Source: Desulfobacterales bacterium
GTDB taxonomy: Bacteria; Desulfobacterota; Desulfobacteria; Desulfobacterales; UBA5852
NCBI GenBank assembly: GCA_963674755.2
Contig: CAXXVS010000001.1
Location: forward strand, 416,001-480,000
Direction of reading: 5' to 3'
Length of the DNA stretch: 64,000 bases
Below, one piece after another: positions 1-64,000 of the stretch (the first letter of the stretch is position 1; every line of letters starts with the position of its first letter). The notes below the pieces were generated by a model that was not told the DNA's origin, did no database searches, and saw only the letters and a list, made by a program, of their open reading frames with translations. Both the position numbers and the translations under genes were made by a program.

Positions 1-21
1 GTGCTGGTTTTCTTCGCCATG
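1..21 (-). CDS. 5' end of a gene running off the left edge (MAKKTS...)
   Basis: Minus strand reads GAGGAGAAGAAACC-ATGGCGAAGAAAACCAGC: strong RBS plus ATG; product unknown. Confidence 0.55.
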
Positions 22-595
22 GTTTCTTCTCCTCGTTACGGTTAGGGGTTGTTGCCATTTGTGAATAGAAGAATAACGAGCTGTCAAAAAATGTCGAGGA
101 GAATTTTCCTTTTTGGGAAGAATTTCTTCCGGCGGCGGGAAGTAATAGCCAATCCTTCCATAAAGGGGCTATCGCCAAAGAGGCATGTTCGGGCGAGCGG
201 CGGCCTGTCGCGGCCGACATTGCGTTTCAAGCCAGGAGGCATGCAAGGGGTAGCGCCGCTGGGCGATAGCCCCGTGTCGGGCCTGTCGTTAAGCCGATCT
301 GGCCGAAGAGGGCGGTCGGATGGCAGAAAAATACGAGACCGGCTCGGAAGGCATGAATCTGGCCGGCCCCATGCGTTTTGCCTGAATTTTTCAGCTATCC
401 AGGCGAAACAGCATGATTCGCTCAAAAGATACTAAAGGACATCATTATGGGTAGCTGAGGATAATTGGTTGGCGTTTTAATTAATCGCTTTCCGTGTCTC
501 TTTATTTCGTATATGGCTGTTCATTAGCTGGAATATCTAAGCGGTAGGTCAACATCAACTGCGGTATGGGCGCATAGCCTGAAAGGGGACAGGAA

Positions 596-853
596 ATGAT
601 GAAAGAAATAATCCGCCAGTACGACGTTGAAGATGGTCAGGGAGATAGATTACAGGTGATTGAATACAAATTAGAAGTTACCCTAAAAGAAGGCATCAGC
701 ACGGCGAACTTTGTTAGTATGAAACGCAATTCGACATTTAAAGACCCTGAATCCAAGTACGCTTTAAGCAATGGTGAACGCGTCATTATGATTGACGATA
801 ATACCTTTCAAACGCAAGATGAACCTGTCCGTCGTTTTTACATTAGGCGGTAA
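596..853 (+). CDS. Hypothetical protein (85 aa)
   Basis: GGGGACAGGA RBS-like sequence, low-GC ORF with protein-like composition. Confidence 0.6.
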   Translation: MMKEIIRQYDVEDGQGDRLQVIEYKLEVTLKEGISTANFVSMKRNSTFKDPESKYALSNGERVIMIDDNTFQTQDEPVRRFYIRR

Positions 854-1149
854 CCTCGCGGTTCGGTTGCGCGGCGGCAATAGGTAGAGTGGCTGCGCCT
901 TGATCAGTTTTAATCCAATTTGCGAAATTTCTTTGTTTTTTCAGCGAGGGCTTGGGAACTTTTTGTTACTTTGCCAAAAGTCAACCTTATTCCATGCTTT
1001 GTCCTGGCAATTTTAGTGACTTTTCGGGATGCGTGCTCCGGTAGCTTATTTACGTTGTCTGTGTAATATGATTTCCCGATTTTTTTTAAAATCCCATCCT
1101 TGATTAATTGGTCAAAATCAATTGGCTTTGCCTCATAGTATGCATTATT

Positions 1150-3039
1150 GATGGCCGCGTAAAAAATCAGGCGGCCAATTTGTAGCTTTCTGGATATCTT
1201 CCCGACGAATTTGTCCAAGCGAAGGCAAATTCCACCAGAGCGGCCTGTAAACGTTCTTTGACACGATAAACAGCAGTCGTAATACGGTGATCAAGGCCCG
1301 GATTACCCTCTGCGGCCTTCATTCTGGCCCTGCGAACCCGGGCCGCCCGTAGCAGATTGAGCCCGGTGGCCTTCATTTTGGCACAGAAGCGCACCGCCGG
1401 CATGCCCCGAACCCGTAGCTTTTTGACCCCGGTGCGCCGATCATATTCGCTCATGGTGGCCTCCACACCGGCCCGCCAGCGATAGGTGTCAATGAAAGCC
1501 TCGCTTTTCTCGGCCTTGCGACGCACCGATAGGCGATATTGCTTTCCGCTGTAGCGCAGATAGTTCTTCTTTTTCCCAGGCTTGACCGGGCAATGACCCG
1601 CATGCGGACATCCCTGGCAAAGCGTGGAATCGAAGGCCGCGCTGTAACAATCGGTTTTCTTCTTGTGCTTCACCTGCTCGGGAACGTGACCCGCCGGACA
1701 GGTCTCGACATAGCCCTTGTCATTAAAGCTAAACGCCGTGAGCGGCTTGGACTCATTGCCCTTCTGGGTCGGGGCGACAAGGTCGACATCGGCCACTTGG
1801 GCCGTCTGGTGGTTACTGTCACTGCCGTACAAAGTGTCGGCGACCAACTGATCGGGCCCCACACCCCGGATCTTGGTATCGGCGATGGCCGGCACCACGG
1901 CCTCCGCATCGCTCTCGCAGGCGGGTTGAACTTCGACATGGGTAATCAGGTTAAGCGCCTGCTCTTTTTCATTGGCCTCTTCACTGCGGCTGAAGCTCTC
2001 CATGATCTGGACCTGATAGCCCTGGCCCTTGTGGCCGCTGTAGGTGGCCTCCGGGTCCGAAGGGTTTTGCAATGAGTCGGAGGGGATCTCGGCCGGCTTC
2101 TTTATCGTTACTTGGGGGGCACCGGCGGCATCGGTCTCGACATGGCATTGATCGGCGAGCACCCGCTGCATGAGCTTGTAGCTGTGCATGAAAGCCACCG
2201 CCGTTTGGTCCTTGAAGCCCTCGATCAGATCGAACAGATCATTGCTGACCCGTTTTAACGTCTTTTCCGATTCCGTGGGTTTAACCAGAGAAAAGGCGGA
2301 TAGGGCCTTCTCACCCCAGTAACGATCAATCACATCAGAAGCGATCGTATCGAACAGCTCTCGGTGGTGGCGTTTGAGATTGACCAGGAACTTGGCGATC
2401 GTGCGGCTGAAAATGGCAATACGGCCCAGCCGGCGCATGTTGGAGCGGATGTGTACCGAGTCGATGCGCTGGTTGGAAGGATCTACACCGAACACTTTGG
2501 CCAATTTGTCGGTGAGCTTTTCGAACATGACCCCGTCAATGCCATTTTCGGCCATCAGCTGGCGGGTCGACCACAGGGTCTTTTCGCTGACGTATTTGGC
2601 CTCGTCGCTTTCTTCAGTGATGTCCAGAGCATAATGCCACTGGAGGTTGTAGGCCAGCTGCTCGACGGCCTCGACATCGTTTAAATCCATGGTTTGCTGG
2701 AAAAGCATCACTCCCAGCAGGGTATGCAGTTCCTTGGTGGGCCGCCCTATGGCTTCAGTGAAGAAGGGTTTTAACAGATCGACGGGAAGTTCTCCGAGCA
2801 GATGCTGGCGGAACAACCCGGGCCAGCCCTCTTCGAGCATCCGGCGCCGTTTGGGGCTCAAATAGGCCCACGGGTCGAAGAGATGTTGCTGTTTGTGGTC
2901 TTTGATGCGAAGCATGCGATCTCCAGGATAACCATCTGTAATTGTTTGGTTTCCTGTAGCATGACGAGAAGAAAATGGCAAGCTGAAATTGGGCGTTTTG
3001 TTAAATAATTCAGGCGGATAGACTTTTTACGATGCCATC
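1150..3039 (-). mobile_element. Insertion sequence, IS1182-like (1890 bp)
   Basis: Terminal IRs GATGGCCGCGTAAAAAATC / GATGGCATCGTAAAAAGTC (16/19 match); ATTATT direct repeats at 1144-1149 and 3040-3045. Confidence 0.9.
1167..2915 (-). CDS. DDE transposase (DUF772-like N-terminus, IS1182-like)
   Basis: GRP, RIDS, SDPEAT, ADTLY, CPAG..CxxCP and YRWRAGVEAT motifs; GGAG RBS before ATG 2915. Confidence 0.9.
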   Translation of the reverse strand: MLRIKDHKQQHLFDPWAYLSPKRRRMLEEGWPGLFRQHLLGELPVDLLKPFFTEAIGRPTKELHTLLGVMLFQQTMDLNDVEAVEQLAYNLQWHYALDITEESDEAKYVSEKTLWSTRQLMAENGIDGVMFEKLTDKLAKVFGVDPSNQRIDSVHIRSNMRRLGRIAIFSRTIAKFLVNLKRHHRELFDTIASDVIDRYWGEKALSAFSLVKPTESEKTLKRVSNDLFDLIEGFKDQTAVAFMHSYKLMQRVLADQCHVETDAAGAPQVTIKKPAEIPSDSLQNPSDPEATYSGHKGQGYQVQIMESFSRSEEANEKEQALNLITHVEVQPACESDAEAVVPAIADTKIRGVGPDQLVADTLYGSDSNHQTAQVADVDLVAPTQKGNESKPLTAFSFNDKGYVETCPAGHVPEQVKHKKKTDCYSAAFDSTLCQGCPHAGHCPVKPGKKKNYLRYSGKQYRLSVRRKAEKSEAFIDTYRWRAGVEATMSEYDRRTGVKKLRVRGMPAVRFCAKMKATGLNLLRAARVRRARMKAAEGNPGLDHRITTAVYRVKERLQAALVEFAFAWTNSSGRYPESYKLAA

Positions 3040-3262
3040 ATTATTAGCTATCGTTGTTATCATTTCTTCCTTGGTCCATTTTTTTGTGTCCTTATCATTC
3101 ATTTTTTCCCTCCACGTTTTAAGGAAGTTCCAGTTTAGCCATTATCTACGATACTGCGTTTGAATACAAATATTAATTTGGAAGCTTTTCTCAGGGTGAT
3201 GTTATTCTTTTCGTATGGCGAGGCGGCGGCGTGCCGCAATCGGCCAGGTATCTAAAGGCCAG

Positions 3263-3370
3263 TCAGCCAGGGGCTGCAACCCAATCAAGCTCAAGGGCGT
3301 TTGCTTGATTCCAATTCTGCCGGTAGGGAGTCCACTGGGGTTCGGTATTAGGGGCGTGGTTGGTTTTCAC
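3263..3370 (-). CDS. Small hypothetical peptide (35 aa, MKTNHAPNTEPQWTPYRQNW...)
   Basis: GGGGGAGG RBS before GTG; co-oriented with neighbouring element genes. Confidence 0.35.
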   Translation of the reverse strand: MKTNHAPNTEPQWTPYRQNWNQANALELDWVAAPG

Positions 3371-3594
3371 TTTCCTCCCCCCTTTTTCCTAAGAAAAATT
3401 ATTGTCAGGAAGGAGGGTTTTTAAGCGGTGCGGGCCGTTAGGTCCGCCGCGCAAAACCCTATTACAAACCCCGAAGGTCCTTCTTGTCTTGGGCCAAGGG
3501 GTTTAGGCACAAGGTAACAAGAAGGCCGAAGGGCGTTTGTGGCGAAGGGTAACTGGTCCATATAGTGGGCCTGGCTATCCGTAGCCTATTAGCT

Positions 3595-3745
3595 CTATTT
3601 TAAATAAAAAAAATATATAATAAATACAGTTAGATGTAAGATATAAAAATGAATTAGCGTATATTTTGCGTTTTATAAGTACCTGATATTACTAACACTA
3701 AAATATACGCAACCGTTTTTTGAAAATATACGCGTATATTTTGAA
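3595..3745. other. Putative replication origin (AT-rich tract plus iterons)
   Basis: AAAATATACGC at 3657-3667(rc), 3700-3710 and twice as the 20-bp palindrome 3723-3742; very AT-rich 3595-3656; directly after the Rep candidate stop. Confidence 0.6.
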
Positions 3746-3756
3746 AACCTACCTCA

Positions 3757-4677
3757 TCACCGTAACTTCAGTCCTGCCAGCACTTCCACCCACTCCTTGT
3801 TATTTTTAACGTAAGGCTGGCGGTTGGAACCCCCTGCGCCGATGTTCCAAATCCCGATTGAAAGGTAGACGTCGTGGTAAGAGCCAAACCGGTGAAGGAC
3901 GCCCTTGTCGCTGAGTTCTCTCAGATAGTTTTTTGCAGTGACTTCCGCCAAGCCGACCGAGCGCGATATTTGGCGAGCAATGCCGTTGAAGCCGCCATCT
4001 AAGATCGCGTGTACTTCCCCTGCTGGTACATTACCCGCAGCTTGGCAAAGCTCCTCACATTTTTTCAGGTAGGATGTTTTTTGCCAAAAAAAGTTCATTA
4101 TATCGTCAAAGTGGATGTAACGTTCGCGCATCTCCGCTACTGGGTTTTGCCCGGTTGGGTTAGAATCTCTATCCCTCTTTTCCATCCATTTCATCGGAAA
4201 TTTTGATGGTTTGGCGTTTTTGATGGCTTGCTTTATCCACTGGCGCTTTTCAGCGTTTTCAAGCCATTTTTGAATGCCCTTCACCACAAAGTCCCTAATA
4301 ACGTGATCCCGGGTTTTGGGGTGAATGGGCATCTTGGGATTGGCGTATTCATCCAGGTATTCGATAAGCCAAACATCAAGTGTGTTGTGGAGTTCCAGAA
4401 TCAGCGGTTTGGGCAAGCCGTGGGGCCTTAGCGGGCGTTCATTAGCGCTTGATTGCGGAGTAATGGGTTGCTCAATATCATCAGCAATTTTTTCCGATGA
4501 CTGCTGCGGCTGCGCGGTAACGGACGGGAGAACGTGTTGTTCGGTGATTGGCTCATCGGTGGTGCTTGGGGGCAGGGTTTCCTTTGACAATAGCTCGGGG
4601 TTTGCTTCGAAAAAAGCTTTGGCCCTGTTTTGCGTCGCTGCCGGTCTTCCACGGCGGGGTGCGTAATCGCTATACAT
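3757..4677 (-). CDS. Putative replication initiator / winged-helix DNA-binding protein (306 aa)
   Basis: C-terminal wHTH-like IARQISRSVGLAEVTAKNYLRELSDKGVL; adjacent iterons. Confidence 0.55.
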   Translation of the reverse strand: MYSDYAPRRGRPAATQNRAKAFFEANPELLSKETLPPSTTDEPITEQHVLPSVTAQPQQSSEKIADDIEQPITPQSSANERPLRPHGLPKPLILELHNTLDVWLIEYLDEYANPKMPIHPKTRDHVIRDFVVKGIQKWLENAEKRQWIKQAIKNAKPSKFPMKWMEKRDRDSNPTGQNPVAEMRERYIHFDDIMNFFWQKTSYLKKCEELCQAAGNVPAGEVHAILDGGFNGIARQISRSVGLAEVTAKNYLRELSDKGVLHRFGSYHDVYLSIGIWNIGAGGSNRQPYVKNNKEWVEVLAGLKLR

Positions 4678-4711
4678 GGTCGTTCCCTCAACGATCTCCC
4701 TATGGTGGATG

Positions 4712-4764
4712 CCGGGGGAAGGGCGGTAGGGAGCCGCCTTTTCGGGAGCTACCCTATCCCCCGG
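4712..4764 (-). ncRNA. C4/CI-like antisense RNA candidate
   Basis: CCGGGGGA/TCCCCCGG closing stem enclosing two hairpins; loop CUCCCUA is complementary to TAGGGAG at 4696-4702 and 5021-5027. Confidence 0.5.
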
Positions 4765-4815
4765 ATAATCAGGTTCCTAAACCATTATTACAAAAAGCAA
4801 GTATCCTTTAAAAAA

Positions 4816-5013
4816 TCACCACTGCATCAGTTCGCGCGGCAGACTGCCTTCGTTTCGTTGGGCATTAGTGACGGCCTGTAATGCCGCGCGGATTTGTTCC
4901 CGCCGGGCGACGGTTTCAGCGGCCTGCAACAGCATCGTCAAGCTATTACGGGCCTTTTCAAGATTATCAACGGGGCCAATAAGGACCTCAGCTTCTTTCG
5001 GCAATTTCACCAT
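4816..5013 (-). CDS. Small hypothetical protein (65 aa)
   Basis: AGGGAG RBS 7 nt before ATG 5013; helical composition. Confidence 0.6.
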   Translation of the reverse strand: MVKLPKEAEVLIGPVDNLEKARNSLTMLLQAAETVARREQIRAALQAVTNAQRNEGSLPRELMQW

Positions 5014-5260
5014 GGTCAATCTCCCTATATTCTGGCCGTAATCTTTTAAGTTTGGTCTGGTTAAGCATCAGAAACCGGCTGTTTTCGGGGCAAAAAGGAA
5101 GCTCAAACTAAAAAGGAAATTTTTTGGGAAGGGCGGCCTGAGAGAATGCAATAGCCCAGGCCGCCCAGGTTGCCCCACGGCGATGGCAGGTCGCCGGGGG
5201 CGGGGCGTATGGTTTACGGGCGGCGCTGGTGATGCCGCCCGTAGGAGGACCGCCCCTGCC

Positions 5261-6247
5261 TTACGATTGGTCTAAAATTTTGGTCAAGCGATCAGCCAAG
5301 ACGGCTTTTTCATCTTTGAAACCCAAGCGGGCCAGGTGGGCGCGGCGGTTATGGGCAACTGTTTCGGCCAGCGCCGCGCGTTCACCAGCCGAATTTTTCA
5401 TCAAGTTTTGGATGCGTCGGCGCTCGGCCAGCGGATCCATGCACTTCCGGCTCCCGGTGCGCGCAAAAACCCGCTGGACCTGGGCTGCGGCTTCGCCAGA
5501 ATTTTCAAACCGGCGGGACTCGGTGCCGCTCGTCGGGGCAAAGCCCAGCCGTTCTAGCGGGCTGCGCTGCCGGGTATTAACCAGCCGGACGCTGGCGGGA
5601 CCTTTAGCGTTCTTGCGGGCGGCGGCAAGCTTGGCTTCAATGGCAGCCAGAGCCTTCCGGCGGCCGTTTTCAAAATGTTGTGACTGTGACATTTCTATAG
5701 CTCCTTTCGTGTTCAAAATTCTTACATCCCTTCCCGCACGGCCACGGCCTTCAGCGATCAGGGCAATGTGGTTAAACCTAAGCTGCGTTTGCAGAGCGTC
5801 ATAAACGGCGTTATTGAAAACGCCCGACTCAAAGATGGTTTCAGCCAAATAGGCCGCGCTGATTTCCGGCAATTCATCGGCTTCAATCGCTCGGATGGTT
5901 TCGGGGTCGGTGACCAGCAAATCACAGGTTAGGTAATCTCCGTCCAGCTTAGGGGTGCCGGCTACGCTGCCCACCGCATGAGCCTTAACCAGCTCCGGCG
6001 TCAACCAGGTGTGGTCGCCCGCTACGATGGGGATGCCCTCAAGGCTGCGCAGGGCCGCCGGGGATGCCATTTCATTACGAGTGACCAGCATGTTGAAGAG
6101 GCCCTGGCCGGGGGGCGGGTCATCCAATTCGAAGCGGTCATAGGGCATGATCCGTTCCGCGAGCACCCGCGCCCGGCAGCGTAGGAAACCGTCAGGGGTT
6201 TTCTCCCAGCGGGGGCGTTCCGCCTTGTTTGCATATGCGATTTTCAT
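5261..6247 (-). CDS. DUF2213 phage head maturation protease/scaffold-like protein
   Basis: TPDGFLRC..ARV, SLEGIPIVAGDH, AVGSV, EISAAY, NHIALIAEGRGRAG..VRI motifs typical of DUF2213. Confidence 0.85.
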   Translation of the reverse strand: MKIAYANKAERPRWEKTPDGFLRCRARVLAERIMPYDRFELDDPPPGQGLFNMLVTRNEMASPAALRSLEGIPIVAGDHTWLTPELVKAHAVGSVAGTPKLDGDYLTCDLLVTDPETIRAIEADELPEISAAYLAETIFESGVFNNAVYDALQTQLRFNHIALIAEGRGRAGRDVRILNTKGAIEMSQSQHFENGRRKALAAIEAKLAAARKNAKGPASVRLVNTRQRSPLERLGFAPTSGTESRRFENSGEAAAQVQRVFARTGSRKCMDPLAERRRIQNLMKNSAGERAALAETVAHNRRAHLARLGFKDEKAVLADRLTKILDQS

Positions 6248-6606
6248 AATGCTTCTTCCTCCTTGGTTTCTTTGGGCATTGGGTACCGCTGCCGCAGGTC
6301 TTCAAGATCCCGCATCGGAATGGGGTGCGCGGGCGGCTTAGGCGGATCATCGCTAAAGTCCGCCCGTAACCGTTCCAGCATCACCTTCGCGCGGTCATCC
6401 ATCAGCTTGGGCAGGGGTGGGGGCGGTGTCCAAAGGCCGCGCTCCATCGCCCAAATTTCACGCAAGAGGGCATCCCGCTGGGCGGTATCCGTCACTACAC
6501 CCAGCAGCATTTCAACGCGGGTGCGATTGACGGTTAGGATGGCGACGGCCGGGGTTTTGCCTTTGGCCTCCTGTTCAAGCCATTCAATTCTTCTTTTCAT
6601 ATTCAT
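6244..6606 (-). CDS. Hypothetical phage-like protein (120 aa)
   Basis: Begins MNMKRRIEWLE; overlaps both neighbours by 4 nt (translational coupling). Confidence 0.7.
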   Translation of the reverse strand: MNMKRRIEWLEQEAKGKTPAVAILTVNRTRVEMLLGVVTDTAQRDALLREIWAMERGLWTPPPPLPKLMDDRAKVMLERLRADFSDDPPKPPAHPIPMRDLEDLRQRYPMPKETKEEEAL

Positions 6607-6818
6607 CCCTTATCCTCCCTTTGCAGGAATTGATCTTCCAAAGCGGTGATACGATCTTCAAGATCCCCGCGCTCAATGATGCCTTTCAGGATGTTGGCCA
6701 GGTAAGCCAGTTTGGAAGCCATGGCAGGTTCTATGGGGCCATTGCCCGGGTCGGCGCGGTTGATAAGCCCGGCCACGTAGCGCCGAATATCCGCAATGCT
6801 TTTCAGGCGACGAGCCAT
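6603..6818 (-). CDS. Hypothetical phage-like protein (71 aa), possibly packaging-related
   Basis: AGGAGG RBS; C-terminal DLEDRITALE coiled coil. Confidence 0.7.
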   Translation of the reverse strand: MARRLKSIADIRRYVAGLINRADPGNGPIEPAMASKLAYLANILKGIIERGDLEDRITALEDQFLQREDKG

Positions 6819-6914
6819 TACCTCCTAACCCCCATAGGAAAGTCTATTGAAATTAGAGAGATAACGCTTTTGTGATACTGAAAAGCGGCCCATTTGAGTG
6901 CGAAAAAAGGGCAT

Positions 6915-7169
6915 TTAGCGGCCTTGCTCCGGCTGCGCCAGATATGCGCTGATCAATTCCTCAATCTTCGCAGAAGCCGTTATCTCATCTTCCAGGCAGC
7001 GTACCTTGAACCGCTTCCACAGGGCGGCATCCACCTGTATCCCAATGTTGGTTCGAACCTGCTGGGGATACCGTTGCTTGAAATCGGCAATTTTTTCTTC
7101 GATTTCCCGCAACGCCTTTTGGCGGCCTCGCTCGTGGGCATCAGAGTTTTCCATCGCTTCCTCCATCAT
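6915..7169 (-). CDS. Ribbon-helix-helix (ParG/CopG-like) DNA-binding protein
   Basis: NIGIQVDAALWKRFKVRCLEDEITASAKIEELISAYL beta-alpha-alpha pattern. Confidence 0.7.
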   Translation of the reverse strand: MMEEAMENSDAHERGRQKALREIEEKIADFKQRYPQQVRTNIGIQVDAALWKRFKVRCLEDEITASAKIEELISAYLAQPEQGR

Positions 7170-7501
7170 ATATATTGGGTTATTTATAGAATATAGAATA
7201 TAATATATAATGTTACAGCTAAAGTAAAGCTCTTGGATGATATTAATAACAATTTAGGGTATTTGGATTCTTCTCCGGCTGTGGGCCGCTGTGGTCGCCA
7301 TAGTAAGGCGTGGGTTTTAGGGGTAGGTAGGGTGGCTATGCGGAGGCGAGCAGCCTGTGGCGGGCTAATGGGACAGTCACATGGGGAATCAGGGGGAGAG
7401 GTGGGGGCCAGGGGCGGCCCCCTGTACCGTTCAGTTCGGTAGGTCCTTCAGATCTTGCAGCAGCCCGGTCAATTCGAAGGGCATAGGATGATTAATAGCG
7501 T

Positions 7502-7636
7502 TTACTTGGCCTTGACCAGTGCGAGGCCTTCACGGATGCCGCTTTCATCGATGCACTGCTGGACATCCGGTGTGATATTGATGAAGGCCCGCCGGGTGGG
7601 CACGTTGAACCACAATTCCTTGCGATAGCTTTTCAT
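7502..7636 (-). pseudogene. yjbQ: N-terminal 44 aa of YjbQ (UPF0047), truncated
   Basis: [22 protein letters not shown]...[10 protein letters not shown] then KAK* where homologs continue NAMHITAS. Confidence 0.85.
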
Positions 7637-7670
7637 TGCCAGCTCTCTTTGCCGATCGGCATTTAGGGCT

Positions 7671-8636
7671 TCAGCGGAAAATGTTGATTTCCCGGATCGC
7701 CCGATCCAGGAGACCACCCACCTCGCGGGCCCACGCGAACGATTGCGCCTTACGGGAAACATTGGTCATTTCATCGAAAGTGGCGGCGCTGATGTTGAGT
7801 TTTTTCCAGCCGTCCTGGCCAAAGGTGATCCGCGCACTTTCCGGATAGATGTCGAACAGGCACAGGGTTTCACCGGACGGGTTCCCGACCGTCTCGTATT
7901 CCAGCCCAACCCCCTTGTTGCGGTAGCGCAGGTGAAGACGTTTGTTCAGCTGCAGGACGTTGACCAATTTGGAATGAAGATAGACCAGGGCGCCGGACAC
8001 CTGCCGCGAATGGTGTCGCAGTTGCGACAGAAAAGTCTCCACCGTCAATTGGCGGGTGCGATCATCGCGGACGTGTTGGGAGGCGTTTTGGACGAATTCA
8101 ATCTGCGCCTCTTCGATGCTCCGGTCCGCCAGTCGATCATCGATGAGGGCATAAAGGGCGCTGCCTATATTAAAGAAGAGCTTTTTGCCCATCATCTGAT
8201 CGAATTCGGACAATATCTTATTGCCGTCCTTACCGGTCAAATCCTCCATTGAAAACCGGATGACGGGTTCCGCCGCGGAGAGATCATGCTGACTGAGAAG
8301 GGTGCAATACAGGGCCATATACTGTCCGGTGGACAGGAAAATCCAGGGGCAATTCAGACGGAAACAGTATTCCAGGTACTGGTTGATATCTTCTTCCAGG
8401 GTGTCGGCCCAAGATTTGACTTCTACGATGACCGAGGGTTTGTCATCTTTGAAAAGAACGATATCGAGCCCCTGGTGGTCGAAATCCATGTCCCGCAGCA
8501 GGTTCCAGCCGATCGTCTGCAGGAGGGGCACGATGATTTTGCTTTTGATGTTTTCTTTGTTGCCTTTGCGGCCGGCGATGATATGGGCTTCGATATCGAT
8601 GGATTTCAGATGGGAACGCAGTCTTTGAAAACTCAT
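7671..8636 (-). CDS. HsdR_N-like PD-(D/E)xK restriction-nuclease-fold protein
   Basis: [45 protein letters not shown] motifs; start MSFQ at 8636. Confidence 0.7.
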
Positions 8637-9020
8637 GGTTTCCGATCCCCCGGGAGGTGGGTGGCGGTGCCTTGACAGACGCCGCCGCGACCTGGGCCGG
8701 CTCACAGGTGTCTGGCGTCCGGCCAATGCCATCCGTTACGCTGAATGGGTGAAGGTTTTTTTGCCCCATGTGCTGTTTATCGGTGGCCGGAAGAGCCCCC
8801 TTTCCTCCGGTCATCCAGCGGGCAGGTTCAATCTATCTCGCTATGATAAATCGATTTTTGTTTTCATAGCACATAACCCTCAGGGTGAAAAGAGACGGCC
8901 GGAAGCGTAGATGGGAGACCGCCCGATCGGGCAGGGGGAGAAAGTGCGCCGTGGGATGGAACCGGAATCCCCGATCGAACAGGGCCTCCGTCGATAGAGC
9001 TTTTTTAAACGGCGCCGAAT

Positions 9021-9064
9021 GGGCGGGGGACACCGTCTTGGGGCATTGCCGGTGTCGCCCGCCT
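9021..9064 (-). terminator. Hairpin terminator after cheW
   Basis: GGCGGGGGACACCG...CGGTGTCGCCCGCC stem. Confidence 0.45.
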
Positions 9065-9090
9065 GGTTGCGCCTATGACCCTGCTGAAGA

Positions 9091-9564
9091 TCAGGCGGCT
9101 TGTTCGGTTTGGATAATAGCCTCGCTGGTCATTACGCGGTCGATATCGAGCAGGATTTTGACCCGGCCATCCATATTGGCCATACCGAGGATGTAATCGG
9201 TTTCCACTTTGGTGGCGAAGCCGGGGGCTTCCGCGATATCCTCGGTCTTGATGTTCATCACTTCGGATACGGCATCCACAACGATTCCGACCTGGATGGT
9301 GGTCGCCTCGCCATGGATTTCGACCACGATAATGCAGGTGCGGTCAGTATAGTCGGCGGCCGCCATTTCGAATCGCAGCCGCAGGTCGGATACCGGGATA
9401 ACCTTACCTCGCAGGTTGATCACGCCTTTGACGTATTCAGGGGTATGGGGCACGGAGGTGATCGGCAGCATGCCGATGATTTCCTTCACTTTAAGCAAGG
9501 CAATGCCGTATTCCTCATTGGCCAGTGTAAAGGTGAGATATTTTCCTGCCAGTGAATCGTTCAT
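9091..9564 (-). CDS. cheW: Chemotaxis protein CheW
   Basis: KYLTFTL.NEEYGI, VKGVINLRGKVIPV, GIVVDAVSEV. Confidence 0.95.
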   Translation of the reverse strand: MNDSLAGKYLTFTLANEEYGIALLKVKEIIGMLPITSVPHTPEYVKGVINLRGKVIPVSDLRLRFEMAAADYTDRTCIIVVEIHGEATTIQVGIVVDAVSEVMNIKTEDIAEAPGFATKVETDYILGMANMDGRVKILLDIDRVMTSEAIIQTEQAA

Positions 9565-9686
9565 CTGCTGTTCCTTCCATCCATGGATGGTTTCAGGGGA
9601 GATCGGTTTAGACCGGCTCTCCCCTGACCGTGTTGTTGATTAATTGGTGGCGGTCCATAAATGGTAGATTTTGGTTCCCAGCCGCA

Positions 9687-11279
9687 TTAGAAGTCCTGGA
9701 AGGCACCCCCGTCATTGTCATCAAAAGGGATGATTTTTTCAGGCGACGCGCCCTTGGCCGCCGCAGCCAAAGCAACGGCCTTGGGCCTGGCGCCGGCCCT
9801 TTTGGGCACCGCTGTTTTCCTTTGACGGTGAGGGGGGGCCGAGCTTGAACCCGCGCCTTCGACAAGTTCCACCAAGCCCTGGACCATATGTTTCATCTCT
9901 TCGGCCTGCGCATTGAGCTCCTGGGAGGCCGACGCGGATTCTTCGGCACTGGCGGCATTTTGCTGGACGACCTTGTCCATTTCCGTGACGGCGTTGTTGA
10001 TTTGCTCGACGCCCTGGGCCTGTTCGGTCGAGGCCGCTGCGATTTCACCGACGATATCGCCTACCTTGGCGGCCGAGGTGGCCACTTCCGAAAAAGCCCC
10101 GTTCGCCTTGTCCACCAGTTCGGAACCATCCCGCACCCGTTTGGCGGTATCTTCAATCAGCTCGGAAGTGTTTTTGGCGGCTTCGGCGGCGCGAATGGCC
10201 AAGTTGCGGACCTCATCCGCAACAACGGCAAAACCGGCCCCGGCCTCACCGGCCCGGGCCGCTTCCACGGCGGCGTTCAGGGCCAGCAGGTTGGTCTGGA
10301 AGGCGATCTCGTCAATCGTTTTGACAATTTTTTGTGTTTCTTCGCTGGCCTTGGTAATTTGCCCCATGGATTCCGTCAAATCCGTCATTTCACTCGTGGC
10401 CTGTTCGACCACCTGGTTGGCGTCTTTCATCAGTTGATTGGCCTGACCGGCATTGTCCGCATTTTGCTGGGTCATGGAGGCCATTTCCTCCAGAGAAGCG
10501 GACGTCTCCTCGATGGCGGCGGCCTGCTCGGAAGCCCCTTCGGCCAGGGACTGGCTTGATGACGATACCTGATTGGCGGCCGAGGCAATGCCGTCGGAGC
10601 CGGTGTTCATGGTTTCGATCAGCCTGTTGATGGGCTGGGCGATCGAGCGGGCCATAAGCCAGGCCAGTCCAATGCCGGCGATGGCAATGAGGGCGATGGT
10701 AATAAATATCGGGGTGAATACGCTGGAAATTTCTTTTTCCACGTCGTCGACATAAATGCCGGAGCCGATAACCCATTGCCACTGGGGAAACAGTTTGACA
10801 TAGGAAATCTTCGGCTGCGGCTTGTCGACACCCGGTTTGGGCCACATGTAGTCAACGAATCCCCCACCGTCTTTGCGGCACACATTGACCATTTCCACGA
10901 ACAGCTGTTTGCCGTTCGGATCTTTGGACCCTGAAAGGTCCTGGCCGTTCAGTGCGGGCTTCATGGGGTGCATGACCATGCGGGGGCCCATATCGTTGAT
11001 CCAGAAGTAGTCATTGCCTTCATAGCGCATGGCCTCCACGGCTTTGATCGCCTGATCCTGGGCTTGCGCGGGGGTCATGAGACCTTTCGCCGACTGATCG
11101 GCGTAATAGGCCACCACGCTGTAGGCGGCCTCCACGAGGTGCCGGGTTTTGACATATTTGGCGTCGTACATGTTGTCTCTGATTTTGGGATACAGCCAAC
11201 CGAAAATGGCGCTGAACGCGACCACTAGGGTAACCCCTAAAATCAGAATCCTGGTCGATAGTTTGAATTTGTTTAACAT
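9687..11279 (-). CDS. Methyl-accepting chemotaxis protein with single Cache_2 sensor
   Basis: Two TM helices, YFWIND/MHP/DPNGK Cache motifs, [34 protein letters not shown]. Confidence 0.95.
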
Positions 11280-11734
11280 TTGGTAGCCTCCCCGCTAAAT
11301 GGAAGGTCCTCTTGATGGACCTATTCGAATCCTGCCCTGCCGCCCTGAACAGCTGCCGGCTTCCAGGGATGCGGCCTGGGTCTTAGGAGATGTATCGGGT
11401 TGATTTAAGTAGAACTTTAACATTTTCGAGCGTATGGTCAGGATCGATGCGCGCCATTCGTTTTGGGAGATCCTGCCGATCTTGACCTCGGTCAATCGCT
11501 AAAGATGGCATGCGGGAAGGATGCTGTTTCAAGATCTGTCTCCGTCTATTGACCCTTTGATTAGATTATGTCATATAGTTTCAGTGGATTACGATGGCCT
11601 TAGCTGCTTCAAGGCATTTTCGAACGAATCCGTCGCTAAACCTGCCGGCGAGAAATACCGATACCCTTGCAACGACGGAGGGCTTGTTTACGCCTCATTG
11701 ACCACGTGCATCAAGATCATGCGGGAAGGGACAT

Positions 11735-12862
11735 ATGGATAAGGTTTTGATTGTCGACAGTAATGCCGATTTTCTCAAGTCGCTCAAAGAAGGTCTCGAC
11801 AAGATGCACCAGTTTGAGGTGCTGGTTGCCAGCGACGGCGAAGAGGCTATCCGGATTCTTTCCAATGACAAAGTGGCGGTGCTTGTCACGGACATTAACA
11901 TGCCCAGGTTCGATGGCCTGGAGCTTTTGGCTTTCATGACCCAGGAGCATCCCAATACGCCCTGCGTCGTGATGACCGATTACGGCAAGCCCTGGTTTCG
12001 CAAACGGATGGACCAGCAGGAGGTGCTTTACCATCTTGAAAAGCCCTTTGAAATCGGTGCATTGGCTTCCGCTATTTTTGTGGGGCTCAACTTGCGGGAT
12101 GAAGGCATGAATTACAAGGGCATGACCATGGCCAGCATTCTGCCGTTGATTGAAATCGAGCAGAAAACTTGCCGCATGGAAGTCAAATCGGCCGGCAAGG
12201 GCAAGGGCTATCTCTATTTTGACGAAGGGGTTCTGATCGATGCCCATTTGAAAGGCAAGACAGGGGAGAAGGCCGCCCTGGCCATATCCGAATGGGATCG
12301 CATTACGATAAAATTTTCCGATCTACCACGCCGTCGCACGCGCACCCGCGTCAAAACCCACTTGATGGACATGGCCGGTGCTACCTGGATGCGCGAAGAG
12401 ACCGAAGCCCTGGGCGAGGAAGAATCGACCGGCGAGGGCATGGTTCTGGAAACATCGACGAGCCAGACGCTGCTGGACGAGGAGACCAGCCGCAGCATAC
12501 TTTTGCACTCGGTCGAAGACTTCAAATCCATCAAGGGCTACCAGGCGGTAGCAATTCTGGATGCCGATGGGGACATTCTGGCCGCTGATATCCTGGACGG
12601 CCAGGTTGAACTGGAGAGGCTGGCCATCGGCATCAGCAGCATTTTCTCCGTCAGCGAGGAGACGACGCGGCAGATTGGTTTCGATCGCTGCCAAGCGCTT
12701 ACACTGCATACCCGCAATGGCGTTATTCTTCTCGTAACGTCGGATCTTGAGATGGCGGCCGGACTTCGACTGATGGGCGTTACAAAACCTGACGGGAATT
12801 GGTTTTACATGAAAGTTCAGCTGGAGAATTTATTCCCGAAACTTGTTGCCGGGTTGTCCTAG
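11735..12862 (+). CDS. Response regulator: REC plus DUF4388-like plus Roadblock/LC7-like domain
   Basis: VLIVD, TDINMP, EKPF; EIEQKTC..GYLYFDEG.LIDA; C-terminal FKSIKGYQAVAILDADG. Confidence 0.8.
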   Translation: MDKVLIVDSNADFLKSLKEGLDKMHQFEVLVASDGEEAIRILSNDKVAVLVTDINMPRFDGLELLAFMTQEHPNTPCVVMTDYGKPWFRKRMDQQEVLYHLEKPFEIGALASAIFVGLNLRDEGMNYKGMTMASILPLIEIEQKTCRMEVKSAGKGKGYLYFDEGVLIDAHLKGKTGEKAALAISEWDRITIKFSDLPRRRTRTRVKTHLMDMAGATWMREETEALGEEESTGEGMVLETSTSQTLLDEETSRSILLHSVEDFKSIKGYQAVAILDADGDILAADILDGQVELERLAIGISSIFSVSEETTRQIGFDRCQALTLHTRNGVILLVTSDLEMAAGLRLMGVTKPDGNWFYMKVQLENLFPKLVAGLS

Positions 12863-12937
12863 ATCGCCTTGCTCCGCAAGACTTCCCGCCACCTATCCCA
12901 TGTTTTTTTTCACCCTAGAATTGAAGGAGAAAAAGCC

Positions 12938-13501
12938 ATGCGCATTGCATATGCTCTTTGTGCATTGTTGGCCCTGATTTTCATAGCGGGAACGGTTGCC
13001 GCGCAGGATCTGGAGAAAGCATTTTTAGGGCTCCCCTGGGGAGCGGATATCCGCAACCAGAAAGGCTATGAACTGCTGTATGAAAAAGAGGACCTGCGCT
13101 ATTACATCCAGCCGGGAATCCACCGAGTCGTCGATGGATTTAACATTGCGCGGGTGATTTACGGAACCCAGGACTATCGCTTCTACGCCGCTTTCCTGTT
13201 GATCGAGTCCATGGAAACCTTCGATGGTATCAAAGCCTATATGGGAAAACGTTACGGATTTCCCAAAACGACCTGGTCGGTGGCCAATGAGCAAACCACC
13301 TATACGTGGATTTACAAGCCTATTCGCATGAAGCTCAAATTCTACCAGAAGGATGGGCGGATGAAACTGGCCTTTTACTACACGCCCATTGCCGACCAGG
13401 TGAACGAAAAGGCGGCCGAAGCCTCTCAGCAGAAATCGATCGAATTCCTACCGATTGAGCGGGACAAAAATCCGATGAATATGCCGCTGCTTGAATTTTA
13501 G
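12938..13501 (+). CDS. Secreted hypothetical protein
   Basis: AAGGAG RBS, signal peptide, FLGLPWG motif. Confidence 0.75.
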   Translation: MRIAYALCALLALIFIAGTVAAQDLEKAFLGLPWGADIRNQKGYELLYEKEDLRYYIQPGIHRVVDGFNIARVIYGTQDYRFYAAFLLIESMETFDGIKAYMGKRYGFPKTTWSVANEQTTYTWIYKPIRMKLKFYQKDGRMKLAFYYTPIADQVNEKAAEASQQKSIEFLPIERDKNPMNMPLLEF

Positions 13502-13603
13502 CCTGAAGGTGCGCCCGGTGGCCATGAAGCGCTGGCAATGGTGGCTATCCTAGCAGGACCGCCGGGCTTTGAGTCGGAATCTTTTGGCATGAGGAGGTGT
13601 GCC

Positions 13604-13702
13604 ATGACGAGAAACGATCATAACCACCCAAGGGATCCCTGGCTGGGTGTTTTTTGTCCGGAAGACCGCTGCCACGCTAAGCCGCCCACCCATATGGTCT
13701 GA
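13604..13702 (+). CDS. Small protein (32 aa) with WLGVFCPEDRC motif
   Basis: GAGGAGG RBS; own intrinsic terminator at 13745-13773. Confidence 0.55.
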   Translation: MTRNDHNHPRDPWLGVFCPEDRCHAKPPTHMV

Positions 13703-13744
13703 TGTTTCGCACGGGTCGGGCCATGCCCCCTGATTGGAACCTGC

Positions 13745-13773
13745 AAGCCGGCGGTAGATCCGCCGGCTTTTTT
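13745..13773 (+). terminator. Rho-independent terminator
   Basis: AAGCCGGCGG-tagat-CCGCCGGCTT followed by T run. Confidence 0.8.
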
Positions 13774-13812
13774 GTGGACCCTCCGGGTTTCTTCCATCGC
13801 CATGAATAAAAT

Positions 13813-13841
13813 TTGACAAAATCCGAGCAACCCGTTATGGT
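13813..13841 (+). promoter_or_regulatory. Sigma70 promoter candidate for aor
   Basis: TTGACA-17 nt-TATGGT. Confidence 0.5.
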
Positions 13842-14014
13842 CTTTATGTGTTAGGTCTCATTATTTCGATAGCCGACCGGGTTTTCTTCTGCACGCCATA
13901 TGGCACTTCTAAAATTGACCAGGTTGTTCCGCTGACATCCTACAGGAGGGTCGGTCGGCTATCGTTCCCTCCCGATTTTATTTATTTCCTTGTGAGGTCA
14001 TAGGGGAGGATCGC

Positions 14015-15982
14015 ATGGGCCATGCCAGCATGGGTAAGATCATGTGGGTCGATCTTAGCCAGGGCAGCATCCGGATTGAGCAGATCCCCGACCATATCTA
14101 TGAGACGGTTTTATCCGGTGTCGGTCTTGCGGTTCAGTTGCTCTACGAGCGCATTCCTGCCGGAGCCGACCCGCTGGGCCCGGACAATGTGCTCGGTTTC
14201 GTATCCGGTTTGCTGACGGGAACAGGGAGCCTGTTTACCGGTCGCTGGATGGTGACCGGGAAATCACCCCTGACCGGAGGATGGGGCGACGCCAACTGCG
14301 GCGGGAATTTTTCGCCTGCGATCAAGCGCTGCGGGGTCGACGGCATTTTTTTTACGGGCATCAGCCCGCGGCCGGTCTATTTCTGGGCTGATAAAGGCCG
14401 CGCCGAACTACGGGACGCCGCGGCGTTGTGGGGCTGCGACACTTACGAGACCGAAGCGCGTCTACGGCAGCAAAACGGCGGACGACGCCTTCGCGTGGCC
14501 TGCATCGGTCCGGCAGGTGAACACCAGTCCCTCATTGCGGGCGTTGCCAATGATGGGGGACGTATGGCCGCCCGGTCAGGCCTGGGGGCGGTAATGGGGG
14601 CCAAGCATCTCAAGGCGGTTGCTTTGGGAGGCGGTCAGCGTATACCGGTCTACGACCGGAAGTCCGTCAAGGCCTTGAGTGCCAGGTGTAACGAGACGGT
14701 TCAGTTCCATCCCCCATTTTTAAACGGCATATTGATGGCCTATACCGGCAGTCTCATGCGCCTCCTGCCCATGCAGATGGCCTTCGACGGCATGTTGTAC
14801 AAACTTATGCTGGACAAATACGGCACGGCCAGCCTCAACCAGCTCCTGGTGGAGGTGGGGGATACGCCTGTTAAAAACTGGCGTGGCAGCAATGAAGATT
14901 TTCCGCGGGAGCTTTCCGCCCATTTGAGTCCCGAAGTGTTTACGGACACGATGGTGGTCAAATATCATTGTTACAGCTGCCCCCTGGGGTGCGGCGGGCT
15001 GATGGCCCAGAACAGCCCCTGGCCCGGTGCGCACAAACCCGAGTACGAATCCGTCATGGCGCTGGGCGGCTTGCTGTTGAACGATGACGCCGAGAGCATT
15101 TACAAGCTTAACGATATGCTCAACCGGGCGGGCATGGATACGATCTCGGCCGGTGGCACGGTGGCGTTTGCCATGGAGTGTTTTGAAAAAGGCCTTCTCA
15201 CCCGGGAAGATACCGACGGTCTGGATCTCTCCTGGGGCAACAGCGACGCTGTCATTGCCCTGGTGGAGAAGATGATCCGGCGTGAAGGCATCGGTGACTT
15301 ACTGGCGGACGGGTCCCGGGCGGCGGCCCGCAAAATCGGCCCACCGTCCGATCGACTGGCCATGCATGCCGGCGGGCAGGAGTTGGGCATGCACGATGGG
15401 CGTTACGACCCTGGGTTTGCGCTGCATTACAGCGCCGAACCGACCCCGGGCCGGCATACCATCGGTTCCCAGATGTATTATGAAATGTTTCGGCTGTGGG
15501 AACGAATTCCCGATTTGCCGGATGTGGACCTGATCTACCGCAAGGCCAGCAAATACGACGTCCAGGAAGAAAAGATCGCGGCCGCGGCCGCCTGCAGCCG
15601 TTTCATGAATGTCCTCAACGGCAGCGGCACCTGCCTTTTTGGCGCTTTTTTGGGTGTAGAACGGCTGCCGTTGTTCGAATGGCTCAATGCCGCCACAGGA
15701 TGGCGTCGTTCTCCCCAAGCGTATCTGCACATCGGTGAACGTATTCAGAATCTGAAACAGGCCTTCAATATACGACACGGCATTGAACCTAAATCGTTCA
15801 AGGCCAACCCGCGCACTCTGGGGAAACCGCCCCAGGAGAACGGTGCCAATGCAGGGCGAAGTGTCGCGATCGAAGCGCTGATGCGTGCCTACTGGAAGCA
15901 CTTCGGATGGGACGAGGAGAGCGGCAAACCCGGTACGGCCCATCTCAAACGATGGGGCATTACCCCTTATGGCAGCAGATGA
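14015..15982 (+). CDS. aor: Tungsten aldehyde:ferredoxin oxidoreductase family protein
   Basis: KSPLTGGWGDANCGG, IGPAGE, AARSGLGAVMGAKHLKA, CYSCPLGC, PEYE, GMDTISAG. Confidence 0.92.
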   Translation: MGHASMGKIMWVDLSQGSIRIEQIPDHIYETVLSGVGLAVQLLYERIPAGADPLGPDNVLGFVSGLLTGTGSLFTGRWMVTGKSPLTGGWGDANCGGNFSPAIKRCGVDGIFFTGISPRPVYFWADKGRAELRDAAALWGCDTYETEARLRQQNGGRRLRVACIGPAGEHQSLIAGVANDGGRMAARSGLGAVMGAKHLKAVALGGGQRIPVYDRKSVKALSARCNETVQFHPPFLNGILMAYTGSLMRLLPMQMAFDGMLYKLMLDKYGTASLNQLLVEVGDTPVKNWRGSNEDFPRELSAHLSPEVFTDTMVVKYHCYSCPLGCGGLMAQNSPWPGAHKPEYESVMALGGLLLNDDAESIYKLNDMLNRAGMDTISAGGTVAFAMECFEKGLLTREDTDGLDLSWGNSDAVIALVEKMIRREGIGDLLADGSRAAARKIGPPSDRLAMHAGGQELGMHDGRYDPGFALHYSAEPTPGRHTIGSQMYYEMFRLWERIPDLPDVDLIYRKASKYDVQEEKIAAAAACSRFMNVLNGSGTCLFGAFLGVERLPLFEWLNAATGWRRSPQAYLHIGERIQNLKQAFNIRHGIEPKSFKANPRTLGKPPQENGANAGRSVAIEALMRAYWKHFGWDEESGKPGTAHLKRWGITPYGSR

Positions 15983-15989
15983 GGCGTCG

Positions 15990-16469
15990 ATGAGCTACCG
16001 GATTACAGATCGATGCGTCGGCTGCGGCATGTGCCGCAAGATCTGTCCGGTAGATTGCATCGCCGGGGAACCCCGCAAGCGGCACAAAGTGGCATCCGAC
16101 CGTTGTATCGACTGCGGGGCCTGCGGCCGGATTTGCCCCCACAATGCCGTCCAGGACCCTTTGGGGCGACCCTGTGAACGCATTCGTCGCCGGGCCCTGT
16201 ATTGGGGAAAGCCTCTCTTTGACTATTCCCTGTGTATGTCCTGCCGGGTATGCATCGATGCCTGTCCGGCCGCCTGTTTGGCGGTTACCTATACGGAAGA
16301 CACCCAAAACAAGAAAGCCTATCCGTATTTATCGGCCCCCGCAGATTGTGTCGCCTGCCGGTTTTGCATGCTGGAATGCCCGGTGGAGGCGGTCTTCATG
16401 AAAGCCGAGGGCGACATGAGTGATGATGAGAAAAAATCGCTGGACGGGCCATTTACATCCGGTGTATGA
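15990..16469 (+). CDS. Polyferredoxin (four CxxCxxCxxxCP motifs)
   Basis: Four [4Fe-4S] motifs; follows aor. Confidence 0.9.
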   Translation: MSYRITDRCVGCGMCRKICPVDCIAGEPRKRHKVASDRCIDCGACGRICPHNAVQDPLGRPCERIRRRALYWGKPLFDYSLCMSCRVCIDACPAACLAVTYTEDTQNKKAYPYLSAPADCVACRFCMLECPVEAVFMKAEGDMSDDEKKSLDGPFTSGV

Positions 16470-16714
16470 CGGCCCTTAGTGCAGGGGCGCAGGGCTCCAC
16501 GGCATATTTGGAGGCAGATTCGCTGACGCTGGGCAACTGGTTTCCCCGGCCGGTGTTCATTGGAGGACACCACGGGCCCCAACCGCAAAAGCCGGGTCAA
16601 TCAGGGCAAGAACACGCGGAGAGGTGTGACCGGTGGACGGCTCGCAGATGCCGGGGCGTCCTGTGCCCCTTTTTACCAGGGAGGTTTCATCGAAGAGGGA
16701 GCCCCCACTCTATT

Positions 16715-17212
16715 TTAATACGCCGGGATGGCCAGGTTGCGATTGTTCAATTCCGCTTCTATGGGTTGCCCCTCGACGACATCCACGGCGACCTGCCAGG
16801 CGCACTTGAATCCAGCAATCATGGTGGGAAAGGTTACGACGACGCAATAGCGGCCGGGTGTTATATCGTGGAAAGCAAAGGTCCCGTCTGGTCGGGTCAG
16901 CTTGGTGTCCACGATATAGTCGGGCGCTTCTTGGGCTTGCCGGAAGTTCACGTAGAAATCCATATGACCGGAATTGATCCGTGACCGCCGTTCGATGGGG
17001 ACGTCAATGGAGGTGAGGTCTACCGCCGGAACATCGATCGGTTTTGTCGTCAGATACACCCGCACCCAGTCAGCATAGTAGATCTCACCGCTTGGGTTGG
17101 CCAGACTGATTCGCCCCTCAATGTCGGCCGCCTGCGCCTGACCGGCGCCGATGCTTGCCAGCAGCATCATAGAAATGCCCATAAAAACGATCATCCGGAG
17201 TTTTAGCCGCAT
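16715..17212 (-). CDS. Secreted protein with carboxypeptidase-regulatory-like fold
   Basis: AGGAGG RBS, signal peptide, TRPDGTFAFHDITPGRY. Confidence 0.7.
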   Translation of the reverse strand: MRLKLRMIVFMGISMMLLASIGAGQAQAADIEGRISLANPSGEIYYADWVRVYLTTKPIDVPAVDLTSIDVPIERRSRINSGHMDFYVNFRQAQEAPDYIVDTKLTRPDGTFAFHDITPGRYCVVVTFPTMIAGFKCAWQVAVDVVEGQPIEAELNNRNLAIPAY

Positions 17213-17607
17213 CGTGGCCTCCTTGATGGATTGGTGTACGGCGCCTAGGTCCAGCCAAGGTTAGTCAAGTCAATCTCGTGTGTCAAAACCAAACCCGGTC
17301 TTTGCACCCTACGGCGGCGACATGACTCGCGGGCGGCATGTTTCAGGATTTGGATCGCGAATGAACGGGGGGGCGGTGCCCCGCGACATCCACCTTATCC
17401 ATTTGAAGGAATTGCTTTTAATATCGACGTGATAGGGTTTGCATTTGATTTCCTTATAGTATATATCCGTAAAATGGCGTTTTAGTGCAACGCTCTCTTC
17501 GTAGTCCCAGGACGCAATCCCGATCCTCTGATATTTAGATCTTCTGGCTTGCATTCCAAAGTTCTTGTTGGTCAATGAGAGTCAATCAGCTCCCACAGGA
17601 GTGCCTC

Positions 17608-18057
17608 ATGAAATGTATCGCGCTGGCCGGACTGGTGACATCGGTTTTCCTGCTGCTTTTTGCATCTAAGGCTTCGGCGGCAGAGTTTGCCGGTTTTGTC
17701 AAGTCGTTGGGAGGACAGGCCACCGTTTTACGGGACGGTGAGGCTAAGGAGGCCGCTGTGGGGATGGAGATCAAGGCGGGGGACATTGTCAAAACGGGTG
17801 TGGATGGATCGGTGGGATTGATTTTTTCAGACGATACAATCATCACCATGGGATCCCGAACGGAATTTGTGGTCGAAGACTATTTATTCGAGCCGCTAGA
17901 GGGCCGCTTGGCGTTTGTTGCCAAAATTTTGCGGGGAACGATTTCCTACTTGTCCGGACAGATCGAAAAGTTGTCGCCGGGCGCCGTCCAACTCAAGACG
18001 CCGGCGGCCACCATCGGGGTCCGGGGGACGCATGTTTTGCTTAAAGTCGAGCCCTGA
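17608..18057 (+). CDS. FecR-domain secreted protein
   Basis: GDIVKTG.DGSVGLIFSDDT, KTPAATIGVRGT. Confidence 0.85.
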   Translation: MKCIALAGLVTSVFLLLFASKASAAEFAGFVKSLGGQATVLRDGEAKEAAVGMEIKAGDIVKTGVDGSVGLIFSDDTIITMGSRTEFVVEDYLFEPLEGRLAFVAKILRGTISYLSGQIEKLSPGAVQLKTPAATIGVRGTHVLLKVEP

Positions 18058-18109
18058 TATCCCCAAAAAGCATATGGGATTTCAAACGATCATATAGGAG
18101 AGATGATCT

Positions 18110-18718
18110 GTGGCCAAATTTCACCTAAGACAAGGTTTCCTTGCGGTGTTGGCCGTCGGGCTGATGGCCGCCGGTTGTCAGAAGAACATTGTTGTATTGC
18201 TGCCCAACCCGGACGGCACGGTGGGACATGTCACTGTGGCGAATGCCGCCGGATCAGTGGAGATGGATGCTGCCAATACAGCCACCACTATTCGAGACAG
18301 CGAGACGATCCCCAGTACGCCGGCGATGATGGAGCAAAAGGATATCGAGAATCTCTTTGGGGATGTGTTGGAAAGACAACCCCCGCAGCCGGTGCATTTC
18401 ATCCTTTATTTCGAAAAGAATTCCACCAGGCTGCGCCCGGCTTCTTTGACGACCCTGGATGATATTGTCGCTGCTATAAGGGAGCGCGGCTCAAAACATA
18501 TCAGTGTCGTCGGCCACAGTGATACCCTCGGTGACAAGCCCTATAACCTGGATTTATCCCGACGCCGTGCCGTAGCCGTAAAAAAGCTGCTGGTAGGAAA
18601 AGACGTTCAGGCCGAATCAATTCAAACAACTTCGCATGGCGAGGAAAATCCCCTTGTAAAAACGGCTGATAATGTGGGGAATGCCCAAAACCGCCGTGTC
18701 GAAGTAGTTGTTCGCTGA
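18110..18718 (+). CDS. OmpA-family lipoprotein
   Basis: Lipobox AAGC; GHSD..G...YNLDLSRRRA, NRRVEV. Confidence 0.9.
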   Translation: MAKFHLRQGFLAVLAVGLMAAGCQKNIVVLLPNPDGTVGHVTVANAAGSVEMDAANTATTIRDSETIPSTPAMMEQKDIENLFGDVLERQPPQPVHFILYFEKNSTRLRPASLTTLDDIVAAIRERGSKHISVVGHSDTLGDKPYNLDLSRRRAVAVKKLLVGKDVQAESIQTTSHGEENPLVKTADNVGNAQNRRVEVVVR

Positions 18719-18811
18719 CCCCCCAATTTTCACTTAGGAGGGGGCCCTATAAACCTAATGGCCAAAAGCCCTTAGAACACGGTAGAGCGGCACTGGCACC
18801 CTTAGACGTTT

Positions 18812-21733
18812 ATGGATACTTCTCCTTCTCGTTTAAACCCTTCTTTCCGATTGGCGATGTGCTTTGCGGCTGCTCTGGCAGCAGTTTGTGCTCTGGTATA
18901 TCTCCTCGCTCCGCCCTTCATGGTTTTGCTTAACAACAAACTAATGGATGCGATTGTGGCCTGCCGCCCGACCGCTGCCAGCGCAGCGCGAGTCGTTATC
19001 GTCGATATCGATGAGATGACCTTGGACCATTATGGCCAATGGCCCTGGCCGCGGTATCGACTGGCGCGCCTATTGGATACGATCGCCAAGCGAGGTGCGG
19101 CTGCCATAGCGCTGGATATTGTGATGGCCGAACCGGATCGTACGTCGCTTAAAGCGCTTCAACAAGCGATCCAAGAGGAATACGGCCATCAGCTGGACAC
19201 CCATTCGTTGCCCCCGACAGCGCTGGACAATGACGCCGTTATGGCTGAAGCGCTTTCCCGCGGCCCTTTTGTATTGGGCTATGTCTTTCTTTTCGACACA
19301 CAACCCAAGGCGCAAGAAGCCTGCCAATTGCATCCCGTCAATCTCCTGCAGATGACCAGACAAGGAGCGAAGCTTGACGGTCAAGACTTCCACCAGGCAA
19401 CGGACGTTGTCTGTAATCTGGAGCGCTTTTCCAAGGCTGTTTCCTATTCGGGATTTTTAAATGGCCTTCCTGATGCGGATGGGATTCTGAGGCGTTGTCC
19501 CCTGATTCTTCGCTATGGTCGGGATTGCTACCCCAGCCTGGCACTGGCCGCCCTGCTGCAGGCGAATCATCAGACGCAACTTTCTTTTCGCCAAACCCCC
19601 GATGGCAGCTTTCAGCTAAACTATGAAAAAAAAAGAATCCCGGTTGACCGGCATGGTTATCTCCACATTTGCTTCCCCTCCGGAGAAGAGACGGTACCGC
19701 ACATATCCGCCTGGGATCTTCTTAGGGACACCCCCTCGGGAGCCGATTTCAGAGACGCCCTCGTCTTTGTAGGCCTCTCCGCATCCGGTCTCAGCACAGT
19801 TTACGTGACGCCTTCCGGCAAACGATTGGCGGATGTCGAAATTCATGCCTATCTTGCCGAGTCCATATTGTCTAACCGGTTTATTTATCGCGACAACACC
19901 GTGTTATATTTTGAGGTGCTGCTTTCAATACTCCTGGCACTGATGTACAGCTATTGCATTGTTCGGTTTGATATGGCGCCTGTCGTCTTGATCGGGGGCG
20001 TGAGTGCCTTCGGTCTTTGGCAGGGATCGAATCTGCTGTTCAAGAACGAAGGAATCCTCGTTTCCCCCCTTCTCCCGATAATAACGATTATCGCCTGTGG
20101 TCTTTTTCTTTCCCTTTATAAATACTGGTCGCGTCAACATCAGGCTTACCAGAGTGTTAAAGAAGCCGTGGTTTTAATGAAGGGAAGCGAACGGCGTTTA
20201 AACTCGATCATCCAGACAATTCCGGATATTATCTTCCGGCTGGATACCTCGGGCCGGATTTCGTTTATCAGCCCTGCTATGGCAAAATACGTTCAAGACC
20301 CTGATCAACTGGTCGGGAAACATATCCTTGAAATCGTGGCGCCTGACGACAGGGAAATGGCCCGCTATCACATCAATGAAAGACGAACCGGCAAGCGGGC
20401 TACCGCAGATATGGAAATGCGTTTGTTGCTGTCCCCTGCGACAGAAGATTCAACAAATGAAGCCCGGTATTTCAGCGTATCCGCCGAGGGAATCTACAGT
20501 AAAGAAGTCCCGGATAAATCTTCGTTTCAAGGCACCCAGGGGGTCGCCCGGGACATCAATCGTCGCAAACAGCTTGAAAATCAACTCGAGCAATCCCGGA
20601 AAATGGAAGCCATCGGGAATCTGGCCGCCGGCGTGGCCCACGACCTGAACAATATTTTGAGCGGGCTGGTGAGCTATCCGGAATTGTTGTTGCTGGAATT
20701 GCCCGAAGACAGCCCCATGTGCAAAAAAATTCAAACCATTCAGCGCTCCGGTCAGCGTGCGGCAGCTATCGTTCAGGATATGCTGACGATTGCGCGGCGG
20801 GGCGTACGCAATTCGGAAGTCATCAATCTGAACGAGATCGTCATCGACTATCTTGGATCCCCTGAAGGCCGGAACGCAATCGATGCGCGGCCGGATATCA
20901 ACCTGGACCAGAACTTGGGCAGCGATATCCTGAATATAAAAGGGTCCCGCGTCCATATCCTCAAAGTGATAATGAATCTCATTAATAACGCTGCGGAAGC
21001 GATGCCTTCCGGAGGACGGGTCGAAATCGCAACCGGCAATCTCTATCTAGATGCTGTTTATGATGCGTATGAGCAAATACCCGAGGGCGAATATGTGCGG
21101 TTACGTATCGATGACGAGGGGGTAGGGATTCCTAATGAGGATGTGCACCGTGTTTTCGAACCCTTTTTTACCAAAAAAAGGATGGGGCAGAGCGGCTCAG
21201 GACTCGGCATGACCGTGGTTTGGACAACCGTCAAGGATCATGGCGGGTTTGTGGACATTCACAGCCAGGAAGGTATCGGAACGCGTTTCGATATATATTT
21301 CCCGGCCACAAGGGAGCTTCCGCAGACAAAGCCGCGCCATGCCGCCCTCGAAGACTACATTGGCAACGAACGCATTCTCGTCGTGGATGATGTCCTGGAA
21401 CAAAGACAGCTTGCCGTTCAGATGCTGGGCAAATTGGGATACGCTGTCACGTCCTTGTCCAGCGGTGAGCAGGCGGTGGCCTACCTGCAAACGCATACGG
21501 TGGATCTTCTCGTTTTGGACATGGTCATGCCGCCTGGCATTGACGGCCTGGAGACCTACCAGAGAATTTGTGAGATCAACCCCCAGCAGAAAGCCATCAT
21601 CGCCAGCGGCTATTCGGAATCTGATCGTGTGAAAGCCCTGCAGGCTTTGGGCGCCGGTGCGTATATCAGAAAACCCTACACCCTGGAAAAAATTGGTATG
21701 GCCGTCCGTCAGGAGTTGGACCGAACGAGGTAG
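18812..21733 (+). CDS. Hybrid sensor kinase CHASE2-PAS-HisKA-HATPase-REC
   Basis: VDIDE..GQWPWPR, AHDLNN, FEPFFT, GSGLG, LDMVMP. Confidence 0.92.
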   Translation: MDTSPSRLNPSFRLAMCFAAALAAVCALVYLLAPPFMVLLNNKLMDAIVACRPTAASAARVVIVDIDEMTLDHYGQWPWPRYRLARLLDTIAKRGAAAIALDIVMAEPDRTSLKALQQAIQEEYGHQLDTHSLPPTALDNDAVMAEALSRGPFVLGYVFLFDTQPKAQEACQLHPVNLLQMTRQGAKLDGQDFHQATDVVCNLERFSKAVSYSGFLNGLPDADGILRRCPLILRYGRDCYPSLALAALLQANHQTQLSFRQTPDGSFQLNYEKKRIPVDRHGYLHICFPSGEETVPHISAWDLLRDTPSGADFRDALVFVGLSASGLSTVYVTPSGKRLADVEIHAYLAESILSNRFIYRDNTVLYFEVLLSILLALMYSYCIVRFDMAPVVLIGGVSAFGLWQGSNLLFKNEGILVSPLLPIITIIACGLFLSLYKYWSRQHQAYQSVKEAVVLMKGSERRLNSIIQTIPDIIFRLDTSGRISFISPAMAKYVQDPDQLVGKHILEIVAPDDREMARYHINERRTGKRATADMEMRLLLSPATEDSTNEARYFSVSAEGIYSKEVPDKSSFQGTQGVARDINRRKQLENQLEQSRKMEAIGNLAAGVAHDLNNILSGLVSYPELLLLELPEDSPMCKKIQTIQRSGQRAAAIVQDMLTIARRGVRNSEVINLNEIVIDYLGSPEGRNAIDARPDINLDQNLGSDILNIKGSRVHILKVIMNLINNAAEAMPSGGRVEIATGNLYLDAVYDAYEQIPEGEYVRLRIDDEGVGIPNEDVHRVFEPFFTKKRMGQSGSGLGMTVVWTTVKDHGGFVDIHSQEGIGTRFDIYFPATRELPQTKPRHAALEDYIGNERILVVDDVLEQRQLAVQMLGKLGYAVTSLSSGEQAVAYLQTHTVDLLVLDMVMPPGIDGLETYQRICEINPQQKAIIASGYSESDRVKALQALGAGAYIRKPYTLEKIGMAVRQELDRTR

Positions 21734-22399
21734 GGAAACTCCTTTTTTTTAGCGATCGTGACATCCGACCGCTGAAACTTGCCCTTGAACATGTTCTGCA
21801 TAAAGCAGAACTTATGACAGGATCTCGGCTATGTTCGAGAGGTTTCAGGTGGCGGCGACGGTTCGCTTTGCGCTCCGGTCGGCAGGTCCCTTGCGGCGGA
21901 GGGGTTCAATTCAGAGCCCCGGCGTGTTGAATAGCAGATGATGGTCGGAGGCGGTTCCCGCATGCTGTTATGAAACTTGGGAAACGGGGACGACATCCAC
22001 GGTTGTGCCTGAAGCCTTAAATTAATTTATTGGGGCGCGATTGAAGTGTTAAGTGACTTTGCAAGTCCGGGCAGGGCTATTTCTCCAAAGAAGCGCTGAC
22101 GTCTTCTGCCCATCGGGAAATTCTGTTCCTTATCGAATAGTTAAGCCCTTAGAGAGGTGTTTTTCTTATCCATGAAAGCCGCTGCCTTCCTGTATGCAAT
22201 TGTGCATCTGAAAATGAAAAAATAGATAACATCTTCCCCTTAAACCCTGCGCGTGTTTCATGCCCTTGCGGTACGGAATACTTCTTGACTTCAATAGACA
22301 AACACCCTATATCCTGCGCGTCCTTGACAAACATCGTGAGTATTACCACCTTGCAGTCTGGATTAATTTTACATTTTATCGTGAAGAGGAGAAGAACAA

Positions 22400-22669
22400 A
22401 TGAATAAGGCTGATCTGGTCAATGCGGTAGCCGAAGTCGTTTCTACTAAAAAGGAAGCTCAGGAAGCGGTGGATTGTGTTTTCGAAACCATCAAGAAGGC
22501 GCTCAAGAAGAAGGACACGGTCCAGATTGTCGGCTTTGGCAGCTTCAAGGTCAACGATCGCGCTGCCCGCAAAGGCCGCAATCCGCAAACAGGTGCCGAA
22601 ATCAAGATTGCGGCGCGGAAGGTGCCCAAGTTTGTTCCCGGTAAAGGTTTGAAGGATGCCGTGAACTAG
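22400..22669 (+). CDS. hup: DNA-binding protein HU
   Basis: [28 protein letters not shown]. Confidence 0.95.
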
Positions 22670-22944
22670 ATGGATTGGGTCCTGCCATTGCTGTTATCCC
22701 AATTCTGATATCGATCGCTGTCTTTGGTTCTGCAGCGATCGATACCTTCCTGAAGTGCCCCTGCCCCCCCTTTTCAGATCCTGCCGCTTACGTCCGGTTT
22801 TGGCCCAAGCCCTTCCTCCGGGCTTGGGGAAAACCTTCCTTAATGCGATGCTAATGTGGTATAGGATGCCGTCAATAGGATCTTGCATATCAGGATACGT
22901 TATCCTGCGCGAAGAGAGATTGCCTAAGCATTAGGAGGACCGTC

Positions 22945-23328
22945 ATGCCCCCCAAACAGATGCCTGACGCCATTGCCCGCCGGGAGCGCCTGGTTGCCGA
23001 AACCCGCCGTAGCCGAGAATTGCGTGAGAAGACTTACCGTGAGCAGGCGCTTAAACTGTTTCCCTGGGTCTGCGCCCGTTGCGGCCGGGAATTCAGCGGC
23101 CAAAAGCTGCGCGAGTTGACAGTTCACCACAAAGATCATAACCATGACAACAACCCGCCCGACGGGAGTAATTGGGAGCTGCTGTGCATTTACTGCCATG
23201 ACAACGAACATGCCCGCTACAAAACCGCCGAGGCCTATGATGACGCCCAACCGGGAGAATCCCGGGAGATGTCTTCCGGGTTTCGACCCTTTGCGGGCCT
23301 GGATGCCCTGCTGAAGAAGAAACCGTAA
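22945..23328 (+). CDS. yajD: YajD-family HNH nuclease
   Basis: YREQALKLFPWVCARCGREF..LTVHHKDHNHDNNPPDGSNWELLCIYCHDNEH. Confidence 0.9.
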   Translation: MPPKQMPDAIARRERLVAETRRSRELREKTYREQALKLFPWVCARCGREFSGQKLRELTVHHKDHNHDNNPPDGSNWELLCIYCHDNEHARYKTAEAYDDAQPGESREMSSGFRPFAGLDALLKKKP

Positions 23329-23331
23329 GCC

Positions 23332-23598
23332 GTGGAGGAGCTTCGCCAGGCCATACGATCCCTGATCCGCCGGATGGAGCTGGCGCCCACCCCTGCCGGC
23401 AGCGTTGAGGCGCTGACCCTCGACCGGCTGCACGGGCTGTATGCCGCTGCCGAACGGGCGCAACAGGCCGGCGAGCTTGGGCTCCTCTTTGGGGAGCTGC
23501 GGCAGTTCTGGCTGGATTCGATCGGCTGGTGCTCGCAGCTCTCCAAGGATATCGAAAGACTGGTCATACTGCACGATGAACTGAGCGCCGACGGTTGA
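23332..23598 (+). CDS. Hypothetical protein
   Basis: 3 nt after yajD stop; WLDSIGWCSQLSK. Confidence 0.65.
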   Translation: MEELRQAIRSLIRRMELAPTPAGSVEALTLDRLHGLYAAAERAQQAGELGLLFGELRQFWLDSIGWCSQLSKDIERLVILHDELSADG

Positions 23599-23622
23599 TC
23601 AAATGATTCGGAGCGCTTTGGA

Positions 23623-24336
23623 GTGGAAGGCGTGAAGCGGTCTCTTAAGGTCTGTCTCTATCGCCATGTGATCCCCTTTGGGGGGGGGATGCTCGTGAAG
23701 GCCCTGGCGGCCACCTACCGGATTCGCATTATTGGCATAGAGAACGAACAACGGGCGCTCAAAAACCACCGAAACCTCATTTACGCCAGCTGGCATCAGC
23801 GGTTTTTCCCCGGCATTGCCCTCTTTTGCGATCGCAACCCCATCGCCATCATGATCAGCCAGAGCCGGGACGGCGAGCTGATCGCGCGGGTCGTCGCAAA
23901 GTTCGGGTGGGAGCCCGTGCGGGGGTCGTCCACCCGGGGTGGTGTGGCCGCCTTGCGCAGGCTCAGATCCCTGGCATCCAAAGGGTATAACTTTGCGCAT
24001 ATCGTCGATGGCCCCAAGGGACCTTTCGGGGCGGTGAAGCCGGGCCTGCTGCACCTCGCGCGCATGGTGGACAAACCCATCGTTCCGGTGATCACTTCCG
24101 CCGAAAATCGATGGGTTTTCAACAGCTGGGATCGCTTTATGGTGCCCAAACCCTTTTCCAGGATTCTGGTCCGGTTTGGCGACCCTGTCCATGTTCCGCC
24201 GAAAATCGATTCGGCCAGCTTTGAACAGAAGCGGCGGCAGTTGGAAGAGCGTCTCAAGGCGCTCTACCAGGAGACGGACCGGATATGGGACGATCCCGAA
24301 CGGCTGGCCGCCGTTTTTACAAGGCAGGCCGACTGA
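23623..24336 (+). CDS. DUF374 lysophospholipid acyltransferase family protein
   Basis: WHQR, ISQSRDGELIA, VRGSSTRGG, DGPKGP, NSWDRFMVPKPFS. Confidence 0.88.
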   Translation: MEGVKRSLKVCLYRHVIPFGGGMLVKALAATYRIRIIGIENEQRALKNHRNLIYASWHQRFFPGIALFCDRNPIAIMISQSRDGELIARVVAKFGWEPVRGSSTRGGVAALRRLRSLASKGYNFAHIVDGPKGPFGAVKPGLLHLARMVDKPIVPVITSAENRWVFNSWDRFMVPKPFSRILVRFGDPVHVPPKIDSASFEQKRRQLEERLKALYQETDRIWDDPERLAAVFTRQAD

Positions 24337-24499
24337 TCGCTGGAGCGGCTGATCGATAGCGCAGCAGCCGTGAGCGCCGATGCTGCATCATTCATTCTGC
24401 CGTATAGGCCTTGCCTGCGACCATCGTTTATCCTTTTCGAAAATTCATTTTTTCGTTACAGTCAAAAACCAATCGCATTTCATTTTTCCGGGAGCAGGT

Positions 24500-24790
24500 A
24501 TGGGGTCGATGATGCAATTTCCTGACTTTTCCAACAAGATTATCCTCGTTTATCTCATGGGGCGTTCGCCGGACGATGGCGTCCTGCTGGAGCACGCAGT
24601 GTTTGAGATCCAGGGGGGGCGACCCTTTATCATCGGCGAATTCGCCGAAGGCGCTTCGGCCAACGACTGGGTGGCCGGGGTCTGTACGGCGATTGCCTGG
24701 GATACAGTGCAACAGTATTTTGTGTTTGACTCCATGGAAGACTACATGGCCCGCGCTTCCCAGGCTTATCATGCCGAACAGTTCCACTGA
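24500..24790 (+). CDS. Hypothetical protein
   Basis: Protein-like ORF FPDFSNKIILVYL...AIAWDTVQQYFVFDS. Confidence 0.65.
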   Translation: MGSMMQFPDFSNKIILVYLMGRSPDDGVLLEHAVFEIQGGRPFIIGEFAEGASANDWVAGVCTAIAWDTVQQYFVFDSMEDYMARASQAYHAEQFH

Positions 24791-24934
24791 AGCCAGCCGC
24801 CGGTTTTATAGCTAAGGCCGTCAGCGTTTTCGGCTTGTTTGTTATGACCGCAAGTTAGGCCTTCACTTCGATCTGCCTCGACATCGCCTATTTTGCCCTC
24901 TGGAATGATACTACGCTGTTCGCTTGGGGCAAGT

Positions 24935-25255
24935 AACTCCCTTCTATCCATTGGCAACGACCAGTGGGAAACCGGTCGCCAGGTGGCTGAAAACGCCAGA
25001 CCCTTCATGAATGAACACAGCTTCGGGCACTTTATGCACGGCGAGCGCTATTTGAAATCCCCCGCGTGCGCATACGTTTCATCCGTTGGCTGCCCATCAC
25101 CGACATCCCTGCCTCCTGTGTGGTCTTAAAGCCCCTGGCCGACGTTAATGACACCGCTTGTCAGGTGGCGACTTTTTCCGCCGATCCGGATCAACTTTCG
25201 GCCCCGGTCATCCTGGCCAACTATGGGCGGGAAACCAACGAGGAGGTCAACTGGA
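24935..25255 (+). pseudogene. Frameshifted fragment of a DUF169-like gene
   Basis: HGERYLKSP in one frame; LPITDIP..VVLKPL..DPDQLSA.VILANYGR in another. Confidence 0.6.
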
Positions 25256-25356
25256 GGGATTTGTTTTTGGGAATGGTTGATGTGGGGGAGAATTTGGTGG
25301 AGGGAAAACCCCGATAATAGGCAGGTTGATAGGTCAACGATAGGGCAGTTATTGGG

Positions 25357-25397
25357 ACTAAACCAAAGTGGAGCAATTTGCCCCGCTTTGGTTTAGT
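25357..25397. terminator. Hairpin terminator after PEP-CTERM gene
   Basis: ACTAAACCAAAG...CTTTGGTTTAGT inverted repeat. Confidence 0.65.
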
Positions 25398-25414
25398 GCC
25401 TCAAGGGGGAGTAT

Positions 25415-25990
25415 TTAGGACTTGATCTTCTTGCGACCGATACCGGCCAGGCCAACAAGGCCCAATCCCATTAGCACAATTGTGCCTGGCTCTGGGACGG
25501 GAGCGGCACCGCCATAAAGAGTCACGTGTGATATGGCCCCCGTGTTTGGCCAGAAACCTGACAGCGATAGGGTTTCCATTCCATCCCAGTTTAAACCGCT
25601 TTCCGTCAGGTCAAAAAGATACCACCATGGATTCGTATTCCCGTCTTTTACTAGTAGGTATGCGTTAGTAATAATTGCCCCACCAGTATATTCGATTGTC
25701 GCTCCACTAGGATCAGTGGCGGTGTTGTTGAAGGTGGTGTTATAGCTACCTGCCAAAAATCCTGACTCTATATTTGGAGAAAAATCCTCTTTGTAGAGCT
25801 CAACAAGATCAGGTTCAAAACGTGCGTCAAGCGCTGCAGCAATAGCTGATTGACTATTCTCAACGTAGGGCGTGAAAGAAGTCCCATTTAAAAGTGCATC
25901 ATTAGGCACTATGTCAAGAGCGTACGCTTGGCCTACAGTTAGCAATAAAGCGCATAAAAAAGTTAAAAAACAATTTTTTTTCATAAGCAT
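25415..25990 (-). CDS. PEP-CTERM sorting domain protein
   Basis: Signal peptide; C-terminal VPEPGTIVLMGLGLVGLAGIGRKK. Confidence 0.95.
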   Translation of the reverse strand: MLMKKNCFLTFLCALLLTVGQAYALDIVPNDALLNGTSFTPYVENSQSAIAAALDARFEPDLVELYKEDFSPNIESGFLAGSYNTTFNNTATDPSGATIEYTGGAIITNAYLLVKDGNTNPWWYLFDLTESGLNWDGMETLSLSGFWPNTGAISHVTLYGGAAPVPEPGTIVLMGLGLVGLAGIGRKKIKS

Positions 25991-26032
25991 TCCTTCCTAT
26001 TGTCTAAAAGTCTTTGAATTTCGCCTTTTCCG

Positions 26033-26128
26033 AAAAAAAGTCGGGTGACTTGTTTGAGCAACCCGGCTGTCTGACATGAGATCCGTGGCTTTCCGTCCCT
26101 GTTTCACAACAGGTTTGGCTTTTTCAAG
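26033..26128 (-). promoter_or_regulatory. Cyclic di-GMP-I (GEMM) riboswitch with overlapping terminator
   Basis: AAGCCAAACCTGTTGTGAAACAGGGACGGAAAGCCACGGATCT...AGACAGCCGGGTTGC followed by CACCCGAC-T7. Confidence 0.9.
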
Positions 26129-26141
26129 TAAGCAGGTATTA

Positions 26142-26158
26142 AGCAAGATATGGGCCAA
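26142..26158 (-). promoter_or_regulatory. Sigma54 -24/-12 promoter
   Basis: TTGGCCCATATCTTGCT (GG-N10-GC) just upstream of the riboswitch. Confidence 0.75.
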
Positions 26159-26474
26159 TAATTCGATGCCCGATTTGTCGAATGATGTTAAGAAGTCGAT
26201 GAACCCTATTCAAAATTGTAGGAAAAATAATTCTCAATCCTAACGATAAAATGGGAAGTGGTTTGCCGTATTGGGTTCTTAACTTACCAAAATACCAGGC
26301 ATAAAAAACCACCCGAGCACCGTGGCTTATGCTATCGTTCTCTGAATCCGGCAGTTGAAATCGGCGATGCCCTGGCGTATTGTTGCAGACACTCATAGGA
26401 TCAGAAAAACATGGTAAACGCGGTCTCCGCGCAATCGGGAGAAGGTCGACAGACCGCCGATCGAATGAGGGAAT

Positions 26475-26963
26475 ATGCCATCCCATCGGGTGGAAAACAT
26501 GCCGGAAATCGAGCGCCTTTTTGAAGCGGCGCCTTTTATCCGCGACCTGGGCATGGAATTGGCGGCCATTGCGCCGGGGCGTTGCGAGACAGCGCTTGCG
26601 CTGACCGAGCGCCACCTGCAACAGGATGGTGTGGTGCATGCCGGAGTGCTGGCCACCATGGCTGACCACACCTCGGGCACGGCCGGCGCCTCGATCATCG
26701 GGGCGGATGAATACGTGCTAACGGCGGAGTTCAAGATCAATCTGCTGCGGGCGGCGCGGGGTGAGCGTCTGCATTGCATCGGCACCGTTTTAAAGCCGGG
26801 GCGCCGTCTGATCATCGCCGAATCGGAAGTGTTCGACGGTGATCCCCGGCAGGGCCAGGGCCGCCTGGTGGCCAAGGCCATCGTTACCCTGGCGGTGATG
26901 ACCAAACCGGCGAAGGCGCAACCCGGTCGGGAGACCGCCCCCGCATCCACCAAAAAGGAATAG
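26475..26963 (+). CDS. PaaI-family thioesterase
   Basis: HLQQDGVVHAGVLATMAD, LTAEFKINLLR. Confidence 0.9.
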   Translation: MPSHRVENMPEIERLFEAAPFIRDLGMELAAIAPGRCETALALTERHLQQDGVVHAGVLATMADHTSGTAGASIIGADEYVLTAEFKINLLRAARGERLHCIGTVLKPGRRLIIAESEVFDGDPRQGQGRLVAKAIVTLAVMTKPAKAQPGRETAPASTKKE

Positions 26964-26966
26964 TCG

Positions 26967-28529
26967 ATGAATCGCCAAGACATGCTGGACCGTATTGAGT
27001 CCGAGCGGCTGCATTGGGATATGGTTGTGATCGGGGGCGGCGCCACCGGTCTGGGGGTCGCCATCGATGCGGCTTCGCGGGGCTACAGCACCCTGTTGCT
27101 GGAGCAGCGCGATTTTGCCCAGGGGACCTCCAGCCGCAGCACCAAGCTGGTCCATGGCGGGGTGCGCTACCTCCAGCAGGGCAATGTCTCCCTGGTGCTG
27201 GAAGCCCTCAAAGAGCGCGGCCTGCTGCGGCGCAACGCGCCGCATCTGGTGCACAACCTGGCTTTTGTGGTGCCCAACTACGACTGGTGGGAGGGGCCTT
27301 TTTACGGGGTTGGACTGCGCCTTTATGATCTTCTGGCCGGTAAACACGGTTTCGGCCCTTCCAAGAACATTTCGCTCGAAAAGACCCTCTACTATATTCC
27401 CACCATCGAAACCGAGGGCTTGCGGGGCGGGGTGATCTACTATGACGGCCAGTTCGACGATGCCCGCCTGGCCGTCAACATGGCCCAGACCGCCGTGGAT
27501 CAGGGGGCGGTCGTTGTGAACTACATGGCCGTAACGGGCCTCGTCAAATCCGGCGATTTCGTGCGGGGTGTCCGGGCGGTGGACGGCGAAAGCGGTCGGG
27601 AATATGAAATCAAGGCCCGGGCGGTGATCAACGCCACGGGGGTTTTCGCCGACCGGATTCGTCGCATGGATACGCCCGAGGCCCCGCCCATGATCGCCCC
27701 CAGCCAGGGCGTGCACATCGTGCTGGACCGCTCCTTCCTGCCGGGCAAGGGGGCTGTCATGGTGCCCCACACCCAGGATGGGCGCGTTCTTTTTGCAACC
27801 CCCTGGCATGACCGGGTGATTGTGGGCACGACCGACACCCCGGTCGCGGAAACGCCTCTCGAACCGATTCCCATGCAGGAAGAGCTGGATTTCCTGCTGA
27901 CACACGCGGCCCAGTACCTCACTAAAGACCCGGCGCCGGAGGATGTGCTCAGCATGTTCGCCGGGCTGCGGCCGCTGGTGAGTATGGGCAAGGAGGAAAA
28001 CACGGCAGCCATCAGCCGCGACCACACCATCCATATCTCCGGCGCGGGTCTGGTCACCATTACGGGAGGCAAATGGACCACCTACCGCAAAATGGCGGAA
28101 GATACCGTGGACCAGGCGGCTGTCCTGGCGCAGCTTGACGAGCGGCCCTGCACCACCAAGGATCTCAACATCCACGGCTACCACCGCAATGCCACGCAGT
28201 TCGGCGATTTGGCGGTCTACGGCGCGGACGCCCGGGCCATCAAGGGTCTCCAGCGCAGCGATCCGGCTTACAGTGAGAGACTGCATGCCCGGCTGACGCC
28301 CACCGCCGCCGAGGTGGTGTGGGCCGTGCGGCACGAGATGGCGCGCACAGTGGAAGACTTTCTTTCCCGGCGGACCCGTTCCCTGCTGCTGGATGCCCGG
28401 GCCAGTATCGAGATGGCACCGCGCGTGGCGGCCGTGATGGCCGTCGAGCTGGGATATGATGCGGACTGGCAGGCGGCGCAGGTGGCGGCTTATACGACCC
28501 TGGCCCGTCAATACCTGATGGTCCCCTGA
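26967..28529 (+). CDS. glpD: FAD glycerol-3-phosphate dehydrogenase
   Basis: IGGGATG, GTSSRSTKLVHGGVRYL, DGQFDDARL, GGKWTTYRKMAE. Confidence 0.95.
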   Translation: MNRQDMLDRIESERLHWDMVVIGGGATGLGVAIDAASRGYSTLLLEQRDFAQGTSSRSTKLVHGGVRYLQQGNVSLVLEALKERGLLRRNAPHLVHNLAFVVPNYDWWEGPFYGVGLRLYDLLAGKHGFGPSKNISLEKTLYYIPTIETEGLRGGVIYYDGQFDDARLAVNMAQTAVDQGAVVVNYMAVTGLVKSGDFVRGVRAVDGESGREYEIKARAVINATGVFADRIRRMDTPEAPPMIAPSQGVHIVLDRSFLPGKGAVMVPHTQDGRVLFATPWHDRVIVGTTDTPVAETPLEPIPMQEELDFLLTHAAQYLTKDPAPEDVLSMFAGLRPLVSMGKEENTAAISRDHTIHISGAGLVTITGGKWTTYRKMAEDTVDQAAVLAQLDERPCTTKDLNIHGYHRNATQFGDLAVYGADARAIKGLQRSDPAYSERLHARLTPTAAEVVWAVRHEMARTVEDFLSRRTRSLLLDARASIEMAPRVAAVMAVELGYDADWQAAQVAAYTTLARQYLMVP

Positions 28530-28588
28530 GGGGGCCATGGGAAAGGCGGTTCAGCGTCCCGGGATGACTGGCCCCCTTCAAGGGAGAA

Positions 28589-29635
28589 ATGCCTGTGGAT
28601 GATAGCGCCGATCTTTTGTTTCGGCAGGAGCGTGTCACAGCCCGTATCGTGGCCCCCGACGGCACCGCAACGGAGCGCCCCATTGAAATCCGCACGCATC
28701 CGGTGACCGGCCGGCGCTGTCGCATCACCTTCAGCCGCTCGGCCGAAAAGGAGGTCGGTACCCGGCAGCTGCCCGATCCGCCGCCCCACGCCGGGCAGAC
28801 CGGCCGCTGCCCTTTCTGTTCCCCCCAACGGGAATCCCAAACGCCCCGCTTCCCGCCGGAGTTCCACCCCGAAGGCCGAATGGCGCACGGGCTGTCGGTG
28901 CTCTTCCCCAACCTGTTCCCCTATGCGCGCTACTCCGCGGTGAGTTTGTTCGATGACCGGCATTTCGTGGAAATCGGAACCGCTTCGCCGGCGTCCTACA
29001 GGGATTGCTTCCTCAACTGCGCCACCTTTCTGCAGCGTGTTCGCCAGACCGATCCCGCGGCGGTCTACATGGGCATTGCCCAAAATCATCTGCCCTCGGC
29101 CGGCGGTTCCCTGCTGCATCCCCATCTCCAGGTGCATGCCGATCGTATCGCGCCCAACCACCACCGGTTTTTAGACCGGCGTACCCGTGCCTACCGGGCG
29201 GCCACCGGCCGCGGACTGTTTGACGATCTATTGAAGCACGAACAGGAAGACGGTACCCGGATCATCGGCCGGACCGGATCATGGGAATGGCTGGCTGCCT
29301 TTGCACCGGAAGGTTTCTACGAAATCTGGGGCATTCTGCCCGGGCGGACGTCTTTGCGGTCGCTGGCCGTCGGGGAATGGGAAGATCTGGCCCAGGGGGT
29401 GGTGAATACCCAGCGCTTCTATCGCCGTCTGTGTCGCAACGGCTACAACTTCGGCCTGCTCGCGGTGGAAGAAGACGACAGCGCCCTGGAACTGCGGGCC
29501 GTTCTGTTGGTGCGTTCGAACTACGCCGCCTGGGTGCGCAACGACCACACCAGTTTTGAAACGATGCTGGGCGACATGGCCACCTTCCACCTGCCGGAGG
29601 AAACCGCCCGCCTGGCAAGACCTTATTGGCAGTGA
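28589..29635 (+). CDS. GalT-like (HIT) nucleotidyltransferase
   Basis: CPFC, FPNLFPY, AGGSLLHPHLQ. Confidence 0.8.
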   Translation: MPVDDSADLLFRQERVTARIVAPDGTATERPIEIRTHPVTGRRCRITFSRSAEKEVGTRQLPDPPPHAGQTGRCPFCSPQRESQTPRFPPEFHPEGRMAHGLSVLFPNLFPYARYSAVSLFDDRHFVEIGTASPASYRDCFLNCATFLQRVRQTDPAAVYMGIAQNHLPSAGGSLLHPHLQVHADRIAPNHHRFLDRRTRAYRAATGRGLFDDLLKHEQEDGTRIIGRTGSWEWLAAFAPEGFYEIWGILPGRTSLRSLAVGEWEDLAQGVVNTQRFYRRLCRNGYNFGLLAVEEDDSALELRAVLLVRSNYAAWVRNDHTSFETMLGDMATFHLPEETARLARPYWQ

Positions 29636-29800
29636 TCCTGCCATATGGCCGGTACCAGGTGCCCAGCCCGGAGCACTCCACATACGCCGTTTGGCGTTTT
29701 CAGGCGAGTTGTTTGAAAAGAGATTGTGGGGGGCTCACGCGGCGTCACGGTTCGGTCCGGCCGCCGGCGCACCAAGGCCATCCCGATTCGATAAGGCCCA

Positions 29801-30739
29801 TCAGGCCGCTTGTTGATAGGAAGCCGGTGTCTGCTGTTCTTTGGCCCGGGTCTTGGCCAGAATGGCCGTGATGCGCGCGTCTTTTTCCAGCCACAAACGG
29901 TTCAGCCATTCCTGGAACCAGCCGCGATAGGCGTCGTCGTTGAAGTAGTCGCCCTGCAGTTTGTTTGTTACGGGGATTTCCCGAACCCGTATGACAACGT
30001 CCTGCAGACGGCCGCAAAGCATATCCCAGAAGGACACGGCACCCTGGGGGTAGACGATGGTCACGTCCAGGATACTGGTCATCTGATCTCCCATGGCGCT
30101 CAGAACAAAGGCGATGCCGCCGGAGCGGGGGCGCAGCAGATGGCTGTATGGGGATTGCTGGCGCCGATGCTTGGCCGCCGTGAAGCGTGTGCCTTCGGTG
30201 AAGTTCATGATGGAAACCGGGATCTCGCGGAATTTCCGGCAGGCCCGGCGGGTGATTTCCAGGTCCTTGCCCTTGAGATGCGGTTTGCGCTGCAGCACAG
30301 CCCGGGAATAGCGTTTGACGAAAGGAAAATCCAGCGCCCACCAGGCCAGTCCCAGAACCGGCATCCAGATGAGTTCCTGTTTGATAAAGAATTTCAAAAA
30401 CGGGATGCGGCGGTGGAAAATACGCTGCAGCACCAGGATGTCCACCCAGGACTGGTGATTGGAAAGGACCAGATACCAGTTGCCGGCCCGCAGGGCCTCG
30501 AGACCGCGGATGTCCCACCGGATGGAATTCATGACTTGCAGGTTCAGGTTGTTGACGGCAATCCAGCGGGCCGCAATCCAATTCAGGATGCGGCTGCATT
30601 GGCGGCGCCAGCCGCGCTGGGGCACGATGGCTTTCAGCAGGGCCACGATAAAGAGGAGAAAACACCAAAACAACGTATTCACGGTGTAGCCGGTAAGCGC
30701 TATAACGCCGCGAAGCGGTCCGGGAATCAGCGTCAACAT
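29801..30739 (-). CDS. yihG: YihG-like acyltransferase
   Basis: NHQSWVDI, KFFIKQELIW.P.LGLAWWALDFPF, EGTRFT. Confidence 0.9.
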   Translation of the reverse strand: MLTLIPGPLRGVIALTGYTVNTLFWCFLLFIVALLKAIVPQRGWRRQCSRILNWIAARWIAVNNLNLQVMNSIRWDIRGLEALRAGNWYLVLSNHQSWVDILVLQRIFHRRIPFLKFFIKQELIWMPVLGLAWWALDFPFVKRYSRAVLQRKPHLKGKDLEITRRACRKFREIPVSIMNFTEGTRFTAAKHRRQQSPYSHLLRPRSGGIAFVLSAMGDQMTSILDVTIVYPQGAVSFWDMLCGRLQDVVIRVREIPVTNKLQGDYFNDDAYRGWFQEWLNRLWLEKDARITAILAKTRAKEQQTPASYQQAA

Positions 30740-30929
30740 GGTCAGCAGGCTCCTATCAGATCAGAAGATTCGCATGTCATAACCATCAAAGCTTATGATA
30801 AGTTTATCCGATATCGACCGCGCAGGATAGTCGCAGGGGGCCTTTTACAATTATTTTACAAGCATTTTTCGGCGATCGTCCATCGGACGCACCTGGCGGC
30901 CGTTGACTTGGCAGCCGCAATCACCTTAA

Positions 30930-31898
30930 ATGATGTCCGTTATGCGAAGCCGATCCTGGATAGTTCACCCTATAGCGATTTTTGTGTTTTCGACCATCGC
31001 CCTGGTCCTCTCCCTGTTTCTCTATATTTACTGGTATGTGGAGGTGAGCACGGGGCTCGAGGCCATGGTGCGCCGGCTGAATCTGGAGCCCGTCCAGGTG
31101 CTGACGCCCGAGACCTGGGTGGTGGTGCTGGTGCTCTCCATCCTAGTGGGCATCATCCTCATGGGGATTTTCACGATTTTCGTTTATAACCAGAAGACCC
31201 TGCAGCTCTTCCGCTTGCAGCACAACTTTATCAACAACTTCACCCATGAGTTGAAAACCCCGGTAACCTCCCTGAAGCTTTTTCTGGAGACTTTTCTCAA
31301 ATACGATCTGGCCCGTACCGATCAGGAGCGTTATATTCACTACATGCTTTCGGATGTGGGGCGACTTTCCGACAATATCAACCGCATCCTCAACCTGGCC
31401 CGCCTGGAGAGCAAGAGCTACCAGCCGGATTTCCACCCCACGGACCTTGTCGCGGCTGTCGGTGAATTGCTGGAAATCCATGCGCCCCTTTTTGAAGGCT
31501 GCGCGATCCGGATTCATGCGCCGGCGGAGGAGACGTGGTATCATCCCGTGGATCGGCCCCTGTTTGACATGCTGGTGATGAATTTGCTGACCAATGCGGT
31601 GAAGTACAATCAATCCGAGCAGCCCTGCATTGACATCCGGTTTCAAGCGGGGCGGCGGTATCTTCGAATCCGTTTCGAAGACAACGGGATTGGGATCGAC
31701 AAGCGGGATGCCCGCAAAATTTTTCGTCGTTTTTACCAGGCCGGACGGCCGGGCCGTTTGCAGGCCAAAGGCAGCGGACTGGGGCTAAACCTTGTCCAGC
31801 ATATTGCCAGGATCCACAAAGGTCGGGTGGAGGCCGAGGGCCGCACGGATGCCGATGGATCGGTCTTCACCCTCATTTTGCCCAAAGGTAAACCATAG
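30930..31898 (+). CDS. Sensor histidine kinase
   Basis: Two TMs, THELKTP, NAVKY, DNGIG, GSGLGL. Confidence 0.92.
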   Translation: MMSVMRSRSWIVHPIAIFVFSTIALVLSLFLYIYWYVEVSTGLEAMVRRLNLEPVQVLTPETWVVVLVLSILVGIILMGIFTIFVYNQKTLQLFRLQHNFINNFTHELKTPVTSLKLFLETFLKYDLARTDQERYIHYMLSDVGRLSDNINRILNLARLESKSYQPDFHPTDLVAAVGELLEIHAPLFEGCAIRIHAPAEETWYHPVDRPLFDMLVMNLLTNAVKYNQSEQPCIDIRFQAGRRYLRIRFEDNGIGIDKRDARKIFRRFYQAGRPGRLQAKGSGLGLNLVQHIARIHKGRVEAEGRTDADGSVFTLILPKGKP

Positions 31899-31916
31899 CC
31901 GCTAGCGGGAACCGAG

Positions 31917-32672
31917 ATGACGATACCGAACAATGCCAAGAGCCGCATCCTGGTGGTTGAAGATGAAAAGCATATCGCCGAGGGGATCCGCCTGAACCTC
32001 TCCCTTCTGGGCTACGATGTCGCCGTTGCCAAGGACGGTGTTGCGGCCTTGCAGCAGTGGAAGGCCTGGCGGCCGGATCTGATCGTGCTGGACATCATGC
32101 TGCCGGGCATCGATGGCTTTTCCGTTTTGCAAAACATCCGCCTGGAAGATGAGAAACTGCCCATCCTCATCCTTTCCGCCAAGGCCACGTCCGATGACCG
32201 CATCCGGGGGTTGACCCACGGGGTCGACGATTATCTGACCAAACCGTTCAATCTGGAGGAGTTCCAGCTGCGCGTGGAACGCCTGATCAAGCGGGCGCGT
32301 TGGAGCCGGGAAAATGACACCGGATTTGAGAATCAACAAGTTGCCGACGCCGTGTTCGTCTTTGGCCACAACACGGTCGAACTCGAAACGGGCGAGGCCC
32401 ATTGCCGGGGCGGTGTCGTGCGGTTGACGGAACAGGAGCTCAAGTTGCTCAAACTGTTTATCAAACATCGCGGACGGCCCCTGTCACGGACCAAGATCCT
32501 GGAGATCGGGTGGGGGTACACCGGCGAGATGACGACCCGCACGGTCGACAATTTCATCGTGCGGTTCCGCAAGTACTTCGAAGCCGACCCCAAGAAGCCG
32601 GTATTCTTCAAAAGTGTGCGGTCGGTGGGGTATTTATTCGACGACGGCCGTAAGGAAGCGCATGAAATCTGA
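31917..32672 (+). CDS. OmpR-family response regulator
   Basis: REC plus wHTH (TRTVDNFIVRFRKYFE, SVRSVGY). Confidence 0.93.
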   Translation: MTIPNNAKSRILVVEDEKHIAEGIRLNLSLLGYDVAVAKDGVAALQQWKAWRPDLIVLDIMLPGIDGFSVLQNIRLEDEKLPILILSAKATSDDRIRGLTHGVDDYLTKPFNLEEFQLRVERLIKRARWSRENDTGFENQQVADAVFVFGHNTVELETGEAHCRGGVVRLTEQELKLLKLFIKHRGRPLSRTKILEIGWGYTGEMTTRTVDNFIVRFRKYFEADPKKPVFFKSVRSVGYLFDDGRKEAHEI

Positions 32673-32704
32673 TTCGGAAACAGCCGGCAACGGATGAACA
32701 CGAA

Positions 32705-33652
32705 CTAAATGTAGATTCCCGCCAGATAAATCTCCTCCGGTGCCATCGGCGCCGGACCGCTGTCGCAGATCAAATAGGGATTGATGCGTTCATTCCAGGC
32801 GATGAAGTCGACCATCTGATTGCTCAGGTGGGCATTCGACAAACCGGTCGGGGTCATGCCGTCGTACGCACTAATTTCCCAGTTTTCGAAGTCGGCGAAT
32901 GCGGGATAGGTCAGATAGCGCAGGGCCGGGGACTGACTCAAGGCGGCGGTCAGCAGGGGCTCGCGCCAGGCGTCCTTGCGGGAAAGAATCAGGGTGGGAA
33001 TGGTGATTTTCTGGAGCGGCAGGCCCATCAACCCCCGGGGGCACAATTCTAAAAGAAGTTCCTGTTCGGGGCAGCGGGTGATGCCGTCGGCGATGACAAG
33101 GCCGGTGACCTTCTCTTGGAGGTCGACGGCCGCGGTGACGGCCGAAAAGGCGCCCATACGGATGCCGACCAGCCAGATGGGCCGCGGATCTTCGCGGGTA
33201 AGATAGTCAACCGCGGCGCGGATATCGCGGGCATGCTCGCGGCTCAGCCGGAAGATAGCAGGGCCGTGCCATCCGTTGACACCCAAAATGGAGTGGTGAT
33301 CCGGCGGTGCATCCATCAAAACGACCGTCATCTGCCGTTCCAGCAGGTGACCCATCAACTCCCAGGGCACATCGGCCGTGCGGCCCATCTGGGGCGCGCT
33401 GAAGATAGGGGTGATGTCCAGCCGGCCGTTGCCGTCCGGAAAGAGAATAACCGTGGCCAGCGGTTGGATCGGACGGTAGACGATCATGCGCGTTTGGATG
33501 CCTGGGCGGGATTCGATCTGAACCAGATGCTGGGGGATGTCGAATGGTGCTTCCGCCAAGGCGGCGGCGCTTCCGATTAACAATACGATAGCTGCAACGA
33601 TCGCGACGATCCGCATGGTATGGCCCTCCCAAGGTTGATGGTTGTCAGCCAT
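32705..33652 (-). CDS. Secreted alpha/beta-hydrolase-like protein
   Basis: Signal peptide; IWLVGIRMG elbow lacking the catalytic Ser. Confidence 0.65.
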   Translation of the reverse strand: MADNHQPWEGHTMRIVAIVAAIVLLIGSAAALAEAPFDIPQHLVQIESRPGIQTRMIVYRPIQPLATVILFPDGNGRLDITPIFSAPQMGRTADVPWELMGHLLERQMTVVLMDAPPDHHSILGVNGWHGPAIFRLSREHARDIRAAVDYLTREDPRPIWLVGIRMGAFSAVTAAVDLQEKVTGLVIADGITRCPEQELLLELCPRGLMGLPLQKITIPTLILSRKDAWREPLLTAALSQSPALRYLTYPAFADFENWEISAYDGMTPTGLSNAHLSNQMVDFIAWNERINPYLICDSGPAPMAPEEIYLAGIYI

Positions 33653-33915
33653 CCACCCTTATGGCAGGCCGCTACCGGGCGGCCCACCGTCATGGGTGGT
33701 GTAGTGCAGCCAGCGTTTTCACGTCTGTGTGGGCGTCCTCCTGTTGCTCGATGAATAATATAAAAAATGAATGTTATTTATTTTATAAGGATGTAAAAGC
33801 TATGTCAAGACCTTATTGCAGCGTCTGATTCCGAATTATAGGCGCCAATGGTGGCCGAACCTCGGCGGATGTCACCGGCCGTCAAGGGCCGGCCACGGGC
33901 GCTCGGTCAGGGGGG

Positions 33916-34137
33916 TCAACCGATGGGGGACGGTTTGCAGAGATGTTCGCTTTCCATGGCAAGTCGGCCGCAGCCATCGCAGACGAATCGCATGGCGGTC
34001 AGCTTGCCCTTGCACATGTGGGCCTGGCTGACTTGCGGCGCTCCACAAAAGGAGCAATTCTGGCGATCGCCGCAGGGGTTGCAGAGGTGTCCGGGATCTT
34101 TGGCTACCGCACCACACTGTTTACACGTATAGGCCAT
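33916..34137 (-). CDS. Small Cys/His-rich repeat protein (73 aa)
   Basis: AGGAGG RBS; two CxxCG-x7-HLCxP units flanking CxxC...HMC. Confidence 0.8.
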   Translation of the reverse strand: MAYTCKQCGAVAKDPGHLCNPCGDRQNCSFCGAPQVSQAHMCKGKLTAMRFVCDGCGRLAMESEHLCKPSPIG

Positions 34138-34298
34138 CGTGCGCCTCCTTTCCCTATATACAGGATATTATGGGTTGCGCGTTGTCCGCAAACAGCTGCC
34201 CGCTGTTTGCGGTCTTCACCCGAACTAGGTAAGGCCCCTCGAAGGTTTGTCAATTTAGCGCCGCAGGTCCGCTTAGCGTGGCGGTGGCGCTGTCGGGT

Positions 34299-35420
34299 TT
34301 AACCGGCTTTCCGAAAGCGGGGCGGCGTTTCGGGTTGCAGGCCGTGGAAGCGGCCGAATTGACGATAGCCTTCAGACCCCATCACCCGCTTGATCATCGG
34401 CGCGGCGCTGCGGGTCAGATCCAGGAAAACCAGACCGTCCACGACATCGGCAAAAGACGGATCGAGGTTGAAGCACAACAGGGTTGCGCCCAGCTTGAGA
34501 TACTGTCGCAAAAGCACCGGAAGTCCTTTGCCGTCCTCTTCCAGCTCGGCATGTTCGTCGTTCCAAAGGAAGAGGTGCCGGTAATGGGCGTCGAAGCGAT
34601 CGAGGTCGATGGGCCGCCCCGTGCCTTCGCCCACTTCACGAAAGGTGATTTCGCGCAGCCGGCCGATTTCCCGCACGAGGAGCGGTGCCTGGCCGGCATC
34701 GACGTAGTAGACGCAAAAGCGCCCTTGCTGCGTCAATTGTTGGTTGCGGGGCAGGGATTGGATTTCTTCCTGCAAACGTCATTGGAAATGGGGCGAATGA
34801 TTGGATGGGAAGACAAGGTATGGTTTTTCCCATAGGCGACGACCTCCGCAGGGAGTCCCGACGAACTTAGGCGATGGGAGAGGAAGCAGGTTTGCCGCCG
34901 GAGGTGGTCCGTCAGGTCGGCATCGGAACCGATGGCGGCCAAGCGCGACCAGGGACGGGCCTGGCCGACGACGGCGCGGAAGGCGCAGCCGCGGCAGCGG
35001 TTGACCTCCCCGGCCGGAAAATCCCTATGCAGCCACCGGAAAGCAGCCACTCAACGGCCTGATGAAGGGCGCGTCCGTTGAAGCGTGTCGCGCTGCGCCT
35101 CTTGAGGACGTCCAGCGGAATGATGGCCTCACCGACCGCCGTGATGCCAGCGAAATATTGATTGGCCAGCAGCCGGAAGTCGGGTCTGGCCCGGGCGATA
35201 ATGGCCCCCAGCATGAGACCGTCCAGCCCCCGTCCCTGGCGGCAGGTGCGGCAGCGCCTTAGGCGGCTTGCAAGGCCCTGCCGCCGGGCAGCCAGTTGAG
35301 GAAACGCCTACCCGGGAGCAGCTCCAGGGAACGATCTGCGATGCGGCCTGGCGGGACCTCCCCCCCCGGAATCACGGGGCGGACATAGCGATTGATTAAT
35401 CCGCAGCATTTCGATACAGA
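34299..35420 (-). pseudogene. Decayed LPLAT-GNAT (hemolysin/ornithine-lipid acyltransferase-like) gene
   Basis: LLAN, IFPAGEV split across frames; EIGRLREITFR.VGEGTG..DLDRFD..Y.HLFLW fused directly to DGKGLPVLLRQYLKLG. Confidence 0.75.
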
Positions 35421-35577
35421 TGACACTGTCAGTATAGGGGATACCTTCTATGCAGCGGATGAGACCACGGTGGCATTAGGGGACTGTTAAACGTCTGTGA
35501 ATTTGTCGTTACGAATGCGCCGTATCGTTATGGTAGCGGGGAAGTCCCATCATGGGGGATAGGGGTAGGAAAGCGCA

Positions 35578-35913
35578 ATGAAAATGGAGATAAACGAAGC
35601 AAACGGTATGGTCAGCTTTATTTTTCAGGGGAGGCTGGATGCGGTGACTTCCGAAGGGGTCGAAGCGGATATCATGCAAGCCATCACCGAAGGCGGACGC
35701 TACCTCTACAATTTGGCATCCCTTGAGTATATCAGCAGTGCCGGTTTGCGGGTTTTATTGGCCACGTCCAAGGAAATTCAGCGCAAGCAAGGTCGGTTCG
35801 TCATGTGCGCCCCCAACCCCAATGTGCGCAATATCCTCGACATCAGCGGGTTTGCGTCGATTTTTCACATGGCGGATACCGTGGAAGAGGGGCAGCGCGT
35901 GCTGGCGGCCTAA
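35578..35913 (+). CDS. STAS anti-sigma factor antagonist (RsbV/MlaB-like)
   Basis: GRLDA, LEYISSAGLRVLL, ILDISGF. Confidence 0.92.
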   Translation: MKMEINEANGMVSFIFQGRLDAVTSEGVEADIMQAITEGGRYLYNLASLEYISSAGLRVLLATSKEIQRKQGRFVMCAPNPNVRNILDISGFASIFHMADTVEEGQRVLAA

Positions 35914-35934
35914 CCTCTTCCTCCGGCGGACTTC

Positions 35935-36792
35935 CTATTCGCTGACCTGCCGTGCGCGGAATTGCAGGTAGGCATTGCGCATGGCGGTGTAAGGATCCAG
36001 CGACATCTCCTTGAATTTTTTGTATTCGTCGGCATAGGGGGCGTATTGCGCGAATTCGCGGAAGCTTACGATGCCCAAATACTCCCAATACTTGATATCG
36101 AGGTAGTAAAAGGGGTCCAGGAAACCGTTCGCGACCCGGCCCACGGTGTCCCGGGCGGTTGATGGCCCCAGCAGGGGCAGCATGAGGTAGAACCCCTGCC
36201 CGATGCCCCAGGCACCGAACACCTGGCCCATGTCTTCATCGGCAACCTGCCAGCCGGTCCAGTCATCCTCCTTGGCCAAATCGGCAAAGCCCAGGATGCC
36301 GAAGCTCGTGTTGATAAGAAACCGTCCGGTTTCCGTGCCGGCTTCCTTCCACTTGGCCTGCAGCAGGCAACTCACCAGCCGGACCGGGGTGTACCAGTTG
36401 GAGAAGAAATTGGTGATCCCGGTGCGCACGGGCTGCGGCACGAATCGGTTATAGCCCCGGGCGGCCGGAATACCGATATTCAGATAGACGAAATCGTTGA
36501 AGTGCCAGACGCCCTTGTTGTAATAATAGAGCGGATCGGCGATGGTGAGATCCTCCTCCTCGTCGTCCTCAAAGAGGGCATCCTCATCTTCCCATAAATC
36601 ATCTTCGTTTTGTGTTTTTTTCTTAGCCGCATCCTTGATAAGACCCTTCTGTTGGGCCACGTAGATCACCGTATCATTCGGGGGAGCAATCTTATATGCT
36701 GGCAAGGGCGCGATCGGCGCGCTCCAGGCCGGCGCCCCCAGCGCGGCGATAACGATTGCTGCGGTGATGATGTGCGTGCGCGTTACTGACAT
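35935..36792 (-). CDS. mlaA: MlaA/VacJ family protein
   Basis: DPL..YN..FND, RFLINTSFGILG, EDMGQ, LPLLGPSTARD, DPY..MRNAYLQ.R. Confidence 0.92.
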   Translation of the reverse strand: MSVTRTHIITAAIVIAALGAPAWSAPIAPLPAYKIAPPNDTVIYVAQQKGLIKDAAKKKTQNEDDLWEDEDALFEDDEEEDLTIADPLYYYNKGVWHFNDFVYLNIGIPAARGYNRFVPQPVRTGITNFFSNWYTPVRLVSCLLQAKWKEAGTETGRFLINTSFGILGFADLAKEDDWTGWQVADEDMGQVFGAWGIGQGFYLMLPLLGPSTARDTVGRVANGFLDPFYYLDIKYWEYLGIVSFREFAQYAPYADEYKKFKEMSLDPYTAMRNAYLQFRARQVSE

Positions 36793-36890
36793 GGAATGCT
36801 CCTGTTTGGCATGGCGGGTCGCCGCTTCCGTCCGGGCCCGTCGCCCTGTTCATCCGGGATCGACCGGCGCGGGTTGTCTGTCGATTCACC

Positions 36891-37346
36891 TTACTTGCCT
36901 TCAACATTGCCAAAGGCGTATTTGCTGATCAGGTCCATGATATCCACCGGCGATTCGGTTTCCGTGATGGTCTCGCCATTGCCGAGCAGCGCGCCGCCAC
37001 CGCCGGGATCGATCGAGACATATTTATCGCCGATCAGCCCGGCGGTTTTGATGGAGGCAATGGCATCGTCATACACCTTGATCCCCTTTTGAATTTTAAG
37101 CTCGGCGATGGCCTGCTGCTTGGCCTGGTCCATTTTGAAGGCCGTCACGCGTCCGATTTCCATTCCCAGCATTTCAACGGAATTGTCGACATGCAGGCCG
37201 TTCACAGAATTGAAAGGCGCATACAAGGTGTAGGTATTGTCGCCCAACAAGGAGACATTGCCCAGGCGGACCGCCATGAAAGCGATGGCGGCCAGCCCCA
37301 GCACCACAAAGATGCCGACGATGGTTTCGTTGGAGTATTTTTTCAT
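36891..37346 (-). CDS. mlaD: MlaD (MCE) protein
   Basis: ETIVGIFV, GL...NSVEMLG.EIGRV, IKTAGLIGDKYVSIDPGG. Confidence 0.93.
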   Translation of the reverse strand: MKKYSNETIVGIFVVLGLAAIAFMAVRLGNVSLLGDNTYTLYAPFNSVNGLHVDNSVEMLGMEIGRVTAFKMDQAKQQAIAELKIQKGIKVYDDAIASIKTAGLIGDKYVSIDPGGGGALLGNGETITETESPVDIMDLISKYAFGNVEGK

Positions 37347-37410
37347 TCGGTGCCCTTTCCGGCCTTCCGGCACTGCGACGGCTCCCGGTATCCCGAGGGT
37401 GCCGCCGATG

Positions 37411-38265
37411 TCAAAGCAAAAAAGAGGTAACGATATAATCGGCCACCAGGATGCAGACACAGCATAGCACCACGGCCGAGGTGGTTGCACGGCTGACGCT
37501 GCGGGCGCCGTGGCTGTCCTGGCGCATGTGGGTGAAATAGCCCTGATAGCAGCAGATGGTGGAAACGATGACGGCAAAGACAAAGGCCTTGATGAAACCG
37601 CCGTTGATGTCCGCCATTTCAACGCTGTTGTGAATCCGGTAGAAATAGGCGCCCTCGTTGGATCCCATCAGCACAACCCCGCTGATGTAGCCCCCCAGGA
37701 TGCCGATCAAGTCGAAGAAAGCCGTCAGGATCGGAAAGCTGACGATGGCGGCCGCCACCTTGGGGCTGACGAGATAGCCGATGGGATCGATGCGCATGGT
37801 GAACAGCGCATCGATTTGTTCCGAATTGCGCTGGATGCCGATTTCGGCCGTCATGGAGGAACCGGCCCGGGCCGTGATCATGATGGCGGTGAGCACCGGA
37901 CCCAATTCGCGGATGATCGACAGCGCCACCGCCGAGCCCAGTTCGCCGACCGAGCCGTATTTGACCAGGACGTAATAGAGCTGGAGGCCCATGACCATAC
38001 CGGTGAACAGCCCCACCAGGGCGACGATATTAACGGTGCGGGCCCCGATGGTGTTGATCTGCTGCACAATGGCCCGGGGTTGTTTGCGATGGAAAATAAG
38101 AAGGAGGGCCTTGCTCAGGAAAATGGTCGCAGCCCCCAGATTGCTCACCACCCGCATGACCCGTCGGCCCACAGGCTCGAAAAGGCGGGTCAGGAGCGGA
38201 GGCCTTAGGGGCTCGGCCGTGGGGCCGTGGGCGGGGGCGGGATCGTTTGTAAGGGAAGGCGCCAT
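37411..38265 (-). CDS. mlaE: MlaE ABC permease
   Basis: IRELGPVLTAIMITARAGSSMTAEIG..EQIDAL..M.IDP. Confidence 0.93.
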   Translation of the reverse strand: MAPSLTNDPAPAHGPTAEPLRPPLLTRLFEPVGRRVMRVVSNLGAATIFLSKALLLIFHRKQPRAIVQQINTIGARTVNIVALVGLFTGMVMGLQLYYVLVKYGSVGELGSAVALSIIRELGPVLTAIMITARAGSSMTAEIGIQRNSEQIDALFTMRIDPIGYLVSPKVAAAIVSFPILTAFFDLIGILGGYISGVVLMGSNEGAYFYRIHNSVEMADINGGFIKAFVFAVIVSTICCYQGYFTHMRQDSHGARSVSRATTSAVVLCCVCILVADYIVTSFLL

Positions 38266-38267
38266 GG

Positions 38268-38762
38268 TCAGGTTCCTTGCGGTGTTTGGCCGTTATCGGC
38301 GTCGCCCGGTTCCGGTCCGGCCGCCTGAGGCGAGGAGGCCGGCTCGCTTTGGCGCTGGAACCACAGACGCAGAATGTTCCAGTCATCCTGGCGCTGGTAT
38401 TCCATCATGTCGCGCATTTGGCGGACGAAATTGATACCGAGTCCTCCCAAGGTGTTCTCCATCTGCGTGTTCTGGGGGGGCGGTTTTTGGACGGCCAGGG
38501 GGTTGAAAGGACGGCCGTTGTCGCGAAACTTCATGGCGATCATATCGTCATCGACCGCGACGTCGAAGTGAATTTCGTGCGGCTGGTCGTCTTCATAGGC
38601 ATAGGCCACGATATTGACGAAGACCTCTTCCAGACTGAGCTCGAGAGCATACAGGGTTCGGGAGGGCAGCGGGTAGGGCCGTAGGAAGATTTGCAGCATT
38701 TGGGTCAGCACGCTCAGTTCCTCGCGTTTATTTTCCAGCACCACGGCCATTTTGCGGGTCAT
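38268..38762 (-). CDS. RsbW/SpoIIAB-like Ser kinase (HATPase_c_2)
   Basis: LEEVFVNIVAYAY, RDNGRPFNP, GGLGINFVRQMRD. Confidence 0.9.
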   Translation of the reverse strand: MTRKMAVVLENKREELSVLTQMLQIFLRPYPLPSRTLYALELSLEEVFVNIVAYAYEDDQPHEIHFDVAVDDDMIAMKFRDNGRPFNPLAVQKPPPQNTQMENTLGGLGINFVRQMRDMMEYQRQDDWNILRLWFQRQSEPASSPQAAGPEPGDADNGQTPQGT

Positions 38763-38830
38763 GCCAACCTCGTTGGTTTGAAAATAGATTTTCCCCGGCG
38801 GAGGGTGTCTCCCGAAGCCGCCGGGTGCCA

Positions 38831-40042
38831 TTACCTGATTTTAAACTCTAAAAAAGTGGATTCCCGTGATTCGGCATCCGCCACGACCTCATCAAACGAG
38901 GCCCCTAAAGGGGCTTCGGAAAATCCGGCACTCACGTTGAGCGCCTGATTTTCTGTCATGGCGCCGTTGATGATGCGGTCGGCCTTGAGTTCTTTGGCCA
39001 ATCGGAAGCAGAACTGGCGGGCATCGTTCGCGCCCGCATCCTGTCGTACGATCATAAGCTGTTTCAACCCGCGGCGCGAACAGGAATCGACTTTACGAAT
39101 GTGATGCTGCACTTCCGAAGAAAAGTTCCGGAGGATCTTTTGGCCCGTGACGTGTCCGGCGCGGGCGTTGATCTCGTCCATGCTTTCCAGGGTCAGGACG
39201 ATCACGGAAAAGACCGACCGGTTTTCCGTGAGGCCGGCCATGGCCTCCATGTACTTCTGTTTGCCCTGGGTCATGGTCCCCATGCCGGTCAGCTCGTCCA
39301 GGGGATGCTGGAGTCCGGTAATGAATTCGTGGACGACCGGGTTGTCGACGTTCTGGAGATCCTCCGGGGGGCCTTCGAAGATGATTTTACCTTCGTCCAG
39401 CATGACCAGTTTCTGGGTGATCAGAAAAACGTCCGGAATTTCGTGGCTGATCAGCATGACCGTGAAGCCATACTTGCTCTGGTATTCGGAGATCATGCTG
39501 TGAACGGCATTTTTGCGGATGGGATCCAGACCGGTGGTCGGCTCGTCGAAGAGGATGATCTCCGGGTCGGTGACCAGGGCCCGGGCCATGGCGACCCGCT
39601 TTTGCATGCCCCCCGAAAGTTCCGAAGGGTATTTGGTATCGATACCCTCGAGGTCCAGCTGGGCGAGACGGGTGTGCACCCGGGTGCGGATGTCACGACG
39701 GGGCAGATCGGTGCCCTGATCCAAGGGCAGGGCAATATTCTCATAAACTGTCATGGAGTCGAAAAGGGCCATGTTCTGGAACATATAGCTGAACTTGCCG
39801 CGCCATGCCCAAAGCGTGGCCCGTGTCATGGCCGACATGGGTTGCCCGTCACAGAGAATGTCTCCGGCATCCGGTTTGAGCAGACCGATCACATGTTTGA
39901 AGAGAACGCTTTTGCCCGTGCCGCTTTTGCCGATGATCGTGGTGATTTGCCCCCTGGGGATCGTAAGGCTGGTGCCCTGCAGGACCGGCGTGGAACCCAG
40001 CGTTTTGTATACATTGCGGAACTCGATAAGGGGCTGCGTCAT
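38831..40042 (-). CDS. mlaF: MlaF ABC ATPase fused to a degenerate GGDEF domain
   Basis: [27 protein letters not shown]-terminal DELTG, INARAGH..GQKIL, RRGLKQL, VSAGF. Confidence 0.88.
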
Positions 40043-40349
40043 GATGTTATCCCGGGATAGCGGCAATGAAGGCACATGTTGACCGTGTCACATCGATACG
40101 GCCTTGCGACCGGGAAGGCTTTCGATCCGGTGCAATGCGTGGGTCCCCGTTTGGGGGCCGCCCTAACCTATGAACTTGTCAGAGAATCCGATTCTTGTAA
40201 TATGACGATAATCGGAAAAAGGGTCAAGGGCTAAGGTGGCTCCTTCCGTTTGGCCTTGGGCCTAAATCCGGCAGGTTACCCATGCCCGGGCGGATGATCC
40301 AACTTCCAGCTAACGATTGTGAGTATAGTGTCTTGTCAACTTTCAAGCG

Positions 40350-40777
40350 TCGGATGGCGGTTCCGAAGTTGTGTTCGTGCACGTTGAGATTCGAACCGCC
40401 AGCTCGCTGGTTTTACGACATCCAAGGCGTGACCTGACACTAGTGCCCACCCAGAGGTGGTGGATTTTGGTCTCTGGTCCCGCCCCACAGCACGGGATTT
40501 CACATCTGATCCTTGGTCACATCGGTGTTCAACAAACCGCAGCCGGTTGGCGTCCCGCTGAGCGGGACTTCCCATCTGATGGATTCTTCAACGGTGGGTG
40601 CCCACAGGCGCAGCCCGGCTACGCCGGGGACCGACAGGCGGCGAGAACGCCGCCAGAGGGCAAAAGATGCCATCTCCGGATGGGCATGAGCCTGAGAAAC
40701 CGATGCCGGTTTGACGCGGTCGTCCCATGGACGTTATAACACCACGTCGTTCCCGAGGGCGTCGCGCCTGCAACCCG
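40350..40777 (+). ncRNA. Large structured non-coding RNA/leader candidate
   Basis: About ten short helices, several nested in multi-branch domains; no credible ORF; TATAGT at 40324-40329. Confidence 0.4.
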
Positions 40778-40799
40778 ACATCAAGGAGGCCCGCATCCC

Positions 40800-42728
40800 A
40801 TGACGGATCTATCCCACCTGTTCGCGCCCATTACCATCGGCTCCATGACGGCCCCCAACCGGCTCATGATGCCGGCCATGAGCATCAATTTCGGTGTCGA
40901 CGCCCAGGGCTTCGTGACCGATCAACTCATCGACTATTTCGTGGCCCGGGCCCGGGGCGGGGCGGGGCTGTTGCTGGTGGGCGGCGGCGGGATTCACCCT
41001 ACGGGGGTCGAGCTGCCGGAATTGCCAAAACTCTGGCAGGATGCCTGCATTCCCGCCCTGCGCCGCATGGTGGCGGCCGTGCGGCCCTTTGAAGCCTGCT
41101 TCGGCGTCCAGTTGATGCATGGCGGACGACAATCCTACCACGATCAAAAGGTGGCCCCTTCGGCCATTCCGGCCCCGGCCGTGGTCAAGGGCATCCCCAA
41201 GGCCCTTACGATCGAGGAGATCGACGAACTGGTGGCCGCCTTCGGCGATGCGGCCCGGCGCTGCCGCGACGCCGGCTTCGACTTCATTGAAATCCACGGG
41301 GCCCACGGTTATCTCATCAACCAGTTCATGGCGCTGAACAGCAACACGCGGGAGGATCGTTACGGCGGCAGCTTCGCGAACCGGATTCGCTTTATGATGG
41401 AAGTCCTGGCCGATATCAAGGCCAAGGCGGGTGACGACTATCCGGTGGGCGTTCGGATCAACGGCAATGATTTCATCCGCAACGGCTGGACCCTGGAAGA
41501 TACCCTGCGGCTGGCGCCCCTTCTGGAGTCGGCCGGAGCGGCTTATCTGCATGTGTCGGCCGGGGTCTACGGCTCGACGGAATTGACCATCCCGTCCGTC
41601 TATGCCCCCCAGGGCTGTTTCGTCCATCTGGCCGAAGCGGTCAAAAAGGTGGTCTCCCTGCCGGTGGTGACCGTGGGGCGGATCAAACATGCCGCCATGG
41701 CCGACCAGATCATTGCCGAAGGCCGGGCGGATGCGGTGGCCATGGGGCGGGCCCTGCTGGCCGATCCCGAGCTGCCCAACAAAGCGCGCCGCGCTGGAAT
41801 ACCGATTCGGCCCTGCATCGGCTGCTGCCTGGGATGCATCCACGCCGCACTGCAACTCGAACCCGGGGGCTGTGTGGTCAATCCGGATGTGGGACGGGAG
41901 TATTTGCTGAAGGACGACGGCCCGGCCGCGGTGGCGCGCACCGTCCTGGTGGTGGGGGGCGGCCCGGCCGGATTGGCCGCGGCCCGCATGGCGGCCCTAC
42001 GGGGCCATCGGGTGACCCTGGTCGAGGCCGGTCCAGTCTTGGGCGGCCTGTTTCGCCTGGCGGCCCGGGCGCCCGGGCGGCAGGAGGCGGGCGATATCCT
42101 GACGTACTTCATGCAAGAGCTTGAGCGCCTGCAAATGGATGTCCGTCTGGAAACCCCGCTGACCGCCGAACTGCTCGATGGGCTGGCACCCGACGTGGCG
42201 GTCCTGGCCACGGGCAGTTTACCCGACACGCCTATTATCAAGGGGTTTTCCGGTACCAAGATGGCCGTCTACGCCGTTGTGGAGGTTATGGAAGGAGAGC
42301 TGCCCGAGGGCGAACGGGTCATCGTTCTGGGGGGGGGTCAGAGCGCCCTGATGTTGGCGGATTTTCTGGCCGAAGCAGGCAAATCCGTGGTGGTGCTGAA
42401 CCGCGGCCGGCATTTCGGCGAAGAGATGTCCAGCAACGACCGGTTTTACCTCCGGGAGCGGCTCAACCGCCATGGCGTGGCCCTCCATAAAAATGTGGCC
42501 GTAGAAGCCTTTCTGGCGCACGGGGCTCGTATCCGCACCGGCGGGGCGGTCGCAACGCTCGATAACATGGATGCCCTGGTGATTGCCGAGGGCATGACGG
42601 CCATCCGCCCGGATCGGCGTCTCTTTACCGACCGGCCCATTGCGGTGCATACGATCGGGGATGCCAAAGAACCCCGCAACCTGATGCTGGCCATCGCGGA
42701 GGGCGAAGAACTGGGGCGCACGATTTAG
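40800..42728 (+). CDS. NADH:flavin oxidoreductase (OYE, FadH/BaiCD-like)
   Basis: EIHGAHGYLINQF, NxRxDxYGGS, CIGCCLGC, VGGGPAG. Confidence 0.92.
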   Translation: MTDLSHLFAPITIGSMTAPNRLMMPAMSINFGVDAQGFVTDQLIDYFVARARGGAGLLLVGGGGIHPTGVELPELPKLWQDACIPALRRMVAAVRPFEACFGVQLMHGGRQSYHDQKVAPSAIPAPAVVKGIPKALTIEEIDELVAAFGDAARRCRDAGFDFIEIHGAHGYLINQFMALNSNTREDRYGGSFANRIRFMMEVLADIKAKAGDDYPVGVRINGNDFIRNGWTLEDTLRLAPLLESAGAAYLHVSAGVYGSTELTIPSVYAPQGCFVHLAEAVKKVVSLPVVTVGRIKHAAMADQIIAEGRADAVAMGRALLADPELPNKARRAGIPIRPCIGCCLGCIHAALQLEPGGCVVNPDVGREYLLKDDGPAAVARTVLVVGGGPAGLAAARMAALRGHRVTLVEAGPVLGGLFRLAARAPGRQEAGDILTYFMQELERLQMDVRLETPLTAELLDGLAPDVAVLATGSLPDTPIIKGFSGTKMAVYAVVEVMEGELPEGERVIVLGGGQSALMLADFLAEAGKSVVVLNRGRHFGEEMSSNDRFYLRERLNRHGVALHKNVAVEAFLAHGARIRTGGAVATLDNMDALVIAEGMTAIRPDRRLFTDRPIAVHTIGDAKEPRNLMLAIAEGEELGRTI

Positions 42729-42775
42729 GGCCTGTCCGGAAATGATCTTTGGGGCTCTGGCCGGTCAGAGCGGGT

Positions 42776-43120
42776 CTACGTTTCGGGCGTATCGCTCAGT
42801 TTGGGGTTATTGCGGTGGCGCTCGGAATCCCGGCAGGTTTTTTTGATCAGGTTGCGTTCCACGGCGGCCGTAAGGTCGATGCCGGTCTGGTTGGCAAGGC
42901 ATACCACGACGAAGAGGACATCGGCCAGTTCGTCGGCCAGGTCGTGGTTTTCTTCGGGGGTCTTGAAGCTTTGGTCGCCATAGGTGCGGGCCATGATGCG
43001 GGCCACCTCGCCAACTTCTTCCATGAGGATGGCCGTGTTGGTGAGTTCGGAAAAATAGCGTACCCCCACCGTATTGACCCAGGCGTCAATCTTTTTCTGG
43101 TATGCTTCGATTGTAAGCAT
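42776..43120 (-). CDS. MazG-like NTP pyrophosphohydrolase (YpjD-type)
   Basis: YFSELTN.AIL.EEVGEVAR, DELADVLFV..CLANQTGIDL. Confidence 0.9.
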   Translation of the reverse strand: MLTIEAYQKKIDAWVNTVGVRYFSELTNTAILMEEVGEVARIMARTYGDQSFKTPEENHDLADELADVLFVVVCLANQTGIDLTAAVERNLIKKTCRDSERHRNNPKLSDTPET

Positions 43121-43337
43121 GTGTCATTTCTCCACTATAGGGTCGCCTTGCAATCGGCCAACGATTTCGCTATGCAAGGGGTGCATGTTAGCGCCACCGT
43201 AATGCAGATTTCGCCGCCATTCAACCGTGCTGTTGTTTATCACCGACGGCCGCGCCGTCTATACGGCCGATTTTCAGCCTTCGGGGGATGGCGGTAGACA
43301 TCCGTCCGCCCATTCACCGCCATGGAGAGAAGTGCCG

Positions 43338-44714
43338 ATGATCAGGGTCCGTATTGGGGTCTGTTGCTTATTGATCGCCTGGCTGGCTTTGGGCACGAAC
43401 GGTTGCATGTTCATGCGCTTGAGCCAGGACCTCAAGCAGGTTGAAAGCAAGGACGCCTACATCCGCGGGCGGGTATCCTACCATGCGGACCAGAATGCCC
43501 CCGTGCTGATGCTGCTGATAACCGTCGACGGCGACAAGAAGCAGGTCGCCGATTTTTCCGTGATGGAGCAGCCCGGCCTCTATGCCTTCCTGGTGCCCCA
43601 AGGCACATACTACGTAGCGGGTTTTATCGATCTGAATCGCAACATGCGTCCGGACATCGGGGAAATTTACGGGGTCTACGGCGCCCCGGACCCGGTGGTG
43701 GTAGAGCACGCGGGCATGATCAACGGTATCGACCTGACGCTGGACCGCGTCATCCGCAAAGGCGAGATCGATACGGATTTCTGGGCTCAAATGCACCTGG
43801 AAAAATCGTCCGCCAGCGCCTATATCAGTGCCGCCGGCGCCGTGGCTGATCTGGATAACCGTTATTTCACTCCCGATTATGCGGCCAAAGGTCTCTGGGA
43901 GCCTTATACCACACTGAGGGAAATGGGGATTGGCCTGTTCTTCCTCGAAGACTACGATCCCGGCAAAATCCCGGTGCTTTTTGTCTACGGTGCGTCCGGT
44001 CACGTCCAGAACTGGCGGCCGATTTTCGACCGGATGGACCGGCAGCGCTTTCAACCCTGGTTTTTCAACTACCCTTCCGGACTCGATTTGGACTTTATCG
44101 GCAACGCCCTGGAAGGCGCTATTCAGTTGCTTCATGACCGCTACGAATTCGATACCCTTTTCATTGTGGCCCACAGCATGGGCGGACTGGTGGCCCGCCA
44201 CGCCATCCTGCAGGGCGTTTACGACGATCACCAGGATTACATCCGCTTGTTCCTCACCATTTCGACCCCCTGGGGCGGACACCGGGCCGCGGCCCAGGGC
44301 GTCAAATATGCACCGGCCGTGGTGCCCAGCTGGCGGGATATGGCGCCGGACAGCGATTTTCTGGCACATCTCTACAGCCGCCCGCTGCCGCCGGAAGTGC
44401 CCTACTACCTCTTTTTCAGCTATGGCGGCCGGTCGGGCATGATGGATGAAAATAACGACGGGGCCGTCACCCTGGAAAGCCAGCTGGATTACCGGGTTCA
44501 GCGCCCTGCCAAGGCGCTTTTCGGCTTTGAGGACGACCATGTGAAGGTACTCTCCAGCGCGGATATGATCGGTATCTTCAATACTGTTTTGCGGGAACGT
44601 GCCGATGGGATTGCCCCAGGGGCCCTGCGCCGGATCTTTCGGCTGCCGAAGGGGACATCACAGAATACCGGCCGGTCTAGCGCCAAGGAGCAGTGGCGCA
44701 AGCCTATCCATTGA
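43338..44714 (+). CDS. Lipoprotein with alpha/beta hydrolase domain
   Basis: Lipobox-like TNGC; AHSMGG; DGAV; H in DDH. Confidence 0.82.
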   Translation: MIRVRIGVCCLLIAWLALGTNGCMFMRLSQDLKQVESKDAYIRGRVSYHADQNAPVLMLLITVDGDKKQVADFSVMEQPGLYAFLVPQGTYYVAGFIDLNRNMRPDIGEIYGVYGAPDPVVVEHAGMINGIDLTLDRVIRKGEIDTDFWAQMHLEKSSASAYISAAGAVADLDNRYFTPDYAAKGLWEPYTTLREMGIGLFFLEDYDPGKIPVLFVYGASGHVQNWRPIFDRMDRQRFQPWFFNYPSGLDLDFIGNALEGAIQLLHDRYEFDTLFIVAHSMGGLVARHAILQGVYDDHQDYIRLFLTISTPWGGHRAAAQGVKYAPAVVPSWRDMAPDSDFLAHLYSRPLPPEVPYYLFFSYGGRSGMMDENNDGAVTLESQLDYRVQRPAKALFGFEDDHVKVLSSADMIGIFNTVLRERADGIAPGALRRIFRLPKGTSQNTGRSSAKEQWRKPIH

Positions 44715-44800
44715 CAAGTCAAAAGGGGAGCGATTAAGAATGGCCGGCGCGGCTGCGGATTCTTCCCCCACCCCACCGCTAACATTTTGAAGGAGACGAC

Positions 44801-45595
44801 ATGCAGCAGGTCCGCAGGATCATCGACCTCAATTCCGATGTCGGCGAAAGCTTTGGCAACTATACCCTCGGTCTGGACAAAGAAGTAGTCCCCCTGATCA
44901 GCTCGGCCAACATCGCCTGTGGCTTCCATGCCGGCGATCCGCTGGTGATGCGGCGTACGGTGCGGCTGGCCCTGGCCAACGGAGTCGCTCCCGGGGCGCA
45001 CCCCGGCTTCCCGGATCTCATGGGCTTCGGTCGCCGCAACATGGATGCCACCGCCGATGAGATCCGCGATTATGTCGCCTACCAGGTGGGGGCTTTAAGC
45101 GCCTTCGTGAAGGCCGAAGGGGGGCGATTGCAGCATGTCAAACCCCACGGGGCGCTCTATACCATGGCGGTCGGCGATCCCGGTATCTGGCAGACCGTGG
45201 CCGAGGCCATCGCCGCCATCGATCACAATTTGATTCTCTTCGTACTGGGCGGCCGCAACCGGGACGCGCTCAAAGCCATGGGCCGCAAGATCGGCATCCG
45301 TGTGGCCTGCGAATTTTTTGCGGACCGGGCTTACAACACCGACGGCTCGCTGGTCTCGCGACGGGAGCCCGGGGCGGTGATCAGGGACCACGATCTCGCT
45401 GCCGCCCGGGTGCTCAAGATGGTGACCGAAGGGCGCGTGATCTGTATCAACGGTGAGGAAATCGCTCTTTCCGGTGATACGGTTTGTGTCCATGGGGATA
45501 ACCCTTCGGCCCTGGCCCTCGTTCGCCGCATTCGGGAAACCCTTGCCGAGGCGGGGGTCGCGGTCCAGCCCGTGGGCACCTTTTTGCAGGATTGA
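44801..45595 (+). CDS. pxpA: 5-oxoprolinase subunit A (LamB/YcsF)
   Basis: DLNSDVGESFG, ANIACGFHAGDP, HVKPHGALY, CVHGD. Confidence 0.95.
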   Translation: MQQVRRIIDLNSDVGESFGNYTLGLDKEVVPLISSANIACGFHAGDPLVMRRTVRLALANGVAPGAHPGFPDLMGFGRRNMDATADEIRDYVAYQVGALSAFVKAEGGRLQHVKPHGALYTMAVGDPGIWQTVAEAIAAIDHNLILFVLGGRNRDALKAMGRKIGIRVACEFFADRAYNTDGSLVSRREPGAVIRDHDLAAARVLKMVTEGRVICINGEEIALSGDTVCVHGDNPSALALVRRIRETLAEAGVAVQPVGTFLQD

Positions 45596-46281
45596 TGCGA
45601 ATGCCGGCCGAGATTCGACACCTGGGAGACCGGGGGCTGCTGGTGGAACTGGGGGACGGGATCGATCCGGCGGTCAATCGCCGCGTCCAACGGTTGCAGC
45701 AGATGATAGTCCGCGAGACCCTATGGGGCGTGGTGGAAACCATTCCGGCCTACTGCTCCCTGCTGGTGGTGTATGACCCCCTGCGGGCCGCACCGCAGGC
45801 CCTGGCCCGTCAGATCAGGGGCCTGTGCGATTTTGAGGATGCCGCGGCATCCGAGATCCAGCGGCCGGTGATCGAAATTCCGGTGGTTTACGGCGGCGAG
45901 GCCGGTCCGGACCTGGAGGCCGTGGCCGCTTATCATAAGCTAACGGGCGAAGAGATCATCCACCTGCACAGCGGCACCGTCTACCGGGTCTACATGATCG
46001 GGTTTACGCCCGGCTTCCCTTACATGGGCGAACTGCCCCAGGCACTGGATACCCCCCGCCGGGAAACCCCCCGCACCCACATTCCCAAGGGATCGGTGGC
46101 CATCGCCCAGCGCCAGACCGGTATCTATCCGGTGGTCAGCCCCGGCGGCTGGCAGATCATCGGCCACACCCCCCTGGAACTCTTCGATCCCCAGCAGGAC
46201 CACCCATCCCTCCTGGGGATGGGTGACGAAGTCCGCTTTGTTCCCGTCACAGCCGAGGAGGCCTCCCAATGGGCACGGTAG
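45592..46281 (+). CDS. pxpB: 5-oxoprolinase subunit B
   Basis: IPVVYGG..GPDL, GFTPGFPY, GIYP..SPGGWQIIG. Confidence 0.95.
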   Translation: MMRMPAEIRHLGDRGLLVELGDGIDPAVNRRVQRLQQMIVRETLWGVVETIPAYCSLLVVYDPLRAAPQALARQIRGLCDFEDAAASEIQRPVIEIPVVYGGEAGPDLEAVAAYHKLTGEEIIHLHSGTVYRVYMIGFTPGFPYMGELPQALDTPRRETPRTHIPKGSVAIAQRQTGIYPVVSPGGWQIIGHTPLELFDPQQDHPSLLGMGDEVRFVPVTAEEASQWAR

Positions 46282-47246
46282 ACCTGCTGGAGATTTTAGC
46301 CCCCGGAATCCTGGCCTCGCTGCAGGATACCGGCCGGCAGGGCTATGGCCGGATCGGGGTGGCACCCAGCGGGGCTGCGGACAGTTACGCCTGCCGGATC
46401 GGCAACCTCCTGGTGGGCAATCTGGAAAACGCCGCGGCCCTTGAAATCACCCTGATGGGATTCCAGGCCCGTTTCCGCTGCGAAGCCGTCTTTGCCATCA
46501 CCGGTGCCGACCTGCAGCCCACCCTGAACGGCCGACCGCTGCCCCTTTGGACGGTGTTGCGAGCCGCGCCCGGCGACCGGCTCGAACTACCCGCCGCGGC
46601 CTGCGGCTGCCGGGCCTACCTGGCGGTGGGGGGCGGTTTTCATGCGCCGGCCGTCATGGGCAGCCGGTCCACCAATATCGGGGCGGGCTTCGGCGGCCAT
46701 GAAGGACGCGCCCTGCAAGCCGGCGACGTGCTCCGGGGCTGCGGCCCGGCGTCTTACCTGTCGTTGTCCGGCCGGTCCCTGCCGGACACCCTCTGGCCCG
46801 TACATACATCCGACTGGGTCCTGCGGGTGCTGCCCGGCCCCCAGAGCGACCAGTTTCCGGCTGCCAGCCGGACACAATTTTACGAAGCCCTCTATACGGT
46901 CAGCGGCGCCTCCAACCGCACCGGGGTGCGCCTGGAAGGCCCGGCCATCGCCAAGGAGGCCGGGGCGCCCGCGTCCATCCTGTCGGAAGGCATTCTGTGC
47001 GGCGCCATCCAGGTGCCCGGAGACGGCAAGCCCATCATCCTGATGAACGAAACCGTTACCGGCGGCTATCGCAAGATCGCCGTGGTCATCGCCGCCGATC
47101 TGCCGCTGCTGGGCCAGGTGGCCCCGGGCGATACGGTGCGTTTCCGGGAAACCGACCTCGCCCAGGCGCGCCAGCTGCTAAGCGGGGTGGAGGCTGCCGT
47201 GGACTGGGCACGACGTCACTTCAGCGATTGGCAGCAGACCCTCTGA
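46269..47246 (+). CDS. pxpC: 5-oxoprolinase subunit C
   Basis: QD.GR.GY..IGV..SGA.D, GCRAYLAV.GG, GAIQVP.DG.PII. Confidence 0.93.
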   Translation: MGTVDLLEILAPGILASLQDTGRQGYGRIGVAPSGAADSYACRIGNLLVGNLENAAALEITLMGFQARFRCEAVFAITGADLQPTLNGRPLPLWTVLRAAPGDRLELPAAACGCRAYLAVGGGFHAPAVMGSRSTNIGAGFGGHEGRALQAGDVLRGCGPASYLSLSGRSLPDTLWPVHTSDWVLRVLPGPQSDQFPAASRTQFYEALYTVSGASNRTGVRLEGPAIAKEAGAPASILSEGILCGAIQVPGDGKPIILMNETVTGGYRKIAVVIAADLPLLGQVAPGDTVRFRETDLAQARQLLSGVEAAVDWARRHFSDWQQTL

Positions 47247-47592
47247 GCAGGCCGAAGGCTCTTTCGGGTGAAGCCCTGCCAGCCAGGCAACTTGCCAATT
47301 CGTCCGGAATCTGATACGCCCCTAGCACTTCAGCCGGACAACCTCACGCGGTGCAATGCCGACCATCTTGCCGTTTTTGTTATCTTAGAAATGCCGTATT
47401 CTTGCGCGACCGGGACCGACACCAGATAGAGCCGACATATTCGACAGCCTATTTATTCCCGTTTGGAAATCGCCCATGGCTTATCGTCAAAGCGGAACCA
47501 TCCAATTTTCGGGTAGGAAAATCCATCTTACATCGTCTGCCATAAGATCCACAGGGCCGCTGCCGGACCTTATCCTGCGATTTCGTCCTGCA

Positions 47593-49092
47593 ATGTGGTT
47601 TGTCTGGGGTGTTGTCCTTGTCGCAGGGCTTGCAGGATGTACCACGACCACTCTACCGGCAGGTGCCGACCAGATGCCGGGAGCCGACGGCATTGCCCCC
47701 TTGGCAGCGGATACCCTATTCCAGCGACAACTGGGTGTCCATTGGTACAAGATCCGCGAAGACGATTTGAGGGTTGGTTGGGGCCGTATCGAAAAAAGTG
47801 AGTGCTCCAGTTTTTTTACGACGGGAAAGCGTTATCGGATCGACATAGAGTTGAATAGGACCCTGTTGATCAACGGGTATGCGCATCAAGTCGCCAACAG
47901 CCTGCGGATGGAATTTGAGACCCAACCACCGTTTCGACTTCTGGGGTTCAAGGCTCAGGAGCAAATAAACGATCACCGCTCATCAAAAGAGATCGTGCGT
48001 GCCGGCAATGGGTTCCGTTTGCGTGTCGAAAATGGCGGTAAGACCGTCAAGAAAGTGATCGCGGATATCGATTATCACCTCGACGATGCGCTGGCCATCG
48101 AACGCTGGCTCGGCAAATCGCCGCCTGTTGGGGATTTCATCTACATGGCCTATCTCGACCCGGATACACTGGAACGGATGGCAGGGTTGGTCAAAATCGC
48201 ATCGATTGACCAAAGCGTCGATTCGGTACGCCGTTATCACCTTACATACGCACGAATGGGACTAGGGATGACGGACGCAGTCTTCAACGACGACCTGACA
48301 TTGGCATCCTGCCATTTCGACCGGGGTTTCGGAATGCAGCTTGCCACAGAAGACGAAGCGCGAAGCCCCATCCCTGCAAAGGACTTGTATATTCACTATA
48401 TGCTTCCAATCGATGGCACCATCGGACGGAAGGACGAGGTCGCGCGGCTGGAGCTGACGATCGATACCCGGACCGGCGAACTTCTCGGAAATGCTCCTGG
48501 ACAGGAAGTGATGCCGGTACCGGACGCACAGTGCTACCGCGTCATTCTTGATCCAACAGGTGGTTTCCGCGAGGCCGCATCCGCCCGCGAGATCAGGGAT
48601 GCCCTGGAAGTACCGGAAGCATTGACGCGGGATGGCGGGGCGCTTTTGCAGACTGCCCGGAGACAACTCGATGGGGTCCGCGACCGGCAGCTCATGGTCG
48701 AGCGCCTGATGGCGCTGGTCGATGAGACGATTGCCGACAGCAATGCCATATTGTCACCGAATTTGAGTTATGCCCTTAAGAAGCGAAAAGGGGACTGCAG
48801 CGAACATGCGGCCGTTTTCGAGGCCTTGGCCAGGGCGTTCGAGATCCCCTGCCGCCGCGTAGGCGGCCTGGTGTATATGGGCGACTGGTCCCAGAGTTTC
48901 GGCCTGCATGCATGGAATGAAATCGTCATTGACGGTTATTGGCAGCCCGTCGATGTCACCCGGCAATCATCAGCGTTGCCCCCTTTCTATATCCGTTTCC
49001 CCTTGAATGCAGAAAAGCAGGATTTGCTGACGCACCATATCGCCCGCATGAAGATTAGCGTATTCGATGTCCGGAACCGCGCGTTGCCGTAA
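47593..49092 (+). CDS. Transglutaminase-domain lipoprotein
   Basis: LAGC lipobox; GDCSEHA, HAWNE, VD triad. Confidence 0.85.
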   Translation: MWFVWGVVLVAGLAGCTTTTLPAGADQMPGADGIAPLAADTLFQRQLGVHWYKIREDDLRVGWGRIEKSECSSFFTTGKRYRIDIELNRTLLINGYAHQVANSLRMEFETQPPFRLLGFKAQEQINDHRSSKEIVRAGNGFRLRVENGGKTVKKVIADIDYHLDDALAIERWLGKSPPVGDFIYMAYLDPDTLERMAGLVKIASIDQSVDSVRRYHLTYARMGLGMTDAVFNDDLTLASCHFDRGFGMQLATEDEARSPIPAKDLYIHYMLPIDGTIGRKDEVARLELTIDTRTGELLGNAPGQEVMPVPDAQCYRVILDPTGGFREAASAREIRDALEVPEALTRDGGALLQTARRQLDGVRDRQLMVERLMALVDETIADSNAILSPNLSYALKKRKGDCSEHAAVFEALARAFEIPCRRVGGLVYMGDWSQSFGLHAWNEIVIDGYWQPVDVTRQSSALPPFYIRFPLNAEKQDLLTHHIARMKISVFDVRNRALP

Positions 49093-49128
49093 TGGCAGCC
49101 AAGAACGAAGGGGACTTGACGCAAGGAG

Positions 49129-49728
49129 GTGGAAAACGTGAAACTTATTTGGGGCTCGGTATTGAACGTGCTGGTCCTGTGTTTGTTCGGCTGCACGTCC
49201 AGCCGCGTGAATATGATCGACGACCATACATTCCTATCGACGTACGAGCCTAAATTGCGCATCGACGTGGCTCCGGACTACACGCTGAAAAGGGACAGCG
49301 GCAAACGCTATACCTATGAATTTCTCAACCAAGACGAACATCGTTATATTTTGATTCGCTACACGCCAAAACCGGGGTATTCAACGAATATCGACTATTT
49401 CAATCATCCTGCCAAATGGATCTTTTACGAAATTCCCAACTGCGATATCATCGACAAGGGCGAACTCGAGCGCTTTAACCAAAAGTGGTTCTACCGTGAT
49501 ATCATTCACCATGTTTCCTCGGCGAAGTGCGCCATGGTCAGGGAGATGGGGTGTTTCACACCGTCCCATGCGGTGCTGAAAGTGCTTTATTTGCAGGATC
49601 TGCCGCCCTATAAATGTGCATCCTGGGAAGGGATACAGGTTCTCGGGCCGGAACAGCAGGCCAAATTCGACGTGTTCCTCAAGAACCATGCAAACGATAT
49701 TCAAATGTCCGCTTATGAAGATGAATAG
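49129..49728 (+). CDS. Hypothetical lipoprotein
   Basis: AAGGAGG nearby; LFGC lipobox. Confidence 0.75.
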   Translation: MENVKLIWGSVLNVLVLCLFGCTSSRVNMIDDHTFLSTYEPKLRIDVAPDYTLKRDSGKRYTYEFLNQDEHRYILIRYTPKPGYSTNIDYFNHPAKWIFYEIPNCDIIDKGELERFNQKWFYRDIIHHVSSAKCAMVREMGCFTPSHAVLKVLYLQDLPPYKCASWEGIQVLGPEQQAKFDVFLKNHANDIQMSAYEDE

Positions 49729-49873
49729 CTTGGGAGGGGGACCCGGACCGCCGATGCCTGGGGAACGGTCTCTCCTTTGGCCTTTGAGAGACAGGCGGCG
49801 TTCATTTATGGTTAAGGCATGTCTTATCCAAGTGGAATCATCTCGCAAAAATTACTAAAGGAATTTGCTGGTC

Positions 49874-50362
49874 ATGACCTCCCGCCCCAAAAGCCGACGT
49901 GATGTCCCCCTGATCGTCCTCGCCTCGCGCACCGGCAATACCCGCAAGGTGGCCGAAGCCATGGGGAAACCCTTGGCCGCCGAGTTGGTGACCATCGAGC
50001 AGCTGAAGGCTCATCAGCTGCGGGGGCGGCGCCTGATCGGGCTGGGGTCGGGAGTCTACTGGCTGCGTCTGGACCGCCGGATCATCGATCTGGCCGCCCA
50101 AATACCCTCCGACTGCCGGGTGTTCATCTTCAGTACCAGCGGGTGGCGGGGCAAGGTTCTGGAAAGGTTTTTCCGGTCCGAGCTGGAAAAGCAGTTGGCG
50201 CAGCACGGCATCACGGTGGTCGGCCGGTGGCACTGCCCGGGCCGGGATCAACAGGCCCTGTTCAAATGGCTCAATATCAGCCGGGGGCGGCCGAATGCGG
50301 AAGATATCCGCGGGGCAGGAGAATTTGCCGCATCCCTTATAACCCCAAAAAGGCGGATTTGA
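49874..50362 (+). CDS. Flavodoxin-like protein
   Basis: SRTGNTRKVAEAM, GLGSGVY, FSTSG, CPG, GRPN. Confidence 0.85.
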   Translation: MTSRPKSRRDVPLIVLASRTGNTRKVAEAMGKPLAAELVTIEQLKAHQLRGRRLIGLGSGVYWLRLDRRIIDLAAQIPSDCRVFIFSTSGWRGKVLERFFRSELEKQLAQHGITVVGRWHCPGRDQQALFKWLNISRGRPNAEDIRGAGEFAASLITPKRRI

Positions 50363-51053
50363 CCTGGTCGCTGGCCATGAGGTCGGCGCCGCTGCCTTCC
50401 CCCACGATGCGTCCGGTCTGCAGGATATAGCCCCGGTCGGCCAGGTCGAGGGCTTCGCGCACGTTCTGCTCCACCAGCAAGATGGTCATGCCTTCGTCCT
50501 TGAGCTTGCGGACCGTATCGAGCACTTCGTCCACCAGCACCGGCGCCAGGCCCAGGGACGGTTCATCCAGCATGAGGATGCGGGGATTGGACATGAGCCC
50601 CCGGCCGATAGCCACCATCTGCTGCTCGCCGCCGGAAAGGGTGGAGGCCGGCTGGCGGCGGCGTTCCTCCAGACGGGGAAACAGCCGGTAGACAAAGGCC
50701 AGGTTGGCCTGGATGCGGGCCTCATCATTCAGGACATAGGCCCCCAGCAGCAGGTTTTCTTCCACCGTGATGGGGCTGAAGAGCATTTTTTCTTCCGGAA
50801 CATAGACGATCCCGAGACGGACGATGGCCGGCGTGCGCAGTTTCTGGATGTCACGGCCCTCGAAGCGGATGCGGCCGGCAAAGGCCGGCTGGGCGCCCAT
50901 CACGGCCCGCAGCAGGGTGGATTTGCCGGCGCCGTTGGCCCCCAGCACACTCACGGTTTCCCCGGCCTCCACGTGCAGGGAAACCCCCTGCAAGACCGGC
51001 AGACCGGAGTAGCGCACCTTGATATCGTCGATTTCGAGAATGCGGGCGCTCAT
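50337..51053 (-). CDS. livF: Branched-chain-type ABC ATPase
   Basis: GANGAGKS, LSGGEQQM, DEPSLGLAP. Confidence 0.93.
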   Translation of the reverse strand: MSARILEIDDIKVRYSGLPVLQGVSLHVEAGETVSVLGANGAGKSTLLRAVMGAQPAFAGRIRFEGRDIQKLRTPAIVRLGIVYVPEEKMLFSPITVEENLLLGAYVLNDEARIQANLAFVYRLFPRLEERRRQPASTLSGGEQQMVAIGRGLMSNPRILMLDEPSLGLAPVLVDEVLDTVRKLKDEGMTILLVEQNVREALDLADRGYILQTGRIVGEGSGADLMASDQVKSAFLGL

Positions 51054-51056
51054 GGC

Positions 51057-51803
51057 TTAAGATCTCTCTCTTCCGTGTCCCTGGACATAGCGCTCTCCCA
51101 GATAGGCCTTGATGACCTGTTCGTTGCGGGCGATGTCGGCGGGCAGGCCTTCGGCAATCTTGCGGCCGGAATCCAGGACGATCAACCGGTCGCTGGTGCG
51201 CATGACCAGTTCCATGACATGTTCGATCAGAATCACGGCCACGCCCATCTGGTGGTGAATATGACGGATGCTGGCCATGATGTCTTCGATCTCGCCGGGA
51301 TTGAGACCGGCGGCCACTTCGTCCAGCAGGAGCAGCTTGGGACGCGTCCCCAGAGCGGTGGCCATGGTGACCTTTTTCTGGGCGGCCACCGGCAGCTCGC
51401 TGACAAACGAGGAAGCGGCCGCGCTCAGGTTCAGATCGGCCAGGATGGCATCGGCCTGTTCCCGGGCCGCCCGGCGGGAGGGGGTGCGCATGAAGCAGCC
51501 CACCATGACGTTTTCGCGCACGGTCAGGTCGCCGGCCGCGGTGTAGACCTGGAAGGTGCGTGCTATACCGCGGCGGGCCACCTCATGGGCGTTCAAGGGT
51601 GTGATGTCGTCACCGTCGAAGACGATGCGTCCGCTGGTGACCGGGTACTTGCCGGCAATGCAGTTGAAGAGGGTGGTCTTGCCGGCCCCGTTGGGCCCGA
51701 TCAGTCCCAGCAATTCGTCCGGCGCCAGCCGGAAGGAGATCTTGTGATTGGCCCGCAGGCCGCCGAAATCCTTGACGAGGTTGTCGACTTCCAGTAGCGC
51801 CAT
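51057..51803 (-). CDS. livG: Branched-chain-type ABC ATPase
   Basis: FGGL.A, GPNGAGKT, GIARTFQ, DEVAAGLN, AYLG. Confidence 0.93.
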   Translation of the reverse strand: MALLEVDNLVKDFGGLRANHKISFRLAPDELLGLIGPNGAGKTTLFNCIAGKYPVTSGRIVFDGDDITPLNAHEVARRGIARTFQVYTAAGDLTVRENVMVGCFMRTPSRRAAREQADAILADLNLSAAASSFVSELPVAAQKKVTMATALGTRPKLLLLDEVAAGLNPGEIEDIMASIRHIHHQMGVAVILIEHVMELVMRTSDRLIVLDSGRKIAEGLPADIARNEQVIKAYLGERYVQGHGRERS

Positions 51804-52810
51804 CAGGTCTGTTTCCTTCGTCGTACGCGTTCCACGATCCCCCAGACCCCCCGCGGCTCCTTGGCCGAGATCACCATGATGATGACCGCATAGAGGATGA
51901 GGTCGATGCCTGCCAGCCCGGCCATGCCGCCCAGCCATTCCTTGAGATAGCTCTTGAGCGGGATCAGGATCCCGGCCCCGATGATGGGCCCCCAGAGACT
52001 GCCGGCGCCCCCCAGCATGGCCATGAGGGCGATCAGGATGGAGATGTCCAGGCTCATGGTATCTTCCGGTTCGATGACCTTGATGTAGCAGGCATGGAAG
52101 GAGCCCACCACGCTGACATAGGCCGTGGCGATGGCGTAGGTCTTGATTTTGGACCAGTGGACGTTGATGCCCAGGGAGCGGGCCATGTCTTCGTTGTCCT
52201 TGATGGCCCGCAGCTGGTAGCCCAGACGCGACTTGCGGAACCAGTTCAGGTACAGAATGCCCACCAGGAAAAACATGAAAATGACGTAGTAATAATAGAT
52301 GTCTTCCCTGAAGATCAGGCGCAGGAAATCCGGCGGCCGGTATTTGATGGGAGAGATTTCCAGGCCCCGCGCCGCCCCCAGAAAATCCCAGACTTCGAAG
52401 ATGTCTTTCAGCACCAGGGAGGTGGCAATCGTAGCGATGGCGAAGTAATGGCCTTTCAGGCGGAAGAGGGGATAGCCGATGATAAACGACCAGGTTACCG
52501 CCAGCAGCACCCCGACGGGCATCGAAAACCAGAAGGGGATATCCCAGCGGATCAGCAAGACGGCCGTGGTATAGGCGCCGATGCCGACATACTGGGCCTT
52601 GCCGAGATCCACCTGGCCGCCATAGCCGCCGATGGTGTTCCAGCCCATGCCATAGAGCGAGAAGATAAAAAATTGGATCATGGTCGCCAGGGCGAAGGCG
52701 GAAACGGGCAGCAGGGGAAAGATCAGCATGACCAGCGCCAGAAGGCCGGCGATAACCAGATCCAGGCGCCGCTGATCCGAAAAATCGAAGGCGTGTCTCA
52801 GTGCTTCCAT
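51803..52810 (-). CDS. livM: Branched-chain-type ABC permease
   Basis: GYGGQVDLG, RLKGHYFAIAT, GGAGSLWGPIIGA. Confidence 0.9.
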   Translation of the reverse strand: MEALRHAFDFSDQRRLDLVIAGLLALVMLIFPLLPVSAFALATMIQFFIFSLYGMGWNTIGGYGGQVDLGKAQYVGIGAYTTAVLLIRWDIPFWFSMPVGVLLAVTWSFIIGYPLFRLKGHYFAIATIATSLVLKDIFEVWDFLGAARGLEISPIKYRPPDFLRLIFREDIYYYYVIFMFFLVGILYLNWFRKSRLGYQLRAIKDNEDMARSLGINVHWSKIKTYAIATAYVSVVGSFHACYIKVIEPEDTMSLDISILIALMAMLGGAGSLWGPIIGAGILIPLKSYLKEWLGGMAGLAGIDLILYAVIIMVISAKEPRGVWGIVERVRRRKQT

Positions 52811-53714
52811 CCGAAGAGTCCCCTGGGCCGCAGCACCATGATGAAGAAGTAGGCTACATAGATCCACATGTACTTGAACGAGGTCATGGGAACGTCGACC
52901 ATCCAATCGACATCGAAGGTATAGGTCATGAAATCCCAGAAGCCGGGCAGTTCGGTGATCAGCCCCACCACCAGAGAGGCGAAGAACGCGCCGGTTACGC
53001 TGCCGAAACCGCCCATGGCGACGATGGTAAAGGCGATCATAGTAAACAGCAGGCCCACATAAGGATTGACCGGCCAGAAGTTGACGATCAGGGCTCCGGC
53101 CGTGGTTGCCGAGGCGCCCCCGATGCCCCCCAGGCCAGGCCATTCATCTTCTCGGTGGAGATGCCCATGTAGCGGGCGCCCTGGGGATTGAGCGCGGTGG
53201 CGGTGAGGGCCTTGCCTATGCGGGTTTTGGTCATGAGCAGCCAGACGCCCACAAAGGCCACCACCGACAGGCCGGCCGCGGCCAACTTGGTGGCCGGCAC
53301 GATGATGCCCAGCCCCAGGTCGAAGCTTTTGTCCACCAGGAGCCCTTTGTGCAGGGCCCGGTCTTCGGAGCCGAAGACCAGCAGCGCGACGTTGCGCAGC
53401 AGCAGCATCAGACCGAAAGTTCCCAGAAGCTGGGCGATCATCGGCCCCCGCAGGATATAGGTCACAAAGCCCCGGTAGCAGACGATCCCCAGCACAAAGC
53501 CCACCGCAGCGGCCAGGGGCAGCGTGAACAACGGATCGATGCCCAGCGCCTGGGAGGTCAGCAGGGTCGTGTACATCCCGAACATCAAAAATTCGCCGTG
53601 GGCGAAATTGATGATATCCATCACCCCGAAGATCATGGTGAGCCCCAGCGCCACCAGGGCCAGCACCATGCCAAAGAGCAGCCCGGCAACAATCGAACTG
53701 GCCAGAATTTCCAC
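52798..53714 (-). pseudogene. livH: LivH permease, frameshifted in a G6 run at 53126-53131
   Basis: N-half ALGLTMIFGVMDIINFAHGEF in one frame, C-half MGGFGSVTGAF...RPRGLFG in another. Confidence 0.85.
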
Positions 53715-53819
53715 AAATGCCCCCTGGACGAAGTCGTTTATGAAAAGCGTCGTTCCCCAACAGGAGAGAACGCCAGGAAACGGCGATCGCCTCAAGGAGG
53801 CGGCCGCCGCTTGGTTATG

Positions 53820-53963
53820 CATGGTGATCCGGAAGGGGTAGATTTTGGTTCAGGCCAAGGCCGCAACGATTTTGAGACCGCAGGCGTAGCGGAGCTACGT
53901 CGAGGATCTCAAATGAGCGAGAACGCCGGCCTGGGCCGAAAGATCCCCCTTCCGGCCGGCATG
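53820..53963. repeat. Palindromic MITE/REP-like element
   Basis: CATG ends, CCGGAAGGGG/CCCCTTCCGG, CAGGCC/GGCCTG and TTTGAGA/TCTCAAA arms around a CGTAGCGGAGCTACG hairpin. Confidence 0.7.
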
Positions 53964-53964
53964 A

Positions 53965-55278
53965 CTACCATTTAGGGAACGGATAGATCATATCCGCCGA
54001 CGCCACGTCGAACGGATAGACGATCTCCAGGCCGATCTGGCCGTCGGCGCCCTTCTGATACTGCCCGATCAGGCCGGAACCCAGGATGTTTTGTCCGATT
54101 TCGTTGCCCGTGCTGGCGAATTTGACGCCGGCCCAGGGCACCACGAGCTGCGCGCCGGGGATTTCGATAGTGTTGGCCGCCTTCTGAATTGCAGCGGGTT
54201 GGGTGGATCCGGCCATCTCCAACACGTACACCCAGGTTTGCAGACCGGTAAAGGCCCGGGCCGAGGCGCCGCCCAGATCGTTGCCGGTTTTCTCCTTGTA
54301 GAGTTTGTTGACCTGGCCGGCCAGGGGTTTGATCTGAACCACCTGGGGCAGGAAAACCGAACGGGTCAGGATGCCCGCGATGGAATCGCCCAGGGCGCTG
54401 CGGAATTCCGGCTTGTCGAAGCCGGCATCCTGGCCCCAGATGATTTTGGGCTGCACCTGCTGGGTCTTGAGGGTCTTCACCATCAAAATGGCATCCGAGG
54501 TATAGGAGGCAAACAGCAGCACATTGGCTTTGGAAGCCTTGAGGGAGCGGACTTCACTGGAGAGATCCGGGGATTTGTCCGAGTACAGCAGGGTTTTGCG
54601 CAGCTTGAAGCCGTATTCCGGAGCCAGCTCCTCGATCACTTTGGTGACGAAAGAGCCCCACTCGCTGTTTTCGCAGGCCGAGGAGATGGTCCCGATTTCT
54701 TCCAGCGGTACGGCCGGCACACCCCGCACCTGGCCCTTGTTCAGGCCCACCAGCAGTTCGAAGAGATCCTTGGTGAACCAGCGGTCGTGGGGGGTGGTGC
54801 GCCAGAACCACTTGAAGCCCCGCTCGGTCAGCGCCGGCGAGGTCGAAGATCCGTTGATCATGGGCACGCCGTACTGCTCGCAGACCGCGCTGACGGTCTT
54901 GGTGACCGAACTGTGGTAGCAGCCCAGGATGCCGTCCACCTTGTCATCCAGAATGAGCTTTTTGGCCAGGTCGGCGCCCAGGGTGGGGTTGCCTTCGTGG
55001 TCTTTGAAGATCAGGGTGATCTTGGCGCCGCCCATGCTCTGGATGCCGGCGTTTTGGGCCATGGTCATGTCGATATCGGGAAAGGTTTCGTTGCAGAGCT
55101 GGGCGGCCAGTTCGGCCCCGGCCCGCAGCTCGCGTCCGGCTGCGGCGGCGCTGCCGGTGAGCGGATAGATGACGCCGATCTTGATGTCCTTGGCCGCCAA
55201 TGTTGCGCTTGGCACCATCAATCCGCAAAAGATGGCCACGGTTGCCAGGATAGCTGTCAATGGGAGCTATCGTTTCAT
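53965..55278 (-). CDS. ABC substrate-binding protein (LivK-like) with in-frame TAG at codon 4
   Basis: AGGAGG-ATG AAA CGA TAG CTC CCA TTG...; mature part IKIGVIYPLTG, GCYHSS, LTERGFKWFWR. Confidence 0.85.
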
Positions 55279-55567
55279 GATGGTCCTCCTTGTGTCGCGC
55301 TGGGGTTGCCGGTGGGGGCGGGGATCGGCCCCATCGGTTGAAACAGAACGAGGGCGCGAACGATCCGGCGCCCTCGTCTCGATTAAACCGGTGTGCAAGC
55401 TGAAAAGAAATGAATGCGGTTCATTTGCGGATCTTTACTGGATGTGGGTTCGGCTGTCAAGGTGTGAACACGGTGTGAAAACGGCCGCCTAAGACCGTAT
55501 CTCGATACCGATTTCGATTTTGGAGAACAACATTCGGGCACGGCCAATGCCCCGGGCGGTCGCCTGC

Positions 55568-56356
55568 TTACAGGATGGCCAGATGTTCGTCTTTCAGATC
55601 CGAAACGAACATGTGCCCCGGGGCGTGGGTGATGGTCAGGTCCAGGCGGGCCGAGATGGCGGCCAGAGTCGAGGTGACGCCGCAGGCCCAGAACACCGGG
55701 ACTTCGCCGGTCCGGACGGTCACCGGATCGCCGAAATCGGGACGGTTCAGATCCTGGATGCCCAGCTCACCGGGATCGCCGATGTGGATGGGCGCGCCGT
55801 GGGTCAGATGAAAGCGGGTGGTCACCTGCACCGCGCGGATGGCCTGGGCCGGCGTCATGGGGCGCATGGTGACCACCAGGGGGGCGCTGAAAGGGCCCGC
55901 CGGCCGGCATTGGCGGTTGGTGATATACATAGAGACGTTTTTGTCTTCCTCGATGTTGCGGATGGGCAGACCGGCGGCCAGCATGGCGTTTTCAAAGGAG
56001 AAGCTGCAGCCCAGCAGAAAACTGACCGTGTCCGGCCGGAAGCGGTCGGCCACATTGGTCACTTCTTCGGTCATCTCTCCTTTTGCAAAGATCCGGTAGC
56101 GCGGCAGGTCGACCCGCAGATCGGCCCCCTCGGCAATGGCCGGTGCGCTTTCGCCCGCTTCCAGCACGTCCAGCACCGGGCAGGGCTTGGGGTTGCGCGT
56201 GCAAAAGAGCAGAAAATGAAAGGCGTGGGAGGCCGGCAGCATTACCAGATTGGCCTGCAAAAAGCCGGTGGCGGCCCCGGACGTGGGGGTGGTCCATTCG
56301 CCGCTGCGGATGCGGCGGCGCAGGTCGGTGGCGGTCATGGTGGCGGATGCTTGCAT
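55568..56356 (-). CDS. DUF1445 putative hydro-lyase (D-glutamate cyclase-like)
   Basis: QANLV.LP, RNPKPCP, GCSFSFE, HGAPIHIGDP, PVFWACGVT, THAPGHMF. Confidence 0.92.
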   Translation of the reverse strand: MQASATMTATDLRRRIRSGEWTTPTSGAATGFLQANLVMLPASHAFHFLLFCTRNPKPCPVLDVLEAGESAPAIAEGADLRVDLPRYRIFAKGEMTEEVTNVADRFRPDTVSFLLGCSFSFENAMLAAGLPIRNIEEDKNVSMYITNRQCRPAGPFSAPLVVTMRPMTPAQAIRAVQVTTRFHLTHGAPIHIGDPGELGIQDLNRPDFGDPVTVRTGEVPVFWACGVTSTLAAISARLDLTITHAPGHMFVSDLKDEHLAIL

Positions 56357-56394
56357 GATAATTTCCTCTATGTCCCCAGTTCTGGAGTTGAATT

Positions 56395-57453
56395 TTATGA
56401 TTTATTTTCTTCCGTCCGGAAGAAAATAAATGCGTGAATCAGGTCTTTGAGCAGCGCTGCGGCAGCCCCGGTGGGGGAACTGTGCCCGCCGGTGACGGTG
56501 ATGCGCCCCATGATGTCGGTGTCGAAGCTGATGCCCTTTTCCGAAAAGTGGACCCCGGCCAGGGGGTGGTCGGCCGCTAAAGCTTCCGGCGCCACCCGTA
56601 CTTCCAGGCGGTCGTCCTGCCAGCGGGCCGAACCGATCAGCTTGATCACCCGGCCGTTCGCGTGGGCCTCTTCCATGGCCTCCCGGCTGACTCCAGTGAT
56701 CCCGGTGGTTCGGACGTCGCTGATGCCAAGGCCCTGGTCGAAGAGCTGGTTGGCGATCAGGATGATTTTGTTGCGGGTGTCCAGGCCCTCCACGTCCAGG
56801 GTGGGATCGGTCTCGGCGATCCCGAGTTCCTGGGCGGCCTTGAGGGCCGTATCATAGGCGATGCCCTCCTGGCTCATGCGGGTCAGGATGTAGTTGGTGG
56901 TGCCGTTCAAGATGCCTTCCACGGCCCGGACCCGGGCCCCGGCGGTGCAGAGCTTGCCCACATCCAGGGTGGGCAGGGCGGCCGCGGTGGCGGCGCTCAT
57001 GAAAATACGCCCGCCGTTGGCGCGGGCGCGCTCCTGGAGATCCCGGTAGAACAGGACCAGGGGGCCCTTGTTGGCCGTGATGACCGTCATTCCGCGCGCC
57101 AGGGCCGCGTTCATATGGGAGCGGGCCGGCTCGCCGTCCACCAGGTTGGTGGGGGTGGCCTCCACCAGCACATCGGCCGCCGTTGTTTCCAGGATGTCCA
57201 CTCCGGTTTTACCTGGCCACCCGAAGGATGTCATGGTTTCGATGGGCCGGCCGGCGTCGATAAGCGCCTGCAATTGGTCCAGGGGGAGACCTTCGCGGCC
57301 GCCCAGGGCAGCCCCACCGATGTCCACCACAGCCGGGATGCGGGGATCGATGCCGTAGCGTTCCTGCAGATCCTGTTGCTTTTCCGCCACCAGCCGGACG
57401 AAGGCCCGCCCGACATTGCCGAAACCGCAGACCACGATGCGGATAGGGGTCAT
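56395..57453 (-). CDS. hom: Homoserine dehydrogenase (no ACT domain)
   Basis: GFGNVG, TANKGP, GILNGTTNYIL, AQELGIAE.DP..DVEG.D. Confidence 0.9.
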   Translation of the reverse strand: MTPIRIVVCGFGNVGRAFVRLVAEKQQDLQERYGIDPRIPAVVDIGGAALGGREGLPLDQLQALIDAGRPIETMTSFGWPGKTGVDILETTAADVLVEATPTNLVDGEPARSHMNAALARGMTVITANKGPLVLFYRDLQERARANGGRIFMSAATAAALPTLDVGKLCTAGARVRAVEGILNGTTNYILTRMSQEGIAYDTALKAAQELGIAETDPTLDVEGLDTRNKIILIANQLFDQGLGISDVRTTGITGVSREAMEEAHANGRVIKLIGSARWQDDRLEVRVAPEALAADHPLAGVHFSEKGISFDTDIMGRITVTGGHSSPTGAAAALLKDLIHAFIFFRTEENKS

Positions 57454-59060
57454 TTGTAGTGCCTCGCTATGAGTTGATGGTAGTCGCGTCCGTCCACCTC
57501 GGCTTCCACCACCACCGGGCCGGGGGTTTCGAAGGCCTGCCGGAGGGCCTGGCGCAATGTTTCCGGGGTGTGTGCCTTGAAGATCGGCACTCCGAAGATG
57601 TGATCGGCGCCCAGGAAGGCGCCCTGGTTGATCCGGGAGCTGTCGGCCGGGCAGTTCTGCCAGCCCTGCTTGACTTCGATCAGGCTCAACATCCGGTCGG
57701 CCAAAACGACGATGACGGTATCGAGTCCCAGACGGCGGGCCGTGATGAGTTCGCCCGCCATCATGGTAAAACCCCCGTCGCCGGTGACGCACACCACCGG
57801 GGTTCCCGGCTGGCAGAGGGAGGCCGCCAGGGCCGCCGGGATGCCGAATCCCATGGAGGACCAGCCGTTGGTCATCAGGAAACGGCCCGGGGCCGGGGTG
57901 GGCCAGAGCTGGCCGATCAGGTGGGTGTGGGCGCCCACGTCACAGGTCAGGATGCCTTCGGGGGGCAGGACCTCCCGGAGGATGTCCAGAGCTTCCACCG
58001 GGCCCAGGGCGCTTGTGCCGGGATGCAGCGCACGGTGCAGGTCTTCCCGGTGCCGTGCCAGGACCTCGAAATCCCAAGCGGTGTTCAGCGGCGCCATAGT
58101 CGCCAGGGATGCCAGCGTTTCTTCAAGGTTGCCGACGCAGACGGCGGCCAATTCATGGGGCGGGGAGAGTTCGGCAGGGGCGGTATCGATATGCACCAGC
58201 GGCACGGGGGGCAGCCATGCTTCGTAGTCGAACTCCACCGGGTCGTAGCCCAGGCCGATCACCAGGTCGGCCTGGCGGGTGATATCGGCCAGCCGGTCAC
58301 TGCAGGCATGGAATAGAACACCGGCGTAAGACGGATGGGTTTCGGGCAGCAGCCCTTTGGCCATGGGGGTCAACACCACCGGCGCCGGGACGACTTCCAG
58401 CAGGCGCGCCAGGAGACGGTCCAGGCGCAGGCGTGCGGCGGTCAAGCCGACGGCCAGCAGGGGGCGGCGGGCCCTGCGGATTAGGCCAAGGGCGGTTCGG
58501 AGATCACCTTCCGCGACCGGTGGCGCCGGTTGCACGGTGGCGGAAGGCGGTGCGCCCGCTTGGGTCTCCCGGGCGTTCAGGTCCACCGGCAGGCCGATAT
58601 GAACCGGGCCGGGGACTTCGCTGACGGCCGTGGCCAGGGCCCGGTCGATGGTGGACACCAGGGAATCGGCCCGGGCGCGGGTGGTCCACTTGGTGATGGG
58701 CCGGAACAGGACCTGGTGATCCACGTTCATCTGGGTCACGCGGTGGCGCATGGTATCGCTTTGCTCGGTGGTGGCGGCGATCAGCCCCGAACGGTCGAGC
58801 AGGGCGCCGCCCACCCCGGTGGCCAGGTTGGTGGCGCCGGGACCGAAGGTGCCGTGGCACAGCGCCGGCTGTCCGGTCAGGCGAAAGCAGACATCGGCCA
58901 TGAAGCCGGCCGTGGCTTCGTTGGCCACCAGGATAAAGGGCATCCCCCGGCGCCGCATGGCTTCCATATAGGGAATCCAGGGGCCTCCCGGAATGCCGAA
59001 GGCATACCGCACCCCGTGCGCCATCAAACGCTCCACAAACACTTCCGCAACCTGCGCCAT
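57450..59060 (-). CDS. Thiamine-diphosphate-dependent enzyme (ALS-like)
   Basis: FGIPGG, GPGATN, PGPVHIG.P, SMGFGIPAA, GDGGF. Confidence 0.9.
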   Translation of the reverse strand: MAQVAEVFVERLMAHGVRYAFGIPGGPWIPYMEAMRRRGMPFILVANEATAGFMADVCFRLTGQPALCHGTFGPGATNLATGVGGALLDRSGLIAATTEQSDTMRHRVTQMNVDHQVLFRPITKWTTRARADSLVSTIDRALATAVSEVPGPVHIGLPVDLNARETQAGAPPSATVQPAPPVAEGDLRTALGLIRRARRPLLAVGLTAARLRLDRLLARLLEVVPAPVVLTPMAKGLLPETHPSYAGVLFHACSDRLADITRQADLVIGLGYDPVEFDYEAWLPPVPLVHIDTAPAELSPPHELAAVCVGNLEETLASLATMAPLNTAWDFEVLARHREDLHRALHPGTSALGPVEALDILREVLPPEGILTCDVGAHTHLIGQLWPTPAPGRFLMTNGWSSMGFGIPAALAASLCQPGTPVVCVTGDGGFTMMAGELITARRLGLDTVIVVLADRMLSLIEVKQGWQNCPADSSRINQGAFLGADHIFGVPIFKAHTPETLRQALRQAFETPGPVVVEAEVDGRDYHQLIARHYK

Positions 59061-59375
59061 GGATTCATGCCTTTCGGTCGATAAGGAATCAGCGCGGCCT
59101 CTTGCGGCCGGCCGATTGCCTGTATCACAATCCCCCGGAGGCCCGCAACTCGCCGTCGGTCCGTATCGAAGTAAGCATATCCTTAACATGTTGTCTTCGT
59201 TGACAATGGTACTTTACGCCACAAGTTTGAATAGTGCTTGATGGCGTTCGGCCATCATGTTACCTATCCGCTATTATGCTCATAACGGGCCGCGTCCGGC
59301 AGACCATGGACTGCGGACAGGGGGCGATCCAAACGGTTTTCGAAGCGATGTTCGGGAGAGGGCATCGAACCATAA

Positions 59376-60737
<1,362 letters not shown>

Positions 60738-60770
60738 CTTCGGATCAGCTTCTGCGTTTCATTTGCCGGG

Positions 60771-60808
60771 AAAACCGGTCGCGGCCTGCGGGCCCGGCCG
60801 GTTTTTTT
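60771..60808 (+). terminator. Rho-independent terminator after gdhA
   Basis: AAAACCGG...CCGGTTTTTTT. Confidence 0.8.
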
Positions 60809-60943
60809 ATGGCATCAGGGCGTATTCCAAAGACATTGAGGCGTCCGGCGGGTTTCCCGCCGATCTTGACAGGATGCTGCCAGGCCTTACGCTGTAACAA
60901 TCAGAATGACCATCGGAAACCGCAAATTCCGAAAGCACCTGCC

Positions 60944-62674
60944 ATGACCAGTGACCCCCATCACAATGAAAGCGCAAGCCGCGAAACATTGCCGCATCTG
61001 CGGAAGGAAATCCGCCGCCTGAAACAGGACCTGGATATTCTGTCGCAGCAGCATCGCACCTTGCAGCAGGCCTACGACCAGCGCATTCATGGGATGGGGG
61101 AAAACGGCAGCTCCGACCCGCAGAAGGCCCAGGCCCTCCAACTGGCCGAACTCATTATCGCGAACAGCCCGGCGATTTTATTCCGCCGTCTGGCCGCCGA
61201 TGACCCGAAACAGCGCAAGATGGTCTACGTTTCCCCCAACATTGCCCGTTTCGGCTACCGGGCGGAAGACTTCCTAAGTAGCCGGATCATGTTCCGCGAC
61301 ATTGTCTACGCGGAAGATTCCGAGCGCACCGTTAAGGAAATCGAGTCCTATGTCCGTCGCCATATCGAAGCCTATACCCAGGTCTATCGCATCGTCACCA
61401 AGGACGGCGACATCCGTTGGGTCGAGGACCGCACTTCGGTCGTGGACGACCCCCTCACGAGCCGACGCTATCATCAGGGCATCGTCATCGATATCCACCG
61501 GCGCAAAGAGGCGGAAGAAAAGCTGCGCAAGAGCGAGGAGAAGTATCGGCGGATCGTGGAAACCGCGGGGGAAGGCTTTCTGCTGCTAGACCAGGATCTG
61601 AAGATCGTGGATCTCAATTCGGCCTATGCCCGCATGGTGGGATGCCGGCGTGCCGCACTGATCGGTCAGAGCCCCTTTCAGAAGGATACCGACGTCTATG
61701 CGCAGTTCTGGCCCGGTCCGGAAGAATCCTCTCCCCAGCAGGATCTGCGCGAATTCGAAGGGGTCATCAAAACCTGCGACGGCCGCGCCAAACCGGTGCT
61801 GTTCCATGCCAACACGGTGCGCTCGGATGCGGGCCGGCTCATCGGGAAGATGGCCTTTGTGACGGATCTGACCGAACACAAAAAGGCTCTGGCCTTGGCC
61901 GCCGAGGTTCAGCGCAGCCTGCTGCCGGACCGCGCACCGCGCATTCCGGGCCTGGAAATTGCCGGACGCAACCAGCCCTGCGAGGAAATCGGGGGCGACT
62001 ACTTCGATTATTTATGGCAACCCGGCGCCGAGGACGGTCCCTTTTCGCTCGTGGTAGGCGACATCACCGGCCATGGCGTCGATTCGGCCCTGCTCATGTC
62101 CGGCGCCCGGGCCTTTTTGCGCATGCGCGCCTCCCAACCGGGCACCCTGGCCGACATTGTAGCCGCCATGAATCAGCACCTGACCGGGGACGTCTACGAA
62201 AGCGGCCGCTTCATGACCCTGTTCTACCTCACGATTGACGGTCAACGACGCAGCATCGAATGGATCCGGGCCGGCCATGATCCGGCCCTGGTTTTCGATC
62301 CGGAGCGGGACCGCTTCCAGGAACTCAAAGGGCCCGGCCTGGCCCTGGGTGTGGATCAGCACTACGTCTACCAGGTCCAGTCCGAGGTTGCCCTGCAACC
62401 CGGCCAGATCCTTCTGCTGGGTACGGACGGCATCTGGGAGGCGTGTAATGCCCAGGGGGAGATGTTCGGCAAGAAGCGTTTTGAATCGATGGTGCGGCAA
62501 AACGCCGGGGCCGGTGCCGCTGACCTGTTGGATGCGGTCTTCCAGGCCCTGGACGCGTTCTCCCACGGTGTGAAGCAGGCCGACGACATCACGCTCGTGG
62601 TCGTCAAGGTGCTGCCCAAAAAAACGGCCACCCGTTCTCCCGGCATCACCGCCGGCCGTCAACTCCCCATTTAG
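60944..62674 (+). CDS. PAS-PAS-SpoIIE (RsbU-like PP2C) phosphatase
   Basis: VQRSLLP, GGDYFD, GDITGHG, RAGH, TDGIWE, DDITLVV. Confidence 0.92.
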   Translation: MTSDPHHNESASRETLPHLRKEIRRLKQDLDILSQQHRTLQQAYDQRIHGMGENGSSDPQKAQALQLAELIIANSPAILFRRLAADDPKQRKMVYVSPNIARFGYRAEDFLSSRIMFRDIVYAEDSERTVKEIESYVRRHIEAYTQVYRIVTKDGDIRWVEDRTSVVDDPLTSRRYHQGIVIDIHRRKEAEEKLRKSEEKYRRIVETAGEGFLLLDQDLKIVDLNSAYARMVGCRRAALIGQSPFQKDTDVYAQFWPGPEESSPQQDLREFEGVIKTCDGRAKPVLFHANTVRSDAGRLIGKMAFVTDLTEHKKALALAAEVQRSLLPDRAPRIPGLEIAGRNQPCEEIGGDYFDYLWQPGAEDGPFSLVVGDITGHGVDSALLMSGARAFLRMRASQPGTLADIVAAMNQHLTGDVYESGRFMTLFYLTIDGQRRSIEWIRAGHDPALVFDPERDRFQELKGPGLALGVDQHYVYQVQSEVALQPGQILLLGTDGIWEACNAQGEMFGKKRFESMVRQNAGAGAADLLDAVFQALDAFSHGVKQADDITLVVVKVLPKKTATRSPGITAGRQLPI

Positions 62675-62849
62675 ATTGGCTCGGGCAGCCTCTTGCCCGA
62701 AGACAATTCCCCCGTTTGGCAAAACCGAAACCTTCCCACAAATCCTCTTCGGCCTGCGAAGAATGGAATCCCCTCGTTTATCGCGCTTTTTTTGAACCTT
62801 TCGGCCGGATCCCGCCACCAATCAGCAAACACTTCAAAGGAGGGTTTCA

Positions 62850-64000
62850 ATGGCAAGTTTCAAGATTGCTCCGAATAAGGTGGTTGGATTGACACTGACG
62901 CTGCTGGTGGGCCTGTCACTGAACGCGTTTGGCCAGCAGAAACAATTGCCCGCCGTCACTTTAAAGCAACCCCCCGCCAGGACGGTACAATCGGTCAAGC
63001 CCGGGGTGAGAACGACTGGGGCCTTGGCGGTCAAAGCAGCCGTGCCGGGGTTGAACGGCCTTACCCGGGCGGATGCCGAGAAAGCGTTGGCCAAAGCCGG
63101 TTTCCGGATCGGGATTGTCCAACACACCCCGAACGGCAAGGGGCGTCCGGGGACGGTAGTCAAACAAAGCCCTGACGCCAAGGCGCTGGCCGCCAAAGGC
63201 AGCGGGGTGAATATCTGGATTCTGACAAAGCGGGGCCCGGGTTTGCAGCGGGCTGCCCGGCCGGACGGATCCCAAAACCAGCCCCAACCCAGATTCCAGG
63301 CAGGCAAAAAGAAGCTTTGGATGACATTTCCCGGCACGGTGCCGGGGGTCGTCGTGTATGACAGCAAGGGGCAAATCCTGCAAACCTTCGGCCGTGGTCG
63401 GAAGTTCGACATTACCGAGAGCCTCCGCAAGACCAACGCCGGCCGAATTTATTGGGACATCGCCCCCAAGCCGGGCACCCAGGTGATGGCCATGCGCTGG
63501 GATCCGAAGGATCGTACACTCTTCAGTCTCGCCCAGTACCGCAACCTTATTCAGAAGTGGATCATCCCGGTGGACGACCGTGCCATGGCGGACAGTGAAC
63601 CCGGCAACGGCCTCATCGGCGGCGCGGCCCGGCTTGGTGTCGGCTATGTCAACGGTGAGGTTGGCGGCGGCGATGCCGCCGACTTCGGGCGGGTGACGGC
63701 CCTTGGCGCCGGCACGGGCACCCTGGTAAAGGTGGAAGTGGTCTCCGGCAGCGTAGCGCTGTACCTTTACGGCCCCACCCAGACCTATCTGGACGGCGGG
63801 AGCAGCCAGGTATGGATCGCTCTGGCGCCGAGCACCCCTTTCTTTTTTGAAGTCCGGCCCACCGGATCCACGGCCACGCCCTACCGCATTCGCATCTCCA
63901 AAAAGCAGTTGCATGATGCCTACGAGGCCAACGATACCCCGGCCCAGGCCAAAACACACAGCTCAGGCAGGGCTTTCCTGGGCAACCTCATCAACAGCAG
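62850..64000 (+). CDS. Secreted PASTA-domain protein, runs off right edge
   Basis: AGGAGG RBS, signal peptide, VPGLNGLTRADAEKALAKAGF...PGTVVKQSP...GSGVNIWI; DAYEANDT motif near the end. Confidence 0.8.
   Translation, partial: MASFKIAPNKVVGLTLTLLVGLSLNAFGQQKQLPAVTLKQPPARTVQSVKPGVRTTGALAVKAAVPGLNGLTRADAEKALAKAGFRIGIVQHTPNGKGRPGTVVKQSPDAKALAAKGSGVNIWILTKRGPGLQRAARPDGSQNQPQPRFQAGKKKLWMTFPGTVPGVVVYDSKGQILQTFGRGRKFDITESLRKTNAGRIYWDIAPKPGTQVMAMRWDPKDRTLFSLAQYRNLIQKWIIPVDDRAMADSEPGNGLIGGAARLGVGYVNGEVGGGDAADFGRVTALGAGTGTLVKVEVVSGSVALYLYGPTQTYLDGGSSQVWIALAPSTPFFFEVRPTGSTATPYRIRISKKQLHDAYEANDTPAQAKTHSSGRAFLGNLINS

Follow-up and report, generated by a model that had tools for sequence, protein, structure and literature searches.

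The left end of the window (the whole 64,000-nucleotide stretch analysed here) is part of an integrated element, likely a phage satellite. With a little better than even confidence, we predict that its shortened protease-scaffold enters the prohead of a DUF2213-type myophage and competes there with the phage's own protease-scaffold. Such an element may parasitise or interfere with DUF2213-type phages. The satellite reading, first proposed in a first-pass annotation of the window, is supported by a recombinase, a spare copy of the target gene yjbQ, the lack of head and tail modules, and recurrence at one site. The link to DUF2213-type phages is firmer than at first: the protease is 47-65% identical, over its protease domain, to the proteases of one myophage family of uncultured phages, and a sister element holds a baseplate hub of that family. 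The annotation had suspected an undescribed satellite family, and we found no published description of one.

The element and its insertion site

The element is 10,900 bp long (9,008 bp without an insertion sequence, IS) and reaches 3.4 kb leftward past the window start. It disrupts the host gene yjbQ and carries a spare intact yjbQ inside. Its features are as follows; positions are those of the window, or of locus L001 for features left of it.

1..7513, no strand: right 7.5 kb of the integrated element (whole element: G000, C1, 412,612-423,511)
1..20, minus: start of a 100-aa Lys/Ala-rich small protein that continues beyond the window's left end
596..853, plus: cargo gene, 85 aa, no family match
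910..3120, minus: small cargo gene, 98 codons without the IS that splits it into 910-1148 and about 3041-3105
1149..3040, minus: IS1182-like insertion sequence, 1,892 bp, 604-aa transposase, TTAT target duplication
3590..3747, no strand: AT-rich presumed origin (28% GC over 3560-3760)
3757..4677, minus: 306-aa presumed replication initiator
4698..4764, minus: int-alpA structured RNA (RF02996)
4816..5013, minus: 65-aa helical protein, common to L013 (61%)
5261..6247, minus: DUF2213 head protease with short basic tail (PF09979, E 2.3e-30; PHROG head maturation protease, E 2.6e-38)
6244..6606, minus: 120-aa protein coupled to the 71-aa gene (dN/dS 0.21)
6603..6818, minus: 71-aa two-helix protein of a large unnamed family of integrase-primase islands (dN/dS 0.06)
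6915..7169, minus: RHH/Arc-like regulator whose N-terminus carries a variant of the phage FENGRxKA helix (PF23807, E 7.8e-6)
7502..7636, minus: host yjbQ 5' part, cut by the element
L001:16318-16611, minus: left junction and host yjbQ 3' part
L001:16571-18202, minus: large serine recombinase, 543 aa
L001:18218-18634, minus: intact second yjbQ, 138 aa
L001:18779-19468, minus: tyrosine recombinase, 229 aa

The annotation had described a compact element with a DUF2213 gene and without visible capsid, portal or tail genes, and this is borne out over the full 10.9 kb. It had also expected a recombinase and the 3' part of yjbQ to the left; both are there, together with the intact yjbQ copy and the tyrosine recombinase. 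A complete terminase-portal-capsid-tail module in the left flank would have pointed to a prophage. That flank holds no head or tail module, and library searches that included it found no terminase, portal, capsid or tail modules between the element junctions. Transfer genes are likewise absent from the element.

The right junction has a 2-bp AA core at 7512-7513. Insertion is site-specific: three elements have a large serine recombinase, share the AA core in yjbQ and cross over at an identical point. The synteny that the annotation had proposed to seek in other Desulfobacterota recurs, with the same design at the same yjbQ point, in Desulfosarcina widdelii (L013) and in L023/G866. The three elements, the only independent ones with known context, measure 9,008, 9,173 and 8,697 bp, and all 8 shared genes tested against L013 are under purifying selection (dN/dS 0.04-0.21). 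The yjbQ recombinase also occurs in L112, an island with unrelated cargo. In 10 other genomes with a close tyrosine recombinase, the stretches fetched contain neither a DUF2213 gene nor the 71-aa gene, and viral contigs scanned with the tyrosine recombinase gave no match.

No excised circle, empty site or raised depth was seen among the joints listed for four public runs, used as contigs, which drop rare forms. One joint in the public runs, 6614-17572, was considered as an empty site and rejected: unknown letters lie between its sides, and many diverged yjbQ contigs accompany it. Promoter and terminator scans of the element stayed at chance level. A comparison of non-coding DNA of the three elements with 27 phage loci, as a search for a candidate packaging site, gave nothing in common except one 31-bp match, inside the recombinase gene. 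A simple CRISPR finder detected no arrays, and no spacer-like link to the phage loci turned up; with the queries used, the host genome gave no helper head or tail genes.

Gene content within the window

The truncated yjbQ, the RHH gene, two coupled small genes, the DUF2213 gene and the 65-aa gene all lie where the annotation had placed them. Its small cargo genes are present too, but not all on the minus strand, as the 85-aa gene lies on the plus strand. The annotation had overlooked the IS1182-like insertion in this region, which has three further copies in the genome and is not part of the ancestral element. In the slot of the 100-aa Lys/Ala-rich protein, L013 has a 103-aa protein of similar character.

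The 71-aa, 120-aa and DUF2213 genes are coupled by 4-nt overlaps. The 71/120-aa pair also occurs in similar integrase-HTH-primase islands of the same phylum, where the partner gene, like the 120-aa protein, begins with a RIxxLE pattern. By its context only, the 71-aa protein may be small-terminase-like. A direct assignment as TerS finds no support: none of 122 family members has a named TerS match, and in PHROGs 8 unnamed families were matched, by one of these members each. PDB sequences gave coiled-coil matches only, Foldseek gave no viral or PDB match to its fold at E 0.001, and its Atlas clusters are unnamed, the closest named one being DUF8136 at 0.82. The RHH protein (79-84 aa; dN/dS 0.15) scores 26.5 bits with PF23807, against a cut-off of 27.

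The annotation had noted an antisense-like cloverleaf. A structured RNA is indeed present, but it belongs to the known Rfam family int-alpA, and an antisense role would be conjecture. Covariance scores in the three elements are 51.8, 45.5 and 37.8 bits, all above the gathering cut-off of 35.8, while folding energy alone is ordinary (z -1.0). In all three the RNA lies immediately upstream of the presumed replication gene; in the window's element it is on the sense strand of that gene. The 306-aa protein has no replication-family match in library searches, its Atlas matches are all under 0.85, and the winged-helix call made for it finds no library support; we presume it to be an initiator from its position ahead of the repeats and from the identity of the same-slot genes in the sister elements. 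The L013 gene has a weak O-like match (E 0.003), and the L023 gene is RepA-like via L043. The replication slot, RNA and repeats, is kept between elements while its gene is swapped. The AT-rich repeat cluster seen by the annotation holds four exact 11-bp repeats at 3657, 3700, 3723 and 3732 (span 3657-3742), two per strand; the exact 11-mer has 5 copies genome-wide, and at least four were reached in 0 of 100 shuffles.

The protease domain

The DUF2213 domain spans residues 1-179 and scores 106 bits with PF09979 (cut-off 22). In 40 aligned sequences S130, H160 and R170 are invariant and H79 is nearly so; from the modelled fold, these four would be catalytic. The predicted model has pLDDT above 90 for residues 11-170, and its best fold matches are the EBV protease and T4 gp21, at E 0.002-0.02, short of the tool's 0.001 mark. 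The domain has a dN/dS of 0.08 against L013 and branches inside the phage family in our tree. Among 401 genomes of the phylum, 9 have the protease, G000 alone in full length; among 61 relatives it was found in one. Among named phages the best tblastn match is the Pam3 head scaffold protein (36.6%); named phages and plasmids include no close relative, and none covers 80% of the DUF2213 protein. The short-tail proteases may have one origin or more: they form two groups in a careful tree and are joined in 9% of bootstrap trees (p-AU 0.49, on a 32-row subset). Loci L019 and L024-L026 look like duplicates and were excluded; for L021 and L022 (27-29%) no gene-by-gene reading was made.

A rebuilt tail with two phage motifs

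Where its nearest myophage homologues carry a long acidic scaffold, the element protein has a basic, helical tail of 149 aa. By pattern, 38 of 43 homologues can be separated: 10 have short basic tails (68-199 aa), 27 have long acidic ones (205-230 aa), and one is a cut protein. In 24 of the 25 phage loci that have a DUF2213 match, the gene for the long form precedes those for cement and major capsid proteins (17 of the 27 phage loci were fetched by their capsid gene, and several are duplicates), whereas the element has no cement or capsid gene.

The tail contains a FENGRxKA helix at 192-206 and RxxxERLGF-type motifs at 228-236 and near 301-309. The latter is the terminal motif of the phage scaffold, here in two copies: 13 phage scaffolds have the pattern at their end, as does a 77-aa phage ORF. 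The FENGR helix is found in 9 of the 10 short tails and in none of the 28 others, and its strict pattern matches 7 small phage ORFs, which are head-region proteins. Neither pattern occurs in a control set of 27 non-phage loci almost double in size. When a profile of 11 phage tags was run over the host genome in six frames (13.1 million positions), the element protease ranked 1 and its RHH protein 3, with an unrelated open frame as second-best match; the ranking is partly circular, because the phage tags were gathered with a pattern that had come from the element. The same profile gives 17.7 and 13.4 for the RHH proteins of L013 and L023, and -0.8 and 2.3 for those of two related recombinase islands that lack DUF2213.

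In short tails, 66 of 104 Asn residues have a hydrophobic residue two places before them, as do 255 of 354 in long tails; the background is 0.24-0.25, and Asp, Glu and Gln lack this preference. The tail, with a dN/dS of 0.22 against L013, has been rebuilt, not truncated. L023 also has a full-length baseplate hub from this myophage family, with 32-42% identity to the family's hubs.

Comparison with known satellites

The element resembles PICIs in its site-specific integration, its size of about 9 kb (PICI median 9.5 kb), its replication slot and its head-related gene, as well as in a possible small terminase and the lack of a tail or lysis set (SatelliteFinder definition, PMC10085698). It differs in having an RHH regulator rather than AlpA, MerR or Stl, no homologue of which was found in Pfam, PHROGs or NCBIfam; in lacking a primase, a recognised TerS and a capsid gene; and in its one-stranded core genes, its spare target gene and a serine recombinase that lies at the far end. 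Like PICIs it carries no tail, holin, portal or head-tail genes; L023 has its one baseplate hub. Library searches found no Cpm, Sid or capsid homologue, for which the DUF2213 fusion is a candidate analogue. No element protein matches the P4-like marks Psu, Delta, Sid, Ash or the alpha primase-helicase, and of cf-PICI marks (own capsid, portal, terminase, head-tail connector) none is present, only the protease. The element is thus not a PICI, P4-like satellite or cf-PICI in the strict sense.

PLEs of Vibrio cholerae are about twice as long as the element, their TcaP is an external scaffold, and homology with the element is not expected. They share with it a large serine recombinase (in the part of PMC9618062 drawn on here), and some members share a baseplate hub gene with L023, as PLE11 does in BhuB (from an excerpt of PMC12987554). 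PICMIs and VEIMEs are also small, with few genes and no capsid gene. By the portion of PMC10803314 used here, PICMIs lie next to fis and are without head-remodelling genes; the element lies in yjbQ and carries a head gene, and is not a PICMI. For VEIMEs, the corresponding portion of PMC9618062 notes serine proteases of possible head function and describes no shortened protease-scaffold.

Staphylococcus PICIs have alternative internal scaffolds, CpmB and Rcm, short helical satellite proteins that mimic the coat-binding end of the helper scaffold, as the element protein would; the sections of PMC10945586 and PMC12409344 drawn on here describe no protease domain for them. The element protein is instead a true homologue of the helper protease-scaffold, with the enzyme kept. 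Small heads, for the element, would be a prediction. The protein has the fold of T4 gp21. As with the T4 internal proteins, a short tag is carried by small proteins that are otherwise unrelated, and cleavage would follow a rule of the hydrophobic-x-P1 kind (PMC9026906, in part); the predicted P1 is Asn and not Glu, the tag is a longer helix, and its user would be a parasite, not the phage. Pam3 (T=7, 54.5 kb, according to the excerpt of PMC9942802) and related DUF2213 myophages are the candidate helper type, the nearest relatives being uncultured phages. The capsid protein of the candidate helpers has a PDB match in 8hdt (E 2.4e-28).

A proposed mechanism and its alternatives

We infer the mechanism as a whole from sequence. 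Quite probably, helper infection would trigger excision and replication from the repeat cluster. The tail motifs would then, with good probability, steer the protein to the helper prohead, RxxxERLGF acting as the end that binds the coat and FENGRxKA as a tag for loading, comparable to the T4 capsid-targeting sequence. We lean towards a rival scaffold that brings its own protease and cuts after hydrophobic-x-Asn; the catalytic domain would have been kept because the helper fuses protease and scaffold, so that a rival scaffold needs a protease of its own. It is possible, at somewhat under even chances, that the short tail alters head curvature or stoichiometry to give small or spoiled heads that exclude the 54-69 kb helper genome. 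By the one-third rule, we estimate that a T=4 head of such a phage would hold ~18-23 kb, and element size is by itself no argument for small heads, because this capacity is twice the element. More tentatively, the 71/120-aa pair may direct the helper terminase to element DNA, and it is a doubtful further step that the tagged RHH protein is carried in the particle to act on arrival in the next cell.

The satellite might instead travel as a concatemer in helper heads of normal size, with the protease-tail fusion as an internal passenger that aids maturation or delivers the RHH protein. The FENGR helix does mark small accessory phage proteins rather than scaffolds, it would take six or seven copies of 9 kb to fill a 54-69 kb head, and concatemer packaging into full heads is known from VEIMEs and PICMIs; but a passenger needs neither two scaffold terminal motifs nor a second protease beside the helper's, and the tail is under purifying selection, so we consider this unlikely. 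An anti-phage island, in which the captured protease either cleaves the helper's head proteins prematurely or works as a dominant-negative decoy while the island spreads by another route or rarely, seems less likely still. The catalytic residues are kept, the address motifs would place the enzyme near its targets, the head-remodelling genes of satellites act mainly as interference, and the listed joints of four public runs gave no evidence of packaging. However, the protease gene is coupled to a pair typical of integrase-primase islands, the replication slot is retained though its gene is swapped, L023 holds a hub as well, and element sizes are closely alike; PADLOC, moreover, matched none of 9 element proteins (one weak match arose among 4 sister-element proteins).

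A small integrative plasmid-like element with no phage tie, whose protease has another purpose, would agree with the recombinase's unrelated cargo in L112, with the tyrosine recombinase in 10 genomes without DUF2213 nearby, and with the RepA-like gene of L023. It is nevertheless very improbable, given three separate features from one phage family (protease domain, two tail motifs, the hub) and the absence of transfer genes. We give even less credence to a decayed prophage that retained the protease by chance: the protease and the hub are phage late genes, and the protease branches within a phage family, yet no head or tail remnants lie between the junctions, three elements of like size and order share one site with dN/dS far below 1, and the tail is rebuilt rather than truncated.

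To return to the satellite reading, the satellite head-hijacking proteins described so far are enzyme-free scaffolds or extra coat proteins, and the element suggests an answer for helpers that fuse protease and scaffold. In its boldest form, which we regard as rather unlikely, the family would have rebuilt the helper protease-scaffold as a self-maturing mini-scaffold and taken over the helper's capsid-loading tag, both reshaping the head and shipping its own regulator inside the particle. If true, this would be a satellite using the internal-protein loading route, with an Asn-specific cleavage code legible from sequence. The work supplies named residues and motifs as targets for mutation and three pairs of natural attachment sites for the serine recombinase; for a protease family that has received little study, it adds a cleavage rule and a loading tag that can be tested. 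The element family would comprise satellites of phages in relatives of sulfate reducers, likely missed by standard PICI and P4 models.

Extent and content of the element

The genes that the first-pass annotation had listed for positions 1..7510 of the window are all present, and extending the contig leftward, as it had proposed, recovered both a recombinase and the 3' piece of the host yjbQ. The window corresponds to G000:C1 416,001-480,000. To its left lie, in order, a 100-aa Lys/Ala-rich protein, a 229-aa tyrosine recombinase, a complete 138-aa yjbQ, a 543-aa large serine recombinase and the 3' host yjbQ. The features of the window to which we refer are as follows.

Features of the element and its right flank (window coordinates)
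1149-3040: IS1182-like insertion sequence
3216-3367: non-coding or weakly coding block, 77% conserved with L013
4639-5133: non-coding or weakly coding block, 70% conserved with L013
4698-4764, minus strand: int-alpA RNA (RF02996)
5261-6247, minus strand: DUF2213 gene, the protease-scaffold
6244-6606, minus strand: 120-aa gene
6603-6818, minus strand: 71-aa gene
6915-7169, minus strand: RHH regulator
7671-8732: 353-aa protein with a type I restriction R N-terminal domain, just beyond the right junction and upstream of yjbQ

The element is 10,900 bp long, or 9,008 bp without its insertion sequence, which has three more copies in the genome, two of these identical. Its GC content is 53%, versus about 58% for the genome. 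The internal yjbQ shares 83-86% DNA identity with the two host pieces, and is thus a spare copy rather than a duplication of the target. When the host genome was searched with terminase, portal, capsid, cement and sheath queries from related phages, no match was found anywhere.

The two blocks conserved with L013, the sister element in Desulfosarcina widdelii, are candidates for a regulatory RNA or a packaging site. At the left junction (L001:16571-16611, in the extended locus) the recombinase ORF crosses into host yjbQ and stops there in another frame, so that its C-terminus would differ between the integrated and excised states. After yjbQ follows a palindromic repeated element of about 100 bp (L001:15920-16310) with many genomic copies.

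Recurrence and selection

Using the protease alignment as a scan query, we obtained 18 loci from three collections. The same synteny, which the first-pass annotation had suggested seeking in other genomes, was recovered in two sister elements, L013 and L023; the latter matches part of genome G866 at 99.9% identity, and G866 belongs to the order of the window's host. In all three elements (9,008 bp in the window, 9,173 bp in L013 and 8,697 bp in L023) the crossover in yjbQ falls at an identical AA dinucleotide. Cutting at such a dinucleotide is typical of serine recombinases. The order of genes from the RHH regulator through the 65-aa gene is the same in L013 as in the window, and dN/dS between these two ranges from 0.04 to 0.21 over all eight common genes tested. 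In L023 we find the RHH regulator, the protease, a gene like the 71-aa one, a gene for 101 aa and a baseplate hub of 299 aa (phrog_196, E 4.5e-35). The family is rare: of 401 genomes of the class, 3 were found to have its recombinase, which in one of them belongs to an island with other cargo.

The hub of L023 (L023:2939-3838) is a full-length gene from the candidate helper family inside an 8.7-kb element; it recalls PLE11 BhuB, and may point to manipulation of the tail. In each element the spare yjbQ, with a dN/dS of 0.04 that denotes strong selection, is whole and directly ahead of the recombinase.

Spare yjbQ copies
L001:18218-18634, window element
L013:15853-16269, D. widdelii
L023:7141-7557, second sister element

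Related recombinases also occur in islands with other cargo. One such island, L112, has its recombinase at yjbQ with no spare yjbQ alongside in the stretch read. Two others (L043:9340-17849 and L051:7293-18335) are compact and share the tyrosine recombinase of the element; they also have a serine recombinase and an RHH gene without the tag, and in the place of DUF2213 they hold an initiator-like gene plus a Cys/His HTH gene. These are possibly further satellite types.

Two forms of the protease-scaffold

A first homologue search with the protease-scaffold returned 43 proteins, and two kinds can be told apart among 38 rows. In the long forms the tail is acidic and measures 205-230 aa; in the short forms it is basic and measures 68-199 aa. 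Those long forms that have genomic context lie between a head-morphogenesis gene and the cement and capsid genes, on myophage contigs of up to 54-69 kb. The three short forms with context are all within the elements; seven other short forms have none, and for some of these the end of the contig may have truncated the protein. In the tree, the short forms are placed among the phage proteins. The DUF2213 domain models well, its best fold matches being herpesvirus proteases and T4 gp21; S130, H160 and R170 show no variation, and H79 almost none.

By sequence, the tail of the element's protein is a reconstruction from parts of phage origin. The motif R-x-x-x-E/Q-R-L-G-F forms the end of phage scaffolds and recurs in the element tail at residues 228-236, where it aligns with the phage ends including the preceding Asn site, and in a second version near 301-309. 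At residues 192-206 the tail carries the helix FENGRRKALAAIEAK, of a type absent from the long scaffolds; in the phages it is found in small ORFs within the head region. Across 27 phage loci this pattern gave 7 strict and 12 loose matches (loose matches refer to the phage loci only), and 27 control loci gave no strict match. The RHH regulators of the window element and both sisters carry a variant of this helix at their start; in a profile test that is partly circular, scores near zero were obtained for those of two related recombinase islands without DUF2213, and by eye the regulator of a third such island has no helix.

In the tails, Asn with a hydrophobic residue two places earlier is far above background (6 of 8 in the window's protein); since the sequences compared are related and hence not independent, these fractions overstate certainty. 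Such hydrophobic-x-Asn sites also occur in many tags and portal N-termini of the phages. Together these patterns suggest that the protease cleaves after Asn.

A helix F-E/Q-N-G-R-x-K-A is common to small, unrelated phage ORFs, often followed by a second hydrophobic-x-Asn site. It is likely to tag internal head proteins for loading.

Phage ORFs with the F-E/Q-N-G-R-x-K-A helix (locus:position)
L016:9837
L017:9581
L018:11922 and 12292
L029:1980
L030:7952 and 9473
L100:2659
L102:8634 and 9471
L104:6110

One ORF, L017:8311-8544, ends in the scaffold's terminal motif in place of the helix, and cement proteins at L016:11186, L028:11213 and L030:11243 open with F-x-N-G-F/Y-R-G, similar to the first residues of the tag. 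Candidate helpers also have, by eye, a cluster of glycosyl-, methyl- and sulfotransferase-like genes between their head and neck genes.

Transferase-like clusters
L016:13592-17491
L018:7290-11286
L028:13821-16662
L030:14116-18114

Replication slot and the 71/120-aa pair

All three elements contain a large gene with the int-alpA RNA (RF02996) immediately ahead of it and short repeats behind it. The gene in this slot encodes 306 aa in the window, 290 aa in L013 (with a weak O-like match) and 508 aa in L023. The 508-aa protein shares 27% identity with an L043 protein that Pfam assigns as an RPA initiator, and tandem direct repeats stand behind its gene. We read the slot as a swappable initiator-plus-origin module, a reading that for the window's 306-aa protein follows its position only. 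The available portion of the main text of PMC5737381, presumably the source paper of this RNA family, makes no mention of int-alpA; its supplements may say more.

The family of the 71-aa protein has 424 representatives; among 401 genomes of the phylum, it was found in 18. In the 11 loci read, its gene usually comes after a primase-like gene (four of the five scanned have a Pfam primase domain) and before a small coupled gene whose product starts R-x-x-x-L-E; one family member is a DUF5681 protein. Its position is that of TerS in PICIs, and no sequence or fold test supported an identity as TerS. Five minimal integrase-HTH-primase islands (L076, L078, L082, L083 and L084) end in a 71-aa-family gene and a small coupled gene, without a head gene; such islands form a common, unnamed satellite-like class in the phylum.

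Relation to known satellites

The comparison draws on the available parts of PMC10085698, PMC12409344, PMC10945586, PMC12987554, PMC9618062, PMC9026906, PMC9942802, PMC13669383, PMC13612085, PMC5737381, PMC10803314 and bioRxiv 2025.02.15.638363. The element departs from the PICI definition in its regulator and has no more than candidate counterparts for three of the remaining four core components, and it belongs to none of the P4-like, cf-PICI and PICMI groups. The first-pass annotation had spoken of a possible undescribed satellite family. What we find is a conserved, satellite-like element, probably a true satellite; among the matches listed, in a search that left most subscription papers outside and excluded supplements, there was no published description of it or of any satellite whose DUF2213 protein is shortened. 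Genes of this kind may be present in the VEIME datasets.

Proposed mechanism

Upon infection by a helper, the element would excise and restore yjbQ, the spare copy having covered the integrated state, and would then replicate from its own origin. Among the joints listed for four public sequencing runs, in contig form, there is no sign of excision. The protease-scaffold would enter the helper prohead by means of its stolen motifs, in competition with the long form, and would work, by analogy, like SaPI CpmB or Rcm; that it targets the prohead is the reading we moderately favor. In the helper, protease and scaffold are one chain, so a rival scaffold would need its own enzyme for the head to mature, a requirement that fits the strong conservation of the protease domain.

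The resulting heads could be small, spoiled or normal. A T=4 head of a candidate helper has an estimated capacity of about twice the element, which allows for dimers, T=3 heads or full-head concatemers alike; the formation of small heads is a tentative suggestion, somewhat short of an even chance. We conclude that the element is real, conserved and satellite-like, and that the route into helper head assembly proposed for it from sequence is specific and testable.
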